In this document: piece after piece, positions 1 to 64,000 of the stretch
Layout: the number at the start of each line of letters is the position of its first letter
Numbering within the stretch: the stretch's first letter is position 1
Source of the DNA: an uncultured Acidobacteriota bacterium
Lineage (GTDB): Bacteria; Acidobacteriota; Thermoanaerobaculia; UBA5066; DATFVB01
NCBI GenBank assembly: GCA_963813155.1
Contig: CAWEYG010000003.1
Location: 1-64,000, forward strand
DNA length: 64,000 nt
Reading direction: 5' to 3'
Position numbers and translations under genes: made by a program
Notes under the pieces: generated by a model
What the model saw: the letters and a program-made list of their open reading frames with translations, nothing else
Databases searched by the model: none
What the model was told of the DNA's origin: nothing

Positions 1-2
1 GC

Positions 3-308
3 GGGAAGGAAAAGACCCTGCTCGGCCTTGCGGGAGCGGGCGACCTGATGCTCACCTGCACGGGATCGCAGTCCCGGAACCGCCGGGTCGGCGAGGAGAT
101 CGGCCGGGGAACTCCGCCGGCCGAGGCGATCGCGAGGACCCCCGAGGTCGCGGAAGGAACGAGGGCCTGCGTGGCGGCGGTCGCGATGGCGGCCGCGTCG
201 AGGGTCGAAATGCCGATCGCGGCGGCGGTTCGGGAGGTCCTCTACGAGGGGGTCGCGCCCCGGGACGCCATTCGCGCACTGATGACGCGCGATCTCCGCA
301 CGGAATGA
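3..308 (+). CDS. gpsA: NAD(P)H-dependent glycerol-3-phosphate dehydrogenase, C-terminal part (5' truncated by window)
   Basis: GLAGAGDLMLTCTGSQSRNRRVG...VAEG...VEMPI motifs of the GpsA C-terminal domain. Confidence 0.9.
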   Translation, partial: GKEKTLLGLAGAGDLMLTCTGSQSRNRRVGEEIGRGTPPAEAIARTPEVAEGTRACVAAVAMAAASRVEMPIAAAVREVLYEGVAPRDAIRALMTRDLRTE

Positions 309-344
309 CGCTTCACGTATAATTCGCCGCAAGAGGTCGAACGC

Positions 345-1148
345 ATGAATCGAGCGATTCCCTGGATCTTCGGAACGGGTGCGGTCCTGGCAATGGGAAT
401 GCGGACCGTTTCCGCGGTTCCGCCGCGGCCGGCGGCCCCTGAATCCCAGCCCGCCGGAGGGCTCACGGCCGACGCGAACCTGCTGGTGGAACGGGATGTC
501 GGAGTCGGCACGCGCATGGGGGGAATCATCGATTCCATCCAGGCGGAGAGGGGAGAATCGGTCAAGAAGGGCCAGCCGCTCGCGACGCTCGACCAACGGG
601 AGTTCGAGCTCGATCGCCGGGCCGCGGAAGCGGCGTTTTCGGCCGCCGACGCGGACTTCAAGCGCTACCAGGAGCTCTTCGGGCAGAAGCTCGCGAGCAA
701 GGCGGAGCTCGAGCAGCGGCGCGCCCATTTCGAACAGGCAAAAGTCGACCTCGAGAAGGCGAAGCTCGTCATCGACCGTTCGGTGATTCGCGCGCCGTTC
801 GACGGGGTCATCGTCGACCGCACGGTCCGCGTCGGGCAAAAGGTGCAGATCTCCGACACGACCCCGCTCTTCAAGATCACGGCGCTCGAGCCCCTTTTCG
901 CCCGCGTTTACCTGAACGAGAGCTGGCTCGATCGGCTGAAAGTGGGCGACCCGGTGTCGGTCGTTTCGTCGAAATTCGCGCGCGCTCGCTCGACGGGCAA
1001 GATTTCCTTTCTCGCGCCCGTGATCGATTCGGCGAGCGGGACGTTCCAGGTCATCGTCACCCTGCCGCGCGATCGCGACAGGATCTTCCGTCCGGGGAGC
1101 TCGGTCAAGATCAACTTCAATCCGCGGCGCACGGCCACTCGAGAGTGA
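345..1148 (+). CDS. Efflux RND/HlyD-type periplasmic adaptor (membrane fusion protein)
   Basis: N-terminal hydrophobic segment; lipoyl halves GESVKKGQPLATLD and IRAPFDGVI; alpha-hairpin; beta-barrel GKISFLAPVIDSASGTF; AGAGG RBS and TATAAT at 318-323. Confidence 0.88.
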   Translation: MNRAIPWIFGTGAVLAMGMRTVSAVPPRPAAPESQPAGGLTADANLLVERDVGVGTRMGGIIDSIQAERGESVKKGQPLATLDQREFELDRRAAEAAFSAADADFKRYQELFGQKLASKAELEQRRAHFEQAKVDLEKAKLVIDRSVIRAPFDGVIVDRTVRVGQKVQISDTTPLFKITALEPLFARVYLNESWLDRLKVGDPVSVVSSKFARARSTGKISFLAPVIDSASGTFQVIVTLPRDRDRIFRPGSSVKINFNPRRTATRE

Positions 1149-1861
1149 TGGCCCCGCGCCGATCTCGCGGTCGAATGCGCTCGACCATGGACTCGGTTTT
1201 TCTTCACGACATGAAGAATCTCGAGTTCCGCCTGAACCTGCTCCTCTCCAACCTCGAGGAGCACTACGGCGATCCCGATTTCAAGCGCAGCGTCGTCGAG
1301 TTGCTCCAATCCTCGCTGCAGAAAGTGGATACGGTCGTCGAGCGCTGGTCGGCGCACAAGGACGCCGTGATGATCAAGGTTCCCGTCGACGTCAACGAGC
1401 TGCTCGCCGACGCGGCGAACCGGGTCCGCGCCCGCGATTCCTACCGGGGCGACGGCGCGCTCGTTCCGCGGGTCGAATTCGCGGCGGAGCCGCTCCCCGC
1501 GGTCTGGGCGGACCCGCACTACCTGAGCGACGCGTTCGCGAGCATTCTTCAGAACGCCCTGGAGGCGGCGGGGCCGGGAGGAGTGGTCTCCGTCGAGAGC
1601 CACCCGGAGGACCGGCGCGGCGCGCCGTGGGTCGCCGTGGACATCGCCGACAACGGTCCCGGCATGAGCCGCGAATTCGTTCGAACCCGCCTCTTTCGGC
1701 CGTTTCAGACATTGAAGAGCTACGGGATCGGCCTCGGTCTCTACACGGCGCGCGAAATCATCCGCTCCCACCGGGGCGCCGTCTCCGTCAAGACCCGGCT
1801 CGGCCAGGGGACGATCGTGACCGTGAGACTGCGCGCGGAGCGGGAGGAAGCCCCCGCTTGA
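1148..1861 (+). CDS. Histidine kinase lacking a sensor domain (PrsK-like H-box)
   Basis: H-box FLHDMKNL, N-box QNALEA, G1 DNGPGM, F-box LFRPFQT, G2 GIGLGL; TGATG overlap with the upstream gene. Confidence 0.85.
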   Translation: MAPRRSRGRMRSTMDSVFLHDMKNLEFRLNLLLSNLEEHYGDPDFKRSVVELLQSSLQKVDTVVERWSAHKDAVMIKVPVDVNELLADAANRVRARDSYRGDGALVPRVEFAAEPLPAVWADPHYLSDAFASILQNALEAAGPGGVVSVESHPEDRRGAPWVAVDIADNGPGMSREFVRTRLFRPFQTLKSYGIGLGLYTAREIIRSHRGAVSVKTRLGQGTIVTVRLRAEREEAPA

Positions 1862-3246
1862 CGGTGGACGGCCGGCTCGCGATCGTCGAGGACGACCGAA
1901 TCCTGCTGGATCAGCTTCGCTGGGCGCTCAAGGGCAAGTTCGACGTCGTCGACGCCGGCAATGCGATCGACGGTGTCACGCTCGTCGACTCCGCTCCCGA
2001 CTGTTTTCTGATCGACCTTCGGCTCCCGCCTTCGAACGAACCGCAGGAAGGCCTCGACCTGCTTCGCGCCATCCGCCGGAAGGCCCCCGGCATCCCGGTC
2101 GTCGTGATGACCGGAGAGAAGGACCGCCGTTTCGCCTTGAAGGCGATCGAGCACGGGGCCTACGACTTCTTTCGAAAGCCGGTCGACCCCTCGGAGCTCG
2201 CCCTGATCCTCGGGCGCGCGCTGGAGCGGCAGCGGATTCTCCAGGAGAACCGGGCGCTCAAGGACGATCTGCTCGGGTCGCAGAGCATGGGAAACCTCGT
2301 GGGCACGAGCCCTCCGATGCGCGCGCTCTTTCGCTCCATCGCGAAGGTCGCGCCGTCGGACGCGACGGTCCTGATCACGGGGGAGAGCGGCACGGGCAAG
2401 GAGCTCGTCGCCCAGGCGATCCACCGCGCGAGCTCGAGGGCCTCCGGGCCCTTCATCGCCGTCAACAGCTCCGCTCTGCCGGAGGCTCTCGCGGAGTCCG
2501 AGCTCTTCGGACACGAAAAAGGGGCGTTTACGGGCGCCGTGGCCGCCCGCCCGGGAAAGTTCGAGCTTGCGCAGAACGGCACGATGTTTCTCGACGAAGT
2601 CGCGACTCTCTCCTCCGCCGTCCAGGCGAAGCTGCTCCGGGTTCTCGAAACGCGCCAGTTCGAGCGCGTGGGAAGCTCTCGAACGATTTCCGCGAACATC
2701 CGGATGCTCGCCGCCACGAACGAAGACCTGGCGCGCCGCGCGCGGGAGGGGACCTTCCGGGAAGACCTGCTCTACCGCCTGAACACGGTCACCCTGTCCA
2801 TCCCGGCGCTTCGGGACCGGGGAGGGGACATCCTCGTTCTTCTCGATTCGTTCGCCGAACGATTCGGCCGACAGTATCGGAAGAAACCGAAGACGTTCTC
2901 CCCGGAAGTGCGGGAGACACTCGACCGGTACCGGTGGCCGGGCAACGTCCGGGAAATGGAGCATCTCGTCGAGATGCTGACGTTGATGGTCGAGGACGAC
3001 GAAGTGCGGCCGGAGCACCTGCCCGGAGGGATCGGAACTGTTCAACCGGATTCGAGCGCCTTCCCGGCCGTCGCCGCCGCGGAACCGTCGCCCGCGACGC
3101 CTCTTCCGGAGATCGTCGCCCGGTTCGAGCGAAGCCTCGTGTCACAGGCGCTCGCTCGGTCGGGCGGCGTCAAGACGCGCGCGGCGAAGGCGCTGGGCAT
3201 CGACCCGGGCCAGCTGAAGTATCTTTGCCGGAAATATCAGCTCTGA
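1858..3246 (+). CDS. Sigma54-dependent response regulator (REC-AAA+-Fis HTH, NtrC/PrsR type)
   Basis: IVEDD and LIDLRLP receiver motifs, Walker A GESGTGKE, GAFTGA, WPGNVRE, C-terminal HTH; TTG start overlaps the kinase stop. Confidence 0.93.
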   Translation: MTVDGRLAIVEDDRILLDQLRWALKGKFDVVDAGNAIDGVTLVDSAPDCFLIDLRLPPSNEPQEGLDLLRAIRRKAPGIPVVVMTGEKDRRFALKAIEHGAYDFFRKPVDPSELALILGRALERQRILQENRALKDDLLGSQSMGNLVGTSPPMRALFRSIAKVAPSDATVLITGESGTGKELVAQAIHRASSRASGPFIAVNSSALPEALAESELFGHEKGAFTGAVAARPGKFELAQNGTMFLDEVATLSSAVQAKLLRVLETRQFERVGSSRTISANIRMLAATNEDLARRAREGTFREDLLYRLNTVTLSIPALRDRGGDILVLLDSFAERFGRQYRKKPKTFSPEVRETLDRYRWPGNVREMEHLVEMLTLMVEDDEVRPEHLPGGIGTVQPDSSAFPAVAAAEPSPATPLPEIVARFERSLVSQALARSGGVKTRAAKALGIDPGQLKYLCRKYQL

Positions 3247-3382
3247 ACGGGCAAAAAGTCGCCGGCCACGTGAAAATCCGGCGGTGAAAAATTAACCATT
3301 CTGTTCGGAAGTGACCCCGTGTTCACTTGTTAAGTGACTGTTTTTTAGTTGTTTGAGTCGATGAAGGGAAGACCAGCGGGGC

Positions 3383-3397
3383 TGGCTCGGACCTTGC
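3383..3397 (+). promoter_or_regulatory. Sigma54 (-24/-12) promoter for the repeat-protein gene
   Basis: TGGCTCG-GACC-TTGC vs consensus TGGCACG-N4-TTGC, directly downstream of a sigma54 activator gene; AT-rich tract upstream; RBS GGAGGA before ATG 3430. Confidence 0.8.
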
Positions 3398-3429
3398 GAA
3401 AGAAGAAGTCCAGCGAAAGGGAGGACAAG

Positions 3430-4172
3430 ATGGGAAACGATGTCAGGATCAAGCTCACGGAACAACAGGCCGCGAAGATCAAGGCCGGAACCGGAAAAGA
3501 AATGGAAGAGATCCGGGTCGGGAAGATCGGCAACGCCCCCGCGCCGAGCGCGTCGCTCTCGGGCAAGCAGGGGTTAACGGGCAAGCCGGGAATGTCGGGG
3601 AAGCCTGGTCTCTCGGGCAAACCGGGACTGTCGGGCAAGCCTGGACTCAGCGGTAAGCCTGGACTGACCGGCAAGCCGGGGATGTCGGGTAAGCCTGGCC
3701 TCAGCGGCAAACCGGGGCTCTCGGGCAAGCCTGGCCTCAGCGGCAAGCCGGGATTGTCGGGCAAGCCTGGACTCTCGGGGAAGCCGGGCCTCTCGGGTAA
3801 ACCGGGGCTGTCGGGCAAGCCTGGACTCAGCGGAAAGCCCGGGCTCTCGGGCAAGCCTGGCCTCAGTGGCAAACCTGGCCTGTCGGGCAAGCCGGGGCTC
3901 AGCGGCAAGCCTGGCCTGTCGGGCAAGCCTGGACTCAGCGGCAAGCCTGGCCTGTCGGGCAAACCTGGCCTCTCGGGAAGCCGGGGCTCAGCGGCAAGCC
4001 TGGCCTGTCGGGCAAACCTGGCCTCTCAGGGAAGCCGGGGCTCTCGGGCAAGCCTGGCCTCAGCGGCAAACCCGGCCTGTCGGGCAAGCCGGGGCTCAGC
4101 GGCAAGCCGGGACTGTCGGGCAAACCTGGCCTCTCCGGGAAGCCGGGGCTCTCGGGCAAGCCTGGACTCTGA
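3430..4172 (+). CDS. Collagen-like (Gly-X-Y) hexapeptide-repeat protein: 42-aa leader + 34 x (L/M)(S/T)GK(P/Q)G; one-base deletion at ~3975-3977
   Basis: Direct translation; adding one G to TCTCGGGAAG continues the repeat to CTC-TGA at 4167-4172 (247 aa), followed by a terminator. Confidence 0.85.
3556..4169 (+). repeat. 18-bp coding tandem repeat, 34 units, synonymously diversified
   Basis: Units such as CTC TCG GGC AAG CCT GGC / CTC AGC GGC AAA CCG GGG with mostly silent differences. Confidence 0.95.
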
Positions 4173-4194
4173 GGAAAACCGTTTATACGGATTG

Positions 4195-4226
4195 GACGCC
4201 CCGCGAAAGCGGGGCGTTTTTCTTTT
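4195..4226 (+). terminator. Rho-independent terminator
   Basis: GACGCCCCGC-GAAA-GCGGGGCGTT followed by TTTCTTTT, between convergent genes. Confidence 0.9.
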
Positions 4227-6422
4227 CTACCAGAAGATTCGCCGGGTCCAGTGGTAGAAGATGTTCCACCACTGAGCGGCATACGCCTTCCGCGGGCCGA
4301 TGAGCTTGACCTCGGCCGTCATGCCGGAAGCGAGATCGCCGTCCCCGTTGTCGAGGTAGGCGACCGCGACGAACCGTTCGGGTCGCTCCGCGATCCGAAG
4401 CGGCTCGTCGGAGCCATGCGACGTCGCGGGCAGGGTCTCCGCGGCCGCGGAGATCGACGAGATCTTCGCGCGAAACTTTCGAAACGGAAAAGCCGGAATG
4501 TGCACGAGGATCGGCTCGTCCACTCGAAGCGAGTGCAGCAGCCGTTCGGTCACCGGGATCTCGATCCGGAGGGTCCGGACGTCGCCGACCGTGAACAGCG
4601 CGGAGCCGACGGCGACGGAAGACCCCAGGAGGTCCTGCGGCCGGTGCGACAGGATCGTTCCCCCGACGGGAGCCCGCACGAGAAGGGCGTCCCGGAGACC
4701 CTCGCTGGCCTTCAGCGCGGAACCCGCGGCGACCGCCCGCGATTCGAATTCCGTGGAGTCGGCCGCCGACGCGGATTCGCGCCCGAGGCTGGCCTGGCCC
4801 TCGAAACCGCTTCGCCGCGCGGTCAGCTCCTGGATCCGGCTCTCCACCGCGCGGCTGGAGAGGCGGGCGAGGGCGTGCCCCGGCCCGACGCTGTCTCCTT
4901 CGCGGACATTCACGGCCTCGACCGTCGAGTCCGCCGGCGCCGACACGCGAACCGAGCGAGAAGGCTTCAGGACGACGGGCACCTCGAAGGTTTCGTGCGG
5001 CCAGGGGATCACGAGCGCCAACAGGAGGACCGCGCCGGCCGCCGCGAGGCGTCTCTGGATTTTGCGAGACATGAGGTACTCCTTCTTGTCGAGATAGAAC
5101 ATCCGGAGGACGTCGGTGAACTTCCGAATCTTCTTGCGGAACATTCGAAACACGACGAGCAGCGTGAGCAGCGGCGTCCATTCGCCGGCGAACATGCCGA
5201 TGATGTGGGCGAAAAGCGCGCTGATCGCGATCATGATCGAGCCCATGTACGCGATCGCCAGAGGGCCGTAGATCAGGAAGACGCGGCGCTTTCTCTTTGA
5301 AAGGACCGGGACTTCGACCGGCAGCCGAAAGATGTACTTCTGGATGAGCATGCCGATGTAGTGGAACGACTGCGGCCGCAGCTCGGGAATCTCGAGCAGG
5401 TCCTCGACCGCGTGGTACCCGTCGGTCGGCGTCATCGGGTTGATGTTGAAGAAGACGGTCGAGATGCCGGTGTACAGCATGCCTTTGTACGCGAAGTCGT
5501 GGATGAACGTGTCGGGATACGTCGCCAGCCACACCGCGGTCGCGGCGACGCAGATGTAGCTTTCGATGTAAATGCCGCCGACGTTGACCCACAGGCGGTG
5601 CCATTTGCTCTCGAAGAGCTCGGAGTCCATCGTGTCGGTGAAATACGCCGGCAGGAAGAAGAACAGGGCGAAACCGATGCTGTGGACCTCTCCGCCGTAC
5701 ATCTTCATCGTGTAGGCGTGGCCCAGCTCGTGGAACATGGCGATGAACGTCACAATCAGGTAGAACTGCAGGACGTCGATGAAGGGCTTGTCGAGAAACG
5801 CGTAGAGCCGGACCGTCTCGGTCCAGATCTTCGAGAAATCCCGCACGAAGACCGCCGCCGTCAGGCCGAACAGCACGAGGCCGACCGAAACGACCTCGGG
5901 GCTCCAGATCCACCGCACGTACTTCACGGTTTTGTTCAGGAACTCGTTGGGGTCCGCGATGGGGAAGAGCATGAGGAAGATGTTGAAAGAGTTCGCCTTT
6001 TCCTCCGCCTTGAGCTTGCGCGCATCTTTCAGGCGCTGCATCAACGCCAGGCCCCGCTCGCTTCCCGACTGCGCGAGAAGGTCCATCTTCTGGAGGTTTT
6101 CTTCGTAGTCGAGCACCAGGGACGTCTCGATGCGGTCGCCGGGGTGCGCCTGGACGTAGGCGTCGCGGATCTCCGCGTGGGTTCGCGTCCCGTCGAACAG
6201 CTCGACGAGGCCCCACTCGGCGTCGGTGAAGGTGTAGATCTTCAGCGAATCGGGGTTCTTGACGACCCATTTCGATTCGCCCATCTGGACGAGGTGCCGG
6301 ATGATGACGTCGGTCCGGAGGGCCGGCTGTTCGCGGGCGGGGCCGAGGCGGTGAGCGAGGGCTTCGGTGACCTCCCCGGTGCGGGTCGTGGAGAGGAGCG
6401 TGGCGCGAGAACTGATGCTCAC
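4227..6422 (-). CDS. PqqD/RRE-like domain + M50 site-2 metallopeptidase + HlyD adaptor fusion
   Basis: N-terminal WVVKNPDSLKIYTFTDAEWGLVELFDGTRTHAEI; FHELGH (HExxH); NINPMTPTDGYH (NPxxxxDG); several TM helices; C-terminal VSAPADSTVEAVNVREGDSV...VRAPVGG adaptor; GTG start overlaps the upstream TGA. Confidence 0.85.
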   Translation of the reverse strand: MSISSRATLLSTTRTGEVTEALAHRLGPAREQPALRTDVIIRHLVQMGESKWVVKNPDSLKIYTFTDAEWGLVELFDGTRTHAEIRDAYVQAHPGDRIETSLVLDYEENLQKMDLLAQSGSERGLALMQRLKDARKLKAEEKANSFNIFLMLFPIADPNEFLNKTVKYVRWIWSPEVVSVGLVLFGLTAAVFVRDFSKIWTETVRLYAFLDKPFIDVLQFYLIVTFIAMFHELGHAYTMKMYGGEVHSIGFALFFFLPAYFTDTMDSELFESKWHRLWVNVGGIYIESYICVAATAVWLATYPDTFIHDFAYKGMLYTGISTVFFNINPMTPTDGYHAVEDLLEIPELRPQSFHYIGMLIQKYIFRLPVEVPVLSKRKRRVFLIYGPLAIAYMGSIMIAISALFAHIIGMFAGEWTPLLTLLVVFRMFRKKIRKFTDVLRMFYLDKKEYLMSRKIQRRLAAAGAVLLLALVIPWPHETFEVPVVLKPSRSVRVSAPADSTVEAVNVREGDSVGPGHALARLSSRAVESRIQELTARRSGFEGQASLGRESASAADSTEFESRAVAAGSALKASEGLRDALLVRAPVGGTILSHRPQDLLGSSVAVGSALFTVGDVRTLRIEIPVTERLLHSLRVDEPILVHIPAFPFRKFRAKISSISAAAETLPATSHGSDEPLRIAERPERFVAVAYLDNGDGDLASGMTAEVKLIGPRKAYAAQWWNIFYHWTRRIFW

Positions 6423-8845
6423 GGCATCAGGGGCCAGAGCTTCGCCCAGAACCACCGGGCGGGCTTGCGGAGCACGGCAAAGCCGAGCCGCCGCGTGCCC
6501 GTCGAGATCTTCGCGTTCCCGAGCATTCCCGGGAGGATCATTCCGCCCCCGTTGTCGAGAACGGCGTCCGCAAGGATGAATCGGTCTTCGCCCTCTTCCC
6601 GGACGACGGGCGAAACCCTCCCGATCTTGCCCCGAAACACCGTGGAGGGATAGGAGTTGAGCTTGACGGCCACGTCCTCGCCTTCGCGCAGGAGGCTCGA
6701 ATCGACCTCGCGAATCGCGACTTCCACCTCCGCGGATCGCGTGTCGGCCAGCACGCAGAGCTCCGCTCCGCTCCCGAGCATCTGTCCGATCCGTTCTTCC
6801 AGGTGCGGGGTGATGAGAACGCCCGTGGCGGGCGCGCGAATTTTCGTCTGGGCGAGATTGCTTTCCGCGACGGCAGCGCGCGCCCGAGCTTCCTCCAGCC
6901 GCGAGGAAGACCGCGCCAGCTCCGAAGTGTCGCCGGACGACTGGTTCTGCGCGACGGAGTTGCGGGCGATGTCGAAGTCCGCGCGGGCCTGAGCGGCGGC
7001 GGCCTGGTAGTCCGCGTCGTCGAGCGTTGCAACGACGTCGCCCTCTTTGACGGAGTCGCCTTCCCGATGGAGAACGGACGCGATCGTTCCCGGAACGGCG
7101 GCCGTGAGCGCCATCCGCCGGCCGGGGAGAACGCGCGCGGTTCCCGTGAGTCGGATGTTCCAGGGCAGCACGACGAGCGCGAGGAGGATCACGGTGCCGA
7201 TCACGAGGCGACGGCGGAGCTTGTACTTCGGGATCGCGGCCAGCTGCCGCTGCTTTTCGAGCAAGGGCTTCCAGAAGCCGGCGAGAGGGACCTGCTGGTA
7301 CAGCTGGGCATTGCGCATCGCAACGGTGGCCTGGTTGACGAGAATTTGAAGGAGATCGCGCCCTTCCTCGTCGAACACCCGCGATTCTGCGCCTTCGAAC
7401 GCGATCGTTCCGAGCTTGCCTTCCTCGTCCTGGAGGATCATCGCGAGGTAGGAGCGCATCCCGCTCGCTTCGAAGAAGACGCGGAACTTCTCCGCAGTCT
7501 CCGCCCGGTCGGTCACGATCTTGCCGTCGGCCTGCTGCGTCACCGACACGTCGTTCCCGCCGTGGTAGACCCATTCGAGAAGCTCGGTCGTCCGGGCGAT
7601 CGAGGGTTCGGACCGGTTGATTTCGTCGACTCCGGAAACGGCCCCCAGGCGGAGCTTTCCCCGCTGGACGACGGCGACGGAGCAGCGGTCGATGTCGACG
7701 AGCGCGGCGCTCGCGTTCGCGACGGTCTTCATCACGCGGTCGAGGTCGAGCGTCGAGGTGATTTCGCGGCTGACGGCGAGGAGCGCATCGAGCTCTTCGA
7801 CCCGGCGCTCGGCGCCGTAGCGCCGCGCGTTGTGCAGGGACCGAACCGCCTGGTGGCCGAGATCGGTCAGGAGAAGGGCGTCGGCCTCCTCGAATCGCGG
7901 GCGTCTCCCTCGCTTGTTGACGATGATCATCACGCCGACCGTTTCCTCGTCTTCGAGGAGCGGGAGCGTCAGAACGGACGAAACCGGGAACGGGCTTTCC
8001 TGTCGCAGGAAATGCTCCGGGGGCAGCTCGTTCTCGAACGTCGCCTCCCGGGCGCCGATGGCGTCGCCCACGACCGAGGCTCCGATGGAATCGGGCGGAT
8101 GGGGGATCTCGTAGTTTTCGTTGATGGCCGTCGCGGCGAGAGAGACTTCGCCCTCGCTTCCCTGGAGCACCCACAGCGAGGCAGCTTCGGCGTTCGCGAA
8201 GTCCACGGCCTTTCGCGCGATGATCGCGGTGAGCTCGTCCCAGTCGAGCGTCGAGCCGAACGCCTTGGAGAGGTCGTACAGGTTCGTCAGGCGCTCGATC
8301 GCGTGCAGCATGCCGGACGTCTTCTTGTCCTGCTTCAGGCTGCGCGCGACCGCCTGGGCCGCGTCGGGGACGAAAGTGGAGAGATTCTCGTGCGCGGAGC
8401 TCAGGTTCGCGTCGCCTTTGCGGAAAAGGACGGCGGCGACACCGATCACTCCCTCGTCGGCGGCCAGGGGAATGGCCAGGCAGCTGCCGAAGTTGCGGGC
8501 GCCGGGCGGAAGCCACGGGTCGTCGGAAACGAGGATCTCCGACGACGTCAGCGAGAAGGACTCGCGGTCGCGAATCAGCCGGCGGACGAAGCCGTCGCTG
8601 CGGGGAACCGATTGCTGGAGGATCCGACCGAGCCCTTCGCCGGTCGCGCCGGTGCAGACGAAAACGGGATGGATCGGGTCTTGCGTCCAGACGAGGGCCG
8701 CGTCGGCTCCGGCGAGCGCCGCGAGCCAGCGTGCCGCCCAGGCGGACGTGTGCGCGAGCGTCTCGCAGGCAAGCAGTTCGGCGAGAGCGGCCGCAAAATC
8801 GCCCTCGGAGGGCGTCGGTGGGGGGCTATCCGGCTCGTCCGACAT
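6419..8845 (-). CDS. Triple-GAF domain + TM + HlyD/MFP adaptor protein
   Basis: Three GAF-like repeats (SCLAIPL, SVLTLPL, SYLAMIL blocks); TM LVIGTVILLALVVLPW; lipoyl/barrel motifs REGDSVKEGDVVATLD, IRAPATG, PGMLGNAKI. Confidence 0.85.
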   Translation of the reverse strand: MSDEPDSPPPTPSEGDFAAALAELLACETLAHTSAWAARWLAALAGADAALVWTQDPIHPVFVCTGATGEGLGRILQQSVPRSDGFVRRLIRDRESFSLTSSEILVSDDPWLPPGARNFGSCLAIPLAADEGVIGVAAVLFRKGDANLSSAHENLSTFVPDAAQAVARSLKQDKKTSGMLHAIERLTNLYDLSKAFGSTLDWDELTAIIARKAVDFANAEAASLWVLQGSEGEVSLAATAINENYEIPHPPDSIGASVVGDAIGAREATFENELPPEHFLRQESPFPVSSVLTLPLLEDEETVGVMIIVNKRGRRPRFEEADALLLTDLGHQAVRSLHNARRYGAERRVEELDALLAVSREITSTLDLDRVMKTVANASAALVDIDRCSVAVVQRGKLRLGAVSGVDEINRSEPSIARTTELLEWVYHGGNDVSVTQQADGKIVTDRAETAEKFRVFFEASGMRSYLAMILQDEEGKLGTIAFEGAESRVFDEEGRDLLQILVNQATVAMRNAQLYQQVPLAGFWKPLLEKQRQLAAIPKYKLRRRLVIGTVILLALVVLPWNIRLTGTARVLPGRRMALTAAVPGTIASVLHREGDSVKEGDVVATLDDADYQAAAAQARADFDIARNSVAQNQSSGDTSELARSSSRLEEARARAAVAESNLAQTKIRAPATGVLITPHLEERIGQMLGSGAELCVLADTRSAEVEVAIREVDSSLLREGEDVAVKLNSYPSTVFRGKIGRVSPVVREEGEDRFILADAVLDNGGGMILPGMLGNAKISTGTRRLGFAVLRKPARWFWAKLWPLMP

Positions 8846-8874
8846 CGATCGTTACTTCCGGCTTCGATGCGGGC

Positions 8875-9210
8875 TCAAAAGCTCGCGACCGCTTCCTCCA
8901 GATCCTGATGAATCTCGAAGACGGAGTCGAGCTGAGTCATCTCCAGGAGCTTCTTCAGATTCGTTCCCGGCGCGAGCAGCTTGGTCTGGCCGCCCTCTTT
9001 CTGCGAATTGGTCAGCGTTCGCACCAGGGCGCCGAGCCCCGTGGAGTCGACGAGGCCGAGCGCCCCGCAGTCGACGAGGAGGTTGACCTTGCCCTCTTCG
9101 AGGAGGCGTGTCACCGAGCGCTTGAAAGAAGCCTCGGACTCGCCGATCACCAGATCTCCCGAGAGAGAGACGATACTCACCCGGCCATCTTCGCGAATTG
9201 AGATTTCCAT
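8875..9210 (-). CDS. STAS-domain anti-sigma factor antagonist
   Basis: LSGDLVIG...LVDSTGLGALV...LEMTQLDSVF, SpoIIAA/RsbV-like, 111 aa. Confidence 0.9.
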   Translation of the reverse strand: MEISIREDGRVSIVSLSGDLVIGESEASFKRSVTRLLEEGKVNLLVDCGALGLVDSTGLGALVRTLTNSQKEGGQTKLLAPGTNLKKLLEMTQLDSVFEIHQDLEEAVASF

Positions 9211-9280
9211 GTTCTGCCGGGATCATCTCAAAAAGAAACCGGAAATGCTAGAGTCGAGACGGGGGGAGGACCAAGCTCAG

Positions 9281-10219
9281 TTGGCGCAAGAGAAACCTGG
9301 GATTCTGGTCACCGGGGGTGCCGGGTTCATCGGAAGCCATGTCGCCCGCGCCTATATCGAGGCGGGGCGCCGGGTCGTCGTCCTCGACAACTTCTCGACC
9401 GGTTCGCCGGGCCGGGTTCCGGCGGGGGCCGCGCTCGTCGAAGGCGACCTGAACGAGCTCGATCTCGAAGCCGTCTTCGCCGATCACGGCATCGGCGTCG
9501 TGAACCATCACGCGGCCCACATCGATCTGCGGGAATCCGTGCGGGACCCCGTCTTCGACGCGCAGGTGAACGTGATCTCGACGCTGAGGCTCCTGGAGTC
9601 CGCCCGCCGCGCCGGGGCGAGAAAAGTGATTTTCGCGTCGACCGGCGGGGCGATCTACGGCGAGCCCCGCGGCGCGAGGGCGGCGGAAGACCATCCCACC
9701 GACCCGCTCTCGCCGTACGGCGTCGCGAAACTGGCGGTCGAGAAATACCTTCACTTCTACCGCACGGAACACGGGTTCGAGACCGTCGTTCTCCGCTACG
9801 CGAACGTCTACGGGCCGGGCCAGAGCGGCAAGGGGGAGGCGGGGGCGGTCGCGATCTTTCTGGAACGGATGCTTGCGGGGCTTCCGGCGGTCATCCACGG
9901 CGACGGCGAGCAGACCCGTGATTTCGTTTTCGTGGGCGACTGCGTCGAGGCGAACCGGCGCGTTCTCGAGGCCGGCCGGAGCGGAGTCTGGAACGTCGGT
10001 ACCGGCGTCGAGACCTCCGTCAACGCGCTGGCCGAGCTGATCCGGACGGCCGCGGGATCCCGGTCACCGATCGAGCACGATGCTCCCGCCCCCGGGGAGC
10101 AGCGGCGAAGCGTGCTGGACGGCCGGAAGCTGCTGGCGGACTTCGGAATCGGAGGCTACGTGCCCCTGAGCGAGGGACTCGCCGCGACGGCGGCGTCTTT
10201 TCGTTCGGCGAGAGGCTGA
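9281..10219 (+). CDS. NAD-dependent epimerase/dehydratase (UDP-glucose 4-epimerase-like)
   Basis: ILVTGGAGFIGSH, STGGAIYG, YGVAK (YxxxK), RYANVYGP; start uncertain (9245 ATG or 9281 TTG). Confidence 0.9.
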   Translation: MAQEKPGILVTGGAGFIGSHVARAYIEAGRRVVVLDNFSTGSPGRVPAGAALVEGDLNELDLEAVFADHGIGVVNHHAAHIDLRESVRDPVFDAQVNVISTLRLLESARRAGARKVIFASTGGAIYGEPRGARAAEDHPTDPLSPYGVAKLAVEKYLHFYRTEHGFETVVLRYANVYGPGQSGKGEAGAVAIFLERMLAGLPAVIHGDGEQTRDFVFVGDCVEANRRVLEAGRSGVWNVGTGVETSVNALAELIRTAAGSRSPIEHDAPAPGEQRRSVLDGRKLLADFGIGGYVPLSEGLAATAASFRSARG

Positions 10220-11673
10220 CTCGGGTCGAACCTCTTCAAGGTCACCCTTTCCGCTTCGGGAAAATCGATCGAACGAGCGTCGCGCGACCATTCCCGAGGA
10301 GCGCGTGCGCTCGGCATTCCGGAGAGGATGAGCCAGAAGGGGCTGCCGGTAGCGGCCTGAGAGACGAGCGGGCCCGTTTGCCCGTCGACGTTCGTGATCG
10401 AGAAGCGGCAGATTCTTCCCCGCGCGAGCCATTCCGGGCCGCAGAGGTAGTAGGCGAGGCACATTTTCGAATTCTCGTTGTCGGTGAAGATCGGAAGAGG
10501 CCGGCGCTCCAGGAACCGCGCGAGGGGCCTCCAGTCGGCGCGGCCTTCCCGGAAATAGAGGCCGATCGAGGCGGCCTCGTAGACGAGCAGAAGCGCGAGA
10601 GCCGCGGCCGCCGGGGCCCGCCAGCGGCGGCGCGACAGGAGGTCCGCAAGCCCGACGCCCGCGAGAAGGTGCAGGGCGACGGCCGCGGGCAGGAAGTAGC
10701 GCGAGCCGAAATGACCGGGCGACCGATGGCGGAGCAATTCGATCGCGATCAAGCCCGCTCCGGCCCAGCCCGCGAGAAACCGGAGGCCACGCCGCCTCAG
10801 CGCGACGGCGGCCCCGATTGCCACGAGCGCCAGGAACAGCCCGAAAGCCGCCTGGTAGAGCCGGGGAGGGCCGAAGGAAAAGCCTCCGTACTTGTAGGAA
10901 AGCGTCAGCTCCGAGAGAAGGTGGCCAACCCGGGAAAGCGTCAGGGCCGTTCCACCGCCCGAAGACAGGGAGCGCACGCCGCGGGCGAAAACAGGAATCC
11001 ACGGCGCGTAGCCCGCGGCGAGCCCGAGGACCAGCGCCGGGCTCCATTTCCAGAAACGGAGGGCGGCATCGCGCCGGTCCGCGTCCGGGGAGCTCGCGTC
11101 CTCGAGCGCCAGAGCCGCGCCCGCGACCGCGAGGGAAACCGCGGCGAGCGAGAGCGTGTACGCGGTCGCGAGTGCGAGCAGGAAGAAGAGGGCCGCGCGC
11201 CGTCCCGTCGGGCGGCCCATCCACAGCTCGAGCGCGCAAAGCGAAGCGAGAATGAGAAAGATCCCGAGCGAGTAAGGCCGCAGCTCCTGCGAGTACCGGA
11301 CGTGGACGGGGGAGAGCGCCAGAAAACCCATGCCCGCGACGGCCGGCCAGGGCCCCGCGCGCCGCCGGAGCAGCCATCCGGCGGCCGCGACCGCGCCGAT
11401 TCCCCAGACGGCGGCCGGAATCCTGCGATCGGCGTCGGAGGGCCTGAGCGGTTCGAGGCTCCTCAGGACGACGTAGTCGAGCGGCGGGTGAACGGCATCC
11501 TGGCGCAGCTGAGAAAAGAGAAAGCTCCAGGAGCCGTGCACGGAAAACGACTCGAAGACTTCGTCGAGCCAGTAGGACGATCGCCCGAGCCCACTCAGGC
11601 GAACGGCCGCCGAAACGGAGAGGATCAGGAGCGCGGCAATGAGTCCGGCGCGCTTGGCGAGATGCGATTCGAT
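10156..11673 (-). CDS. GT-C fold membrane glycosyltransferase (family 39/PMT-like)
   Basis: SYWLDE, DAVHPPLDY, YSQELRPYSL motifs and many TM helices; start uncertain. Confidence 0.75.
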   Translation of the reverse strand: MESHLAKRAGLIAALLILSVSAAVRLSGLGRSSYWLDEVFESFSVHGSWSFLFSQLRQDAVHPPLDYVVLRSLEPLRPSDADRRIPAAVWGIGAVAAAGWLLRRRAGPWPAVAGMGFLALSPVHVRYSQELRPYSLGIFLILASLCALELWMGRPTGRRAALFFLLALATAYTLSLAAVSLAVAGAALALEDASSPDADRRDAALRFWKWSPALVLGLAAGYAPWIPVFARGVRSLSSGGGTALTLSRVGHLLSELTLSYKYGGFSFGPPRLYQAAFGLFLALVAIGAAVALRRRGLRFLAGWAGAGLIAIELLRHRSPGHFGSRYFLPAAVALHLLAGVGLADLLSRRRWRAPAAAALALLLVYEAASIGLYFREGRADWRPLARFLERRPLPIFTDNENSKMCLAYYLCGPEWLARGRICRFSITNVDGQTGPLVSQAATGSPFWLILSGMPSARAPREWSRDARSIDFPEAERVTLKRFDPSQPLAERKDAAVAASPSLRGT

Positions 11674-11715
11674 CCGGCGAGGATAACAGAGCGGGCGCGT
11701 CGCGCCGGAACCCGG

Positions 11716-11731
11716 TGGCCCCGCCTTTGCT
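11716..11731 (+). promoter_or_regulatory. Putative sigma54 promoter (TopIB)
   Basis: TGGCCCC-GCCT-TTGCT, GG-N10-GC. Confidence 0.5.
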
Positions 11732-11744
11732 CTTGGGAGAAACC

Positions 11745-12752
11745 GTGACCAGGGTCGAAACGCTTCTCGCAATCGGAATTCGAAGGGTCGCGGCAGGCTC
11801 GGGACGATTTCGGTACGAGAATGCCGACGGCTCGGCTCCGTCGTCCGAGGACGAGGTTCGCGCCGGACGCCTCGGTTTACCGCCCGCCTGGTCCGACGTT
11901 CGGATCGACCCGTCGGCGACGGCGAGCCTGCAGGCGATCGGAAGGGACGCCGCGGGCCGCTGGCAATACCGTTACCACCATACCCGGGTCGCGAGCCGGG
12001 AGCGGGAGAAGGCCGCGAGGTTGAGAAAATTCGCGGCTCGGTTTCCCGCCCTGAGGGCAGCCGTCGCGAAAGACTTGCGCCGGCCGGGCCTGCCGCGGGA
12101 AAAGGTCCTCGCCGCGATGACGCGGATCCTCGCGACGCGGTATCTGCGGCCGGGAAGCCGCGCCTACGCCGTGGAAAACGAAAGTTATGGAATCACGACT
12201 CTTCACAAGAGGCACGTTTCGTTTCGAAACGGAGGCGCAGAGCTGCGATTTCGCGGAAAAGCCGGCAAACAGCGGCGTGTCGAGACCGACGACCGCGGCG
12301 CCGTCGCCGTTCTGCGGCGCTGCGCGAGGCTGCCCGGCCGCGCCTTCTTTCAATGGCGCGATCCCGACGGGTCGGTCGCCGCGGTCCACCGTCGGCAGCT
12401 CAACGCCTACATCCGGGAGGGCATGGGCGAAGGTTTTTCCGCGAAGGATTTTCGCACATGGGCGGGAACGTTGATTTGCGCCAACGAGCTCGCCCGGTCG
12501 TCCGGCGGCGGCGTCGATTCGAAGACCGGGCGGCGGAGACAAATCGTCGCGGCCGTCGCCGAGACCGCGCGGCGGCTCGGGAACACTCCCGCCGTGTGCC
12601 GAAGCTCTTACATCTCGCCTCGCGTGATCTCGAGCTTCGAACGAGGCGTGACGCTAAGGGTGACCGTTCCGTCGGTCGAGCGGCTCGGGCGCCGCGTCGC
12701 ACCCCACCCGATCGAGCGGGAGCTCGGGAAATTGCTCGCGGAGGGCGGCTAA
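11745..12752 (+). CDS. Bacterial DNA topoisomerase IB
   Basis: LPPAWSDVRI, GRDAAGRWQYRYH, LRPGS, FRGKAG, KDFRTWAGT, LGNTPAVCRSSYI. Confidence 0.92.
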   Translation: MTRVETLLAIGIRRVAAGSGRFRYENADGSAPSSEDEVRAGRLGLPPAWSDVRIDPSATASLQAIGRDAAGRWQYRYHHTRVASREREKAARLRKFAARFPALRAAVAKDLRRPGLPREKVLAAMTRILATRYLRPGSRAYAVENESYGITTLHKRHVSFRNGGAELRFRGKAGKQRRVETDDRGAVAVLRRCARLPGRAFFQWRDPDGSVAAVHRRQLNAYIREGMGEGFSAKDFRTWAGTLICANELARSSGGGVDSKTGRRRQIVAAVAETARRLGNTPAVCRSSYISPRVISSFERGVTLRVTVPSVERLGRRVAPHPIERELGKLLAEGG

Positions 12753-12797
12753 TGGTATTCGAATGGGGGCAACGCCCCAACCGGTTGGGGCATTTTC

Positions 12798-12813
12798 TGG
12801 CACGGTTCTGGCT
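12798..12813 (+). promoter_or_regulatory. Putative sigma54 promoter (ku)
   Basis: TGGCACG-GTTC-TGGCT, preceded by an 18-bp perfect palindrome at 12774-12791. Confidence 0.55.
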
Positions 12814-12828
12814 GCTATCCTCCCCATT

Positions 12829-13635
12829 ATGAGAACGATCTGGAAAGGCCACTTGAGCTTCGGTTTGATCTCGGTGCCCGTCGGACTCTACGCGGCTCTG
12901 GAGGCGTCCGAGCGCGTGTCGTTCCGGCTTCTTCACCGAAAAGACCTGTCGCCCATCGAGTACAAGAAATACTGCGCGCGCGAGGACGTCGAAGTTTCCA
13001 ACGACGAAATCGTGAAGGGCTACGAGGTCGAAAAGAACAAGTTTGCCGTCGTCGAAAAGGAAGAGCTCGAAAAGATGCAGGAAGAAGCGGGAGGCGGTTC
13101 CGACGATCACACGATCGAAGTGCTGGAATTCGTCGAGCTCGCATCCATCAATCCGCTCTCGTTCGAGAAGCCGTACTACCTCGCTCCCGAAAAAGGCGGC
13201 GACAAGCCTTACGCCGTTCTGCGCGATGCCCTTCTCGAAGAGAGGAAAGTGGGGATCGTGCGGATCACCATTCGCTCCCGTCCCCAGCTGGGCGTCCTGA
13301 TTCCCTCTTCGAACGCGCTCGCCGTCGAAGTGATTCGCCCGTTCGAGGAGCTTCGCGACACCGCGGAGCTCAAGCTGCCCGAGTCGGCGAAGAAGTCGGC
13401 GGAAATCAAAATGGCGAAAATGCTGATCGATCAGCTCACGACGGAGTGGGATCCCCAGGAGCACCCCGACGAGTACCGGGAGACGCTCACGAAGCTGCTG
13501 TCCTCGAAGCGCAAGCACACGGTTGCGATCTCGCGCGCCGACACCAACGTCGTCGACCTGATGGACGCGCTCAAGAAGAGCGTCGCGCGCACGAAAGGGA
13601 AGCCGAAGAAGGCCGCCAAGGCGGGGGCGGCGTAG
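12829..13635 (+). CDS. ku: Non-homologous end-joining protein Ku
   Basis: MRTIWKGHLSFGLISVPVGLY, IVKGYE, FEKPYYLAP, VVDLMDALKKS, basic tail. Confidence 0.96.
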   Translation: MRTIWKGHLSFGLISVPVGLYAALEASERVSFRLLHRKDLSPIEYKKYCAREDVEVSNDEIVKGYEVEKNKFAVVEKEELEKMQEEAGGGSDDHTIEVLEFVELASINPLSFEKPYYLAPEKGGDKPYAVLRDALLEERKVGIVRITIRSRPQLGVLIPSSNALAVEVIRPFEELRDTAELKLPESAKKSAEIKMAKMLIDQLTTEWDPQEHPDEYRETLTKLLSSKRKHTVAISRADTNVVDLMDALKKSVARTKGKPKKAAKAGAA

Positions 13636-13641
13636 CCGTCC

Positions 13642-15645
13642 TCACTCGTCGAGGACGCGGCGGATCGTCCTCAGGACCTCCTCGGCCTTGTAGGGTTTGC
13701 TCAGGAACGCCTGCACGCCGCCGGCTTCCATTCTTTCCCTTTCGGTTTCGTCCGCGAATCCGCTCACGAGGATGATCTTCGCCGACGGGTTCGCCTTGCG
13801 GAGGCGCACGAATGTCGGCCAGCCGCCGAGCTCCGGCATTCCGAGATCGGAGAAGACGACCGAGATCCCCCGGCCCTGCTCGTAGAGCGCCAGGGCCTCG
13901 ACGCCGTTCCGCGCCGTCAGAACGCGGTACCCCTCGGATTCAATCAGCTCGCGCAGCGACTGGAGCAGCAGCGGTTCGTCCTCGACGACGAGGACGGTCT
14001 CCGGCTGGCCCGGCCACGGTTTCTCGGCCGGCGCCGACGGGGCGGGCGCGCGGCGTGTTCGGGTCTCTTCCGCCTCCGGCAGCGAACGGGCGGAAATCGG
14101 AAGAAACACGTCGAATTTCGTTCCCTTCCCGATCTCGGACTCGAGCTCGATGTGGCCCGCGTGGCTCGTGACGACTCCATACACGACGGAGAGCCCGAGA
14201 CCCGACCCGCCCCTGTCGCGCTTTGTCGTGAAGAACGGCTCGAAGACGCGCGTTCGGGTCGCGTCGTTCATTCCCATCCCGGTGTCGGAAACCCAGAGCG
14301 CGACGAACGTCGAGGGCGCGGAAGCCGGGGAAGCGCGGCGCTGCGCGAGGCGCGTCCCGATCCGGATCTCTCCCTGGTCGCGGATGGCATCCCGGGCGTT
14401 CATGCAGAGATTCATCAGCATTTGCTGCAGCTGCGTGGGATTTCCTTCGACCGCAGGGAGATCGTCGGCGAGATCGAGGTGCATCGCGATTCGTTTGGGA
14501 AAGGTCGCCCGCAGCATGGTGACGGTGTCGTTGACGATCGAGTTGATCGGAACGCTTCGGAACCCTTCCTTTTCGCCCCTTCGGCCGAACGCGAGGAGCT
14601 GCCGCACGAGTCCGGCCCCCCGATCCACGGCCGCCTGGATCGCCTCGGAGGAGGAAGAGTCGTCGCCGGCCGCCGGCCCCGACCTTCGGATCTTCTCGAC
14701 GTAGCTGGAGATGATCGTCAGAATGTTGTTGAAATCGTGCGCGATGCCGCCGGCGAGGCTTCCCACGCTTTCGAGCTTCTGCGCCTGCAGGAGCTCTTCG
14801 GAAAGGAGCCTGCTCTCCGTGATGTCCCGCAGGTTCCACTGCAGGGTCGGGCGTCCGGTCGACCGGTCGCGGCTCACCACGCGGTGAACCCAGATCGACT
14901 TTCCGTCGTTCGAGCGAAGCTCCACCTCCCGCCGGGCGAGAGTGCCTTCCGGGCCGGAGAGCTTCCAGTCGTCCGGCGCGGGGTCTCCGACGGCGAGCGC
15001 GGGGACTTCGGCGATGGAGTGCCCGACGAGGTCCTCGCGCCGCGCGCCCAGGAGCCGAAGCAGGAAAGGGTTCACGTCGAAGATTTCCATGGACTCCTCG
15101 TCGACGAGAAGAATTCCCTCGCGCGCGGTTTCGAAGATTCTGCGGTAGCGCATCTCATGTTCGACGATCCGGTGTTCCGCCCGTCTTCGCTCGGTGATTT
15201 CTTCGATCGCGAGCAAAATCAGAGGCCGCGACTCGTTCGGAAGCCGGACCTTGCTCGCATTGACGCGATAAGTCTTTTCGCCGGCCCCCGCGTGGCCGTG
15301 AAGACCGGCCTCGAGGTTCCGAATCGAAGGCTTTCGAGCCAGGATCGAGCCGAGCATCGTTTCGAAATCCGCCGGCGTCCAGGTGCCGAGGTCGGAGAGC
15401 GTCTTTCCTTCCGACGTCGAAGCGGTCGTTCCGAACATCTCGTAGAAGGCCGCATTCGCGAATCGGACCCTGAGGGCCGAGTCGAGCCAGACGAGACCTT
15501 CGCGGACGGTCTCGACGACCGCTGCCGCGTAGTCGCGGGCGAGGGTCGCCGGGTCGAGGCCGGGATTGCCCGGACGGGTCGCCCCGGTCCCGCCGACATC
15601 ATCTTTCGCTGGCCGCTTCCTGACTGACCGAGATCGCGCCATCAT
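13642..15645 (-). CDS. PAS-PAS hybrid sensor histidine kinase/response regulator
   Basis: Two PAS domains, AGGIAHDFNN, NARDA, FEPFFTTK, GSGLGL, C-terminal receiver VVEDE/SDLGMP. Confidence 0.93.
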   Translation of the reverse strand: MMARSRSVRKRPAKDDVGGTGATRPGNPGLDPATLARDYAAAVVETVREGLVWLDSALRVRFANAAFYEMFGTTASTSEGKTLSDLGTWTPADFETMLGSILARKPSIRNLEAGLHGHAGAGEKTYRVNASKVRLPNESRPLILLAIEEITERRRAEHRIVEHEMRYRRIFETAREGILLVDEESMEIFDVNPFLLRLLGARREDLVGHSIAEVPALAVGDPAPDDWKLSGPEGTLARREVELRSNDGKSIWVHRVVSRDRSTGRPTLQWNLRDITESRLLSEELLQAQKLESVGSLAGGIAHDFNNILTIISSYVEKIRRSGPAAGDDSSSSEAIQAAVDRGAGLVRQLLAFGRRGEKEGFRSVPINSIVNDTVTMLRATFPKRIAMHLDLADDLPAVEGNPTQLQQMLMNLCMNARDAIRDQGEIRIGTRLAQRRASPASAPSTFVALWVSDTGMGMNDATRTRVFEPFFTTKRDRGGSGLGLSVVYGVVTSHAGHIELESEIGKGTKFDVFLPISARSLPEAEETRTRRAPAPSAPAEKPWPGQPETVLVVEDEPLLLQSLRELIESEGYRVLTARNGVEALALYEQGRGISVVFSDLGMPELGGWPTFVRLRKANPSAKIILVSGFADETERERMEAGGVQAFLSKPYKAEEVLRTIRRVLDE

Positions 15646-15713
15646 TCGATGAACTTCACTGAGCGATCAATCACTGCAAGGATAGGGCCAAAGCGGCAAT
15701 GGGGCGGACTGCC

Positions 15714-15729
15714 TGGCATGAAAGCTGCT
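15714..15729 (+). promoter_or_regulatory. Putative sigma54 promoter
   Basis: TGGCATG-AAAG-CTGCT upstream of RBS AGGAGG and ATG 15755. Confidence 0.65.
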
Positions 15730-15754
15730 TTTCCAGGACCGTCAGGAGGAGCTC

Positions 15755-16156
15755 ATGAAACGTCTGCAAATCGGAACTCTCATCTCGGTGGTCTCGCTCG
15801 TCGGGGGAATCGCGCTCGCGCGGCAATCGGATTCAATGGCCTCGGGATCGACGGCGACGGAGTCGAAGTCGACGACGAAGACCAAGAGCCCGTCGGGAAC
15901 GACGAAGACGAAATCCCACTCCGCAACGGGAACCGTCAAGGAATTCGAATCGGGAAAGAAGCTCGTCGTCACGACCGCGAACAAGAAGAACCGGTCGTGG
16001 GATCTCGACGACAAAGACACGACCTACGACGTGGACTCCACGATCGCTGTCGGGTCCAAAGTCTCGGTCCTGGAAAAGACCGATGCGGACGGCAAGAAGT
16101 CGGTTTCCGTCTCGCCGTATGTCGCCAAGAAGAGCAAGAGCAAGAAAAAGTCTTAG
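15755..16156 (+). CDS. Small secreted Lys/Thr/Ser-rich protein (possible small beta-barrel)
   Basis: Signal peptide ending ALA, strong RBS, GTVKEFESGK...VGSKVSV pattern, downstream terminator. Confidence 0.75.
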   Translation: MKRLQIGTLISVVSLVGGIALARQSDSMASGSTATESKSTTKTKSPSGTTKTKSHSATGTVKEFESGKKLVVTTANKKNRSWDLDDKDTTYDVDSTIAVGSKVSVLEKTDADGKKSVSVSPYVAKKSKSKKKS

Positions 16157-16175
16157 CCCGCGAAGAGCGCGTGAC

Positions 16176-16210
16176 AACGGGCCCGACCCACGTCGGGTCC
16201 GTTTGTTTTC
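16176..16210 (+). terminator. Rho-independent terminator
   Basis: AACGGGCCCGAC-CCAC-GTCGGGTCCGTT then TGTTTTC. Confidence 0.8.
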
Positions 16211-16257
16211 CGCCGGCTTGCCGCCGGCCGTTCGAATGCCGGCGTTAAGATGGTTTC

Positions 16258-17208
16258 GTGAAGTCCTCCGTCGAGGAGCCGATGACCCCCATGCTCGCGA
16301 CGCTCGTCGACGAGCCGTTTTCGCGCCCCGGGTGGGTATACGAGGAAAAATACGACGGGTATCGCGCGATCGCCTACGTGGATGGCGGAGTGCGGATCTA
16401 TTCGCGAAACCGGAAGCCGCTGGCGTCCGCGTTTCCCGAGATCTCCGAGGCGCTGCGAAAGCTTCGCGGCCCGTCGCGGGCGGGGACGATCGTCCTCGAC
16501 GGCGAAATCGTCGCGTTCGACGGGAAACGGGTCTCCCGGTTCCAGCTCCTGCAGCGGCGGGAGCTCGGCGAATCCGTCCGCCCGGTGTTCGCCGCGTTCG
16601 ACTGCCTCGCGCTGGGCGGCAAATCTCTGCTCGCGAGACCGCTCTCCGAACGGAGGATTGCTCTCGAGTCGATCGTGCCGGAGGGCGACGGCGTCGTGAT
16701 CCGCTCGCGCCGGCTGCCGGCCGACGGGCTGAAAGCCTACGACGTCGCGCGGCGGAGGGGATGGGAGGGGATTCTTGCGAAGAGCGAGGCCTCGATCTAT
16801 CGCCCCGGGATTCGCTCGCGCGACTGGCTGAAGGTGAAGCTCCGAAAGGAATCGGAATTCGTGGTCGGCGGCTATACCGCTCCGTGCGGGAGCCGGGCGC
16901 ACTTCGGAGCGCTCCTCGTCGGCCTGTACGAGGGGGAGAGTCTTCGGTACGCGGGAAAGGTCGGCACCGGCTATTCCGAAAAGATCCTGGCCGACCTGGC
17001 GGCGAAAATGCGCCCGCTGCGAACCGCCCGGCCGGCGTTCCGCGATCCTCCCCGCGAGAAGGGCGCGACCTGGGTGAAGCCGAGTCTCGTCGCCCAGCTC
17101 GCGTTCGCCGAGTGGACGGACGACGGCAAACTCCGCCAGCCCGTGTTCCTCGGCCTGCGGAAGGACAAGAAACCGCGCGAATGCCGTTGGAGCGAACGTG
17201 AAGAGTGA
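16258..17208 (+). CDS. ligD: ATP-dependent DNA ligase (LigD ligase domain)
   Basis: PMLAT, EEKYDGYR (KxDG), LDGEIV, EGILAK, YRPGIRSRDWLKVK, GKVGTG, LRQPVFLGLRKDK. Confidence 0.92.
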   Translation: MKSSVEEPMTPMLATLVDEPFSRPGWVYEEKYDGYRAIAYVDGGVRIYSRNRKPLASAFPEISEALRKLRGPSRAGTIVLDGEIVAFDGKRVSRFQLLQRRELGESVRPVFAAFDCLALGGKSLLARPLSERRIALESIVPEGDGVVIRSRRLPADGLKAYDVARRRGWEGILAKSEASIYRPGIRSRDWLKVKLRKESEFVVGGYTAPCGSRAHFGALLVGLYEGESLRYAGKVGTGYSEKILADLAAKMRPLRTARPAFRDPPREKGATWVKPSLVAQLAFAEWTDDGKLRQPVFLGLRKDKKPRECRWSEREE

Positions 17209-18073
17209 GACGGCCACTCTCGCGGGAGTCGTGATCGGCAATCCCGGGAAGCTGTGGTGGCCGCAGGAGAAGATCTCGAAGCTCGATGTCGCGAGATTCT
17301 ACGATGCGATCTCTCCGTCGATCCTGCCCTGGCTGAAGGACCGGCCGCTGACGGCGGAACGTTGCCCGGAGGGCATGAACGGCCCCTGTTTCTTCCAGAA
17401 GAATTTCGACAAGGGGCTTCCGGGGGGAGTTCCGACGGTTCCGATCCCCTCGGAGAGCACGCGAAAGATGGTTCATTACGTGCTGGGCGGAAGCCGGAAG
17501 GCGCTTCTGGCGATGGTGAATCTCGGGTGCATCGCCGTGCACACGATGAATTGCCGGAAGGACGCGCTCGCTCGGCCCGACTGGCTCGCGTTCGATCTGG
17601 ACCCGGGTTCCGGAAAGTTCTCGGACGCGGCGAAAGCGGGAAGAATTCTCGGATCGCTGCTCGACGAGCTGAGCCTCGTTTCCTACCCGAAGACGTCGGG
17701 AAGTCGCGGGCTCCACGTGTTCGTGCCGCTTCGCCGCGGGCCGACCCAGGACGAGGTTCGCGCGTTCGCCGCCTCGGTGGGCGCGATCCTCGCGGAGAAG
17801 GCGCCGAAGCTCGTCACGGTCGAGATGTCGAAAGCGAAACGGCGCGGCCGCGTCTTCGCGGACGCCCTTCGCAACGCGTTCGGGCAGACCATCGTCTCGC
17901 CTTACTCCGTGAGGCGCCGGCCGCTGGCGCCCGTTTCCATGCCGCTCGACTGGAGCGAAGTGGACCCGAAGCTGGACCCATCGGCGTTCAACCTTCGGAA
18001 CGCCGATCGCCGGCTCGCCGGCCCGAATCCCTGGGCGGATTTCTGGAAGCGGCGGCAGTCCCTCCCGGGCTGA
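17198..18073 (+). CDS. LigD polymerase (primase-polymerase) domain protein
   Basis: RCPEG, FFQK, FDLDPG, KTSGSRGLHV, TIVSPYSVR. Confidence 0.92.
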   Translation: MKSETATLAGVVIGNPGKLWWPQEKISKLDVARFYDAISPSILPWLKDRPLTAERCPEGMNGPCFFQKNFDKGLPGGVPTVPIPSESTRKMVHYVLGGSRKALLAMVNLGCIAVHTMNCRKDALARPDWLAFDLDPGSGKFSDAAKAGRILGSLLDELSLVSYPKTSGSRGLHVFVPLRRGPTQDEVRAFAASVGAILAEKAPKLVTVEMSKAKRRGRVFADALRNAFGQTIVSPYSVRRRPLAPVSMPLDWSEVDPKLDPSAFNLRNADRRLAGPNPWADFWKRRQSLPG

Positions 18074-18083
18074 GCCCGGGTCG

Positions 18084-18398
18084 CTACTGCTTGACTTGCA
18101 ACTCGTTGTTGACCCGAACGACGCCATCGACGCCCCGCGCGACTTCGCCGGCCAACCGCCTCTCGTCCGCGTTGTGAACCTCGCCGGCGAGCGTCACCAC
18201 GCCGTTCGTCGAATTGACCTCGACATTCGTCAGCGTGGAGAGTCGGACGTCGGCCGCGAGCTTCGCCTTCACGGACGCCTTGATGCCGGCGTCGTCAACC
18301 TGACGCCCCGCCGACGTCGTCGTCTTGCACGCCGCCAGTCCGAGAAGCAGAACCAGGGCGATCGCGCCCGCCGCAGAAACCGAGAGAATCTTTCGCAT
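18084..18398 (-). CDS. BON-domain lipoprotein (OsmY-like)
   Basis: Lipobox LAAC, DDAGIKASVKAKL, VTLAGEV, VDGVVRVNNEL. Confidence 0.9.
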   Translation of the reverse strand: MRKILSVSAAGAIALVLLLGLAACKTTTSAGRQVDDAGIKASVKAKLAADVRLSTLTNVEVNSTNGVVTLAGEVHNADERRLAGEVARGVDGVVRVNNELQVKQ

Positions 18399-18446
18399 CA
18401 CTTCTCCTTCTTTCGGGACGCATTCGAGTCCCGGTCCTTCTGTGAA

Positions 18447-18462
18447 TGCACGGCATGTGCCA
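18447..18462 (-). promoter_or_regulatory. Putative sigma54 promoter (BON gene)
   Basis: Minus strand TGGCACA-TGCC-GTGCA. Confidence 0.6.
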
Positions 18463-18474
18463 CCGCGCTGCGGC

Positions 18475-18490
18475 TGGCCCGGGGCTTGCT
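18475..18490 (+). promoter_or_regulatory. Putative sigma54 promoter (18503 gene)
   Basis: TGGCCCG-GGGC-TTGCT. Confidence 0.55.
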
Positions 18491-18502
18491 CAGAGAGTCG
18501 AA

Positions 18503-19993
18503 GTGAAGACTTTCAAATCTCGGGCGCCGAAAATCGTGTCCCTGTCGATCGCGGGGCTCGCCGTCCTGCTGGTCGGTCTCGGGCTCGGGGCTGTCGTCTG
18601 GTCCAACCGGATTCTCCGCGGAGGGAAGCTCCGGTCGTGGGTGAACGTCCACCCGGAGAGACTCCTCCTCGAGTACGGCGAGGCGTCCTCCTCGTGGCCC
18701 GGCATCGTCCGGGTCCGCGGATTGAGGCTCCGGGGCCGCGATCCGAACGTCGAGTGGGAGTTTCGCATCGAGGACTGCCGGGTCCACGTGTCGCTGCCGG
18801 ATCTCTTTCGAAGGAAATTCCACGCGACTTCGGTGGAGGCGCGAGGGCTGACTTTCCGTCTCCGGCAAAGGGTCGAGAAGGGCCGGGAGTCCTCTCAACT
18901 GAAGTTTCTGCCGCCGATCGAGGGTTTCGCGGAAGTTCCCCTGCGCGGCGAGCCGCCCGCGCCTCCCGAAGACAAAGCCGAGGACCTGTGGGGCGTCCGA
19001 ATCGACCGTCTCGCCGCCTCTCCCGTTCGAGAAGTATGGGTCGACTCGTACCGTTACGAGGGAAACGCGAACCTGACGGGCGAGCTGGCCCTCCAGCCGA
19101 GACGGCGGGCCGCGGTCGGTCCGGCGACCCTCTCCTGGAACGCTGGAACGCTCTCGATTTTCGGCAAGCCCGCCGCCTCGCCAATTCGAGCCCGAATCGA
19201 TTGCCGGATCGCCGCTTACGATCCCGGCCGAGTGCGCGGCTCGGCCGTGTGGGACTTCATCAGCGCCCGCGCCGACTGGAGCGGCGAGCTCGCGGGGCTC
19301 GAATTCCTCGATCCTCTCTTCGACGGCCCGCCCCGCCTGTCGGGAGGGAAGGGAACGATGAGCGGCCGGATCCGCCTCGAGGATGGAAAGGGCGAGGCTC
19401 GAATCGCGCTGACCGCGGAAGAGGCCTCGGCGGTCTATCCGAAGGAGCGCTTGCAGGGGGCGGTGTCCGGAGAATTGAGAATGGACCCCTGGCGCCCGGC
19501 GCTCGGCGTCGCGGAAGTCGCCGGCAGCACGGTGGTCCTTCGACGCGTTCGGGCTTCGTCCGAGGGCAGCCGGGAGTGGTGGGGGGATTTCAAGGTCGTG
19601 TCCGGCCGCCTCCGTTCGGTCCGCCGTGGCCTGCGACTCACCGCGAATGCGGAAAGCAAGTGCCGCGACGCCCGCCCCCTGTTCACGCTCTTCGGAGTGG
19701 GGCTCCCTCGCTGGACCCGGGCGTTGACTGCGCTCGAGGGGTTCTCGGCGCGGTCCGGCGTCGACTTCGCTTCAGGCCTTTCGCGGATCGAGGGCTTCGA
19801 CGCGACCGGCGGGAATTTCCGCATTCGGGGAGACTCCGTTCGAATCGGCACGGCGAAACAGGGCGCTTTCCTCGTCGAGGACGGGCCGCTTCGGGTGGGC
19901 GTGGAGATCGAGGACTCGGGAACCCGCCTTCACCTGATCGGGGCGGAAAAGTGGTTTCGGGAGCAGTCCGCCTCAAGGCCCGGTCGAATGTGA
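18503..19993 (+). CDS. Membrane-anchored beta-rich hypothetical protein (AsmA-like?)
   Basis: N-terminal TM helix followed by a long alternating beta-strand pattern. Confidence 0.6.
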   Translation: MKTFKSRAPKIVSLSIAGLAVLLVGLGLGAVVWSNRILRGGKLRSWVNVHPERLLLEYGEASSSWPGIVRVRGLRLRGRDPNVEWEFRIEDCRVHVSLPDLFRRKFHATSVEARGLTFRLRQRVEKGRESSQLKFLPPIEGFAEVPLRGEPPAPPEDKAEDLWGVRIDRLAASPVREVWVDSYRYEGNANLTGELALQPRRRAAVGPATLSWNAGTLSIFGKPAASPIRARIDCRIAAYDPGRVRGSAVWDFISARADWSGELAGLEFLDPLFDGPPRLSGGKGTMSGRIRLEDGKGEARIALTAEEASAVYPKERLQGAVSGELRMDPWRPALGVAEVAGSTVVLRRVRASSEGSREWWGDFKVVSGRLRSVRRGLRLTANAESKCRDARPLFTLFGVGLPRWTRALTALEGFSARSGVDFASGLSRIEGFDATGGNFRIRGDSVRIGTAKQGAFLVEDGPLRVGVEIEDSGTRLHLIGAEKWFREQSASRPGRM

Positions 19994-20162
19994 TTGTGCC
20001 GCGTTGTTTCCCGGGTTTATACTGAAGGGGAGCTGGCCGCGCGAGTGGGGGCGAGGGCTCAAGATTGCGTCTTTTCGTCTTCGCCCCCACTCGCGGGTTG
20101 TTTGGTGGGCTCCTGTCCGGGACCCTTGCAAAAAGCATTCCCGACTCCAAGGAGGATGCGCG

Positions 20163-20456
20163 TTGAAGTACCGAAGGATCTGGATGCTCGCGAGTTGGGC
20201 CTGTCTGGCGGCCGGCTGCACAAGCCTTCGCCCCGAAGCGAGTGAGGTGCGCCTCACGCACGATTCCAAGGACGTCAACGGATGCAGGGAAATCGGATCG
20301 GTGCAATCGTTTGTCTCCTTCAGTTTCCGCAGCGCCGAGAATCAACTGAAGAACAAGGCCGCGAAGCTCAAGGCCGACACGGTTCTCGTGAGCTCGACGT
20401 TCGGCGACGACCTGGGCACCGCCTATGACTGCTCCCAGCCGCAGCCGAAGAAGTAG
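20163..20456 (+). CDS. Small lipoprotein (DUF4156-like)
   Basis: GGAGG RBS, lipobox LAAGC, GCREIGSV, NQLKNKAAKLKADTV, GTAYDC. Confidence 0.7.
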   Translation: MKYRRIWMLASWACLAAGCTSLRPEASEVRLTHDSKDVNGCREIGSVQSFVSFSFRSAENQLKNKAAKLKADTVLVSSTFGDDLGTAYDCSQPQPKK

Positions 20457-20478
20457 CCGTTGCGCTTAACCCGGAATC

Positions 20479-20508
20479 TCGAGCGCCTTTCTTTCCGGAG
20501 GCGCTCGA
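20479..20508 (+). terminator. Possible terminator hairpin
   Basis: TCGAGCGCCT...AGGCGCTCGA 10-bp stem after the stop; weak U-tract. Confidence 0.4.
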
Positions 20509-20614
20509 TTCTCGTCGCTCTCGTCCTGATCCAGCTCGGCTGCGTCACCGTGACGCTGAACCCGCATCGCACGCGTCAGGATCGGTCGCTCCGCCGCTCG
20601 CCCACCCGACCGTC

Positions 20615-20905
20615 ATGAAATACGTTCTGTTCTACGGCGGCGCGGAGAATTTGGAGCTCGCGCGCGAGCTCTTCCCGGCGCACCGGGCGGCCTGGAAGGA
20701 TTTTTTGGACCGGAAACAACTTCTCATGATCGGCCCGTTCTCGGACCCGCGCCAGGGCGCGATGGGAGTCTTTGCGACGCGCGCGGCGGCCGAAGAATTC
20801 GTGCGCATTGATCCGTTCGTCCTTCGAGGCGTCGTGAAGAGCTGGGAGCTCAGGGAGTGGCTCGAGGCCGTCGTTCCGGAAGAGATCGACTCACCCCGCG
20901 GGTGA
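20615..20905 (+). CDS. YciI family protein
   Basis: PAHRA, IGPFSD, DPFVLRGVV...WELREW. Confidence 0.85.
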   Translation: MKYVLFYGGAENLELARELFPAHRAAWKDFLDRKQLLMIGPFSDPRQGAMGVFATRAAAEEFVRIDPFVLRGVVKSWELREWLEAVVPEEIDSPRG

Positions 20906-20907
20906 AG

Positions 20908-20987
20908 CGGCGTTCCCAACGGGAATCGAACCCCTCGCGCCGCAAAGGCGCGTGAGACAAACGCTCCGCCGTGAAAGGGCGGCGTCC
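20908..20987 (-). pseudogene. Degenerate 3' copy of tRNA-Glu with an inserted hairpin
   Basis: Near-identical anticodon arm and T-loop/3' acceptor strand of the adjacent tRNA-Glu; no 5' acceptor or D-arm. Confidence 0.7.
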
Positions 20988-21000
20988 GGAAGTTGATAAG

Positions 21001-21075
21001 TGGCGTCCCCAACGGGAATCGAACCCGTGTCCCCGCCGTGAAAGGGCGGTGTCCTAACCGCTAGACTATGGGGAC
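21001..21075 (-). tRNA. tRNA-Glu (TTC)
   Basis: GTCCCCATAGTCTAGCGGTTAGGACACCGCCCTTTCACGGCGG...GGTTCGATTCCCGTTGGGGACGCCA cloverleaf with CCA. Confidence 0.97.
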
Positions 21076-21164
21076 GCGGCGCGGAGGCGGGATTTTAGCA
21101 CGGGCGCCACAGCCGTATCCGCCGGCCGAATTGTTTCTAAGGGCCCCCGCGAAAAAGATGGCGA

Positions 21165-21240
21165 TGGTGAGTCGGGCGGGGCTCGAACCCGCGACCCACG
21201 GCTTAAAAGGCCGTTGCTCTACCGACTGAGCTACCGACTC
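21165..21240 (-). tRNA. tRNA-Lys (TTT)
   Basis: GAGTCGGTAGCTCAGTCGGTAGAGCAACGGCCTTTTAAGCCGT...GGTTCGAGCCCCGCCCGACTCACCA. Confidence 0.97.
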
Positions 21241-21277
21241 GGGCGGCGTGAAGTTTAGCGCACGCGCGAGCGAGCGT

Positions 21278-22621
21278 CTATTCCGAGGAACCCGGCAGGC
21301 GATTCCAGAAGGCGTCGTGCCGGGTGAGGATCGTTTCTTCGCGGCGGGGCCCCGTCGACACCGCGACGGCCGTCGCCCCGCACTGTTGCTCGAGGAAGGA
21401 GACGTACTCGCGGGCCGCGCCCGGGAGATCTTCGAACTTCGTGATTCCCACCGTCTCGCTCTGCCAGCCGGGAAGCGTCTCGTAGACGGGCTCGAGCTTT
21501 TCGACATCCTCCACGTCGGCCGGAAATTCCGTGATCCTCTGTCCGTTCAGCGTGTAGGCGACGCAGACGGGTAGCTCCGGCAGACGGTCGAGAACATCGA
21601 GCTTCGTGATCGCGAGGAACGACGCGCCCGAGAGCTCGACCGCCGTCCGGGCGACGACCGTGTCGAGCCAGCCGGTGCGCCGCGGGCGCCCGGTCGAAGT
21701 CCCGAACTCGTTGCCGCGCTGGCGCAGATACTCGCCGACTTCTCCCGAGAGCTCCGTCGGATGGGGGCCCGCGCCGACTCGCGTCGTGTAGGCCTTCACG
21801 ACGACGAGGGAATCGGAAAGCGCCCCCGGAGGAATGCGAAGTCCCGCCGCGAGCCCGGAGCTCGTGCACGTGGAAGAGGTGACGTAGGGATACGTCCCGG
21901 CGCTCTGATCGAGGAGCGCTCCGTGCGCGCCTTCCGCGAGGAGGGAGTTTCCCGCGCGAAGATGGGCCCGGGCGATTGCGCCCGTGTCGGCCACGAGGGG
22001 GACGAGGCGTTTCGACTGCGCCGAAAGCGACTCGAAGACTTCCTCGGGCGAGGGGATCCTTTCGGAGAGGCCGAGGGCCTGCGCCAGGCAGCCCAGCTCG
22101 CGCGCGAGGCGCTGGATTTTCGGGAGCAGCGTGTCGAGGTGCCGGAGCGATCCCATCCTGATGCCGGATCGGGCCGCCCGCGTCTCGTACGCGGGGCCGA
22201 TCCCGCGCAGCGTCGTACCCAGTTTCGACTGGCCGGCCGCCTCTTCGCGGGCGGCGTCGAGAAGCCGGTGGTAGCAAAGAATGACGTGCGCGCGGTCGGA
22301 GATTTTCAGAAGCCGCTCGACCTCCACACCGGCGGATTGAACGGAGTCGATCTCGGAGAGAAGGGCTTCGGGGTCGACGACGACGCCGTCCCCGATCCAG
22401 GCCTGCTTTTCGCGGAAGATCCCGGCCGGCAACAGGTGAAGGGCGAAGTGGCGTTCGCCGAACCGAACGGTGTGGCCGGCGTTGTGGCCCCCGTGGTAGC
22501 GCGCGACGGCGTCGAACCGGTCCGCGAGCAGATCGACGAGCTTGCCCTTGCCCTCGTCCCCCCACTGGCCTCCGAGCACCGCGAGAGTCTGAATTTCGTT
22601 CTTCGACAAGCGGCGCAACAT
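21278..22621 (-). CDS. purA: Adenylosuccinate synthetase
   Basis: GGQWGDEGKGK, GGHNAGHT, GTTLRGIGPAY, EFGTSTGRPRRTGWLD; true start may be TTG at 22609. Confidence 0.97.
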   Translation of the reverse strand: MLRRLSKNEIQTLAVLGGQWGDEGKGKLVDLLADRFDAVARYHGGHNAGHTVRFGERHFALHLLPAGIFREKQAWIGDGVVVDPEALLSEIDSVQSAGVEVERLLKISDRAHVILCYHRLLDAAREEAAGQSKLGTTLRGIGPAYETRAARSGIRMGSLRHLDTLLPKIQRLARELGCLAQALGLSERIPSPEEVFESLSAQSKRLVPLVADTGAIARAHLRAGNSLLAEGAHGALLDQSAGTYPYVTSSTCTSSGLAAGLRIPPGALSDSLVVVKAYTTRVGAGPHPTELSGEVGEYLRQRGNEFGTSTGRPRRTGWLDTVVARTAVELSGASFLAITKLDVLDRLPELPVCVAYTLNGQRITEFPADVEDVEKLEPVYETLPGWQSETVGITKFEDLPGAAREYVSFLEQQCGATAVAVSTGPRREETILTRHDAFWNRLPGSSE

Positions 22622-22653
22622 ACTCCAGTTCACCGGCGAAGTCGAGCAACGAG

Positions 22654-22847
22654 CAGATCTCCGGCAAGGGCGGCGGCGGGGCGTTCCGGGAGGGAAGCGT
22701 AACTTTTCGAGCTTCCAAAGTGGTCCTCCGAGGAACGGGCGAATCTCGCGAGAAAAGTTGGCCGAGCGGCGGCCCGGGATCGATTCCACAGAGTAGGCCG
22801 CTGCGGCTTCCCGACGGAACGCCCCGCTGGCGACCCGTCGGCGTCTG
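22654..22847. other. ~195-nt highly structured intergenic element (ncRNA or MITE-like)
   Basis: Long closing stem plus two internal hairpins found by manual pairing. Confidence 0.5.
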
Positions 22848-22885
22848 AACACCGCGAGGTCCGTGAGCAGGTTAAGATCGCTCTC

Positions 22886-24400
22886 ATGAAATCGGTCCGT
22901 TTAGACGGCGAGAGATTCACGCTCGAGGATCTCGTCGAGGTCTCGAAGGCGCCGTGCGCCGTTTCGCTTTCGTCCTCGTCCCGCCGGCGGATCAACGCCT
23001 CGCGGCGGGTCGTCGAGCGCATCGCGCGCAGGGGCGAAGTTTCGTACGGCATCACGACGGGATTCGGGCGTTTCTCCGACATAGTCATTCCGCCGGAGAG
23101 CCTCGCGAAGCTCCAGAAGAACCTCATCCGCAGCCATGCGGCCGGCGTCGGTGAGCTGCTCCCGCCGGAAGCCGTTCGGGGAATGATCGCCCTGCGGGCG
23201 AACACGCTCGCGCGCGGGTATTCCGGCATCCGCCTCGAGACGGTCGAGGCGTTGCTCGCTCTCCTCGCGAAAGACGTGCTTCCGGCGATTCCGGCGCGGG
23301 GTTCCGTCGGGGCGTCCGGCGATCTCGCGCCGCTCGCGCATCTCGCGCTCGGGTTGATGGGAGAGGGGGAGGCGTTCTACCGGGGACGCCGCATGCCGGC
23401 GCGGGAAGCGCTTCGGCGCGCCCGGCTGCGGCCGGTGGAGCTCGAGGCGAAGGAAGGCCTCGCGCTGATCAACGGGGTGCAGATGTCCTGCGCGGTGGGC
23501 GGCCTCGCGCTTGCCCGTGCCCGGCGATTCGCGAAGGTTGCGGACCTCGCGGGCGCCATGTCGCTCGACGCGTCCCGGGGAAGCGACGTCGCTTTTGACC
23601 CCCGGATCCTGAAGGCCCGGCCCCATCCCGGAGCGCTCGACTCCGGGAGAAACCTGCGCCTTCTGCTGAAGGGGAGCGCGATCCGCGAATCGCATCGCGA
23701 CTGCGGCCGCGTCCAGGACAACTACGCGCTGCGCTGCATGCCCCAGGTCCACGGAGCGGTGCGGGACGGGCTGGACTATGCCGTGCGGGCGCTCTCGATC
23801 GAGATGAACTCTGCGACCGACAATCCGATGGTCTTCGCGAAGACGGGCGAGGTCCTCTCCGGCGGCAATTTTCACGGCGCTCCGGTCGCCGCCGCGTTCG
23901 ACCTCGCGGCGATCGTCCTCACCGACCTCGCGTCGATCTCGGAGAGGCGCCTGGAAAAGCTCGTCAACCCTTCGCTCTCCGGCCTTCCCGGATTTCTCAC
24001 GCCGGAGGGAGGCGTCCAGTCGGGGTTCATGATGGCGCAGGTCACGGCGGCGGCGCTCGTGTCCGAGTGCAAGGTCCTGTCGCACCCGGCCTCGGTCGAC
24101 TCGATTCCGACGGGAGCGGCGAAGGAGGACCATGTTTCGATGTCGTCCATCGCGGCGCGAAAGCTCTCCAGCGTCGCCGACAACGTCGCGGGAGTGCTCG
24201 CGATCGAGCTGCTCGCGGCGTGCCAGGCCCTCGATCTCCTGAAGCCGCTCAAGAGCTCCGCTCCGATCCAGGCGGCGCGCGGCGCGATCCGCCGGAAGGT
24301 TCGCACATGGACCGACGACCGGTACATCGCCCCGGACCTGGAGGCGGGACGGCAGCTCGTGGAGACGGGATTCGAGGATCTGCTCGGAGAGCTCGCGTAG
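22886..24400 (+). CDS. hutH: Histidine ammonia-lyase
   Basis: YGITTGFG, GSVGASGDLAPL (MIO), KEGLALING, QDNYALRC, SGGNFHG, EDHVSM. Confidence 0.96.
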   Translation: MKSVRLDGERFTLEDLVEVSKAPCAVSLSSSSRRRINASRRVVERIARRGEVSYGITTGFGRFSDIVIPPESLAKLQKNLIRSHAAGVGELLPPEAVRGMIALRANTLARGYSGIRLETVEALLALLAKDVLPAIPARGSVGASGDLAPLAHLALGLMGEGEAFYRGRRMPAREALRRARLRPVELEAKEGLALINGVQMSCAVGGLALARARRFAKVADLAGAMSLDASRGSDVAFDPRILKARPHPGALDSGRNLRLLLKGSAIRESHRDCGRVQDNYALRCMPQVHGAVRDGLDYAVRALSIEMNSATDNPMVFAKTGEVLSGGNFHGAPVAAAFDLAAIVLTDLASISERRLEKLVNPSLSGLPGFLTPEGGVQSGFMMAQVTAAALVSECKVLSHPASVDSIPTGAAKEDHVSMSSIAARKLSSVADNVAGVLAIELLAACQALDLLKPLKSSAPIQAARGAIRRKVRTWTDDRYIAPDLEAGRQLVETGFEDLLGELA

Positions 24401-24409
24401 AATAGAACC

Positions 24410-26227
24410 GTGAATCTTTCTTCGCTCCTCTCGGCCGTTCGAGGGCCCCGGCCGGGAGCGCGGTTTCTCGAGAGCAAGCGCGAGGCGGTCGAGTCGTTCG
24501 TGCAGTTCGAGCGGGGAGGGGAGCGGCCGCGGTATCCCCTCGAGATCTTCCTCGAGGTGAGCAACGTCTGCGACCTGCGGTGCGTCATGTGCCCGAGGTT
24601 CTCCGCCTTCAACCCGGCGCGGAAACAGGCGATCTGGGACGTCGATCCAGGTTTCCTCGAAACCGATCCGGCGACGCTCGCCCTCGGGCCTCTGCTCGAG
24701 CATGCGCTCGTCGTGCACGCGTTCGGGTACGGCGAGCCGACGATCCATCCGAGCTTTCCGTCGTTCCTGCAGCACGTGGCGAATTACGAAGTCCTGATCG
24801 ACTTTTTCACGAACGGGATGCACCTGACCGAAGAGCTCGTCGCGCAGCTCGTCGAGCTCTCGATCTTCCAGATCACGGTCAGCTTTTCCGGGACGACGGC
24901 GGCGCTGTACGAGAACGTCTACCAGGGAGGAGGATTCGAGCGCGTCCTCTCCGGCCTCGCCCGGCTGAGGGACGCGAAGGCCGCCGCGGGCAGCGCTTTT
25001 CCGAGAGTTGCCATCAACTCGCTGTCTTTCGATCACCACGTTCGAGACCTCGACGGTTTCATCGTCCTGATGGCGGACCACGGGGTCGAAAGGGTAGAGG
25101 TCACGCGCCTCCTCGAGCACGAGGCCTCGCTGCCGCAGCTCAAGGGACACGCGGCGAACTTCCGAGCTCCGGAAACACGCGAGGCGGTCGAGCGCGCCTA
25201 CGCAATGGCGGCCACACGGGGAGTCCGGCTCGCGCTGCATCCCATGATCGAAGCGGATCTCGCCCTGCCCCCGGAGACCGGACCGATCGCCCCGGGGGTG
25301 GCCGTGCCGCCGCCTCCGGTGGAACACTTCAAGGAGATCGCGAAGACGCTGCCGGTCCTTCCCCGAACCGACGACAGCGAACCGAAGATCGAGGTGATCG
25401 ATCTGGAGCGCGATTCGATCGGCGAGATCCGCCGCCGCCTGGTGGTGGGCAGCCCTCCGCGGGGCGCCGGGGATCGGCCGTTCTACTGCATGGAGCCGTT
25501 CAAGACGTTCTACCTGCGGCGCGGCGGGCAGGTGAAGACGTGCTGCTACATGATGGACAACTCTCCGCAGATGGGCGACATCCGCCGATCGACGGGGGAG
25601 CAGATCTGGAACGGAAGCGCGTTCGAAACCGTCCGGGGCGCGATTTTGAACGGCCAGTATCCCCTCCGGGCCTGCGGCGGCTGCCTCGCGAACAGCCAGG
25701 CGCCGGCGGCGCACGGGGTGGGCCTCATGATTCGGAACTACCTGGCCTGGACCAAATCGAATCCGCGCGCCCCTCTCGACGTGGACACGGCGGCCTGGCT
25801 CGATCGGTCGACGGGAGCGGACCTGGTTGACCGCCTGTTCGAGGCGCGAGCAGAGACTCTCGGTCTCCCCGATTCGGTTGCCCGCGCACAGAGGCTCGTC
25901 GAACTTCTCCAGGAGGACCCGTCGTGGTCCGCGGCTGTCGAGGGCTGGGTGGACCATGTTTCGGAGCACGGTGTCGCGGGCTGGATCTGGTCTCCGCTGT
26001 TCCCGGAGCTGCGAGTGCCGATTTCGCTCTGGCTCGGAGAGCGCAAGGTCGCGGAGTCGATCGCCCGGGAGTTCCGATCCGATCTTTTCGGATCCGGAAA
26101 AGGGGACGGACGTTACGGTTTCACCTTCCGGGTGCGGTTGTCGCGACGGGAAGCGGAGGGCGCCGTCGTGAGAATCGGCGATTCGCCGAGCTCGGTCGAA
26201 AGAATTCCGACAATCGGAGGAGTGTAG
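24410..26227 (+). CDS. Radical SAM/SPASM-type protein with C-terminal beta domain
   Basis: CDLRCVMC (CxxxCxxC), GYGEP, FTNG, CMEPF...TCC...CGGC. Confidence 0.85.
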   Translation: MNLSSLLSAVRGPRPGARFLESKREAVESFVQFERGGERPRYPLEIFLEVSNVCDLRCVMCPRFSAFNPARKQAIWDVDPGFLETDPATLALGPLLEHALVVHAFGYGEPTIHPSFPSFLQHVANYEVLIDFFTNGMHLTEELVAQLVELSIFQITVSFSGTTAALYENVYQGGGFERVLSGLARLRDAKAAAGSAFPRVAINSLSFDHHVRDLDGFIVLMADHGVERVEVTRLLEHEASLPQLKGHAANFRAPETREAVERAYAMAATRGVRLALHPMIEADLALPPETGPIAPGVAVPPPPVEHFKEIAKTLPVLPRTDDSEPKIEVIDLERDSIGEIRRRLVVGSPPRGAGDRPFYCMEPFKTFYLRRGGQVKTCCYMMDNSPQMGDIRRSTGEQIWNGSAFETVRGAILNGQYPLRACGGCLANSQAPAAHGVGLMIRNYLAWTKSNPRAPLDVDTAAWLDRSTGADLVDRLFEARAETLGLPDSVARAQRLVELLQEDPSWSAAVEGWVDHVSEHGVAGWIWSPLFPELRVPISLWLGERKVAESIAREFRSDLFGSGKGDGRYGFTFRVRLSRREAEGAVVRIGDSPSSVERIPTIGGV

Positions 26228-26248
26228 GCCCGCCCTCGCTCGATTAGA

Positions 26249-27919
26249 ATGTCCGCGATGGCGACGGTCCGAAGCTCGATCCGCGCGGCCCGGGGCATTC
26301 AGCTGCGGGCGAAGTCGTGGCTCACCGAGGCGCCCCTCCGGATGCTGGAGAACAATCTCGACCCGGACGTCGCCGAGAATCCCGACCAGCTGATCGTCTA
26401 CGGCGGGTCGGGCAAGGCGGCGAGAAACTGGGAGTGCTTCGAGAAGATCGTCGAGACTCTCAAGCGATTGAACGGCAACGAGACTCTCCTCGTGCAGTCC
26501 GGCAAACCGGTCGGGGTTTTCGAGACGCACCCGAACGCGCCCCGCGTGCTGATCTCCAACTCGATGCTCGTACCCGCCTGGGCGACCGGCGACGAGTTCC
26601 GCCGGCTCGAGGGGCTGGGCCTCACGATGTACGGCCAGATGACGGCGGGCTCGTGGATTTACATCGGGTCGCAGGGGATCGTTCAGGGCACGTTCGAGAC
26701 GCTCGCGGAAGCCGGGCGGCGCCATTTCGGGGGAGATCTCTCGGGCCGGTTGTTCGTGACCGCCGGTCTCGGAGGAATGGGCGGCGCTCAGCCTCTGGCG
26801 GCGGCCATGAACGGGGCGACGGCTCTCGTCGCCGAGGTGGACACGGACAGGACCGACAAGCGCCTTCGCACGCGGTACCTGGACGAAAGGATCGACGACC
26901 TCGATGCCGCGATCGACCGAGCGCTCGCGGAGAGGGACGCGCGGCGAGCCGTGTCGATCGGCGTGACGGCCAATGCCGTCGACCTCCTGGAGCGGCTGCT
27001 CGCCCGCGGCGTCGTCCCGGACATTCTTACGGACCAGACCTCCGCGCACGACGAGCTCGGCGGCTACGTTCCGCACGGCATTCCCTATGCCGAAGCTCTT
27101 CGCCTTCGGCGGGACGACCCCGCCGAGTACATCCGGCGCGCGTATGCCTCCATGGCGGCCCACGTCCGGGCAATGCTCGCGCTTCAGGATCGCGGGGCCG
27201 TCACATTCGACTATGGCAACAATCTCCGCGGCCAGGCGCGAAAAGCGGGCGTCGAGAACGCTTTCGGTTTTCCCGGCTTCGTTCCGGAATACATCCGACC
27301 TTTGTTCTGCGAAGGGAAGGGCCCGTTCCGCTGGGCGGCGCTGTCCGGCGATCCGGAGGACATCCGCGAGACCGATCGCGCGCTCCTCGAGCTCTTTCCC
27401 AACGACGCGACGCTCCATCGGTGGATCCCTCTCGCGCAGGAGCGAATTGCGTTCCAGGGCCTGCCGGCCCGCATCTGCTGGCTCGGTTACCGCGAGCGCG
27501 ACCGGGCCGGCGTGCTCTTCAACGAGCTCGTGCGAACCGGAAGGGTCAAGGCTCCGATCGTGATCGGCCGGGACCACCTCGACGCGGGGTCCGTCGCTTC
27601 GCCGAATCGCGAGACCGAGGCGATGCGCGACGGCTCGGACGCGATCGCCGACTGGCCGATTCTCAATGCCCTGCTGAACACCGCCTCGGGCGCGACCTGG
27701 GTTTCGGTGCACCACGGGGGAGGCGTGGGAATCGGTTATTCGATCCACGCGGGAGTCGTCGTCGTCGCGGACGGCACGCCGGAAGCGGAATCTCGCCTGC
27801 GGCGCGTTCTCACGAACGATCCGGGAACGGGAGTCATGCGGCACGCGGACGCCGGGTACGAGACGGCGATCGAGACCGCCCGGGCCCGCGGGCTGGATCT
27901 TCCGATGCGCCGAGAGTGA
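26249..27919 (+). CDS. hutU: Urocanate hydratase
   Basis: [51 protein letters not shown]; start may be ATG 26258. Confidence 0.98.
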
Positions 27920-30900
27920 GCGCGCTTCTCCTCGCCTCCTTTCTCTTTCTCGCGAAACCTCCATCCGCTGCCGGCTCCGCCCCCAGCCGCGGCTCCGAGC
28001 CGCGCGGTGGTGCTCGAGCGGGCGCGTCTGGAGACCGGTTGGAGCGACCTCGACCGGCGCGCATCGAAGTTCCTGGCCGAGGGCTCCGTCGAAAGCCAGC
28101 TCCAGGGCGGCGGCATCGCGTTTGACCGGGTCGCTCTCTTCGCGGCGGCCGGCCGCGCGCTCTCGGGAGCTCCGTCCGGCTCTTCTGTGCTCCTCGAGGA
28201 TCCCGGGGGGACGCCGATCGCCTGGGCCGGACGCTCGCCCGCCTTTCTCCCCACGGACAGGCCGGAAGGCGCCGTCTGGTCGGCGGACTCCGTCACGTTT
28301 TTCCAGAACCGGCCCGTTTCCGTGCCGCACGCGGCGACTCCCGGACGGCTCGTCGTGTCGTGGTGGAATCCCCGCGGCGGGACTTCCTTTCGTCTCGATC
28401 CCTCCGGAGGGGCGCCGTGGGCGCCCGCCGCGAGCCCGCGCCCGTGGGCGACGATCGTCGAAGCGCCCGCGCCCGCGAAGCTGCCGGAAGAGCGACGGCG
28501 GGAGGCTTCGTGCGCCTTCCTGGCGGGCTCGCTCCTGCTTTTTCTCTGGGGGGCCGGCCGGCCTCCGAAGCGGCCGGGGACCCGGGAGATCCTCGCGGCG
28601 GTTGCCGTTCTCTGGGCGGCGGCCGGCGCGGTTTCGGTCGGCTCTCTCGCGCCCCGGTTGGAGCCGGCCGACTATTTTCGAGACGCCACGACGCTGTTCG
28701 GCTTTTGCTTTGCCGTGCTCGCGGCCTCCCTTCTCGTTCTCGCGGGAGAGAGCGCGCCCCGTTGGGGCCTCGCCATCGCCCTTTCCGCGGCGGCATTCGG
28801 ATGCGGAGTCCTCTGGCCCGGAAGCTCGCCCGCCGCCGCGGCCGCTTTCGGACTCGCGTTCGCGGCCCTCCTGGCGGCCGCGAGGGGGCCCCGGCGCCTC
28901 CTGACCAGCGTCTCGGCGGCGGCTCTCTGCGCGGCGGCGCTGTTCGGAGCGCTGTCGCTCTGGCGCGAGTCGCGCGACGCCGTGGAGTCGTCGCGCCGGC
29001 GGCAGGCCGAGCTCGTCCACCGCCCGACGGTTCGCGAGCTCTCCGCTTCGGCGGCGGCCCAGCTCCCGTCGCAGCTTGCGATCGCGGCATCACGGTTTTC
29101 GGGCGCGGACGAGGAGGACCTCGGCGACCTCGCGTTCGTCCTCTGGAAGGCGACGGGACTCGGAGAGCGGGCCCCCGTCTCCGGCATCCGGCTCTGGAGG
29201 GAAGGGCGGCTCGTGTCGCGATTCGCGGCGGGGATTCCTCTCGAAGCTTCGACCCAGGTTGTCGTCGGGGGGACCGCCGTGCCAATCGAGCGGACGCGCA
29301 TCCCCCTGCAGGAGCGGCCCGAATTCAAGCGCGGGGAAGCTCCGCAGGAAGCGGAGATCGAGGTCGGCGACTGGCCGGCGGGGAGGCCTCTGCCCCTTCC
29401 GATTCGCGATTACCGCGAGCTCCTGCTCCCGGCACAGGTGCCTCCGCGCGGATCGGACCCGTCGCGGGAGTCTCTCGGGAACCGCGTTCTCGAGTCGTTC
29501 ACGGCGGGAACGGCGGCTTTCATCGCGCTCGTGATCGTCGGGGGGGCGTGGGCGCTGACGGGGACTGCGCGCCGCCGGTTCGCTCCGCGAACCTTCCGGG
29601 GCAGGATCACGGCCATTTTCACGCTCCTTGTCCTGGTCCCGTTCGTCGCCGTGACGATCTTCATCCGCCAGAGCCTCGCGGCCCGCCTCCGCCGGGAAAC
29701 CGTCCTGCACGCCCAGACGGCCCTCGCGACTGCGAGAACCGTGCTCGACGATTATCTGTTCGCCGCCGGAACGTCTCCCGGCCGGCGGCAGCTCATCGAC
29801 GACGATCTCCTCGCCTGGATGGCGAAGATCGTGGGTCATGACCTGTCGATCTACACCGACGGGCGGCTCTATTCGACGAGCCGCCGCGAGTTGTTTTCCT
29901 CGGGCCTGCTCCCGGAGAGGATCGAGGGAAAGTCGCTGGCAGGTCTGCTCGGTTCGCCGGACCAGTTCGTCGTCGAGTCGCGGAGCGTTCGCGGCCGGCG
30001 ATTCGACCAGGTGGAGGCGACGCTCACGTCCATCGCGAGCCAGCTCTCCCTTTCCGGCCCCGCCGTCCTCTCGATCCCGCTGCTCCCGGAGCAGCGGGAG
30101 TCCGAGGAGGAGCTCGCGAGGCTGTCCTCGAGCCTCACGGCGTTCACCGTTCTCGTCTTCGGGCTCTCCCTGGTTCTCGGCGCGCGCGTCGCGTTCCGGG
30201 TGAGCGGCCCGATCGGCGACCTCGTGGAAGGAACTCGCGCGGTCGCGCACGGGGAGGTTCCCCGGATCCCCCTCCCGGAGGACGAGGAGCTCCGGCGCCT
30301 CGTGGAGGCGTTTCTCTCGATGGCGGCGACGCTGGACGCCCAGCGCGACGACGTGGCCCGCGCCCAGCGCCTTCAAGCCTGGGCGGAGATGGCCCGCATC
30401 ATCGCGCACGAAATCAAGAACCCCCTCACTCCGATTCGGCTCTCGGCCGAGCATCTGCGCGAGGTGTCGCGGCGAGGCGATCCGAACCGGGATCGGGTGC
30501 TCGAGGAATGCGTCGCGAACATCCTGAAACAGACCGAAATGCTTCGCTCCATCGCGGCCGAATTCGCCGACTTCGCCCGCCTCCGCGAGCCCCGCCGGGA
30601 GGATGTCGAGCTTCGCGGTCTCGTCGACGAAGTGGTCCGCTCGTTTTCGGCCGCGTCCGCCGTTCGATGGGAAGTCGACGTCCCGGAAGCGCGCGTCCAT
30701 GCGGACCCGAAGCTGCTCGCGCGCGCGCTGACGAACCTCGTCGCGAATTCCCGCGAGGCGCTGGGCCCCTCCGGAGGAACGATCCGAATCCTCGCGCGGC
30801 GCCTCGGCGCGCGCTGGACGATGCGCGTCGAAGACGACGGGCCGGGTGTCGCGACCGAGAATCAGGCGAAGCTGTTCGAGCCGTATTTTTCGTCGAAGAG

Positions 30901-31033
30901 CGGGGGCAGCGGGCTCGGCCTCGCGATCGTTCGAAAGATCGCGCAGGAACACGGGGGGGACGCCCGGGCGGAGAGACTGTCTCCGCGCGGTTTCGCGGTG
31001 GAGTTCGATTTTCAGGACTCCGGCGGCGTATGA
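27916..31033 (+). CDS. Large multi-TM HAMP sensor histidine kinase (NtrY-like), probable frameshift near the 5' end
   Basis: [33 protein letters not shown]; signal-like N-terminus from GTG 27916 is out of frame with ORF 28007. Confidence 0.85.
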
Positions 31034-32556
31034 TTCCGGGGCCGTCCATGCGAATGTCTCCCAGGCAATGGATCTCCGCCACGGCGATGTCGTCGCTCGC
31101 GCTCGCCGTTCTCGCCGGCTGCAGAGGAGGAGTCGACGGCCCGCACCGCCGGAATCCAGCGGGGATGTCGATCGATTTTTCGGAGAGCGCTTCTTCGGTT
31201 CCGGCGGAGTTGCTCTCGCGGCTCAAGGCGATCGGCGTGCGCTCCGTGTTCGTGCCGGCCGTCGGCCTCGATTCCGAGCGGGGCGCGCCCCGTTTCGAGC
31301 CCGTGCCTCCTCCCGTTTCGCCCTACCCGTTTCCGGTGTATCTCGTCGTGCGGGGAACGGGCGATCTCGACTCGTACTTCAAGGCCGCCGCCGGAAGGGC
31401 GGGCGACGAGATCTGGAAGGCGATTCAGCCGGCACTGTCTTCCGGCCGGTACGGCGACATTGCCGGCGTCCACCTGGATCTTCGCGTCGTCGACGCGCCC
31501 GGCGAGTACGCTTCGGCTCTCGGATCGATCCGGAGCCGGCTGGCCCGGTCCATGACGCTGTCGGCATCGGTCGAAGCGAAGCTCACGGAAGACCAGGCCC
31601 GAAAATGGAGGTCGGTCGGCCGCGAGGTCGACTTCCTCGTTCCCGTCGTGTACGGCCGGGTCGGAGCGCCGGGGACCGAGGGAGCGCGAGTGTCGGGCTC
31701 GCCGGCGCAGGCCGTGGAGATCGGCCGCTCCATGTTCCCCGAGTACTGTCCCCAGGGCTGGGGGCTCTTCCAGCCCCGGAGCGGGCCGGCCCGATCTGTC
31801 TCCGACGCGGCGATCAACGATCTCTCGGAGGATCGGCGTTTCGACTTCGAGTTCGGATCGCTCCTTTCCGACGCGGATGAAAACGTCTACATCTTTCGGG
31901 CGCGCCAGCCCGGCAACCGTGCGGCAGGGGGCGTGGGCGCGTTCGAGTCGGGGGACACGGTCACGTTCTGGGAGAATCGGCTGTCGGATTTCACGCAAAG
32001 CCTTTCGGACCCCCTCGCGGCGCGCGGCAAGATCATTCGGCTTCGCTCGCTCGACGACGAGGATCGCCTCATCGGCTTCTCCGCGATCGAGGACATTCTC
32101 CTCGGCCGGAAGCTCGAGCCGAAGCTGACCTTCAGCCGGTCGGCCGGCCAGGGCGAAGTGACGTTTCTCGTGTTGAATTCCTCGCCCGAGTGCTCGGAGC
32201 TCTCGAGGCTGAACAACTGGGTCGACCTTCGGATGGAGGGAGGGCGGCTTCTGGACATCCATCCGGGAGACTTCGACCGATTCGAATTTCTCGATGCCGC
32301 CGGAAAGCAGTCGATCGCGGCCCGCGCGAGAACGATCCGGTTCTTCGAGAACTTCGTCGCTCCGGGAGAATCGATGACCGCGGGGCCGATTCGCTATTCG
32401 GGCAATGCGACGTTCTTCGCCTCGGCGCACGTGACGCTTCCGGACGGGAAAGTTCTCGAGGTCGGCGAGTCGCTCGTCGCCGAGGTGCCGGGCGGCGGTT
32501 CGCCGCCTTCAGCCGAGAAGCCGCCGGGCCGCCCGAAGAGCGGCATTCGCCGCTAG
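31030..32556 (+). CDS. Uncharacterised lipoprotein (possible TIM-barrel/GH18-like N-terminal domain)
   Basis: Lipobox LAGC, AGVHLDL, VDFLVPVVY; ATGA-coupled to the kinase. Confidence 0.6.
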   Translation: MIPGPSMRMSPRQWISATAMSSLALAVLAGCRGGVDGPHRRNPAGMSIDFSESASSVPAELLSRLKAIGVRSVFVPAVGLDSERGAPRFEPVPPPVSPYPFPVYLVVRGTGDLDSYFKAAAGRAGDEIWKAIQPALSSGRYGDIAGVHLDLRVVDAPGEYASALGSIRSRLARSMTLSASVEAKLTEDQARKWRSVGREVDFLVPVVYGRVGAPGTEGARVSGSPAQAVEIGRSMFPEYCPQGWGLFQPRSGPARSVSDAAINDLSEDRRFDFEFGSLLSDADENVYIFRARQPGNRAAGGVGAFESGDTVTFWENRLSDFTQSLSDPLAARGKIIRLRSLDDEDRLIGFSAIEDILLGRKLEPKLTFSRSAGQGEVTFLVLNSSPECSELSRLNNWVDLRMEGGRLLDIHPGDFDRFEFLDAAGKQSIAARARTIRFFENFVAPGESMTAGPIRYSGNATFFASAHVTLPDGKVLEVGESLVAEVPGGGSPPSAEKPPGRPKSGIRR

Positions 32557-33384
32557 CGAAAGACCGTCGAACGCGAACCAGACGGATACGCGTTCCGACG
32601 CCAGAACCGGCGGATCGAGCATCACGCGGGTCTCCTCGACGGCCGCGGCCGTGGACGCTCCGCCCGGGGAGGCTCCCCGGGACAATTCCGGAGCGGCGCC
32701 GAGACGCCGAATCGCGCTCTTCGCCTCCCGCTCGTTCGCAAATCGCAGGAGGGCCGAGCCGGCGTACCCGTGAAAGACCGCGACCCGGGCGCAAATCGCG
32801 GAAATCCGGCACGGGGGGAAGCGGCGCTCGAGCGAGGATCGAACGGCAGTCTCCAGAGATTCCGACGCCCTGTCGCGGAACGCGTTGAAGGCGAGTCTCT
32901 CTCCGAAGACGGACGCCTCGGCCGGGCGAAAGTTCAGCGACGCTCCCGCTTGCGCGAAGAGCTCCTCGACGCCGCCGGCTCCGGCTTCGGAGGCGGGCAG
33001 AAGGATCGTGAACGAAGCTTCCGCGGGAAGCGGTTCGATCGCCGCCAGAATCGCAGCGCAGCCCTCGGCCGCGGGTGGCTCGTCGGCGACGTCGAACATC
33101 GGAATGCCGGCCGCGGAGGCGAGAGCCTTGCATTCGGCGTCCGCGGGCGAGCCCGCCAGGATCACGAGGTCGAGATCGCCGATCGACTCGCGGGTGGGGC
33201 CCTGCAGGACCTCCGCCTCTCCGTCGATCTCCCAGAGCTTGCCCGCCTCTTCGGCGTGCCCCAGCGGGACGAATCGGGACACGGGAAGGGAGTTCTCGTG
33301 AAAGACCTCGCGGAGCTGCCGGGCGAGCGGGCCCTTCGGATCGGTCAGGCCAATTCGGAGCTTGCGCTCGGCGGGACGCGTCAC
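32509..33384 (-). CDS. Degenerate Asd/ArgC-like protein
   Basis: FGERLAFN, CARVAVFHGY, WFAFDGL dimerisation-domain motifs; lacks the NPNC catalytic motif. Confidence 0.7.
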   Translation of the reverse strand: MTRPAERKLRIGLTDPKGPLARQLREVFHENSLPVSRFVPLGHAEEAGKLWEIDGEAEVLQGPTRESIGDLDLVILAGSPADAECKALASAAGIPMFDVADEPPAAEGCAAILAAIEPLPAEASFTILLPASEAGAGGVEELFAQAGASLNFRPAEASVFGERLAFNAFRDRASESLETAVRSSLERRFPPCRISAICARVAVFHGYAGSALLRFANEREAKSAIRRLGAAPELSRGASPGGASTAAAVEETRVMLDPPVLASERVSVWFAFDGLSLAANAALRAARRLLG

Positions 33385-34130
33385 GCGGACTTCTTGAACC
33401 GGGCGCGCACGAACGCGAAGGCTCGCGTCGCCGGGCCGGACAGGGCGAACACCGCGGAGACCGTCACGAGAGAAAACGCCGGGCGGAACCCGACGAGCGC
33501 CATCACGAGCGCGATGACGAGGAGGACGCCGACGGGCCGCTTCCTCTTGAGATCCAGGTCTTTGAAAGACCGGTATCGGATCGTCGAAACCATGAGGTAC
33601 GACAGCGCCGCCGTCATGGCGAGGAGAAGGAAGACGCCGACTCTCGTCAGGTGAGCCCCGGGCTGGGCGAGAACGAGGCCTGCGGGAACGGCGGCGGCCA
33701 TGGGGATCGGAAGACCGACGAAATAGCGCTTGTCGACGACGTGCGTCTGGATGTTGAAACGCGCGAGCCGCATCGAACCGCAGACGACGAACAGAAACGA
33801 GATCATGAAGCCCAGGCGTTTGAAGTCGGGGTCTCCCGAGAGCCCCCAGAAGTAGAGCAGGATGGCCGGAGCCATCCCGAACGAAATCACGTCGGCCAGC
33901 GAGTCGTATTGCTCGCCGAATTCCGACGCGGTGTTCGTCAGGCGGGCCACCCGGCCGTCGAGGCCGTCGAGCAGCGCGGCAATGAAGATGAGGCCGGCCG
34001 CCCATTCGAACGACGCATTGATCGAGTTCCACACCGACAGATATCCGCAAAAGAGGTTGCCGACCGTGAAAAGGGTCGGAAGAACATACAGACCGCGGCG
34101 CGAGAGCCGGCGCTTTTCCGCGACGGTCAA
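33381..34130 (-). CDS. pssA: CDP-diacylglycerol--serine O-phosphatidyltransferase
   Basis: LPTLFTVGN, DGLDGRVAR...FGEQYDSLADVISFG, RLARFN. Confidence 0.95.
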   Translation of the reverse strand: MTVAEKRRLSRRGLYVLPTLFTVGNLFCGYLSVWNSINASFEWAAGLIFIAALLDGLDGRVARLTNTASEFGEQYDSLADVISFGMAPAILLYFWGLSGDPDFKRLGFMISFLFVVCGSMRLARFNIQTHVVDKRYFVGLPIPMAAAVPAGLVLAQPGAHLTRVGVFLLLAMTAALSYLMVSTIRYRSFKDLDLKRKRPVGVLLVIALVMALVGFRPAFSLVTVSAVFALSGPATRAFAFVRARFKKSA

Positions 34131-34768
34131 TTCGATCCCGCCGTCCGCGCGATGACGCTCAGGCCCGCCTTGACCTTGTCGCCCTCGCGAACCGCGACGG
34201 CGGCCTCTTCGGGAAGGAAGAGGTCGACGCGGGAGCCGAAGCGGATCATGCCGATCCGCTCGCCGCGAGCCAGCGTGTCTCCGGGCTTCTTCCGGAAGAC
34301 GATTCGGCGCGCGAGCGCTCCGGCGATCTGCTTGAAAACGACGCGCCGGCCGTCGCCGGTCACCTCGATGCGGTTCTGCTCGTTTTCGAACGAGGCCTTG
34401 GGGGAGAAGGCCGCGAGCTTCTTGCCCGGCGAATAGGAATACGAGGTCACCGCGCCGGAGATCGGCGAGCGGTTCACGTGGCAGTTGACGACGGACATGA
34501 AGATGACGATCTTTTTCGGCAACCCCTTCGGCGTTTCGTTCGGTTCGGCCTGCCCGATCGACAGGATCGTTCCGTCGGCCGGGGAAAGAACGGCGTCGTC
34601 GGGGGCGGAGCTCGAGCGCTCCGGATCCCGGAAAAATTGAACGAGAAACGCCGTGACCATGAAAAAGGCGGCCGCCACCCAGATCGGAAGTGTTGCGGCC
34701 GCCAGAACCGTCAGGACGAGGGGCGGGACGATGAAGGCCCAGCCGCCTCGGGCGATCGGGAGTCTCAC
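34127..34768 (-). CDS. psd: Phosphatidylserine decarboxylase
   Basis: FFRDPER, SPADG, HVNRSP, QIAGALARRI, RFGSRVD. Confidence 0.95.
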   Translation of the reverse strand: MRLPIARGGWAFIVPPLVLTVLAAATLPIWVAAAFFMVTAFLVQFFRDPERSSSAPDDAVLSPADGTILSIGQAEPNETPKGLPKKIVIFMSVVNCHVNRSPISGAVTSYSYSPGKKLAAFSPKASFENEQNRIEVTGDGRRVVFKQIAGALARRIVFRKKPGDTLARGERIGMIRFGSRVDLFLPEEAAVAVREGDKVKAGLSVIARTAGSN

Positions 34769-34986
34769 GCGGTTGCGGTTTCGCGGTACCTGCGCAGGAT
34801 CGCCTCCATCTGGTCTTTCAAAGCGAGTTTTTCCTTTTTCAGACGCTTTTCTTCGAAGTCCTCTTCCTCGGTGAGATGGCCTTTCTCCGCGAGCTGGTGG
34901 AGAAGCTGTTCGTGCTCCTGATGAAGATGCGCGAGCCTCTGGTACTGTTCGTCCTGGACGAGCTCCATCGGTACCTCTCTCTCCAT
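34765..34986 (-). CDS. DUF465/YdcH family protein
   Basis: EKRLKKEKLALKDQM motif, 73 aa. Confidence 0.85.
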   Translation of the reverse strand: MEREVPMELVQDEQYQRLAHLHQEHEQLLHQLAEKGHLTEEEDFEEKRLKKEKLALKDQMEAILRRYRETATA

Positions 34987-35052
34987 TACCGACTCTCCTT
35001 TCCGTTTTGGATTTCGCGCCGGGGGGAAGAAACCGGGTTCACGGCAGGGATT

Positions 35053-35580
35053 TTATCGGGAGCGAACCCCCAGATCAAGGAGCGACAACATCATGACCAT
35101 CGCGTCTTCGCCGTCCTTGTAATACCGGCGGCGTCGCCCGATCTCGATGAAACCAAACCCCGAATAGAATCGGATGGCGAGCGCGTTCGAAAGGCGCACC
35201 TCGAGAACGATCGAGCTCGCGAGCTGCGACCGGCCCGCCGAGATGGCGTCGTTCATGAGGCGGGTGCCGTGTCCCTCGCCGCGGACGGCGGGGTCTGTCG
35301 CGATTTTGTTGATGTGGAATTCGTCGAAAAGCGTGACGGCAAAAAGGTAACCGCCGAGCCGGGGAGAGCCGCCGATCTGCCGGTCGAGGACGCGGTGGTA
35401 GCGATGGGAATCGCGCAACTCGCCCGCGAAAAATTCGCGCCGCCACGGAACGGGAAACGACGACGCCTCTATGGCGGCGATCGCGTCGAGGTCCCCTTCG
35501 TCCGCCGGCCGGAGGCGGTAGAGCGAGAATTCAGGGCGTGCCGAGGCCACGGTACTCCTCCGCCGCGGACAGGCGGACAT
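35053..35580 (-). CDS. rimI: Ribosomal-protein-alanine N-acetyltransferase
   Basis: SFPVPW, RGEGHG, LEVRLSN, RRRYY, EDAMVM; follows tsaB. Confidence 0.9.
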   Translation of the reverse strand: MSACPRRRSTVASARPEFSLYRLRPADEGDLDAIAAIEASSFPVPWRREFFAGELRDSHRYHRVLDRQIGGSPRLGGYLFAVTLFDEFHINKIATDPAVRGEGHGTRLMNDAISAGRSQLASSIVLEVRLSNALAIRFYSGFGFIEIGRRRRYYKDGEDAMVMMLSLLDLGVRSR

Positions 35581-36169
35581 ACGACGCCCGGGGCGTGTCG
35601 GTCGCCGGCCCGGGCGAGCGCAGGATCGCGCGGGCGGCGGCGAGAGCGGGAAGGTCGATTCCCGTCCTGCCGGCGGCGTCGAGGTTCACGAGCGGGAAGC
35701 CGGGGGAACACGCGGCGGACAGCGATTCCCGGAGACGGAGCGCTGGAGGCTTCAGTTCGCGCGCTCGGGACGCTTCGAGGTCGTATTCCCCGAAATACAC
35801 CTCATCGCGCTCGGCGTCGAACGACGCGTACGCGCGGGTTGCCCCCGATTCGCGGGCGAGCTCCGCGACCGCCTCCAGCGAGCCGAACGTCTCGATCGGG
35901 ATCGAACGCGCCCGCGACAAACCCCAGGCGGTCGCGAGGCCGACCCGGATTCCCGTGAAGGATCCCGGGCCGGAACAGACGGCGAGGCGTCCGATGTCGG
36001 CGAGGCGAAGCCGCGCCGCCGAGAGAATCGATTCGAGAACCGGAAGCAAGGCTTCCGAAGACTGGCGCCCGGTCGGGAGCGGCGCCTGGCGTTCGAGGCG
36101 CTCTCCCGCGAGCGCGAGGCCGGGCAACGGGGTCGCGGTGTCGATTGCCAGAACCCACATCGGCTTCAC
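35531..36169 (-). CDS. tsaB: tRNA threonylcarbamoyladenosine biosynthesis protein TsaB
   Basis: LAIDTAT, GPGSFTGIRVG, DAERDEVY. Confidence 0.93.
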   Translation of the reverse strand: MKPMWVLAIDTATPLPGLALAGERLERQAPLPTGRQSSEALLPVLESILSAARLRLADIGRLAVCSGPGSFTGIRVGLATAWGLSRARSIPIETFGSLEAVAELARESGATRAYASFDAERDEVYFGEYDLEASRARELKPPALRLRESLSAACSPGFPLVNLDAAGRTGIDLPALAAARAILRSPGPATDTPRASYVRLSAAEEYRGLGTP

Positions 36170-36201
36170 GTCCTTTCGTATGTTACCATCGCCGCCCTTC
36201 C

Positions 36202-38787
36202 ATGAGCAGCGCCAACCCGAGGCTCACACCCATGCTCCAGCAATATTTCGAGGCGAAGTCTCGCGCCGGCGACGCGATTCTTCTCTACCGGATGGGCGAT
36301 TTCTTCGAGCTCTTCTTCGAGGACGCGACGCTGGCGGCGCCGCTGCTCGGGCTGACGTTGACTTCGCGCAACAAGGATTCCGACATCGAAGCCCCGATGT
36401 GCGGGATGCCGCACCACGCCGTCGAGGGATACATCGCCCAGCTCGTGGCGGCCGGCCACCGCGTCGCGGTGTGCGACCAGGTCGAAGACGCGCGCAAGGC
36501 CAAGGGCCTCGTCCGGCGCGAGATCACGCGGATCGTCAGCCCCGGCACCGTGACGGAGCCGGAATCGCTGACCCCCGCCGCGAACTATCTCGCCGCCGCG
36601 GTTTTCGAGAAGGAATCGGCCGGAATCGCCCTCCTGGACCTTTCGACGGGGGAGTTTCGGGCGGGGACGTTTCCCGCCGCCGACGTCGGTGACGTGCTCG
36701 CGACGTACGGGGCGCGCGAGCTGCTGATTCCCGAGAGCGCGTCCGGGGATGGGTTCCGGGTCATCACGACGAGACGGCCCGACTCGGTCTTCTCGCGCGC
36801 GGCGGGCGAGAAGAAGCTTCGCGAGACGTTCCGCGTCGCCTCCGTCGAAGCCCTCGGATTCGCGCCGGGCGATCCGAGCCTCGGCGCCTGCAACGCGGCC
36901 CTCGAGTACGCCCGGGAGAACCGGCGGGCCGACACGCTCCACATCGCGGCGCCGGCGCCGCTTTCTCCGGGCCGGCATCTTCGCCTGGACGCGGCCACCC
37001 TCTCGCACCTGGAAGTCTTCGAGGGTTCCGATCCGCGGTCGAAAGCGAACCTCTTCTCGGTCCTCGACTGCTGCTCTTCGCCGATGGGATCGCGGGCGCT
37101 TCGCGAGTTCCTCGCGCGTCCCCTTCGCGATTCGGCGGAAATCGCCCGCCGGCTCGACGCCATCGAGGAGCTCGCCTCGGATTCCGGGGCGCGCGCTGCC
37201 CTGCGAGCGGGCCTTTCGGGGGTCGGCGATCTCGCCCGCAAGGTCTCGCGAATCGCGCTCCAGTGCGCGGGACCGAGGGAAGTGGAGGGGCTGCGCCTGT
37301 CGCTTTCGCGCGTGGGGCCGATCCGCGAGTCCCTCTCCGGCCTTCGGTCGGAACTGGCGGCCGCGCTCTTTCGGAGATTTCCGGAATGGAAGGACCTCGA
37401 AGCGCGAATCGGGGAAACACTCGGCGAAAATCCGCCGGCCGTGATTTCCGCCGGAGGCGCGATTCGCGACGAGGCCGACCCCGAGCTCGCCGAGCTGCGG
37501 GCGATCCAGCGCGACGGCCGGGGAGCGCTCATCCGGTTCGAGGCGCGCGAAAAGGAACGCACGGGCATTTCCACGCTGAAGGTCCGCTACAACCGCGTGT
37601 TCGGCTATTCGATCGAGGTCTCGCGGGGCCAGCGGGAAAAGGCTCCTGCCGACTACGTGCGCCGGCAGACTCTCGCGAACGCCGAGCGGTTCACGACCGC
37701 CGAGCTGGGGGACCTCGAATCGAAGATTCTCGGCGCGGAGGAGAAGATCCTCGAGATCGAGGTCCGGATCTTCGATGCGCTCGCCTCGCACCTCGCGTCG
37801 GAGGCCGGGCGGCTCGCGGACATCGCCCGCGTTCTCGCCGAGACGGACCTTTATTGTTCCCTCGCGGAGACGGCCGTCGCGAGGAACTACACGCGGCCCG
37901 CCCTCTCCGAGAGCCCCGTCATCCGCATCGTCGAGGGCCGCCACCCGGTCGTCGAGGCGTTTCGGAAGGATGACCCTTTCGTTCCGAACGACACGGCGCT
38001 TTCCGACGAGAGCCGGATCGTCGTTCTGACCGGGCCCAACATGGGCGGAAAATCCACGTATCTCCGGCAGACCGCGCTGATCGCCCTGCTCGCCCGCGCC
38101 GGGTCCTTCGTGCCGGCCCGCGAGGCCGAAATCGGGCCGATCGACAGGATCTTCACCCGCGTCGGAGCCGCCGACCACCTGGCCCGGGGCGAGTCGACGT
38201 TCATGGTCGAGATGATCGAGGCGGCGAACATCCTGCGCAATGCGACGCCCGAAAGCCTCGTGATCCTGGACGAAGTGGGGCGCGGCACCTCGACGTTCGA
38301 CGGCCTGTCGCTCGCGTGGGCGATCGTCGAAGAGCTCCGGGACAACCCGGCGAGGCGCGCGTTCACGCTCTTTGCGACCCACTACCACGAGATGACGGAG
38401 CTGGCGGCGACGGCGCCGGGGGTCGCGAACTTCACGATGGCGGTTCGCGAATGGGAGGGCCGGGTCGTCTTTCTCCGGAAAGTGATTCCGGGGGGCGCGG
38501 ACCGTTCGTACGGCATCCACGTTGCCGAGCTCGCCGGAATCCCGCCGGCCGTCATCTCCCGCGCGAAGGAGATCCTCGCGAACCTCGAGCGGCAGGAGCT
38601 GGACGTCCACGGGCTGCCGAAATTCGCGCGCAAGGAGGGGGAGGAGAGCGGCTCGGGGCAATACGCGCTCTTTTCCGGCGCCGACGAGATGGTGCTCGAA
38701 AAACTCCGCCAGGCCGACCTGAACCAGATGACGCCCGTTTCGGCGCTTTCCCTGCTCGCGACGCTGCAGGACCGACTCCAGAAGTGA
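36202..38787 (+). CDS. mutS: DNA mismatch repair protein MutS
   Basis: TPMLQQY, GDFFELF, TGPNMGGKST, GESTFMVEM, DEVGRGTS, FATHYHE. Confidence 0.98.
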   Translation: MSSANPRLTPMLQQYFEAKSRAGDAILLYRMGDFFELFFEDATLAAPLLGLTLTSRNKDSDIEAPMCGMPHHAVEGYIAQLVAAGHRVAVCDQVEDARKAKGLVRREITRIVSPGTVTEPESLTPAANYLAAAVFEKESAGIALLDLSTGEFRAGTFPAADVGDVLATYGARELLIPESASGDGFRVITTRRPDSVFSRAAGEKKLRETFRVASVEALGFAPGDPSLGACNAALEYARENRRADTLHIAAPAPLSPGRHLRLDAATLSHLEVFEGSDPRSKANLFSVLDCCSSPMGSRALREFLARPLRDSAEIARRLDAIEELASDSGARAALRAGLSGVGDLARKVSRIALQCAGPREVEGLRLSLSRVGPIRESLSGLRSELAAALFRRFPEWKDLEARIGETLGENPPAVISAGGAIRDEADPELAELRAIQRDGRGALIRFEAREKERTGISTLKVRYNRVFGYSIEVSRGQREKAPADYVRRQTLANAERFTTAELGDLESKILGAEEKILEIEVRIFDALASHLASEAGRLADIARVLAETDLYCSLAETAVARNYTRPALSESPVIRIVEGRHPVVEAFRKDDPFVPNDTALSDESRIVVLTGPNMGGKSTYLRQTALIALLARAGSFVPAREAEIGPIDRIFTRVGAADHLARGESTFMVEMIEAANILRNATPESLVILDEVGRGTSTFDGLSLAWAIVEELRDNPARRAFTLFATHYHEMTELAATAPGVANFTMAVREWEGRVVFLRKVIPGGADRSYGIHVAELAGIPPAVISRAKEILANLERQELDVHGLPKFARKEGEESGSGQYALFSGADEMVLEKLRQADLNQMTPVSALSLLATLQDRLQK

Positions 38788-39791
38788 AGGCGTCCCGTTT
38801 CTTCCTCGTGGGAGTGGAGGCGGAGTCGCTGAGCGGGCGCGAGCGCGAATTGTTCGGCCGGTATCCGCCGGGCGGGGTCGTGCTGTTCGCGAGGAACATG
38901 GTCTCGGCCTCCGGGCTCCTTTCGCTCGCCGTCGAGCTGCGGGATCGGATTCCGGGCGTCTGGCTGTGCGTGGATCAGGAGGGCGGCCCGGTCGATCGCT
39001 TCCGGGCGATCGCGGGAAGCTCGATATCGGCGGCGTGCGCGGCGCGAAACGGAATTTCGCGGGCGGCGGGCGAGGCGGCCGGAGCGCTCTGCGCGTCGTT
39101 CGGAATCGACCTCGACCTGGCCCCGGTCGTCGACCGCGCGGTACCCGCGGCCGGCGGCGTCGTGTTGACGGAGAGGGTCGTCGCCGAAAATCCCGAAGAG
39201 GTCGCCGCGGCGGCCCGCGAGTTTCTCGGGGGGCTGGCGGAATTCGGGGTCGCCGGTTGCCTGAAACATTTTCCGGGCCTCGGGCGGGGCGCCGTGGACT
39301 CGCACTTTCTCCTCCCGGTGATCGACGAGGACGCCCGCCAGTTGAAGGCCGACCTGTCGCCCTTCGCGGCGTTGAGAGAAGTGCCGGCCGTGATGGTGTC
39401 GCATGCGGCGATCGGCCGCGAAGGTCTGCCCGCTTCGCTCTCGAGCGCGATCGCGAGGGACCTTCTTCGCGGCGAAGTCGGATTCGCGGGCGCGGCGATC
39501 TCGGACGATCTCGAAATGGGCGCGCTCTCCGCCTTCGGCTCGCTCGCGAACCGAGCCGCCGCCGCCTTCGCCGCGGGCTGCGATCTTCTGTGCGTGGGAA
39601 AGGACAACGCGTCCCTGCCGGAGGCCGCGGAGGCGATCGAGCGGATGGTTCCGGCCCGGCGAATGGCGGAAGCGGACGAGAGGCTGGACCGATTCCGGGG
39701 AGATCTGACGCGGATTCGGGGGCAGGCTCGGCGCGAGCCACCCCCGCTCGACGAGGTCATCGCGTCGATCGAAGAGCTGCGAAACCTCTAA
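38784..39791 (+). CDS. nagZ: Beta-N-acetylhexosaminidase (GH3 N-terminal domain)
   Basis: VDQEGG, LAPVVD, KHFPGLG...DSH, SDDLEMGA. Confidence 0.88.
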   Translation: MKASRFFLVGVEAESLSGRERELFGRYPPGGVVLFARNMVSASGLLSLAVELRDRIPGVWLCVDQEGGPVDRFRAIAGSSISAACAARNGISRAAGEAAGALCASFGIDLDLAPVVDRAVPAAGGVVLTERVVAENPEEVAAAAREFLGGLAEFGVAGCLKHFPGLGRGAVDSHFLLPVIDEDARQLKADLSPFAALREVPAVMVSHAAIGREGLPASLSSAIARDLLRGEVGFAGAAISDDLEMGALSAFGSLANRAAAAFAAGCDLLCVGKDNASLPEAAEAIERMVPARRMAEADERLDRFRGDLTRIRGQARREPPPLDEVIASIEELRNL

Positions 39792-39799
39792 AACGGCGT

Positions 39800-40216
39800 C
39801 TAGAAGGGCACGTCGTCGTCGTCGTCCGGGGTGCCGGCGGGGGCGACAGCCTGCGGGAATTCACCGCGCGCGGCTCCGTCGACCCGGGGAGAGAGCATCA
39901 GAACATTGTTCGCCTTGATCTCGGTCTTGTAGCGCTTTTGCCCGCTCGCGTCGTCCCACGACCGTGTCTGCAGGCTTCCCTCGACGTAAACCATTTTTCC
40001 CTTGTGAAGGTACTCGCCGCAGATCTGGGCGAGCTTGTCCCACGCGACGATCGAATGCCATTCCGTCCGCTCCTGACGTTCGCCGGTCGTGCGGTCCTTC
40101 CACGTGTCGGTCGTGGCGATGCGGAATTTCGCGAGGGCGGTGCCGCCCTGCGTCGTCGAAATTTCGGGATCCGCTCCGAGGTGGCCGATCAGGATGACTT
40201 TGTTGACGCTTGCCAT
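39800..40216 (-). CDS. ssb: Single-stranded DNA-binding protein
   Basis: [19 protein letters not shown], acidic tail DDDDVPF. Confidence 0.97.
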
Positions 40217-40415
40217 GTCTTCTTCCTCCTCATGTTGTAAGGCGAAATCTTAACCCGAAACGCGATCGCTCGGACTGCTCGGGTTTAGCCCCAGCGCCGG
40301 CTCGGCAAATCTCTTCGACCCTCGGCCGCAGTTCGCTTCCCTCGGGATCTCAGAGATCAGCCTGCGCCGACGCGTTGACCCGACCCCTCGCTCCGAGCGA
40401 GCTTACAATCTCGGG

Positions 40416-41972
40416 GTGACATCCCCGCTCAAGACGCTCTCCCGCGAGACGGCCGTGTACGGCCTTTCGACCGTCATCGGACGCTTTCTGAATTTCCTGC
40501 TCGTGCCGTTCTACGTGAACGTGCTTCGCACGCGGGTCGAATTCGGAATGCAGACGACGCTGTATGCCTACATGGCTTTTCTTTCGGTCGTCCTGCCGCT
40601 CGGGCTGGAGGGGGCGTATTTTCGATACGCGGCCCGCGCGGAGGGCGAGGCTCCCGAGCGGGAGCGGGAGCGGCGGCTCTTCGGGACGCCGTTCTGGACG
40701 ATTTTCCTGTTCGGCCTGCCGGCGGCCGTCGCCCTGTTTCTTCTCGCGCCTTCGATCGCGATTCCCGTCTTCGCGGACCCCTCGCACGACCTGTCCGCCT
40801 TCCTGCCGACCCTCATTCGCATCTTGCGGCTCGCTTCGGGGATCCTGCTGTTCGACGCGCTCGCCGTCGTTCCCTTTGCGGCGCTGCGGCTGGAGCATCG
40901 CGCGAAAGCGTTCACGGCGCTGAAACTCGGCAACATCGCGCTCACGCTCGCGCTCAACTTTCTCTTCGTCCTGAGATGGCGGGCCGGAGTCGAGGGGATC
41001 TTCCGGGCGAACCTGATCGCATCGGCCGCGACGCTCGCGGCGGTCCTCGGGATCTGCGCGTCGAAAGTCGCGTTCCGTTTCGATCGTTCGATCTTTCTCC
41101 GCATGCTCCCGTTCGGCCTCGGCAACGTTCCCGCTTACCTCGGGGCGATGATGGTGCAGGTCATCGACCGGCCGATCGTCCAGCGCCTGAAGGGCCTCGA
41201 CGAGGCCGGCGTCTACCAGGCCAACTACCGCATGGGGATCGCGATGATGGTCCTCGTTTCCATGTTCGACTACGCGTGGCGGCCGTTTTTTCTGCGCCAG
41301 CACGCGACGCACGGAAACGCCGCGAAGCCCCTCTTCGCGCGCGTCTTCACGTACTCCGTCCTCGTCCTGATGCTCGCCTTCCTGGGGATGTCGTTCTTTC
41401 TGCCGTGGTTCGTCGGCGTGCGCCTTCCCTTCGTTCGCCGTTCGCTGCTGCGGGCGGACTACCTCTCCGGAACCGGCGTCATCCCGATCGTGCTTTTCGC
41501 CTACGTGTTCCAGGGCTTCTACACGAATTTCATCGTCGGGGTCTATGTCCGCGAGAGGACGCGCTGGCTGCCGGTCGCGACGGGCCTCGCGGCGGCCGTC
41601 AACGTCATTACGAACCTCTGGTGGATTCCCCGATGGGGGATCCTCGGGGCGGCCGCCGCCACGCTCGCGGCCTACGTTGTCATGGCCGCGACTCTCTACG
41701 CGGTGTCCCGGCGCATCTATCCGATCGAGTACGAATGGGGAAGGGTGCTCAAGATCTTCGTGATCGTGCTCGGGGCGTACTTCGGCGCCCTCGCGATCGG
41801 GGCTCCCTGGGCGAAGGTCGCGGCGTTCGGCGCGGCGATCGCGCTCCTCTTCGCGACCGGGTTCTTTCACGCCGGCGAGCTCGAGGCGCTCAAGTCTCTC
41901 TTTCGAGCGAGGAGGGCGATCGAGCCCGCGGATCCCGTCGCCTATGCGACGGAGCGAAGGGAAGACGTGTGA
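40416..41972 (+). CDS. Polysaccharide/oligosaccharide flippase (Wzx/MOP family)
   Basis: YGLSTVIGRFLNFLLVPFY, IDRPIV, GVYQANYR, many TM helices. Confidence 0.85.
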   Translation: MTSPLKTLSRETAVYGLSTVIGRFLNFLLVPFYVNVLRTRVEFGMQTTLYAYMAFLSVVLPLGLEGAYFRYAARAEGEAPERERERRLFGTPFWTIFLFGLPAAVALFLLAPSIAIPVFADPSHDLSAFLPTLIRILRLASGILLFDALAVVPFAALRLEHRAKAFTALKLGNIALTLALNFLFVLRWRAGVEGIFRANLIASAATLAAVLGICASKVAFRFDRSIFLRMLPFGLGNVPAYLGAMMVQVIDRPIVQRLKGLDEAGVYQANYRMGIAMMVLVSMFDYAWRPFFLRQHATHGNAAKPLFARVFTYSVLVLMLAFLGMSFFLPWFVGVRLPFVRRSLLRADYLSGTGVIPIVLFAYVFQGFYTNFIVGVYVRERTRWLPVATGLAAAVNVITNLWWIPRWGILGAAAATLAAYVVMAATLYAVSRRIYPIEYEWGRVLKIFVIVLGAYFGALAIGAPWAKVAAFGAAIALLFATGFFHAGELEALKSLFRARRAIEPADPVAYATERREDV

Positions 41973-42940
41973 CGGCGCGCCTGCCCGCGTCCTTCCGGAT
42001 CGGGCACTGGACCGATTCGACCCGCCGAACCGGCTGCACGGTCGTCCTCGCGGGAGGGCCCTGCGCCGGAGCGGCGGACGTTCGCGGGGGAGCTCCGGGC
42101 ACCCGGGAGACGCAGCTCTTCACGCCGGGGAACCTCGTTTCCCGGATCGACGCGGTCGTTCTCTGCGGCGGAAGCGCGTTTGGGCTCGCCGCGGCCGGCG
42201 GCGTCGCGCGCTATCTGCGGGAGCGGGGGATCGGCTACGCGGTCGGGCCCGCCGTCGTTCCGATTGTGTCGGCGGCCGTGCTCTTCGATCTCGCCGTCGG
42301 AGATCCGGAGGCGTATCCGGACGAGGCGGCCGGCTACTCCGCGTCCGGCGGCGCATTGGCCGAAACGCCGGACGAGGGAGCCGTCGGCGCCGGCGCCGGG
42401 GCCACGGTCGGAAAGCTCTTCGGCGTCGGGCGATCCAGTCCCGGCGGAGTCGGCTATGCCTCGGTTTCCGTCGGCGGAGGCGAAGTCGCGGCGGTCGCCG
42501 CGGTCAACGCGTTCGGGGACGTGACCGGCGACGACGGGGCAATCTTCGCGGGCGCGCGCGATTCCTCCGGCGCGTGGGCCGGAACCTCCGCGCGTCTCCT
42601 CAACGGCGACCTGGACGGCTCGCCGCTCGCGGGTCCGGCCGGCGGGGCCGCGGGCTCGAACACGACGCTCGTCTGCGTCCTGACGGACATTCCGTTCGAT
42701 TCGGGTTCCTTGCGCCGCGTCGCGATCGAAGCGCACGACGGGATCTCCCGGGCGGTGCGGCCGGTCCACACGCTCGTCGACGGAGACGCCGTGTTTGCGA
42801 TGGCGCCGGAAGGCTCTCCGCCGGACCTTCTCACGCGGCTGCGGGTCGGGGCCGCGGCGGCGGAGGCGACCGCGCGGGCGATCCGCAGAGCGGTTACAGC
42901 TGGTACGTCTTCGGTGTCTTCTGCGGCGGCGCGGGCGTGA
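41969..42940 (+). CDS. P1/S58 (DmpA-like) peptidase
   Basis: TGCTVV, DVRGGAPGTRET, GGSAFGL, VNAFGDV, NTTL, HTLVDGD. Confidence 0.9.
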   Translation: MTARLPASFRIGHWTDSTRRTGCTVVLAGGPCAGAADVRGGAPGTRETQLFTPGNLVSRIDAVVLCGGSAFGLAAAGGVARYLRERGIGYAVGPAVVPIVSAAVLFDLAVGDPEAYPDEAAGYSASGGALAETPDEGAVGAGAGATVGKLFGVGRSSPGGVGYASVSVGGGEVAAVAAVNAFGDVTGDDGAIFAGARDSSGAWAGTSARLLNGDLDGSPLAGPAGGAAGSNTTLVCVLTDIPFDSGSLRRVAIEAHDGISRAVRPVHTLVDGDAVFAMAPEGSPPDLLTRLRVGAAAAEATARAIRRAVTAGTSSVSSAAARA

Positions 42941-43803
42941 CGACGCGGATCGGCACGGGCGTGAAGCACAGGACGAACACCGCGAGGCAGGCGAGCGCGA
43001 GCAGCCTGCGCTTCGGGTCGAGCTTCTCGGAGGCGTCGGCGGTCGGAGGGTGCGCGATCCCCATGACGAGCACGATGACGGCCCACACGAGCCATCCGGG
43101 CCAGAGAACCGCGAGCCCGAGGAGCGCGGCGAAGAGCACGTAGCCGATCGGGCGCTGCAGCTTTCCCACCGCGGCGTAGAGGATGTGGCCGCCGTCGAGC
43201 TGCGCGAGCGGCAGCAGATTCAGCGCCGTCACGAGCAGGCCGAACCACGCGGCGAATCCCGGCGGAGACAGCGACAGGTCGGCGCCGTGCCGCGTCGCCG
43301 GGACGAGCAGCGTGCTCCGCCCAGCGGAACAGGAGGGGCTCGCCGAAATCGAAATACTCGCCTGTGGGCCGAAGCGTCGTCGCATGTGAGCTCGTGACGC
43401 CCCACCAGAGAATCGGGAGGCACGCGACGAACCCGGCGAGCGGCCCGGCAGCTCCGACGTCGAAGAGGATCTTCTTCCGCGTGATCGGCGCTCGGATGCT
43501 GATCACGGCGCCGAAAGTCCCGATGCCGACCGGCGCGGGAATGAAGTAAGGCAGCGTCGCGGGCAGGCCGTAGCGCCGGCACGCGATCGTGTGGCCGAGC
43601 TCGTGGATTCCGAGAATCGTGAGCAGGGGAATTGAAAACGCGAGCCCGGATCTCCAGACGGCCGGGTCGGCGACCGCGAGGGCGAGGGAACGGTCGGAGA
43701 AGAGGCCGAACCCCCCGAAAAACGTTGTCGTCGCAAGAGTCAGGACGAAGAGAAGGAGGTGAAAAAGCGGGTGAGTGGGGAGCCGATGGAACGGGTTTGC
43801 CAA
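42894..43803 (-). CDS. Site-2 protease (M50) family protein, frameshift near 43310
   Basis: IHELGH and GTFGAVI in one frame; NLLPLAQLDGGH in the other. Confidence 0.85.
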
Positions 43804-43804
43804 A

Positions 43805-44098
43805 TCAGGAAGCCGGTGCCGCCGTGTCGTCGCGCATGTCCCGCAGCTCCTTGCCCGGTTTGAACCGGATCGTGTTTCCCGGGGGGATCGCGACCTCGAC
43901 GCCCGTTTTCGGGTTTCGGCCGATACCGCGCTTGCGTTTCTTAACCTCGAAAACGCCGAACCCGCGCAACTCGATTCGGTCCCCGGATCCCAGGGCCTGC
44001 CTCAACGCGTCAATGACGGTCTCGACCGCCGTGATCGCCTTCGGGCGCGGAATTGACGCCTCCTCGAACAGCCGGTCCACGATGTCCGCTTTGATCAT
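43805..44098 (-). CDS. HU/IHF-family DNA-binding protein
   Basis: IELRGFGVF, GRNPKTG, RFKPGKEL. Confidence 0.95.
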   Translation of the reverse strand: MIKADIVDRLFEEASIPRPKAITAVETVIDALRQALGSGDRIELRGFGVFEVKKRKRGIGRNPKTGVEVAIPPGNTIRFKPGKELRDMRDDTAAPAS

Positions 44099-44170
44099 CT
44101 CGTGTATCCCTCGACTCTCGTTCGACTTCTACCGGATTCGGCGCAGTCTATTCCACGGTCCGGCGGGGGG

Positions 44171-45445
44171 TCAAGCCGGGTCCCGCCGGTCCCGCTGGCT
44201 CAGAATCAGGGCCGCGAACCCTTCCGCCATGGCTCCCGCCAGCCGATGGAGGGACGTGACCTCGCCGGGAGTAAGGGCCGATTCGCTCGGCTCGACCATC
44301 AGAAAGGCCACGACCCGCTTCTTCAGCACGACCGGAAAGAGGGCGCAACGTTCGGGGCGCCTCCCGAGGGCCGCGACCAGCGGTTCGTGCGCCGGGAGGG
44401 CCGGAAACAGGCCCTGGTAGAAGGCGGTCGACACGTGGACGTTCAGGAAGAGGGAGGGCTCCGAAAACGGGATCCGGAGCGACTGGAAGGCGGCCGGCGC
44501 GACGCCGTCGCCGCGGACTTTCCACCCGATCGCGTCTTCTTTTCGCGCGATGAAGAGCGCGACGAGGGGGTACTTGCCTTCGAGGCAGGCCAGGGCCGCA
44601 TCGGCGATCTCGTTGCGGGAATCGGCGTGGCGCATTCTGGCCGCGGCCTCGTCGATGGACATTGGCGCGGGCGCGCCGCTGGCGGGGCCTTCCTCCTCCT
44701 CGGGCGTGTACTCGAGCTCCAGCGAGGGAACTGCGGGCGCCACGGCGGGGAGCGGGGTGGGGCGGCCCCGGGGCGCGGGTTTCCAGGTCGAAATCTCGAT
44801 CTCGTCGGCTCCGGAAGCAGGGGAATCGGTCTTCCAGACGTCCGAGAGCCGGCTTGCGCCGCTCCTCCCGGTCGGGACTGCCGCCGCCTTCGCCGGTTCG
44901 GATCCTCCGAAAATCTGGGGTGGAGGGGGCGGGGGCTGCGCGACGCGGGGGCCGGCGTCGGCCGAACGGATCATCGCGCGGTCGATCTTGTCGGAGAGGA
45001 GGCGAAATCGGGCGGTCCGCTGTTTTCCGTAGAACCGTTCCAGCGCCTCGAGAATGCGGAACTCGGCCATCACGCACGGTTCGATCCTTCGCCCGGTCAC
45101 GAACCCGATCTCGTCCTCGGTCGCAAGGTCGTTCGGGTCGAGCATGGCAACCTTCAGGACCCGTCCCTGCCGGGAGAAGGGGATCGCGAGGGACCGCAAC
45201 GCGATCTTCGGCGGCAGCAGCGAGACGATCTCGCTCGGAGTCGCCCGCACGATCTCCCAGTGGGCGTACTCCCGGCCGGTGGCCTTCCCGAGCGCCCGGG
45301 CGAGAGTCTGCTCCGAAATCAGCCCCTGTTCGAGGAGCACGGTCCCGAGGCGTCCGCCGGACGCCTTCTGCACTTCGAGAGCGCGATTCAGCGCGGCCGG
45401 GGTCACGGCGCCCACCTCGAGAAGAGCCTGTCCAAGCTTCGGCAC
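44171..45445 (-). CDS. MshEN/GspE-N-terminal domain protein without ATPase
   Basis: KLGQALLEVG...ALEVQ...RLGTVLLEQGLISE, VAMLDP; Pro-rich linker; C-terminal GAF-like region. Confidence 0.75.
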   Translation of the reverse strand: MPKLGQALLEVGAVTPAALNRALEVQKASGGRLGTVLLEQGLISEQTLARALGKATGREYAHWEIVRATPSEIVSLLPPKIALRSLAIPFSRQGRVLKVAMLDPNDLATEDEIGFVTGRRIEPCVMAEFRILEALERFYGKQRTARFRLLSDKIDRAMIRSADAGPRVAQPPPPPPQIFGGSEPAKAAAVPTGRSGASRLSDVWKTDSPASGADEIEISTWKPAPRGRPTPLPAVAPAVPSLELEYTPEEEEGPASGAPAPMSIDEAAARMRHADSRNEIADAALACLEGKYPLVALFIARKEDAIGWKVRGDGVAPAAFQSLRIPFSEPSLFLNVHVSTAFYQGLFPALPAHEPLVAALGRRPERCALFPVVLKKRVVAFLMVEPSESALTPGEVTSLHRLAGAMAEGFAALILSQRDRRDPA

Positions 45446-45519
45446 GCGGCCATTATCGCGGAGATCCGGCGGCGACGGAAGCGGAAGAAGCGGAGATTCT
45501 CGCGTGTTATTGTCAGCGA

Positions 45520-47449
45520 ATGCTTGGAGCCTGCGCCCTCTTCCTTCTCCTCGCCGCGCCGTCGCCGGCCGCCCCGGACCTGGAAGTGCGCCGGGAATTC
45601 CTGGCGGCGAAGATGGCGCAGGCCGACGGGCGACTCAAGGAGGCCGCTTCGCATTTTCAGAGCGCGATCGGGATGCGGCCGGAGGACCCGATCCTCGAGT
45701 TTGAATACGCGGTGCTTCTCCAGCAGCTCGATCTCGACGACGAGGCCCGGTCGCACGCGAAGCGCTCGGCCGAGCTCGACCCGAATTTCGACTCCGCCTG
45801 GGCGCTCGCGGGCGCGATGGACCTGGCGTCGGCGGAGAAGATCTCCGAAAAGAGCGCGGACCGGCCCGACGAGAAGAGCGTCGAGAAGACGCAGGAGATC
45901 GTCAGCCGGGCCGTCGACGAGCTCGACCGCGCCCACCGTCTCGCCCCCCAGAACCCGTCGACCGTCGTCGCCCTCGGTCGCGCCGAGCTGCTGAACGGAC
46001 GTCCCGACCGGGCTCGGGCGGTCCTCGACGAGATCTCCGGGCTCGCGGACAATCCCGGGGTCCTGAAGATCCGGGCCCAGGCGGACGACCGCCGTGGCGC
46101 CGACGCGGATGCGGCGAAAGACTACGACCGCTGGGTGCGAAGCGATCCGGGAGACCGCGACGCCGCGGCTTCCGCGATCGAGTTCTTCGAATCCCGACGC
46201 GACTTCAAGCGCGCGCTCGAGTTGCTGCGCGGCCTTCGCGTCGTCGATCCGGACAACGTGATGATCGCGGATCGAATCGCGCTCGACCGGTTGCGGAGCG
46301 GCGATTTCGACGGCGCCGAGCGCGAAGCTCGGTCCCTCTCGGCCGCCCGTCCGGAGGACCGGGCCGCGCGGCGGACGCTCGCGGCCGTCCTCTACCAGAA
46401 GGGGCGCGACGAAGAGTCGGTGAAGATGCTGCGCCGGCTGGTGGAAGAGGATGCGGACGATCCCGCCGCCGCGCTCACGCTCGCGCTCCAGCTGACTTCC
46501 GGCGGGAAGGATTCGGAGGCCGTTTCGATTCTGGAAAATCTTTCGAAGAAGGCCGCCGAGAACCCCGGGAAAACGGAGCTTCGAAGGGAGATCGATGCCC
46601 AGATCGCCTCGATCCGTTACCGGGCCCGCGATCTGGCCTCGGCGAAGCGGATCGCGGCGGCGGCGGCCGTCGCGAAGGACTCCGTTTCCGATCGCCTCGT
46701 GGACCTGCTGCTGCAGATCGCGCGCGACGAGAAGAAGCCCCAGGAGGGCCTGGACTGGGCGAAGAAGGCTGCCGCCGTGGAACCGAAGAACACGGACTTC
46801 GCCGCGGCGGTCGCGGAATTCCAGATTCGCGCCAACCTCCCGCAGGAGGGCAAGGCGACTCTCGAGAAGCTCGCCGCTTCCGGGATCGCGTCGGACGTCC
46901 TCGCAGCGTCGGATGCCGAGGGTCGGCTGAAGAACTTTGCCGAGTCCGCGCGAATGGCCTCCGACGCGCTGCCTCGCTTCGCGGGCAACCTGGACCTCCT
47001 GTTCCGGAAAGGCTCCGCTCTGGAGCGGGAGGGAAAGCTCGAAGAGGCCGGGAAGGTTTTCCTGGAGCTCCTCCGGGCCCGAAAGGACGACGCCCAGACC
47101 CTCAACTATCTGGGGTACATGTACGCGGAGCACGGAATCCATCTGCCGGAGGCCCGAAAGCTGATCGAGCGCGCGGTCGAACTGGAGCCCCAGAACGGAG
47201 CGTACCTGGATTCCCTCGGATGGGTCCGGTTCCGGCTCGAACGATCTCGAGGGCGCGAAAGCGGCCTTGCTGCGCGCGGCCGAGCGCATGCCGAGCGATC
47301 CGACCGTTCAGGAGCACCTGGGCGACATTCAGGCGAAGCTCGGCCGGAAGACCGAGGCGGTTGCGCTCTGGCGCAAGTCGCTGACGCTCTCTCCCGACGA
47401 GCCCGAGAAGATCGAAAAAAAGATTCATGAGCTGGGCTCCGCGCCCTGA
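45520..47449 (+). CDS. Secreted TPR protein, frameshift near 47240
   Basis: Signal peptide, TPR repeats, LNYLGYMYAE, YLDSLGW, continuing in another frame as DPTVQEHLGD. Confidence 0.85.
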
Positions 47450-48143
47450 AATCCGCCGGTCCGCGAAGCTCGCGGCCGGAATCCTTGCGTTCCTTCTCGT
47501 CCAGTCGTGCGCGACGCGGCCGCCGGCCCGCCCGGCGACGGCGGAAGAGTCCGGGAAACTTCTCGCGGCGTGGGGCGACTACCGCCGCGCGGCGCTCTCC
47601 CGGGGGCCAATGGAGCTTTTCTACGACGCCGAGGTTTCGCGCAGTGTCGTCACGATGTCCGGAACGCTCGCCGTGCGCGACGACCCGGGGAAGACGCTGG
47701 CGCTGCGCGTGGAGGGGCCGCTCGGGCTCCCGGTTGCCCGGGCGGACTGGAACGGCCAGGAGACGAAGATCGTCGTCTCGGGGTCGCACAAGGGAGAGAG
47801 AACGATCGCGGGGGACGCGGACCTGAGCCGGGAGCTCGGCTTTCCCGTGACGGCGGCCGAGCTCTCGCTGCTGCTCTACGGCCTGCCGGATTCGGGGAGT
47901 CCCGAAAAGACGGAGCTCGCGGGGACGAGAGCCTGGTTCTCCTGGAAGGGCGGAGCGCTCCGCTGCGATTTCGATCCGTCGTCGGGCCGGGTCGGGACCG
48001 TCATCTCCCGCGGCGAGCGCGATTCCGTGGAAGTCCGATTTCTCGATTGGAGCGCCGGACTGCCCTCGCGGATCCAGATCAAGACCTCGCGCGGAGGAGG
48101 CGCCTTGCTCGCGTTGCGTTCCGCCGACGCCGGTTCCGGATAG
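47427..48143 (+). CDS. LolB-like/DUF4292-type lipoprotein
   Basis: Lipobox VQSC, LRVEGPLG, ELGFPV; TPR-lipoprotein-ispE synteny. Confidence 0.6.
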   Translation: MSWAPRPEIRRSAKLAAGILAFLLVQSCATRPPARPATAEESGKLLAAWGDYRRAALSRGPMELFYDAEVSRSVVTMSGTLAVRDDPGKTLALRVEGPLGLPVARADWNGQETKIVVSGSHKGERTIAGDADLSRELGFPVTAAELSLLLYGLPDSGSPEKTELAGTRAWFSWKGGALRCDFDPSSGRVGTVISRGERDSVEVRFLDWSAGLPSRIQIKTSRGGGALLALRSADAGSG

Positions 48144-48153
48144 CGTTCCGGCC

Positions 48154-49023
48154 ATGATTCTGAAGGCCGAAGCATTCGCGAAGACGAACCGCTCGCTCAT
48201 CGTCCGGGGAAAGCGGCCCGACGGTTACCACGAGATCGACACGGTGTTTCAGTCGATTGACCTGACCGATGAGCTCGAGGTGTCCCTCGCCCCGTCGATC
48301 GAGCTCGAGTGCGACGACCCTTCGCTCCCCGCGGGGCCCGGGAATCTCGTCTTTCGGGCCGCGGAGCGTCTCGCGAAGGTTTACGCGGTCCGGACCGGGG
48401 CGCGGATCCGGCTGACGAAGAGAATTCCGACGGGAGCGGGGCTCGGGGGAGGCTCTTCCGACGCGGCGATCGCGCTCGCTCTGCTCGCGCGGCTCTGGAA
48501 GACCGGCGCGAATCTCGATTCGCTCTCGAAGATCGGAGGCGAGATCGGGAGCGACGTCCCGTTTTTTTTCTTCGGCGGCGCGGCGAGGGGTCGCGGCCGA
48601 GGCGAGATCCTGACTCCTCATCGCGACGAGGAGGACCGGCGCCTGATTCTCGTCGTGCCTCCGTTTCCGATCGCGACAGCCGCGGTTTACGCGCGCTGGA
48701 GAGCCTCCGAAGCTTCCGGGGAGGGAGCCGGCCGGAACTATTTCGGATCGAACGACTTGGCATCGGCTGTGCTTCAAACAGAGCCTGAGATGGCTCGCTA
48801 CCTGGAAACCGTCGCGAAGTCCTTTCCGGACTGCCAGATCTCGGGCTCCGGCTCTTCGATCGTCGCGGCGGTTTCCGAAGCGGCCGCTTCCGATTTCGAC
48901 AGCGTGAGGAATGACCTGCCCGGCGCGAAGGTTTACGTCTTGAGAACCGTGTCGCGCGAGGAATATCGGCGGCGCTCGGCCCTCGACGCTTTCGACTTGC
49001 CAGAGGAGGTCCGAGAGCAATGA
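48154..49023 (+). CDS. ispE: 4-diphosphocytidyl-2-C-methyl-D-erythritol kinase
   Basis: AKTN, RPDGYHEI, KRIPTGAGLGGGSSDAA, GSDVPFF, SGSGS. Confidence 0.95.
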   Translation: MILKAEAFAKTNRSLIVRGKRPDGYHEIDTVFQSIDLTDELEVSLAPSIELECDDPSLPAGPGNLVFRAAERLAKVYAVRTGARIRLTKRIPTGAGLGGGSSDAAIALALLARLWKTGANLDSLSKIGGEIGSDVPFFFFGGAARGRGRGEILTPHRDEEDRRLILVVPPFPIATAAVYARWRASEASGEGAGRNYFGSNDLASAVLQTEPEMARYLETVAKSFPDCQISGSGSSIVAAVSEAAASDFDSVRNDLPGAKVYVLRTVSREEYRRRSALDAFDLPEEVREQ

Positions 49024-49316
49024 ACATCACCGAGGTCAAGGTTCATCCCGTCGATCAGGAGAAGCTCAAGGCCTATGTCTCGATCGTCCTGGACGACTGC
49101 TTTCTCGTTTCCGACATCAAGATCATCTCCGGTCCGACGGGGCTGTTCGTGTCGATGCCTTCGAAGCGGAAAAAGACGGGAGAGTTCAAGGATGTCGCCC
49201 ATCCCCTCAACCGCGAGACGCGCCAGTGGATGGAGGAGCGGATCCTCGGCGAATACGACCGGTCGATTCACCTCCCGTCTCCGAGCCAGCACAGCGAGGC
49301 AGCCGGGGAATCCTGA
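49020..49316 (+). CDS. spoVG: SpoVG family nucleic-acid-binding protein
   Basis: MNITEVKV, GLFVSMPS, FKDVAHP. Confidence 0.93.
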   Translation: MNITEVKVHPVDQEKLKAYVSIVLDDCFLVSDIKIISGPTGLFVSMPSKRKKTGEFKDVAHPLNRETRQWMEERILGEYDRSIHLPSPSQHSEAAGES

Positions 49317-49363
49317 CCGGACCGGATTTCGTTACAATCGAGCGAAATCGGGAGGACTTACCC

Positions 49364-49604
49364 ATGTCGAACACGAAAATCCAGGTCCGCAAGAACGGAC
49401 CTCTTCGCATCGAGGGCACGGACATCGAGATCGTCGATGCCGAGGGCCGGCGGTTCGACCTCGCGGGCCGCACCGTCATTTCGCTCTGCCGCTGCGGGCA
49501 TTCGCAGAACAAGCCCTTCTGCGACGGCTCCGCACGACCGCACGGGGTTCGAATCCGATTGCCCGGCCCGCGCGCTGCCGCCGCCGGTGCCGAAGCCGGC
49601 CTAG
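49364..49604 (+). CDS. CDGSH iron-sulfur domain protein (frameshift near 49530)
   Basis: NGPL, LCRCGHSQNKPFCDGS(H); removing one base restores H-DRTGFES...PKPA*. Confidence 0.85.
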
Positions 49605-52600
49605 GTTGGAAGCGGCAGGTCGTAGGGCTTGCCGTTCCGCGCGGACAGAACGCACAGGCGGACGACCCGGACGCCGAGGAGCATGAGCCCGCGGGCATAT
49701 TCTGAGAGTTGTGGCGCGTACGTCTCGAAATGGGAACGAATCGCGCTCTCCTCTCCTCGAAACTGGTCGATGCGGTCCGTCTTGTAATCGACCACGGTCC
49801 ACCCTTCCGGACCTTCGGCGAGAAGGTCGATTTTTCCCTCCACGAGGGCGCCGTCCTCCGGACTTCGAAAGAGGATCGGAAATTCCGCGAGTTTTCGCGA
49901 AGGACGGGTCACGATCGGCGACGCCGTGAGCGCGTCCACCATCGCGGCGATCTCGGCGTGACGCCGAACGCCCAGATCCCACTCGGCCGCCGCCGCGGCG
50001 ACGGCGGATTGCGGCGTCTCCCCGTGCATCACTCGTTCCATGGCGTCGTGAAGCGCGCATCCGATCCGGGCGGCGAGTCCGGGCTGCTCGGCTCGGGCGT
50101 CGGAGGATGGTTCGTCCTCCGACTGCGGTTGCCGACCCCCGGCGCGGCGCAGGAGATCGCACCGGGTTGACGCGAGGAGCGCCGGGCGTGCGGCGATCGC
50201 GGCGATCTCGTCTCGCAGAGCGGCGGCTGGAGAAGCCAGCTCCTTGCGGGGCCGTTTGACCGCCCGCCGGAGTTCGGGGTAGTTCGTTCGGCGTTCGACG
50301 AAGATGTCGATCGGTTCCGACGGTTGAACGGGTCCCAGCGCGGCGAGCGGGGTTCGTTCGAACGTATCGGCGACGCCCTTTTTCGAGTCCGTGATTTTTC
50401 GCCAGCGAGACAGGAAGAACCAGTCGCGCGCGCGCGTGGCGCCGACATAGAGGAGGCGGCGAGTCTCGGCCGCTTCGCGCTCGTCGTCGGCCCGGCGAAT
50501 GGACGCGAAATCCGGACTCGAGATCGTTCCGGCGCCGACCTTGATTGAAACTCCCCAGGGCCCGTCGCGACGTGGGGCCAGAAGGCCGTCCGAGGCCGGC
50601 CGCGCGAGCCCGCCGAACCCCGCGAGGACGACGACCGGGAATTCCAGACCCTTTGCCTTGTGAACCGTCAAAATGCGGACGGCGTCGGTGGACTCTTCGA
50701 AAGCCCGGGGCTCGGAGGCGTCGGCGCTTCCGATCGACGCGAGCCCGCGAACGACGGCTCCAAACGAGGGGGCGGAGGCTTCGATCTCCCGCGCCAGGCT
50801 GACGATCTGATGAAGGTTGGCCTGCGCTTGAAGTCCCCCAACCCGCCTGGCTCGCGCCTTGACGAGCGCCCCGGTCGCCGAGAGGAGATCGAGGACGGTT
50901 TCCGAGGCGGGCCGATCTTCCCGGCTGCGGTAGAGGAGAGAAAGAAGGTCGAGAGCCTCGCGCAGCGGCCCCGACGCCGATTCCGCGCGCCGGTGGTCGA
51001 AGAAAGCGCCAGATTCCCGCGCGAGAAAGAGGTCCTCGTCAGACAGCGCGAAAAGAAAGGACTTCAACGTCGCGTAGAGCGCGATGCGGTCGTCCGGGTT
51101 CTCGATCGCGCGGAGCGCCGCGAGGACGGCAGCCGGCTCTTCCCGCCGGAAGAAGTCGAGCCCCCCTTCGATGACGGCATCGATGCCGACTCGAGCGAAC
51201 GCCTCCTGAAAAAGCCCGACGCTCTCGTTGCTTCGGACGAGCACGGCGACGTCGCCCGATCTCGCCGGACGGCCGCTCTCGACCTCGAGAGTGCCGCGCC
51301 CGATCGCGTCCGCGAGCAGTCCGGCGATCCCTTCCGCTTCGCTCTTTCGCCAGCTCTCCTCGTCGGCTCGCCAGTCGGTGGGAGGGTCGAGATACACGAC
51401 CCGTTTCTCCCCCGGCACGGGCCGGTCGCCCCACGGTTCGAGAGGGGAATAGGAGGCTTCGAACGGTTGCACGGGCGGCGCCATCGCTTCTCCGAAGACG
51501 GCGTTGACCCATTCGAGTATTGGCGGAACGCTTCGACGATTCGCCACGAAGATCTCGCGGTCGGCCTGCAGGAGCTCGCCGACGAGGGAGTACGTCTCGA
51601 TATCGGCCCGGCGAAAGCGATAGATCGACTGCTTGGGATCGCCGACGAGAAGGAGCCTTCCCGGCTCGGGAGCGAGCTCCGTCCAATCCTCGCCGCCGCC
51701 TTCGCCATGCGCAAGGCGCAGGAAGATCTCCATCTGAATCGGATCCGTGTCCTGAAATTCGTCGACGACCAGAAGCGCGTACCGTTCCCGGAAGTGGCGC
51801 CTCGCCGACCCGGAAGATCGGAGGAGCTCCCGGGTCACGAGGAGGAGGTCGTCGAAATCCATCAGGCTTTGCCGCCGCTTGAGCTTCGCGACGGTCTTCA
51901 GATATCCCCCGGGCTCGAGGGTCAGGCGGCGGAGCAGATTCACGAGGACGGGCCAGCCGGGCGCGTCCTCGAGGGTTTCCAGGAACTTCTTGTATTCTTT
52001 TTCCCGCCATCTTTCGACCTCGTCGAGTTTCCCGCCGGACCGGAAAGAGATCACGGGAGCGGTCGCGCGGAAGGAGCGAAGGGCGTCGAGGTCGTCGGGC
52101 ACCGCGCCCAGCCAGGCGACGATCTCCGCGAGCGTTCCGGCGACGGGATGACCGGCGGATTCGGCGACCCGGCGGAGATCGCGCGCCTGGTCCCGCAGGC
52201 GCGCAGCCGTCGAAAGTATGGTCGCCGCGTCCGCGTCGGGCAGATGGGCGTCGTCCAGGCGGGCCCTCTTCTCGTAGAGTTCGGCCGCGAGCGTGCGGAG
52301 CGTCGTTTCCTTCTCGCCTCCCGCGATCTTCATTCCGGCGAGAAGCGCCCGACCGAGCGCCCCGTCGGGGCGTTCGGCCGCCTCCTGCCGCCACCACTCC
52401 TCCCAGACCTCACTCGCGAGCGCGGACGAGGCCTCGGGAAGAATCATCGTGAACGCGGGGATCAATCCGGCCTCGATCGGCCGCTCGCGCAGGAGCGACG
52501 AGCAGAACGCGTGAATCGTTCCCACCTGCGCCCGGTCGATTTCTTCCAGGCTCTCGCGGGCGGCGCAGCGTATCCGATCTGGCTCGTTTGACGAGAGGAG

Positions 52601-52834
52601 GGCTTCCAAGCGCGAGCGAAGGCGTTTTTGGAGATCTCCCGCGGCCTTCTCGGTGAACGTCACGGCCGCGATGCGGGTGAGCGGAACTCGGGGCTCGCGG
52701 CGAACGCAGACCTCGGTGATGGCCTCGACGATCGCGTGAGTCTTCCCGGTGCCCGCCGAGGCCTCGACGAAGATCGACCGGTCGCGGCCGGCGACGACTC
52801 TTTCCCGCGCGTCGCGATCGGGAGGAGGGTTCAC
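49601..52834 (-). CDS. UvrD-family helicase/nuclease (AddA-like)
   Basis: EASAGTGKT, TFTEKAA, DEFQDT, VGDPKQSIYRFR, TVHKAKGLEF, GKIDLL...VDYKT. Confidence 0.92.
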   Translation of the reverse strand: MNPPPDRDARERVVAGRDRSIFVEASAGTGKTHAIVEAITEVCVRREPRVPLTRIAAVTFTEKAAGDLQKRLRSRLEALLSSNEPDRIRCAARESLEEIDRAQVGTIHAFCSSLLRERPIEAGLIPAFTMILPEASSALASEVWEEWWRQEAAERPDGALGRALLAGMKIAGGEKETTLRTLAAELYEKRARLDDAHLPDADAATILSTAARLRDQARDLRRVAESAGHPVAGTLAEIVAWLGAVPDDLDALRSFRATAPVISFRSGGKLDEVERWREKEYKKFLETLEDAPGWPVLVNLLRRLTLEPGGYLKTVAKLKRRQSLMDFDDLLLVTRELLRSSGSARRHFRERYALLVVDEFQDTDPIQMEIFLRLAHGEGGGEDWTELAPEPGRLLLVGDPKQSIYRFRRADIETYSLVGELLQADREIFVANRRSVPPILEWVNAVFGEAMAPPVQPFEASYSPLEPWGDRPVPGEKRVVYLDPPTDWRADEESWRKSEAEGIAGLLADAIGRGTLEVESGRPARSGDVAVLVRSNESVGLFQEAFARVGIDAVIEGGLDFFRREEPAAVLAALRAIENPDDRIALYATLKSFLFALSDEDLFLARESGAFFDHRRAESASGPLREALDLLSLLYRSREDRPASETVLDLLSATGALVKARARRVGGLQAQANLHQIVSLAREIEASAPSFGAVVRGLASIGSADASEPRAFEESTDAVRILTVHKAKGLEFPVVVLAGFGGLARPASDGLLAPRRDGPWGVSIKVGAGTISSPDFASIRRADDEREAAETRRLLYVGATRARDWFFLSRWRKITDSKKGVADTFERTPLAALGPVQPSEPIDIFVERRTNYPELRRAVKRPRKELASPAAALRDEIAAIAARPALLASTRCDLLRRAGGRQPQSEDEPSSDARAEQPGLAARIGCALHDAMERVMHGETPQSAVAAAAAEWDLGVRRHAEIAAMVDALTASPIVTRPSRKLAEFPILFRSPEDGALVEGKIDLLAEGPEGWTVVDYKTDRIDQFRGEESAIRSHFETYAPQLSEYARGLMLLGVRVVRLCVLSARNGKPYDLPLPT

Positions 52835-55800
52835 GGCAGGTCCCTCAGGGCCTTCAGCGCGCGGACCGACGGGTCGGAGTCGTCGTCCTTTTCCTCGAAT
52901 CGCTCGATGTGCCCGGGCCCGCAGACTTCCGAGAATTCGCAAAAGGAACACGGCCATTTGTTGAGACGCGTCGCCGTCCGCGGCGCGAACGTTCCCGATC
53001 CGACAGCCTCCTCCATCCCGCGAAGAAACGTCCTCAGGTGGCCGATGGCCTCGCTCGTCTGATCCGGCGGGAAGGAGACCGCCTCGACTGAGGCCGAGCC
53101 GGGTCCGACGCTCCTCAAGACGAGATATTCGGAAGCAACGCGCTCTCCGGTCGCGAGCGCGTAGATCGGAAGCTGTACCGCTTCGCCGCCGAGGATTCGC
53201 CCCCCGCCGTCGAACGCTTTCTGAAAACCGGAGGCCATCTTCACTTTGTAATCGATCACGCGCGCCGCCCGGCCCTCCCGATCGTCGTCGACGCGGTCTA
53301 TCGAACCCACGAACCGCACCGAAAACGGGCCTGCGTCGACCCGGAACGGAATTTCGGGCGTATCGAGGTTCTTTTCGGCGGCCGCGGGCCGGAGTCCGTC
53401 GCGGCTCCCGGCTTCGTGGGCGAGCCAGGCGTGGATCAGGTCCTCGATTCGCGCGCGCGCGATGCCGCGAACCAGCTCCGGATGCAGGGGAGCCGTCTTT
53501 TCTTCGTGAAGCGCGAGCGCTTCTTCGGCGGCGCGCGCCGCGAGCTCCGCACCCTCGTCTCCCGACGGCGGCCAGGAAGTCGCATAACCGACGATGCGCC
53601 GTGCGGCGTCGTGGAAGGCGTTTCCGAGGTGCAGCGGGCCCAGCTCGGCGGAGCGGTCGAGCTCTTCCCACTCCCGCAGACCCTGGACGTTGTGCAGAAA
53701 GTATCGGTAGGGGCATGCCCCGAACTTCCCGAGCTTCGACGCCGAGAGGGATTCGAGAGCGCTCGGGCGATGGCGCTCGAGCGCCTTCCGGGCCTCCGGG
53801 CCGAGCCTTCCCTCGAACGCCGTCCACCGCGGCGAATGCGAGAGCTCTTGCCGGAGGAGCGATCGGCGAAGCGGCGCGTAGGCCGCGGCGACCGTCGCCG
53901 TACCGGAGCTCTCGAGAACCCGCTCGCAAGCCTCACCCACGGAAACGGCCGGACCGAAAACGACGGCGCGGCCCATTTCCGTGTTTCGCGTGGCCGGCCC
54001 GGCACGGGAGGAGGCGGCGCGCTCGGCGTCCGCGAAGAAGTGGGACGGGAGGCAGTCCCGCGTCAGCGCCTCGTCCCGTCGCGCCGTCGTCAGGACGAGT
54101 CTCCGCGCGGCCGACCCTACGGCGACTCCGAAGAGCAGCCGCTCCTCGGCGGATCGGGACGCGACTTTGAGGGGAACCGGGCGCCCGGTGCGCTCGGCGA
54201 GAACGAGACGCTCGGAATCGAAGAGCAACGGATCGGGCCGCCCGGGGAGCGGGAACTCCCGCTCGACGAGGCGAGCGACAAAGCTCGCCTCGAAAGTCAG
54301 GCCTCGAGTGGCCATCACCGTTCCGATGCAGACTCCATCGACTCCGAGCCTGCCCGAGGCCTCTCGTTGTTTTTCGAGCGCCGCAAAGAACACGTGCCCT
54401 GCCGTCGGCCTCTCGACGGCCACTCCCGATTCGTCGAGGGCCGAGAGTGCCTCGGCTGCGGCGCGAAGGGGATCGGGGACTTCGGCAGGCAGAAAGAGAA
54501 CTTCGAGTCTCCCCGAGAGTTCGTCGGCCCATTCCCTCCAGGATCGCGCTCCGCCGGGCCACGACGACGCCGACGCGATGAGACGCCCGCATTCCTCTGC
54601 GAAGGCGAGGGAGGCGGCGGCTTCCGCCGGCGCCGCGCCGGAAGCGTGACCTTCGAGTCGCTCCTTCCATGCAGTTTCGCCCCGAACGATTCCCGCCTTC
54701 CGCGCGAGAGACCGGGCCGACGGCCGAGAATCGCGTCCGGGAGCGTCGGCGAGGAGATCGAGAAGACCGAGAACGTCCTCGCGCGAGAAGTCGCGCTCCT
54801 CGAGATCCCACCAGAGCCGGACCGCGCGGCCGAGCGTCGAGGACGCGAGGGATCGTCCCCGGATGTCAAAATTCGGAATTCCGAGCCGGGTCAGCTCGCG
54901 CGAGAGGGCCTCGGACCATGAGCTCGATTCCCGGACGATGATGGCCATGCGATGAAGAGGAACGCCGGCTTCCGCCGCAATCAAGATCTCGCGGGCGATC
55001 TCGGCGCGTTCGCCGGATGACGTCGCCGCGGAAACGAGCCTCGCCGGCCCGCCCTCGCCGTCGAACTCCGCGGCGGTGGGCCCTTCGCCCAATCGGAGGC
55101 GAAACGGCTCGAGCGGAGAATTCGCCTCCGGGGCGGCTTCGGGGGAGGCCTCGAGCGTCGAGGCGGTCCAGGCGAGAAAGGGTTCGGCGAAATCTCCCCA
55201 CGAGCCAACCGGCCGCGGAACGAACGCGAAGATCGGGAAGCGACGCGCGAGTGCCGCGAGGAAGTCTTTCTGGGCGCCCGTCGCATCGTAGAAACCGTAC
55301 AGGAACACCGTCTCCGGGGTCGCGGCTCGAGTGGCGCCGGCGGCGCGCCGAAGGAGCCGCCACGACGTTTCGCGGCTGCCGGTACCATTCTCGAGCTCTT
55401 CGTACAGGCGCGCCACCGCTCCGAGGAGCACCCGGCGTTCCGCGGCCAGCGAGGGGTTCTCGGCGAACGACCGGAAGCGGCTCGGGGTGACCCCGGCGTC
55501 AGCGAGGTCGCGGATCGTCGCTTCGAGAGAGGGGACGAAATCGGGCCGCGAGGCGAGGTCTCCGAATGCTCGCGATTCCGGAAGCCTCGCCAGGGCGTCG
55601 GAAAGGATCGCAAATTCCCCGAATTCGGGAAGCGGAACCGGCCCCTGCCCGGCGAGATGTCCTGCGAACTCCTCGAGGTTCGAAAAGGAAATCCCCGCGT
55701 GCGCCGCGGCAAGACCCCGAGACTCGCGCCACTCCAGGTACCGGCGTCGGAGATGGACGCCCAGGAGATTCGACGTGACGATGACCGAGACGCGGCGGAG

Positions 55801-55911
55801 AGGGTCGACCGACTGGTGTTCGGCGAGAGTGCCGAACAGCCGGGGCTCGAGACCGAGGAACGGGCCGGTCACGAGGCGGTGGCGGGACGGATTCGTCCGA
55901 GGTGCGGTCAA
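52831..55911 (-). CDS. PD-(D/E)XK nuclease (AddB-like)
   Basis: SASKL...CPYRYF, GSIDRVD, IDYK, QLPIY, CSFCEFSEVC Fe-S motif; coupled to the AddA-like gene. Confidence 0.88.
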   Translation of the reverse strand: MTAPRTNPSRHRLVTGPFLGLEPRLFGTLAEHQSVDPLRRVSVIVTSNLLGVHLRRRYLEWRESRGLAAAHAGISFSNLEEFAGHLAGQGPVPLPEFGEFAILSDALARLPESRAFGDLASRPDFVPSLEATIRDLADAGVTPSRFRSFAENPSLAAERRVLLGAVARLYEELENGTGSRETSWRLLRRAAGATRAATPETVFLYGFYDATGAQKDFLAALARRFPIFAFVPRPVGSWGDFAEPFLAWTASTLEASPEAAPEANSPLEPFRLRLGEGPTAAEFDGEGGPARLVSAATSSGERAEIAREILIAAEAGVPLHRMAIIVRESSSWSEALSRELTRLGIPNFDIRGRSLASSTLGRAVRLWWDLEERDFSREDVLGLLDLLADAPGRDSRPSARSLARKAGIVRGETAWKERLEGHASGAAPAEAAASLAFAEECGRLIASASSWPGGARSWREWADELSGRLEVLFLPAEVPDPLRAAAEALSALDESGVAVERPTAGHVFFAALEKQREASGRLGVDGVCIGTVMATRGLTFEASFVARLVEREFPLPGRPDPLLFDSERLVLAERTGRPVPLKVASRSAEERLLFGVAVGSAARRLVLTTARRDEALTRDCLPSHFFADAERAASSRAGPATRNTEMGRAVVFGPAVSVGEACERVLESSGTATVAAAYAPLRRSLLRQELSHSPRWTAFEGRLGPEARKALERHRPSALESLSASKLGKFGACPYRYFLHNVQGLREWEELDRSAELGPLHLGNAFHDAARRIVGYATSWPPSGDEGAELAARAAEEALALHEEKTAPLHPELVRGIARARIEDLIHAWLAHEAGSRDGLRPAAAEKNLDTPEIPFRVDAGPFSVRFVGSIDRVDDDREGRAARVIDYKVKMASGFQKAFDGGGRILGGEAVQLPIYALATGERVASEYLVLRSVGPGSASVEAVSFPPDQTSEAIGHLRTFLRGMEEAVGSGTFAPRTATRLNKWPCSFCEFSEVCGPGHIERFEEKDDDSDPSVRALKALRDLP

Positions 55912-55987
55912 GCGCCAAGTCTACGGCATCCGTCCGAATGTCCTCCGCGTTCGCGTTCGGATAGGATCGGCGTTTCGTCGGAGGATC

Positions 55988-57670
55988 ATGGCCCAGCAAT
56001 ACATCTTCACGATGCAGAACCTTCGGAAGGTCGTTCCGCCGCACAAGGAGATCCTGCGCGGGGTGTGGCTGTCGTTCTTTCCCGGCGCGAAAATCGGCGT
56101 CCTCGGCCTGAACGGCTCCGGGAAGTCGACGGTGCTTCGCATCATGGCGGGCACCGAGAAGGAGTTTCAGGGCGAGGCGTTTCCGGCGGAAGGAACGCGG
56201 ATCGGCTTTCTCGAACAGGAACCGAAGCTCGACGCCGCGAAGGACGTCCTCGGCAACGTCGAGATGGGAGTCGCCGGAACGCGGAAGCTCCTGCAAAAAT
56301 TCGACGAGCTGAACGAGAAGCTCGGCGCCGAGCTCTCGGACGCCGAGATGGAAAAAGTGATGGCCGAGCACGGAAGAGTGCAGGACGCGATCGACGCGTC
56401 GGGGGGATGGGACCTCGACAAGACGCTCGAGATCGCGATGGACGCGCTGCGCTGTCCTCCCCCCGACGCGGCCGTTTCGAAGATCTCGGGAGGGGAGAAA
56501 CGGCGCGTCGCGCTGTGCCGCGTTCTGCTCGAGAAGCCGGACCTCCTGTTGCTCGACGAGCCGACGAACCATCTCGACGCGGAGTCCGTCGCCTGGCTCG
56601 AGCGCTACCTCGCGGAATATCCCGGCACCGTCGTCGCGGTGACGCACGACCGCTATTTCCTCGACAACGTCGCGCAGTGGATCCTGGAGCTCGACCGCGG
56701 CGCCGGGATTCCGTGGAAGGGGAACTACTCCTCCTGGCTCGAACAGAAAGAGGCGCGGCTCCAGCAGGAGGAAAAGCAGGAGTCCGCGAAACGCCGGCAG
56801 CTTCAGAGAGAACTGGAATGGGTGCGGATGGCTCCTCGCGCGCGGCATGCGAAGAGCAAAGCGCGCCTGCAGGCGTACGAAGAGCTGCTTTCCGACCAGG
56901 GGCCCGAATCCCGCAACGAAACCCAGGAAATCTACATTCCGCCGGGGCCGCGGCTGGGCGACGTGGTCGTCAAGGCGGACGGCGTCCGGAAGAGCTTCGG
57001 CGACCGCCTGCTGATGGAGAACATGAGCTTCGACCTGCCGCGCGGCGGCATCGTGGGAGTCATCGGGCCGAATGGCGCGGGGAAAACGACGCTCTTTCGA
57101 ATGATCATGGGGGAAGAGAAACCGGACGCCGGCGTCCTGAAGGTGGGAGAGACCGTCGTCGTCTCCTACGTCGACCAGAACCGGGAACGCCCCGAGGGGT
57201 CCAAGACCGTGCACGACGAGCTCTCGGAAGGGCAGGACCTCGTCGTTCTCGGCAAGCGCTCGATCCCCTCGCGCGCGTATTGCGCGATGTTCAACTTCAA
57301 GGGCGCCGACCAGCAGAAGCGCGTCGCGGATCTCTCGGGCGGAGAGATGAACCGGCTCCACCTCGCGCGAACGCTGAAGAAGGGCGGAAACCTGCTGCTG
57401 CTCGACGAGCCGACGAACGACCTCGACGTCGAAACCCTCCGGGCCCTCGAGGACGCCATTCTGAATTTCGGCGGTTGCGCCGTCGTGATCTCGCACGACC
57501 GCTGGTTTCTCGACCGCATCGCGACGCACATCCTCGCCTTCGAAGGCGACTCGCAGACCGTCTGGTTCGAGGGCAACTTCGCGGACTACGAAGCCGACCG
57601 CAAGCGGCGCCTCGGGGCGGAGGCCGACCGCCCCCACCGGATCAAGTACAAGAAGCTGACGCGGACCTGA
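55988..57670 (+). CDS. ettA: Energy-dependent translational throttle ABC-F protein
   Basis: LSFFPGAKIGVLGLNGSGKST, two ABC domains, ELEWVR, PHRIKYKKL. Confidence 0.96.
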   Translation: MAQQYIFTMQNLRKVVPPHKEILRGVWLSFFPGAKIGVLGLNGSGKSTVLRIMAGTEKEFQGEAFPAEGTRIGFLEQEPKLDAAKDVLGNVEMGVAGTRKLLQKFDELNEKLGAELSDAEMEKVMAEHGRVQDAIDASGGWDLDKTLEIAMDALRCPPPDAAVSKISGGEKRRVALCRVLLEKPDLLLLDEPTNHLDAESVAWLERYLAEYPGTVVAVTHDRYFLDNVAQWILELDRGAGIPWKGNYSSWLEQKEARLQQEEKQESAKRRQLQRELEWVRMAPRARHAKSKARLQAYEELLSDQGPESRNETQEIYIPPGPRLGDVVVKADGVRKSFGDRLLMENMSFDLPRGGIVGVIGPNGAGKTTLFRMIMGEEKPDAGVLKVGETVVVSYVDQNRERPEGSKTVHDELSEGQDLVVLGKRSIPSRAYCAMFNFKGADQQKRVADLSGGEMNRLHLARTLKKGGNLLLLDEPTNDLDVETLRALEDAILNFGGCAVVISHDRWFLDRIATHILAFEGDSQTVWFEGNFADYEADRKRRLGAEADRPHRIKYKKLTRT

Positions 57671-58046
57671 GGCGCGCCAGCGCGGCGATACATCGATCGA
57701 ATACGGGCGCGTCTCGCCGCGCCTGATCCGTCCAGACGAAACGAACCGCGAGGGTCGCGAAGAGAAAATTGAGAGCTCCAAAGAGGATCCAGACGGCAAT
57801 CGTTGCAGGCCTGCCGCCTGCTTCGATGCGCAGTCCCGCCCGCATGCAGGCCCACGCGAACACGAGAAGGATCGCAACGATCTCGTAGGCGATCCGGAGA
57901 ACTCGCAGGGACAAAACGCCGCCGATCGCGCGGCCCGTCAACCTCCTGAGTAGCCACACCAGCGGCACGAGCAGCGCCGGCAGCAGGTACGAGGTGAACA
58001 CAGCTTCGACGAACTGTTTCATCTGGTGCAGCAGTCGGATCAACAT
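57642..58046 (-). CDS. Hypothetical membrane protein
   Basis: About three hydrophobic helices; TATACT box 7 nt before the ATG. Confidence 0.55.
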   Translation of the reverse strand: MLIRLLHQMKQFVEAVFTSYLLPALLVPLVWLLRRLTGRAIGGVLSLRVLRIAYEIVAILLVFAWACMRAGLRIEAGGRPATIAVWILFGALNFLFATLAVRFVWTDQARRDAPVFDRCIAALARLRSASASCT

Positions 58047-58080
58047 TGAAATCAGTATAAGAGACCGGCATACTTCCGCC

Positions 58081-58302
58081 ATGAAAAACGCACACTGGCT
58101 CGGCAGGGCGCTCCTGTTCGGTTTCGGGTGGATTTTCTTTTCCGCGATCGTCTACGTGCTCCTGGACGCTTTCGGTGTCTGGCCGGCGATTCCCCGGGGC
58201 CTGGCTGAGGCGTTCGAGGTTCTGACTGGCGCCGTGCTCGTCTTCGAGCTCTTCGGACATCTCGTGCTCTCGGCCGGGGGCGCGCGCTCGCTGCCTTCCT
58301 GA
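58081..58302 (+). CDS. Small two-TM hypothetical protein
   Basis: Two hydrophobic helices; CATACT box 6 nt before the ATG. Confidence 0.5.
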   Translation: MKNAHWLGRALLFGFGWIFFSAIVYVLLDAFGVWPAIPRGLAEAFEVLTGAVLVFELFGHLVLSAGGARSLPS

Positions 58303-58365
58303 ATTTTTGGCTTGCATTTATTCCGGCGTCAGGTTACGGTTTTAATCAAGTCTTAAGGAGGCCTG

Positions 58366-59103
58366 ATGCCGCTTACTCGAACCCTTTGGACTCCTACCCG
58401 TTGCCTGATGGCGGTTCTCGCGCTCTTCGTGGTCCGACCGGCGGCTTCTTACGAGGCCGAAAAGGTGACAAACGGCGGCTCCATCGCCGGAGCAGTCAAG
58501 CTCGCGGGCGCGGCGCCGGCGGTCGCGCCGATCAAGACAACGAAAAATCAGGACTACTGCGGTATGAGCCTCGCCAACCCTCTCTACGAGGTGGGACCCG
58601 GCGGCGGGCTGGCCAACGTCGAGGTGTACATCAAGGACATCGCGAAGGGAAAGGCGAAGCCGGCCGATCCGATCGTTCTGACCAACGACCATTGCATGTT
58701 CAGCCCGCGCGTTCAGGGAGCTGTCGTCGGGCAGCAGATCAAGATCGTGTCCGACGATCCGATCCTCCACAATACACACCCGCAGATCGCGGCGACGAAC
58801 GCGACGCTTTACAACGTCGCCTTGCCTTTCAAAGGCTTTTCGGTCTTGAAGCCCCTTCTTCCGCAGGCGGGGTTGCTCAGGGTCAAGTGCGACGTGCACG
58901 AGTGGATGCGCGCCTGGATCCTCGAGCTCGACAATCCCTACTTCACGACGACCGACAAGAGCGGAAGCTTCACTCTCAAGGACGTTCCTCCGGGGACCTA
59001 TACGGTCATTGCGTGGCACGAAGTGATGGGCGAAAAAACGGGGACCGTTACGGTGGCTGCGGGCAAACCGGCTGCCCTGAATTTTCAGTTCGCCGCGAAG
59101 TAA
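58366..59103 (+). CDS. Secreted carboxypeptidase-regulatory-like/cupredoxin-like protein
   Basis: AAGGAGG RBS, signal peptide, CMFSPRV, DPILHNTH, KCDVHEWM (possible Cu ligands), VPPGTY. Confidence 0.8.
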   Translation: MPLTRTLWTPTRCLMAVLALFVVRPAASYEAEKVTNGGSIAGAVKLAGAAPAVAPIKTTKNQDYCGMSLANPLYEVGPGGGLANVEVYIKDIAKGKAKPADPIVLTNDHCMFSPRVQGAVVGQQIKIVSDDPILHNTHPQIAATNATLYNVALPFKGFSVLKPLLPQAGLLRVKCDVHEWMRAWILELDNPYFTTTDKSGSFTLKDVPPGTYTVIAWHEVMGEKTGTVTVAAGKPAALNFQFAAK

Positions 59104-59123
59104 CAGACGTCAGGAGGTGACCC

Positions 59124-60443
59124 ATGGGTCGACTCGGGTTCAAACTCGGCTCGGGACTCTGGCTTGCCATCGTCGTCGCGCTGTTCAGCGCTCCCGCCTA
59201 CGGAATCCCGGCGTTCGCCCGCAAGACCGGGCTTCGTTGCACGAGCTGCCATGAATCCTGGCCGGTTCTGAACGACTTCGGCCGGGCCTACCGGGACAAC
59301 GGCTATCAGCTTCGCCTGGGGAAGGACGATCCCACGACGACGCCGCCGGGCTACTGGCCGGTCGCGATCCGGGTCACCCCCCATTACGAATACAACACGC
59401 TCTCGAATCAGGACACGGATCAGGGTTTGAAGAACTTCAAGACGGGCGGTGTGGCGGACGGCGCCATGGATCTCCTCACCGCCGGCACGGTGACGAACAA
59501 TGTGTCGTTTCTCGTCGTGCCGACAGGCTTCGCCTCGGACGGCTCCGTGAGTCTCGAGTCGTACTGGATTTACCTGACACGTTTCCTCTTCAAGTCCGAC
59601 TGGTTCAACGTTCGGATCGGGAAGCATGAAGTGGACCTCCCGGTTTCGGCGCACCGTTCGATCAACCTCACGAATGGCTACCTGATCTACGGGTACCACC
59701 CGGGGGCCGATTCCGACGCCGGGGCTCCGTTCGACCTCGGAGCCAATCAACGGGGCGTCGAGTTCACCGGGCATGACCGAGGCTCGATGACGCGGTACAA
59801 CTTCACGGTCTTCAATGCGAACGACTCGAGCTCTTCGCGCAACGCGTTTGACTCGGCATCGTTCTACGGACACGTCCAGAAATACTGGCAGTTCGATTCG
59901 ACTGCTCTCTCGGAAGTCGAAGTCGGAGCTTTCGGCGCGTGGGCGAACTATCCGACGACCGCATTCACGTCGGGCGGTGAACCGATTGCCGGGGAGGGCG
60001 GAAATCTCAAGACCACGTCGCGCTATGGAGCCGAGGCCCAGTTCTGGCTCGGGCCTTCCGCCACGCCACTGCACTTCGAGCTTGTCGCGGCACACGGCAG
60101 CGACGAGAGGGGCCTCTACGGCGGAAACGCGAGCCGCAACGGGACCTGGAACGGCGGCTTTCTCGAAGCGGTCTGGGTGCCGGCGAAAGACCTGCTGCAC
60201 TGGGGTCTCTTCGGCCGCTACGACCTGATCCGCAATTCGAATCAACCGATCCCCGGCACTCCAAAGGACTTCGACGACCAGGACCAGATCACCGGCGGAA
60301 TCAAGTACACCTTCAACTACAACAATCGGGCGGAATACGCGCTCCATGCCGAATATCAGACGAACCGGATGAAAAAGATCGCGTCCGACGGATCCGACGT
60401 TCGCGCAAATACCGTTTTCGTGGGCATCGACTTCGCCTTTTGA
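59124..60443 (+). CDS. Cyc2-like fused monoheme cytochrome c / outer-membrane beta-barrel
   Basis: Signal peptide, IPAFARKTGLRCTSCHESWPVLNDFGRAYRDNGY, aromatic beta-barrel ending in IDFAF. Confidence 0.75.
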   Translation: MGRLGFKLGSGLWLAIVVALFSAPAYGIPAFARKTGLRCTSCHESWPVLNDFGRAYRDNGYQLRLGKDDPTTTPPGYWPVAIRVTPHYEYNTLSNQDTDQGLKNFKTGGVADGAMDLLTAGTVTNNVSFLVVPTGFASDGSVSLESYWIYLTRFLFKSDWFNVRIGKHEVDLPVSAHRSINLTNGYLIYGYHPGADSDAGAPFDLGANQRGVEFTGHDRGSMTRYNFTVFNANDSSSSRNAFDSASFYGHVQKYWQFDSTALSEVEVGAFGAWANYPTTAFTSGGEPIAGEGGNLKTTSRYGAEAQFWLGPSATPLHFELVAAHGSDERGLYGGNASRNGTWNGGFLEAVWVPAKDLLHWGLFGRYDLIRNSNQPIPGTPKDFDDQDQITGGIKYTFNYNNRAEYALHAEYQTNRMKKIASDGSDVRANTVFVGIDFAF

Positions 60444-60453
60444 GGAGGTACCG

Positions 60454-61220
60454 ATGAATCGCTTCGGACAACGAATTCTCGTTCTGGCGATCGGATCTCT
60501 CCTGGTGGGCTCGCTCGCTCTCGCAGCCTTGGGGGCTTCCGGCGATCCGGGGCGCGGCAAGCTCGTGTACCAGCGCTATTGCCTGTCCTGTCACGGCGAG
60601 GCCGGAAACGGAGCGGGTGAGTACGCGGAGTGGACGACCCCGAAGCCGCGGGATTACCGGCAGGGCACGTTCAAGTGGCGGTCGACGCCTTCGGGATCTC
60701 TGCCGACCGACGCCGATCTCGAGAAAACGCTCGAGGGTGGCCTGTACGGAACGGCGATGCCCACCTGGTTCGCGATCGGCCACCGTTCTCGGATGGACGT
60801 GATCTCGTACATCAAGACCTTTTCCGATCGCTGGCAGAAGGAGAAGCCTCAGGCATCGATCGTGATTCCTTCGGAGCCGGCCAACGATTCGGCTTCGATC
60901 GAGCGCGGGAAGGCGCTCTACGTGAAGTATCAGTGCGTTCAGTGCCACGGCGAGAAGGGGCTGGGAGACGGCGCGTCCTCGCACGAGCTCAAGGACGACT
61001 GGGGCAACCCGATCGTCCCGTACAACCTGACGGAGGGGCACATCAAGTGCGGAGACACGCGCAGCGGACATCTACCGCGTATTCATCACCGGGCTGAGCG
61101 GAACTCCGATGCCTTCGTACGCCGATTCCATCAATCAAGGACGACGCCTGGGACCTGGCGCACTTCATCCTCAGCCTGGGCCCTCCTGGTCCGCGGAGGA
61201 CTCCCAAGCAGGGACCCTAG
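60454..61220 (+). CDS. Di-heme cytochrome c (3' end frameshifted, end approximate)
   Basis: CLSCH and CVQCH, PKPRDY...FKWRSTPSG, GTAMP, shifted-frame GLSGTPMPSY. Confidence 0.85.
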
Positions 61221-61234
61221 GGCAGGGGAGCGCG

Positions 61235-61396
61235 ATGCCATCACCGAAAGTGGAAAACGATGAGGTTCACCGGTACGAGTCTTCCGGAATCGAGGAACGG
61301 CAGGGAAAGATTCCGGCGTGGCTGATTGGGGTGATCGTCGCGCTGACGATCTGGATGGTGTACTACCTTCTTCGTTTCTGGACGCCGCCGCTGTGA
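61235..61396 (+). CDS. Small membrane protein resembling the CcoP N-terminal segment
   Basis: HRYESSGIEERQGKIPAWL plus one TM helix, immediately upstream of ccoN. Confidence 0.6.
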   Translation: MPSPKVENDEVHRYESSGIEERQGKIPAWLIGVIVALTIWMVYYLLRFWTPPL

Positions 61397-61412
61397 GCGG
61401 AACTCGACGCCG

Positions 61413-62832
61413 ATGAGCGAGACGGCGACGAAGGTTCCCGGCGACGAGCTGGTCGATCAGCGAGTCGTCCTCCAATTTCTCCTTTCGGGAGCTTTCTGGC
61501 TCGTCTTCGCTCCCACGATCGGAGTTATTCTCTCGATCAAGTTCAATTACTACGACTTTCTCGGCGGGATTTCGTGGCTGACCTGGGGAAGGCTACGGCC
61601 CGTGCACGTGATGGGCGTGGTTTTCGGCGCCTTCACGACCACGATTTTCGGCCTGACCTATTACATGGTGCCGCGCCTCTGCGGCGTGCGGATGTACAGG
61701 GAAAACTGGAGCCGATGGATTTTCTGGATCTGGAACCTGGGATTCACGGCGGCTCTCGTGTCGCTGCCGCTCGGTCAGAATCTCGGTATCGAGGCGGGAG
61801 AGTTCCCGACCTGGGCGAACATCCTCGTCGAGATCGTCTTCGCGATGATCACGGTTCAGGTGGTCATGACGGTGATCCGGCGCAAAGAGAAGCTTATTTA
61901 CGTCACACTCTGGTACCTGACCGCGGCCTACATCTGGACGACCTTCAACTACGCTTTCGGGCACTTTCTCCTTCCGTTCCATTTCGCCGGCATCAACAAC
62001 GCCGCGATGCACGGTCTCTACATCCACTACGTCGTGGGTTTGTGGATCACGCCGGCCGGGCTCGCGGTGATCTATTACTTTCTTCCGCTCGCGGCGAAGA
62101 CAGCCGCTCTACAGCCACAGGCTCTCGTTGATCGGCTTCTGGTCTCTGGCGTTCTTCTATCCTTTCGTCGGCACCCATCACTACATCTACAGCCCGATTC
62201 CCTACTGGACGCAGACCATCGCGATCGTCGCATCGATGATGCTGATCATTCCGGTGTGGACCGTGATCCAGAACTTCTACGGAACGATGGTCGGGAATTG
62301 GAAGCGCTTCCAGGAGTCGTACACGGCGAAGTTCCTGATCGTCGGCGCGTTTTTCTATCTGTTGGGCTGTTTTCAGGGATCGACGGAGGCCCTCCGCGAG
62401 GTTCAGCGGCTCACGCACTTCACGGATTTCGTGATCGCCCACTCGCATCTGACGGTCTTCGGTACTTTCATTCTCTGGGTCACGGCGGGCCTCTACTATG
62501 TGATCCCGCGCCTTTCGGGCCGTGAGCTCTATTCGAAGAAAGCTGGCCCAGTGGCACTACTGGCTGACGGTCGGAGGGTTCTCGGTCATGGCGGCGACTT
62601 TGACCCTGCAGGGACTCCTTCAGGGCACCGATGCTTCAGGGAGGGGCGGACTTCGTCGACTCGATGGTGGCGATGAAGCCCTACTGGTTCACGCGCACGC
62701 TGGCCGGAATGACGATGGATATCGGCGCATTCTCGGGCATGTGGAATCTCTACCGGACTGCGATGGAGGGAACGCCGATCTCGCGACGCGCAGGCCGTCG
62801 GCGTGTTGGCGCCGGAGCCGCGTTGGACATAG
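61413..62832 (+). CDS. ccoN: cbb3-type cytochrome c oxidase subunit I (several frameshifts)
   Basis: WGRLRPVH, YIHYVVGLWITP, GTHHY, HFTDFVIAHSH across successive frames. Confidence 0.88.
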
Positions 62833-62837
62833 CGCCG

Positions 62838-64000
62838 ATGAAGAGAATCGAGCCGATCATCCTCATCGCAGCGCTCGGCTTCTATGCGCTCGCGATGACG
62901 AGCCAGGGATCCTTCTGCGTGGTTGGAAAAGAAGACGACGCGGCCGGGAACGGTCCGCACGACTCACGGGGGACGATCGTGGCCTCTCCGCGCGCGCACG
63001 CCGTCGGAAGAGAGCGGCCGGAAGATCTACATCCGCGAGGGCTGCTGGTACTGCCATTCGCAATTCATCCGCCCGGTGAATCGCGACACGGACAAATGGG
63101 GCCCGGTTTCGCAGGCGGGGGAAATGGCGTTACGACTTGCCACAGATGCTCGGGACCCGTCGAATCGGGCCCGAGCTCTCGCGCGAAGGGCAACCGGCGA
63201 TCCGACGAGTGGCACTATGCGCACCACTGGAATCCGCGCGCGGTCGAGCCGGAATCGATCATGCCGTCCTTCGACATGGCTTTACCGGAGCGATCCCGCA
63301 CACGATCGGCGGGTGCTCGGGATTTCATCCGAGAAGTTCGACGCGAACCACGACGGCCGTGTAACGAAGAGCGAGCTCGACAAGAACGGCGACGGCAGCG
63401 TGACGCCGGACGAGCTCCCGCCGGACTGGAAACAGCTGGACGTCTGGCCGGTGAACGCCGACGGCACGGTCGGGGACGGAGTCGTCGATATGCACGACTA
63501 CGGCCCGTCAGCCCACAGAGGAGATGGTCGGCGTCGAGGCGTATCTTCAGAAGATCGGAACGTCGATCGGAGACTGGCGAGTCTGGGAGCCGTGGCCGAC
63601 CCAGCGAGCGGCCCGCGCCGACCGAGCCGCTCGCGCTTCGCCTCTCGCGCGGGAAGGTTGATCTTCGAGAAGAAGTGCTCAGGGCTGCCACGGCCTCTTC
63701 GGAAACGGGCGGCTCTGACCGCGGACGCAAAGACGCTCATCGAACTTCAACGACGCGTACCACTTCCTGAACCCGCAGCCGCGAAACTTCACGTTCGGAG
63801 TTTTCAAGAGCCGAACGACGCCCTCGGGCGCGCTTCCCGCGCGACGAAGACATCTTTCGGACGATCACGCGCGGAGTTCGAAATGGCCAGATCATGCCGG
63901 CATGGGGCAATCCCCAGGACGGACACTTTCTTCCGCAGCAGGATCGCTGGGACCTGGTGGACTACGTCAAGACGTTCTCGGATCGGTTCAAGAGGAGCGG
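62838..64000 (+). CDS. ccoO: cbb3 subunit II (CcoO) with EF-hand insert, apparently fused to a further cytochrome c (frameshifted, 3' truncated)
   Basis: YIREGCWYCHSQFIRP, GTRRIGPEL, HWNPRAVEPESIMPSF, DANHDGRVTKSE/DKNGDGSVTPDE, then C-x-GCHG, PRNFTFGVFKSRTTPSG, IMPAWG. Confidence 0.75.

Follow-up and report, generated by a model that had tools for sequence, protein, structure and literature searches.

A conserved seven-gene cassette of Acidobacteriota couples an M50 protease and three HlyD-family adaptors to a leader-bearing repeat gene: a candidate system for peptide processing and export

Organization and conservation of the cassette

The window, by which we mean the whole stretch of 64,000 nucleotides analysed here, carries at positions 345-9210 a cassette of seven genes arranged in two convergent transcription units. 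Its genes and features are as follows.

345..1148, plus strand: periplasmic adaptor of the MFP/HlyD family, 267 aa (Pfam, NCBIfam)
1145..1861, plus strand: short soluble histidine kinase, 238 aa (HATPase_c, H-box)
1858..3246, plus strand: sigma54-dependent response regulator, start uncertain (Response_reg, Sigma54_activat and HTH_8)
3383..3398, plus strand: sigma54-type -24/-12 promoter TGGCTCGGACCTTGCG (motif, conserved in orthologs)
3430..4172, plus strand: leader+repeat gene (three-frame translation, TRF, leader alignment)
4194..4229, plus strand: intrinsic-terminator-like hairpin and T-run, between the convergent units
4227..6422, minus strand: RRE-like/M50/TM/HlyD fusion (M50-HlyD), 731 aa (Pfam, NCBIfam, AF2 model)
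6419..8845, minus strand: GAF(x2-3)/TM/HlyD fusion (GAF-HlyD), 808 aa (Pfam, NCBIfam)
8875..9210, minus strand: STAS-domain protein of the anti-sigma-antagonist type, 111 aa (STAS, TIGR00377)

Pfam and NCBIfam matches recovered each gene named in the initial annotation where it had been placed. The kinase start overlaps the stop of the adaptor gene; in the minus-strand operon, which runs from STAS through GAF-HlyD to M50-HlyD, the start of M50-HlyD likewise falls on the GAF-HlyD stop. The terminator ascribed to the repeat gene corresponds to an intrinsic-terminator-like hairpin of 11 pairs, eight of them G-C, at 4194-4219, followed by a T-run. Genes for modification enzymes or immunity are absent from the locus, and nothing in it hints at the role of its product. 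Base 1 of the window is the contig end, and sequence upstream of it lies outside this contig; contig C4 carries a second, syntenic copy of the cassette, preceded by CinA and GpsA and not by a pump. Most genes of that copy are broken, so at least some lineages can do without the system.

The cassette is kept together in many soil Acidobacteriota. All seven genes occur in every related locus whose flanks reach at least 4.8 kb and 3 kb (59/59), and the leader gene in every locus that extends 1 kb or more past M50-HlyD (68/68); the flanks outside the cassette vary between loci. This strict co-conservation of the predicted genes bears out the earlier proposal that they form one system and answers a check suggested along with it, whether both fusions are accompanied by a leader-bearing low-complexity gene and a sigma54 regulator, which is the case in 59/59 loci. 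Distant Acidobacteriota variants and 80 metagenome loci have the three adaptor-bearing genes in one operon, GAF-HlyD-MFP-M50-HlyD, with the sigma54 activator convergent to it and the peptide genes in the gap between them. A second clade displays the same logic with a different leader family.

The leader+repeat gene and its regulators

The repeat gene starts at ATG 3430, preceded by the ribosome-binding site GGGAGG at 3419-3424, and contains an array at 3578-4170 with a period of 18 bp and 33 copies (TRF), such that the encoded product consists of a conserved leader of ~38 aa followed by (GKPGLS)n. One base is missing from the window at about 3977, which takes the assembled ORF out of the repeat frame and on to 4257; in three-frame translation, the GKPGLS frame proper continues to a TGA at 4170-4172. 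A contig from run X2, which stems from a related population, contains an extra C after 3977; an intact paralog, ending ...GKPGL and a stop, lies at C3:~355 kb.

Leader alignment columns are 75% identical, compared with about 45-50% for the cassette enzymes, and the tails are hypervariable between loci and mostly cationic. The leader is not recognisably of the double-glycine type and matches no Pfam or NCBIfam family, and the whole product has neither a Sec signal nor a TM segment. Differences between units within genes number 447, 302 and 1287 on codon positions 1, 2 and 3, respectively, and the between-unit codon changes in 39 genes comprise 1107 synonymous and 432 non-synonymous ones; this synonymous drift indicates that the repeat tails are translated and under selection.

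The initial annotation took a collagen-like polymer or fibre to be the defining product of the locus. (GKPGLS)n is indeed a perfect G-X-Y repeat, a property common to the bacterial collagen-like proteins Scl1/Scl2 and Lcl; the paralog and the two nearest relatives (L007, L008) share the unit, and the product matches Pfam Collagen (4.5e-25) along with Scl-like NCBIfam models. However, the NCBIfam matches all fall far below their cut-offs (NF038329, 84.6 bits against 325; NF046116, 46.1 against 500; NF038330, 45.9 against 400), the collagen matches are composition-driven, and the product lacks the Sec signal, trimerisation domain and LPXTG anchor of Scl1/Scl2 and Lcl. GKPGLS is restricted to the window's genome and those two relatives, while the orthologs at the other 60-odd loci bear unrelated units, such as AGRAAGKSI, NTPRA, KAMKAQ, KPLA and GDQEALRA, with periods of 4-24 and no G-X-Y pattern. 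The collagen character of the window's tail is incidental, and a triple-helical fibre or matrix polymer exported through a hetero-adaptor channel is a highly improbable account of the product.

A sigma54-type motif corresponding to the promoter that had been claimed for the repeat gene lies at 3383-3398 (TGGCTCGGACCTTGCG), 31 nt before the ATG; its GG and GC elements are spaced by 10 bases (TGGCAC-N5-TTGC). In the window alone the motif is not significant, with 13 matches against 9.75 expected; its significance comes from conservation of the predicted promoters ahead of the leader genes, as 70 of 71 leader genes have TGG[CT]-N7-TTGC in the 130 nt preceding them, compared with 83/20000 random windows (0.4%). 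The motif accompanies 50/55 peptide genes of the second clade (null 2.4%); it was found upstream of STAS in 0/70 cases and upstream of MFP in 1/63.

The kinase (HATPase_c, 2.5e-18) displays the H-box FLHDMKN, present in 59/62 orthologs, and contains no hydrophobic or TM segment and no sensor domain of its own, while the activator combines Sigma54_activat (1.4e-67), Response_reg (3e-18) and a Fis-type HTH (HTH_8, 3.2e-09). Their best NCBIfam matches are PrsK and PrsR of the PEP-CTERM/exosortase system, and sigma54-dependent control of secreted low-complexity proteins would be common to the two systems if the repeat product is exported. Both proteins nevertheless score below the respective cut-offs: the kinase reaches 139.3 bits (cut-off 300) against PrsK (TIGR02916), covering only model positions 480-678 (the C-terminal ~200) and lacking the whole membrane sensor part, and the activator reaches 430 bits (cut-off 502.6) against PrsR (TIGR02915). 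The cassette substrate, moreover, has no PEP-CTERM family match. The STAS protein (STAS, 1.3e-17; TIGR00377, 62.5 bits, above the cut-off of 53.45) bears a DSTGL motif, and DS[ST]GL is conserved in 71/71 orthologs.

The M50-HlyD fusion

The M50-HlyD protein is composed of the following parts.

Residues ~30-115 (6078-6335), minus strand: RRE-like beta3-alpha3 domain (structure model)
Residues ~170-450 (5073-5915), minus strand: M50 membrane domain (Pfam)
Residues 231-235 (5718-5732), minus strand: HELGH (M50 motif)
Residues 326-335, minus strand: NxxPxxxxDG (M50 motif)
Residues 455-473, minus strand: TM helix
Residues 475-731 (4230-5000), minus strand: MacA/AcrA-like adaptor with a two-helix hairpin (fold match)

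The protein scores 35.1 bits against PF02163 (cut-off 27.2), a family matched by 20/20 members, and all 20 sequences compared share H231, E232, H235, N326, N328, P329, D334 and G335; the predicted M50 catalytic motifs are intact. A sequence search for a solved M50 structure found none. In the AF2 model (mean pLDDT 72), the C-terminal part matches MacA/AcrA/MexA folds with an E-value of 5e-14, and the adaptor hairpin is formed by modelled helices 524-549 and 553-578.

The modelled N-terminal domain consists of strands 40-46, 49-55 and 62-66 and helices 67-73, 82-92 and 100-112. Its top PDB folds are TbiB1, PqqD, CteB, TruD, ThcOx, LynD and PbtF, with weak E-values of 0.02-0.1; the highest target TM-score, 0.71, was obtained with leader-bound TbiB1, and the PqqD Pfam family matches 3/20 M50-HlyD members weakly (best E 0.0026). 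Model comparison upholds the RRE/PqqD-like fold that the initial annotation had assigned to this domain, whose putative function is leader binding.

The best NCBIfam match of residues 38-428 is the daptide HExxH protease NF041824 (119.2 bits, cut-off 300), whose model spans the N-terminal domain as well; the YydH/LiaK model NF058609 gives 43.9 bits (cut-off 225). The cassette shares an HExxH membrane protease with the systems of these M50 RiPP leader peptidases. It differs from them in that M50-HlyD scores below the curated cut-offs and carries a fused periplasmic adaptor, modification enzymes are absent from the locus, and the substrates are long tandem repeats.

Adaptors, transporters and a proposed route

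The plain MFP (HlyD_D23, 6.6e-22; HlyD_3, 8.1e-22) has a weakly hydrophobic N-terminus and passes the RND/ABC adaptor model TIGR01730 with 170.6 bits (cut-off 94.9). GAF-HlyD (GAF_2, 3.1e-25; GAF, 8e-23; GAF_3, 1.2e-20; HlyD_D23, 3.7e-16) exceeds the same cut-off with 99.2 bits and contains one TM segment at ~543-567, the GAF part being cytoplasmic and the adaptor part periplasmic. As originally noted, no ABC, RND or TolC gene accompanies these adaptors: window positions 1-20000 contain no ABC_tran, ACR_tran or OEP match. Homologous loci had been proposed as a check on this absence, and among 80 of them ABC was found in 3/80, two of which look ABC-F, RND in 1/80 and OEP in 0/80, indicating that a pump is not linked. 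A TolC gene was to be sought elsewhere in the genome, where 16 OEP domain matches define eight TolC-like genes, the nearest at C3:86679, together with 65 ABC_tran matches and several RND pumps. Of the hallmarks of type I secretion and tripartite efflux, a lipoyl/beta-barrel/alpha-hairpin adaptor and, in the genome, a TolC-type factor are present, and a linked ABC or RND transporter was not found in window positions 1-20000.

The genomic complement of transporters, the MacA/AcrA-like adaptor folds and the TIGR01730 score of the plain MFP would all suit a conventional tripartite pump, in which M50-HlyD acts only as leader peptidase and adaptor and the three adaptors bridge an unlinked ABC (MacB- or PCAT-like) or other transporter to TolC. 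The known M50 RiPP systems (YydH, daptide), which export through separate ABC transporters, also favour such an arrangement. We consider it unlikely, since a transporter is not linked across 80 + 80 loci of two clades (ABC 3/80, RND 1/80), an uncommon situation among dedicated peptide exporters. We also know of no precedent for one pump served by three different adaptors. In addition, the ATPase linked in a published sister module is a SecA_DEAD protein and not an ABC protein (PMC4452313).

The analysis has led us to propose, with confidence slightly better than even, that the cassette is a self-contained, sigma54-controlled system for the processing and export of leader-bearing peptides. In this model, the kinase and sigma54 activator would switch on a gene whose product joins a ~38-residue leader to a repeat tail that is mostly cationic and differs between species. 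We infer that the leader of this product, which has no Sec signal, would be bound in the cytoplasm by the RRE-like domain of M50-HlyD and cut off by the intramembrane zinc protease. The tail would then move outward through an envelope-spanning mixed assembly, made of the plain MFP and the adaptor domains of both fusions, which would dock to a TolC-like channel encoded elsewhere; the machine would be gated or regulated by the STAS protein and by the GAF domains, which are cytoplasmic. Export could be powered by a transporter encoded away from the locus, or the conduit could be the M50 ring itself. Since a protease and three adaptors occur here with no obvious motor, trimming and export probably proceed by a route not yet studied. 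As to the function of the exported cationic repeats, our guess is an antimicrobial or a matrix- or polyanion-binding peptide.

Export is favoured by the conserved leader with its hypervariable remainder, a pattern of exported or processed peptides, and by the modelled MacA/AcrA-like adaptor domains with their alpha-hairpins. Against it stand the lack of a linked ATPase or proton-driven transporter, a genome whose one SecA is the housekeeping copy, a locus lacking modification and immunity genes and any hint of product function, the weak RRE fold E-values, the PqqD match in only 3/20 members and the sub-threshold RiPP protease scores, as well as the frameshifted substrate gene in this window and the broken C4 copy; export of a polycation would also oppose the membrane potential. 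We know of no M50/S2P enzyme that translocates peptides, and the classical role of these enzymes is in signalling. A signalling device would involve regulated M50 proteolysis of the leader protein, feedback through the GAF, STAS and kinase-activator proteins, and periplasmic sensing or anchoring by the HlyD domains, with the cationic tail remaining inside the cell, for instance on nucleic acids. The phosphorylatable DS[ST]GL kept in 71/71 STAS orthologs, the kinase without its own sensor domain and the absence of a linked energy source for export are in line with this, as is the resemblance of Ala/Lys/Arg/Pro-rich repeats to DNA-binding tails such as the AKP-rich tails of histone-like proteins. 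It is nonetheless quite improbable, because the substrate, unlike those of S2P, has no TM segment, the co-conservation of three adaptors with hairpins of the TolC-docking type is difficult to account for unless there is a conduit, and a conserved leader joined to a hypervariable remainder is typical of peptides that are exported or processed.

The proposed export route resembles the leader-dependent export of microcins and class II bacteriocins through CvaA-CvaB-TolC or PCAT ABC transporters, in that an unmodified ribosomal peptide would lose an N-terminal leader at export and pass an MFP adaptor and a TolC-type channel. The cassette differs in that an M50 metalloprotease with an RRE-like domain takes the place of the C39 cysteine protease, ABC domains are absent, the adaptors number three where those systems use one, and the leader is not recognisably double-glycine.

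The initial interpretation is supported as regards one conserved pump-less system and its RRE-like domain, and is not supported as regards the collagen fibre as defining product and the label "undescribed". Kamneva, Poudel and Ward (2015, PLoS One; PMC4452313) reported a GAF-HlyD/Peptidase_M50-HlyD/HlyD module linked to a secondary SecA_DEAD protein, described loci without an ABC transporter and with the OEP usually elsewhere, and proposed M50 as a possible membrane pore replacing the ABC pore. The three proteins of that module, as given there, have the same fusions as the cassette (59/59 loci), and both lack an ABC gene in the locus. To the module as described in the accessible part of that paper the cassette adds the sigma54 activator, the kinase, STAS and a cognate leader+repeat gene, and the substrate family and its sigma54 control appear to be new. 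It differs further from the published description in lacking a secondary SecA_DEAD across 80 + 80 loci of two clades. A PF07517 search of the genome (90.8% complete) gave a single SecA_DEAD match, the housekeeping SecA at C1:49101, and no second SecA, and tblastn detected SecA at 0/80 metagenome loci and 1/95 Acidobacteriota loci. That one locus, L152, has the SecA_DEAD form of the module.

Gene content and conservation of the cassette

The genome carrying the window (G000; 3.81 Mb in 23 contigs, completeness 90.8%, contamination 3.76%) belongs to an uncultured Acidobacteriota bacterium, and the relatives of the window's proteins are encoded by MAGs named Thermoanaerobaculia or Acidobacteriota. 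The window covers the opening 64 kb of contig C3. Since the G+C content of the window is about 66%, many long ORFs are spurious, and gene calls were therefore kept only where they had family support. Besides a leader+repeat (cargo) gene, the cassette comprises:

345-1148, plus strand: MFP, a periplasmic adaptor
1145-1861, plus strand: kinase of 238 aa with an H-box and HATPase_c, without a sensor and without a TM segment
about 1858-3246, plus strand: sigma54 response regulator (the activator)
4227-6422, minus strand: M50-HlyD, an RRE-like-M50-TM-HlyD fusion of 731 aa
6419-8845, minus strand: GAF-TM-HlyD
8875-9210, minus strand: STAS

The minus-strand unit is convergent to the plus-strand unit, stops and starts of its genes overlap, and the repeat gene sits between the two.

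To determine how far this arrangement is conserved, an alignment built from 20 homologs of M50-HlyD was run against one genome per species. It gave 162 pattern matches, 100 of them confirmed; the best 80 were retained (L007-L086), all but one labelled Acidobacteriota or Thermoanaerobaculia. A full Acidobacteriota-type cassette lies on a contig (L063, JBLMYG010000459.1) of a MAG labelled Acidithiobacillales, a mismatch that is probably due to a binning error and not to transfer. Searches by tblastn with the window's proteins showed a constant gene order across the loci: STAS, GAF-HlyD, M50-HlyD, a gap of 520-1350 bp, and activator, kinase and MFP on the opposite strand. Where a locus extends 4.8 kb or more beyond M50-HlyD and 3 kb or more before it, all seven genes are present (59 of 59 loci), and where it reaches 1 kb or more beyond M50-HlyD, a leader gene occupies the gap (68 of 68). 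The co-occurrence in 59 of 59 loci rejects the hypothesis that these are unrelated neighbours; the gene content reported by the initial annotation was right, and conservation places it far beyond chance. At the level of residues, the catalytic residues of M50-HlyD are invariant, all 71 STAS orthologs retain the motif DS[ST]GL, and 59 of 62 kinase orthologs retain the H-box.

Neighbours outside the cassette differ between loci. DndB-like, LemA, M48 and EAL proteins, hydrolases and an MbnB/DUF2063 pair were considered as further components and rejected, as each recurs in subsets of loci only. The last of these, an MbnB/TglH-like (DUF692) gene with a DUF2063 gene, lies about 2.6 kb to the left of STAS in a subclade of about 20 of the 80 loci (e.g. 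L024:2419-4968); such genes form the enzyme pair of bufferin-type RiPP clusters, and here the pair is probably unrelated to the cassette beside it.

The fusion protein itself is widespread. A profile search of 1.84 billion representatives retrieved 4514 at E up to 1e-30; among the best 150 of these, most are full-length (about 685-820 aa) and the remainder are shorter fragments. A match at 1e-30 is present in 54 of 401 sampled Acidobacteriota genomes, a count that takes in the unpublished G024 and G152. In eleven more distant loci (25-31% identity), GAF-HlyD, MFP and M50-HlyD are adjacent and the sigma54 activator is convergent; nine distant loci carry the single operon GAF-HlyD-MFP-M50-HlyD, and in three others (L146, L148 and L149) the MFP gene lies beside kinase and activator, as in the window. 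Scanning of metagenomes with an alignment of distant representatives added 80 further loci (G+C 0.53-0.64), which show the operon order GAF-HlyD-MFP-M50-HlyD wherever the contig extends far enough.

The cargo peptides and their sigma54-type promoters

In the window, the sigma54-type promoter TGGCTCGGACCTTGCG at 3383-3398 is followed by a GGGAGG site and by the ATG of the repeat gene at 3430; the product consists of a leader and then (GKPGLS)n encoded by an 18-bp array, and a strong hairpin with a T-run at 4194-4229 lies 3' of the gene. Across loci the leader comprises the first 38 residues, with the consensus MANEVRIKLTDEQKAKIKEATGKDMPEIRVGSLGxNPA and a mean column identity of 75%; the enzymes cognate to these leaders are about 45-50% identical. 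Searches of five leaders against Pfam and NCBIfam at E up to 10 gave no family match.

The tails vary by locus, with repeat units such as GKPGLS, AARNVQ, AGRAAGKSI, ARKATRISAKVA, NTPRA, KAMKAQ, PRAGA, ATRAQ, KPLA, KSPSL, AAPRV, SARQ and GDQEALRA, among others, and with periods of 4 to 24. Their composition is 26% A, 13% R, 11% S, 8% G, 8% K, 7% T and 5% P, and their net charge is positive in all loci except four related ones. The collagen-like G-X-Y unit is confined to G000, L007 and L008; it is a local variant and not a character of the cargo family. Successive units of 39 clearly periodic genes, compared in the leader frame, differ 447, 302 and 1287 times at codon positions 1, 2 and 3, respectively, and the codon changes in the same genes are 1107 synonymous versus 432 non-synonymous. 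Judged by this codon pattern, the tails are real coding sequence. The position-3 bias and the synonymous excess indicate that the unit is under selection within the gene; between species it is swapped.

Of 71 leader genes, 70 have the motif TGG[CT]-N7-TTGC in the 130 nt upstream, in most cases 28-33 nt from the ATG, and the 71st has the same motif with spacing one base longer; among random 130-nt windows from the same loci, 83 of 20000 contain it. The motif was found upstream of STAS in none of 70 cases and upstream of MFP in one of 63. By this distribution, the cargo gene alone is the predicted sigma54 target in the cassette. In many loci (L009-L032 and others) a conserved TTTT(C/T)GACATAAT box lies 10-30 nt upstream of the STAS ATG and, from its sequence, resembles a promoter of the -10 type whose transcript would have a very short leader.

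Peptide genes also occupy the gap in the distant loci: these are either repeat genes (AGGGM, NSPLS, SPAKRV, SKSALA) or genes for Lys-rich peptides 35-60 aa in length. Of the 57 metagenome loci with room for it, 49 carry a second leader family, M[SA][IV][QE]KKSLIS…KKA, ahead of tail units that include PAVR, TLAKG, VAATR, SKVALG and KMH. A third type, MAKKTLKKSKK…, has a length of just 23-27 aa. The tails of the second-clade peptide genes contain 0.5% Asp+Glu and 21% Lys+Arg, and TGG[CT]-N8-TGC precedes 50 of 55 of these genes (null, 2.4%). Several loci (L139, L145, L161, L190, L192, L224, L227 and L231) have two or three tandem peptide genes, each with a sigma54-type motif, which have the leader in common and differ in their tails; at L139, two peptides share their C-terminal half (…RDAPKIAGGGLDDGSLS.GGGKP) and differ in their N-termini.

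Relation to a known module, linked pumps and proposed mechanism

GAF-HlyD, M50 and HlyD proteins adjoin a secondary SecA_DEAD in PVC bacteria, Proteobacteria, Nitrospirae and Chlorobi, as described by Kamneva, Poudel and Ward (2015, PMC4452313). The authors remarked that this module has no ABC transporter, suggested that SecA_DEAD serves as its ATPase and that M50 may form the pore, and left the role of the module "completely unknown". Set against this description, our cassette is the same module minus SecA_DEAD, for which G000 has one match, its housekeeping SecA, and with the gain of a sigma54 activator, STAS and a cargo gene. A linked SecA-like gene was present in one of 95 Acidobacteriota loci: at L152 (G194:C28, 3633-7359), a SecA_DEAD-like gene 45% identical to the G000 SecA over 468 aa adjoins M50-HlyD and MFP, and no sigma54 activator was detected. 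On the published description, L152 is that flavour of the module in an Acidobacteriota genome. A literature search found nothing on the cassette, on the leader peptides or on their control by sigma54; the sole relevant paper was Kamneva et al. (2015), whose supplements may hold taxa or gene neighbourhoods that matter for novelty. Apparent mentions of "M50" in two tripartite-pump reviews proved to be a DOI string and the residue M507.

The possibility that a conventional pump accompanies the cassette was also considered. In G000, 65 ABC_tran matches were found, within the window only at 56057-57418, along with 13 ACR_tran matches, none within the window, and 16 OEP domain matches representing 8 genes, the nearest at position 86679 of the same contig (C3). 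A tblastn search of the 80 loci with 46 ABC, 8 RND and 8 OEP segments of G000 gave ABC matches in three loci, 1.8-5.4 kb off (two of the three two-domain and ABC-F-like), RND matches in one and OEP matches in none. A second copy of the cassette on contig C4 has an ABC-F-like gene, CinA and GpsA on its upstream side; the 1054-aa ORF there, whose length suggested an RND pump, is CinA. These counts, together with CinA and GpsA upstream in C4, show that homologous loci do not consistently include an ABC or RND pump. In outline, the initial annotation's reading of one system with a leader-bearing cargo and no linked pump stands; the collagen character that it stressed is incidental, and the core module it presented as new had already been described.

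In the AF2 model of M50-HlyD (mean pLDDT 72), residues 40-112 fold as a beta3-alpha3 domain, a helical membrane domain carries HELGH (231-235), residues 453-471 form a TM helix, and the adaptor has a two-helix hairpin (524-578). The adaptor part, the only one with solved relatives by sequence, matches the folds of MacA, AcrA, MexA and ZneB with E down to 5e-14. Modelled alone, the N-domain (the RRE-like part; pLDDT about 80 over residues 30-115) finds RRE domains as its best folds, namely TbiB1 with leader, PqqD, CteB, TruD, ThcOx, LynD, PbtF and lasso B1, at weak E values of 0.02-0.2 and target TM-scores up to 0.6-0.7; the PqqD Pfam matched 3 of 20 M50-HlyD members. A single complex prediction of leader and N-domain scored 0.00 and gives no verdict either way.

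The most likely mechanism is one in which the leader would guide cleavage by the RRE-M50 fusion and the cleaved peptide would be exported via the three-adaptor assembly to TolC, both steps being predicted. A more far-reaching reading, which we offer tentatively and consider rather unlikely in full, is that the cassette encodes a new envelope-spanning peptide secretion machine acting without an ABC, RND or SecA partner. Its RRE-M50-adaptor fusions would form a ring together with GAF-adaptor and plain adaptor subunits, and this ring would bind the leader, cut it and conduct the peptide to TolC. The cargo would then be a widespread and so far unrecognised class of peptides: cationic tandem repeats, hypervariable and induced through sigma54, with one unit per species and made without modification enzymes. 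Soil Acidobacteriota would secrete them as antimicrobials or as matrix agents that bind polyanions.

Since its description in 2015, the GAF-HlyD/M50-HlyD/HlyD module has remained an orphan, without a known cargo, regulator or energy source. What the cassette adds is a candidate cargo family, in which three or more leader types and hundreds of distinct repeat units occur, and a clear induction switch, sigma54 plus its dedicated activator; it also shows that the module can do without the SecA-like ATPase. A set of seven genes and one peptide makes it directly testable whether an adaptor-fused M50 protease moves a peptide across the envelope, and by what drive. The peptides, from abundant and mostly uncultured soil bacteria, are of interest in themselves as short-period repeats almost devoid of acidic residues, with a unit under purifying selection within the gene and different between species.

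The window's repeat gene, its paralog and the C4 copy

In the window's repeat gene, the repeat register is short of one base at about 3977, after which the assembled ORF runs in the +1 frame across the terminator as far as 4257; the GKPGLS frame ends at TGA 4170-4172. The site was compared in contigs assembled from sequencing runs: the best run, X1, from the window's own population, has no cover over 3912-4013, and only the contig of a relative, X2 (a related population with 24 other differences over 171 bases), spans it, with a C inserted behind 3977. An intact leader+(GKPGLS)n paralog lies on the minus strand at C3:~354690-355290 (L006 ~9690-10290), with an identical leader and the end ...GKPGL*. 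We therefore regard the intact frame as natural for the repeat gene, and the window's frameshift as an error of assembly or else a lesion particular to the lineage. The paralog has its own RBS and its own sigma54-type promoter, TGGCGCGGCCCTTGCG, and is far from any cassette, among unrelated neighbours (amino-acid permease, SDR, HPPK); from this orphan position, one machine may serve more than one cargo gene.

The region C4:116416-135225 (L004, L005) is a second, syntenic copy of window positions 1-20566, with an identity of 82.8% in the cassette and 91% in the flanks, and the start of C3 coincides exactly with the start of similarity to C4. This copy has a scrambled repeat array, and its GAF-HlyD, M50-HlyD, activator, kinase and STAS genes are each broken across 2-4 frames; in the flanks, the gpsA and epimerase genes are intact. 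The copy is either a cassette in decay that stems from a co-assembled strain or the result of a poor consensus. Beyond the cassette, the minus strand of the window encodes at 10245-11637 (ORF 10156-11772) a multi-pass membrane protein of 538 aa that matches Agl23/flippase-associated TIGR03663 weakly (41 bits, below the cut-off); as the C4 copy lacks it, the two variants differ here by an indel. The plus strand encodes a bacterial type IB topoisomerase at 11715-12752 (Topoisom_I 5.8e-26, Top1B_N_bact 2.2e-12).

Follow-up and report, generated by a model that had tools for sequence, protein, structure and literature searches.

The window analysed here, a stretch of 64,000 nucleotides from an uncultured Acidobacteriota bacterium, carries a small gene made largely of GKPGLS-type repeats, which raises the question whether it encodes a bacterial collagen or a product of another kind in which glycine happens to recur at every third position. 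We favour, with somewhat better than even confidence, the reading that the gene is a sigma-54-induced leader/core precursor, on which a convergently encoded RRE-M50-HlyD protein docks, and which this protein cleaves and probably exports. As part of the same overall explanation, and with the same guarded preference, we regard the Gly-X-Y periodicity of the tail as incidental in the host genus and the tail as a variable, lineage-specific payload. The gene and its signals comprise the following features.

3383–3397, plus strand: -24/-12 sigma-54 promoter-like element TGGCTC-N5-TTGC, 47 nt upstream of the ATG
about 3419–3424, plus strand: ribosome-binding site GGGAGG, upstream of the leader ATG
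3430–3561, plus strand: conserved leader of 44 residues
3562–4172, plus strand: core of 34 GKPGLS-type units, with one base missing in unit 24 at about 3976–3977
4194–4229, plus strand: intrinsic terminator with an 11-bp stem (4194–4219, 8 G-C pairs) followed by a T-run

The core is a single array (period 18, 33 copies by TRF), in which 23 intact 18-nt units (3562–3975) are followed by one 17-nt unit, unit 24 (3976–3992), nine further intact units (3993–4154) and a 34th unit that reads GKPGL and the stop codon TGA (4155–4172, stop at 4170–4172), 22 nt upstream of the terminator. The 34 units given in the initial annotation are thus present, preceded by an N-terminus that measures 44 instead of 42 residues, and its further observations of one lysine per unit, no acidic residue in the repeat and a stop directly behind the last repeat are borne out. 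We could likewise confirm that a trimerisation domain and an anchor are lacking: the protein ends after its last unit, and the leader gave no match in Pfam and NCBIfam at E up to 10, none as a profile against PDB sequences and no usable one in the ESM Atlas. Since synonymous codon differences far outnumber non-synonymous ones in pairwise comparison of the 33 full units (1540 vs 186), the repeat, which lies far above chance, is by the evidence of its codons selected at the peptide level.

What the initial annotation overlooked is the break in unit 24. The stretch from 3430 to 4172 measures 743 nt, which is not divisible by three, and it is therefore not one open frame; the roughly 67 uninterrupted triplets described before are obtained only if one base is supplied. 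The frame of the ATG at 3430 leaves the repeat at unit 24 (TCGGGAAG, compared with TCGGGGAAG or TCGGGCAAG in other units) and continues as unrelated sequence through the terminator up to 4257, giving 275 aa in total, while the last ten units and the TGA lie in another reading frame. Uninterrupted Gly-X-Y triplets number 48 in frame before the break and 67–68 with the gap bridged. As assembled, the window copy cannot encode the full product. Programmed frameshifting was set aside, since what frame 1 encodes is unrelated sequence that crosses the terminator, and since the orthologs do without any shift.

The missing base is most likely an assembly error in the repeat or a very recent lesion. Contigs of related strains from two sequencing runs hold one extra base just behind 3977, and a same-genus ortholog from an unpublished genome has an intact frame. 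By our reading of the tails, the frame is broken in 8 of the 40 related loci whose contigs are named contig_N, compared with 0 of the 39 others, an excess which looks like an assembly artefact of repeats. If the copy were instead genuinely dead, as a pseudogene, or silenced through phase variation by slippage of one base, the only functional copy would be the intact orphan at C3:354687–355289 in the same genome, which has a sigma-54 element of its own. The assembly as given is indeed short of one base, and since the closest DNA run (X1, pieces of at least 99% identity) has no contig over 3916–3989, the base count there has no independent check in near-identical DNA. However, the ten units past the break are perfect GKPGLS with synonymous variety and reach the usual terminus of the family directly before the terminator, contig C4 of the same genome is itself full of indels (208 gaps in 10,353 columns), and together with the related strains and the ortholog this leaves an inactive window copy unlikely, at roughly one chance in a handful or slightly better. 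A possible third paralog at C4:119843–120598 was rejected, as C4:116416–135225 is collinear with C3:1–20566 at 83–91% identity, with numerous gaps and with the reading frame altered in every gene; most likely this segment comes from a related strain binned along with the genome, or from a contig with many errors.

Whether the repeat is a collagen can be judged from the relatives of its leader. An earlier search restricted to proteins of 110–352 aa had found two, whereas an exhaustive profile search yielded 88 clusters, and the leader is common to 98 distinct proteins, annotated in the records as "hypothetical protein", with ten invariant columns in an alignment of 29 leaders. The GKPGLS tail occurs in just five of the 98, and glycine at each third position likewise in five, a sixth match (L010) being a frame-shifted reading. 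Behind the same leader, the other relatives carry tandem repeats whose period varies between 3 and 22 residues (LSPK, SGKSL, AAKSMR, AQDLS and others), and in one neighbouring genus the units LSPK and SGKSL both stand behind near-identical leaders. Tails are cationic in most members and strongly acidic in one clade (net -6 to -28). The family thus displays a conserved N-terminal leader joined to tails unrelated in unit and period, and by its distribution over these sequences the Gly-X-Y pattern is lineage-specific.

A true collagen, whose (GKPGLS)n chains would associate into a triple helix or a polyproline-II bundle and serve as a structural or adhesive polymer, is in our view very improbable. 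It would account for the uninterrupted triplets, for the Pfam Collagen match (PF01391, 88.7 bits against a cut-off of 27.2) and for the strong purifying selection on the unit in the five GKPGLS proteins, and an exported tail could still become helical outside the cell, which would be compatible with a precursor. Against it stand the closest relatives, whose units of four and five residues are incompatible with a triple helix, and the missing flanking globular domain: the NCBIfam collagen-like models score far below their cut-offs (SclB 69.5 of 325, SclA 41.8 of 400, Lcl 36.4 of 500 bits). From host-guest collagen peptides, an all-lysine charge pattern without acidic partners, serine at Y and unhydroxylated proline only at Y are known to be unfavourable, which makes the composition of a GKPGLS chain a poor one for a helix. 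Because only 5 of 98 relatives have glycine at every third position, the family-wide comparison does not support a collagen triple helix as the function of the family, and the triple helix or polyproline bundle suggested in the initial annotation is in this sense unsupported.

The promoter element is shared as widely as the leader. Counting TGG-N9-TGC within 150 nt upstream, we found it ahead of family genes in each of 86 distinct upstream regions, compared with 106 of 5000 random 150-nt genome windows (2.1%), and it also precedes orphan precursor copies. The element has the GG-N10-GC form of a sigma-54 promoter, and the adjacent gene encodes an enhancer-binding protein (Sigma54_activat, 227 bits); no sigma-70-like site was seen in 3200–4400. 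Metatranscriptome contigs from run X20 that fall on the repeat (3583–4137) are short and 90–99% alike; they are a weak hint of expression and may stem from DNA carry-over or from relatives.

On both sides of the precursor lie genes that recur with it.

345–1148, plus strand: HlyD1, HlyD-type membrane-fusion protein, 267 aa (Pfam HlyD_D23, HlyD_3; NCBIfam RND_mfp 170.6 bits)
1145–1861, plus strand: short histidine kinase without sensor domain, 238 aa (Pfam HATPase_c; C-terminal half PrsK-like)
1858–3246, plus strand: sigma-54-dependent response regulator of NtrC type (Pfam Sigma54_activat, Response_reg, HTH_8); start approximate, taken from the same-genus ortholog
4227–6422, minus strand: RRE-M50-HlyD fusion, 731 aa, GTG start (Pfam Peptidase_M50, HlyD_D23, HlyD_3; RRE part predicted)
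6419–8845, minus strand: GAF-GAF-HlyD membrane protein, 808 aa (Pfam GAF_2, GAF, GAF_3, HlyD_D23, HlyD_3)
8875–9210, minus strand: STAS-domain protein of anti-sigma-factor-antagonist type (Pfam STAS 63.9 bits; NCBIfam ant_ant_sig 62.5 bits)

The stop of HlyD1 overlaps the start of the kinase gene, the GTG of the RRE-M50-HlyD gene overlaps the stop of the GAF-GAF-HlyD gene upstream of it, and the STAS gene is the first of this minus-strand operon. The kinase scores 139 bits with NCBIfam PEP_his_kin, below the cut-off of 300 and over profile positions 480–678 only; the regulator, composed of receiver, AAA+ and HTH_8 domains, reaches 429.9 bits with PEP_resp_reg, also below its cut-off (502.6). 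HlyD1, kinase, regulator, M50-HlyD and GAF-HlyD occur together in 59 of 60 full 12-kb related loci, and a STAS homolog takes the same position in 59 related loci. The precursor gene thus belongs to a conserved module of seven genes, the other six being HlyD1, kinase, regulator, M50-HlyD, GAF-HlyD and STAS. Homologs of M50-HlyD with 24–33% identity are found in other classes of Acidobacteriota, where a sigma-54 regulator flanks 21 of 23 distant loci and a small gene with a tandem-repeat tail adjoins in 17 of 23; two more of the 23 combine a related leader with a non-repeat core, and another has a short, weakly repetitive ORF with a leader of another type.

Among the conserved neighbours we found no transporter gene (ABC, RND or MFS) and no outer-membrane channel (TolC), so that export would proceed without an obvious energy source; the module has three HlyD-domain proteins, and the energised inner-membrane transporter and outer-membrane factor of type I secretion or tripartite efflux are missing from it. 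The conserved genes also include no modifying enzyme, and strictly speaking the product is therefore no RiPP.

The protein encoded convergently with the precursor is annotated in the records as "efflux RND transporter periplasmic adaptor subunit" or "putative peptide zinc metalloprotease protein". Its membrane part contains the motifs HELGH and NPMTPTDG, i.e. the HExxH and NxxPxxxxDG motifs of M50 enzymes within membrane segments, with a Pfam Peptidase_M50 score of 35 bits (cut-off 27.2), and the motif pair is present in 79 of 89 loci. A HlyD domain forms the C-terminus, and the predicted PqqD-like part spans residues of about 30–115 (nt about 6078–6335). NCBIfam daptide_HExxH aligns over profile positions 6–369 of 379 (E 2.3e-34, 119.2 bits, cut-off 300). 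For the N-terminal domain, an AF2 model displays three strands followed by three helices (pLDDT 85–92 for residues 31–110). In Foldseek comparison with the PDB, 11 of the 14 top rows are named RiPP-pathway proteins, among them TbiB1 with leader peptide, PqqD, another lasso B1 protein, the heterocyclase TruD and ThcOx, and three bear generic titles only; the matched parts we take to be RRE domains. Small RRE chains are matched with probability 1.00 and target-normalised TM of 0.67–0.75, at E of about 0.01, with none reaching 0.001. Pfam PqqD is the commonest family in 29 orthologous N-termini (14 of 29, best E 2.5e-4); the domain of the window itself gives no PqqD match at E up to 1, and its profile against PDB sequences returned one chance-level match (E 0.28). 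The model, the Foldseek matches and the PqqD assignments of the orthologs together support, but do not prove, a PqqD-like RRE fold.

We therefore propose a model that starts from what is directly observed, i.e. gene anatomy, conserved leader, hypervariable tails, synteny, promoter element and protease motifs. The sigma-54 promoter would drive the precursor gene upon activation by the adjacent NtrC-type regulator and the sensor-less kinase, the gene of the latter being apparently translationally coupled to that of the membrane protein HlyD1. The 44-residue leader would then dock on the PqqD-like domain, the predicted cytoplasmic N-terminus of the RRE-M50-HlyD protein, whose site-2-type metalloprotease would take off the leader and possibly make further cuts, and the repeat tail would exit the cell via a periplasmic assembly of the three HlyD-domain proteins. 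Docking, cleavage and export, as well as any signalling or antimicrobial role, we infer from this arrangement. It should be noted that the tails are hydrophilic, unlike classical site-2-protease substrates, which is a counterpoint to a processing model.

The initial annotation had also considered a multi-core precursor cut into identical hexapeptides. Its processed-precursor part is supported by the convergent M50 protein with PqqD-like domain and by a leader common to 98 relatives with unrelated tails. Cutting at every repeat is a further step: fed leader first, the RRE-M50-HlyD protein would release up to 34 identical, unmodified hexapeptides, acting as lineage-specific autoinducers or antagonists sensed via the arm of HlyD1, kinase and regulator. 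We regard this extension, in which the module is a peptide dispenser, as speculative and rather unlikely; if true, bacteria would have their own equivalent of the tandem-repeat precursors of pheromones and neuropeptides. Fungal pheromone precursors are built of tandem repeats, with many identical units per precursor.

Slightly less probable still is a protein that never leaves the cell, a charged polymer without ordered structure whose small N-terminal module serves for folding or binding. It might, for example, bind polyanions, or regulate the M50 protease and the signalling module or act as their decoy. By eye, the precursor has no visible Sec signal, which together with the missing transporter fits such a reading, as do the frequent tails rich in alanine, lysine and arginine, which resemble histone-H1-type tails, and a faint ribbon-helix-helix antitoxin match of one distant doubled-leader member (ParD, E 0.0045, below cut-off). 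The latter, like faint ApyA and lanthipeptide-leader matches confined to the same protein, was not used as evidence. However, the acidic tails of one clade follow the same leader and thus disfavour a role fixed by positive charge, and a protein confined to the cytoplasm would give no ready explanation for an RRE-protease and three domains of the HlyD periplasmic-adaptor type. The leader/core precursor remains our preferred reading.

If this reading holds, a widespread ribosomal-peptide system of Acidobacteriota, which are abundant and mostly uncultured soil bacteria, has been missed by current annotation. It would be a new combination of known parts, with RRE, site-2 protease and HlyD adaptor in one chain, two more HlyD proteins and sigma-54 control, and its payloads would consist only of tandem repeats, of which unit, period and even charge shift between neighbouring genera. 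The system could serve as a test case for how leader-guided intramembrane proteases handle long soluble substrates, for the bacterial use of multi-copy peptide precursors and for what drives fast payload turnover. It also advises caution, in that a Pfam Collagen match on a small bacterial ORF does not necessarily indicate a collagen. A literature search, largely of freely accessible journals, found neither the module nor HlyD-fused RRE-M50 proteins described; such proteins may be listed among the RRE families tabulated in the supplements to the daptide and RRE-Finder papers.

In comparison with known systems, the protein shares with the collagen-like Scl1/Scl2 and Lcl (PF01391) uninterrupted Gly-X-Y without hydroxyproline machinery and a Pfam Collagen score above threshold, and differs in lacking trimerisation domain, anchor and charge pairs and in having the pattern in so few relatives. 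In daptide clusters, an RRE fused to an intramembrane site-2 protease (MpaP) is described as removing the leader. Here, too, an N-terminal PqqD-like domain is predicted to be fused to an M50 membrane protease, which aligns with the daptide family over nearly its whole length and is encoded beside small genes with conserved N-terminal leader and variable C-terminus. In contrast to daptides, the protease stays at 119 bits against the family cut-off of 300 and has an additional C-terminal HlyD domain, genes for an oxidative decarboxylase, an aminotransferase and a methyltransferase are missing from the module, the precursor lacks an invariant C-terminal Thr (the core in the window ends in Leu), and cores are long tandem repeats under sigma-54 regulation.

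Repeat cores are described for the precursors TvgA, (TVGG)n, and TigB, (TIGSVS)x5, of cyclopropylglycine pathways, for which the authors propose several identical small products released and exported by membrane peptidase/transporter genes. To that extent the core presented here, a short motif in tandem, is of the same kind, with 34 repeats compared with up to five in TigB, but the module lacks the radical-SAM cyclopropyl synthase which defines those pathways. Among membrane M50 enzymes acting on small ribosomal peptides, EpeP (YydH) is described as thought to both cleave and export its peptide, and TglG, of the pearlins, as releasing a C-terminal product from a scaffold peptide. The module protease resembles these and TmoG as a membrane M50 enzyme linked to small ribosomal peptides, with a YydH/LiaK match (E 2.2e-11) that at 43.9 bits stays below the cut-off of 225; those systems include modifying enzymes (epimerase or amino-acid-adding) and no HlyD fusions.

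Much as proposed for the module, loci for peptide signals and bacteriocins that have a linked two-component system combine precursor, processing and export machine and kinase-regulator pair in one locus. The module, with at most a putative signalling or killing role, differs from them in that its regulator is a sigma-54 enhancer-binding protein, and it shares with them a conserved leader whose payload diverges between close lineages.

The repeat gene at 3430-4172 (forward strand) encodes 34 GKPGLS-type units behind a 44-residue N-terminus, detected by TRF as a single array of period 18 with 33 copies. The counts of the initial annotation, i.e. 34 units with one Lys apiece, no acidic residue and a stop right behind the last unit, agree with ours. 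The array stands, but the uninterrupted protein that had been read from it does not, since in the assembly as given the 743 nt are no multiple of three and unit 24 comprises only 17 nt:

3430-3561, forward strand: leader, ATG with GGGAGG 5' of the start, 44 non-repetitive residues
3562-3975, forward strand: units 1-23 of the GKPGLS type, in the same frame as the ATG
3976-3992, forward strand: unit 24, 17 nt, one base short
3993-4172, forward strand: nine full units and a last GKPGL-TGA, in a frame different from that of the ATG
4194-4219, forward strand: intrinsic terminator, beginning 22 nt past the TGA at 4170-4172

A strict reading in the ATG frame yields 275 aa, traverses the terminator and ends at 4257, its last 92 residues being unrelated to the repeat. 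Pairwise comparison of the 33 full units gave 1540 synonymous versus 186 non-synonymous codon differences, and the Ser codons are TCN as well as AGY. We therefore consider the peptide unit to be under purifying selection, including the units behind the break. Judged by its codons, the repeat is not a product of recent slippage.

For the missing base, a true lesion or phase variation appears rather unlikely. The closest sequencing run, the source of near-identical DNA, has no contig across 3916-3989. Contigs of related strains (90-95% alike; two runs) carry one additional base exactly behind 3977, and the out-of-frame stop is followed by the terminator at the short distance listed. Furthermore, the same genome contains an intact second copy (C3:354687-355289, reverse strand, on the contig bearing the window; 201 aa, terminus GKPGL-stop), and an unpublished genome of the same genus, G104, an intact ortholog of 189 aa with terminus GKPGF-stop in a matching gene neighbourhood. 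Repeats of this type seem to be prone to indel errors, since by our reading frame-broken tails occur in 8 of 40 related loci with contig_N-named contigs versus none of the 39 others. Together, these observations suggest that the break is artefactual or arose very recently. In L010, L052, L055, L086, L087, L094, L101, L109 and L111 the tails leave the frame part-way and continue as long readings rich in Arg, Pro and Gly (up to 572 aa); for loci of this kind, public gene calling will produce misleading long low-complexity proteins. An apparent third copy on another contig, C4, was rejected as a paralog, since the whole stretch C4:116416-135225 is collinear with C3:1-20566 (window 1-20566) at 83-91% identity and rich in gaps (208 in 10,353 columns). 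Each gene of the surrounding module changes frame there, and the units of its repeat gene measure 16-19 nt. The stretch probably stems from a co-binned related strain or represents an error-rich contig, and the 3.76% contamination figure of the genome may include it.

The N-terminus proved to be the constant part of a protein family. A length-limited leader search returned two proteins with the same leader and very different repeat tails, one of them an NCBI "hypothetical protein" from a Thermoanaerobaculia MAG. Against 1.84 billion representatives, the leader profile matched only 88 clusters at E ≤0.001 (70 at E ≤1e-10). Leader matches occur in 80 of 401 genomes of the class, with 4/4 in the window's own family, 53/57 and 17/38 in two others, and few, some of them weak, in the remaining families. 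Scanning species-representative genomes gave 79 loci, which by title comprise 78 from Thermoanaerobaculia or Acidobacteriota MAGs and one from Acidithiobacillales; translation of all loci yielded 98 distinct proteins. The leader is highly conserved, ten columns being invariant across 29 sequences. The tails consist of tandem repeats whose period ranges from 3 to 22 residues (e.g. LSPK, SGKSL, SPSLK, ATK, AAKSMR, ARNVQA, ANTPR, AAGKSIAGR, ARSARNVEN). The majority are strongly cationic, and one clade, in which two tandem genes are frequent, has acidic tails of net charge -6 to -28 (AQDLS, ESADTSI, EEGLR). In the loci L093, L095, L096, L103, L106, L114 and L116 of this clade, which also uses GAEIGEAGLR, the module holds two tandem precursor genes, both with acidic tails, so that behind the same leader the charge is reversed compared with the other family members.

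A triple-helical or polyproline-II structure of an exported (GKPGLS)n chain is conceivable but very improbable. The collagen-like assignment of the initial annotation fails because the protein lacks a flanking domain, its NCBIfam equivalog scores (collagen-like) lie far under the cut-off, and the Gly-X-Y periodicity is not kept in relatives: GKPGLS occurs in only 5 of the 98 proteins, and all five belong to the group of the window itself. One further Gly-X-Y match, the sixth, is a frame-shifted reading. In the neighbouring genus g2, the unit is LSPK or SGKSL depending on species, behind near-identical leaders. Gly-X-Y thus represents one of the forms that a hypervariable payload takes, and no conserved property. 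Overall, the original observation is partly confirmed, and its interpretation partly supported through the option it emphasised least, a processed precursor.

The precursor gene belongs to a module that 59 of the 60 full 12-kb loci share. On its own side it follows a sigma-54-dependent response regulator, which is preceded by:

345-1148, forward strand: HlyD-type protein, stop overlapping the kinase start
1145-1861, forward strand: short histidine kinase with phospho-acceptor and ATPase parts, without sensor domain

Since the kinase lacks a sensor and the two genes overlap, the HlyD protein may be its sensor partner. The convergent operon encodes a STAS protein, a GAF-GAF-HlyD protein and M50-HlyD, which starts at GTG 6422 and overlaps the GAF-HlyD stop. 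The conserved module genes of the 60 loci include neither a transporter nor an outer-membrane factor, and no modifying enzyme. The single locus without the module, L041, holds an orphan copy. This type is also seen in G104 (L016) and as the second copy of the window's genome (L003 1039-1644), which has its own sigma-54 element. The neighbours of this second copy are an amino-acid permease-like gene on one side and a short-chain dehydrogenase on the other, and every M50-HlyD gene is far away. TGG-N9-TGC is present within 150 nt upstream of 86/86 distinct family genes, orphans included, versus 106 of 5000 random windows of the window's genome (G000). In the window it reads TGGCTC-N5-TTGC (3383-3397), and no sigma-70-like site was found in this promoter region. 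Inverted repeats with AAGTGA/TCACTT half-sites at 3305-3340, ~95-120 nt upstream of the ATG, may constitute a candidate binding site of the sigma-54 activator; many related loci have an AAGT-containing motif at similar distance.

M50-HlyD (731 aa) contains HELGH and NPMTPTDG motifs and aligns with profile positions 6-369 of 379 of the NCBIfam daptide intramembrane metalloprotease (E 2.3e-34; 119 bits, the cut-off of 300 not being reached) and with the YydH/LiaK epipeptide protease at E 2.2e-11. Public names of these proteases are generic ("efflux RND transporter periplasmic adaptor subunit", "HlyD family efflux transporter periplasmic adaptor subunit", "putative peptide zinc metalloprotease protein"). 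The first 140 residues of M50-HlyD are kept in orthologs. When 29 ortholog N-termini were scanned singly, Pfam PqqD was the commonest family (14/29, best E 2.5e-4); the window's own N-terminus gave no PqqD match at E up to 1. An AF2 model from a 29-row alignment predicts three strands followed by three helices at residues ~40-112 (pLDDT 85-92 for residues 31-110). Among the best 14 Foldseek rows in the PDB, 11 are named as RiPP-pathway proteins, including TbiB1 with leader (lasso peptide), PqqD, another lasso B1 protein, the TruD heterocyclase and the oxidase ThcOx; three further rows bear just the title of a sactipeptide study, and two are called "Heterocyclase". We take all of these matches to be RRE (RiPP recognition element) domains, the untitled ones presumably CteB and LynD. 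Small RRE chains matched with probability 1.00, target-normalised TM 0.67-0.75 and E ~0.01, and no match reached E 0.001. These results suggest an RRE-like fold of the N-terminal domain.

M50-HlyD matches (E up to 1e-20) occur in 55 of 401 genomes of the phylum, among them full-length matches with 24-33% identity from other classes. In 21/23 such loci the protease gene is flanked by a sigma-54 regulator, and in 17/23 a small repeat-tail gene lies between the two (units including KKGLG, ASKSAL, GGRTP, SPAKRV, NSPLS, GGGMA, AARPA). In L143 and L145 (2/23) the leader is related but the core has no repeats, and L131, L133, L142 and L144 (4/23) are ambiguous or have too short a flank. Pairing of this machine with a leader-plus-repeat peptide is therefore a feature of the phylum and not of one order. 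In L136, L137, L139, L140, L141 and L146-L148, a second, unrelated leader type, starting with a Lys-rich ...KKSLI... motif, precedes the repeat tails and adjoins distant M50-HlyD homologs, which suggests that leader and putative recognition domain co-diverge.

From the observed anatomy, conservation, promoter element and protease motifs, we propose a model in which regulator and kinase would turn on the sigma-54 promoter, the leader would dock on the predicted RRE of M50-HlyD, the M50 domain would cleave the precursor, and the three HlyD domains could together offer the tail a passage through the periplasm. The tail may leave the machine whole, as a polyion of about 150-200 residues, or be cut at each unit, and the product could serve as a signal, an antagonist or a matrix component. 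We classify the system as a probable site-2-protease peptide system guided by an RRE, in which HlyD fusions and sigma-54 control are combined with tandem-repeat payloads. A targeted search of the main texts of available papers found no published description of the module. Its layout resembles peptide-signal and bacteriocin loci, where precursor, processing/export machine and kinase-regulator pair share one locus and a conserved leader precedes a fast-diverging payload. Repeat-core bacterial precursors are known from TvgA, (TVGG)n, and TigB, (TIGSVS)x5, for which the authors propose several identical products; these pathways require radical-SAM enzymes, of which the acidobacterial module has none. 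According to a review, the M50 protease EpeP is thought to cleave and also export its peptide, and M50 TglG releases the C-terminal part of a scaffold peptide as product. The daptide paper describes an architecture of RRE and intramembrane site-2 protease of just this kind.
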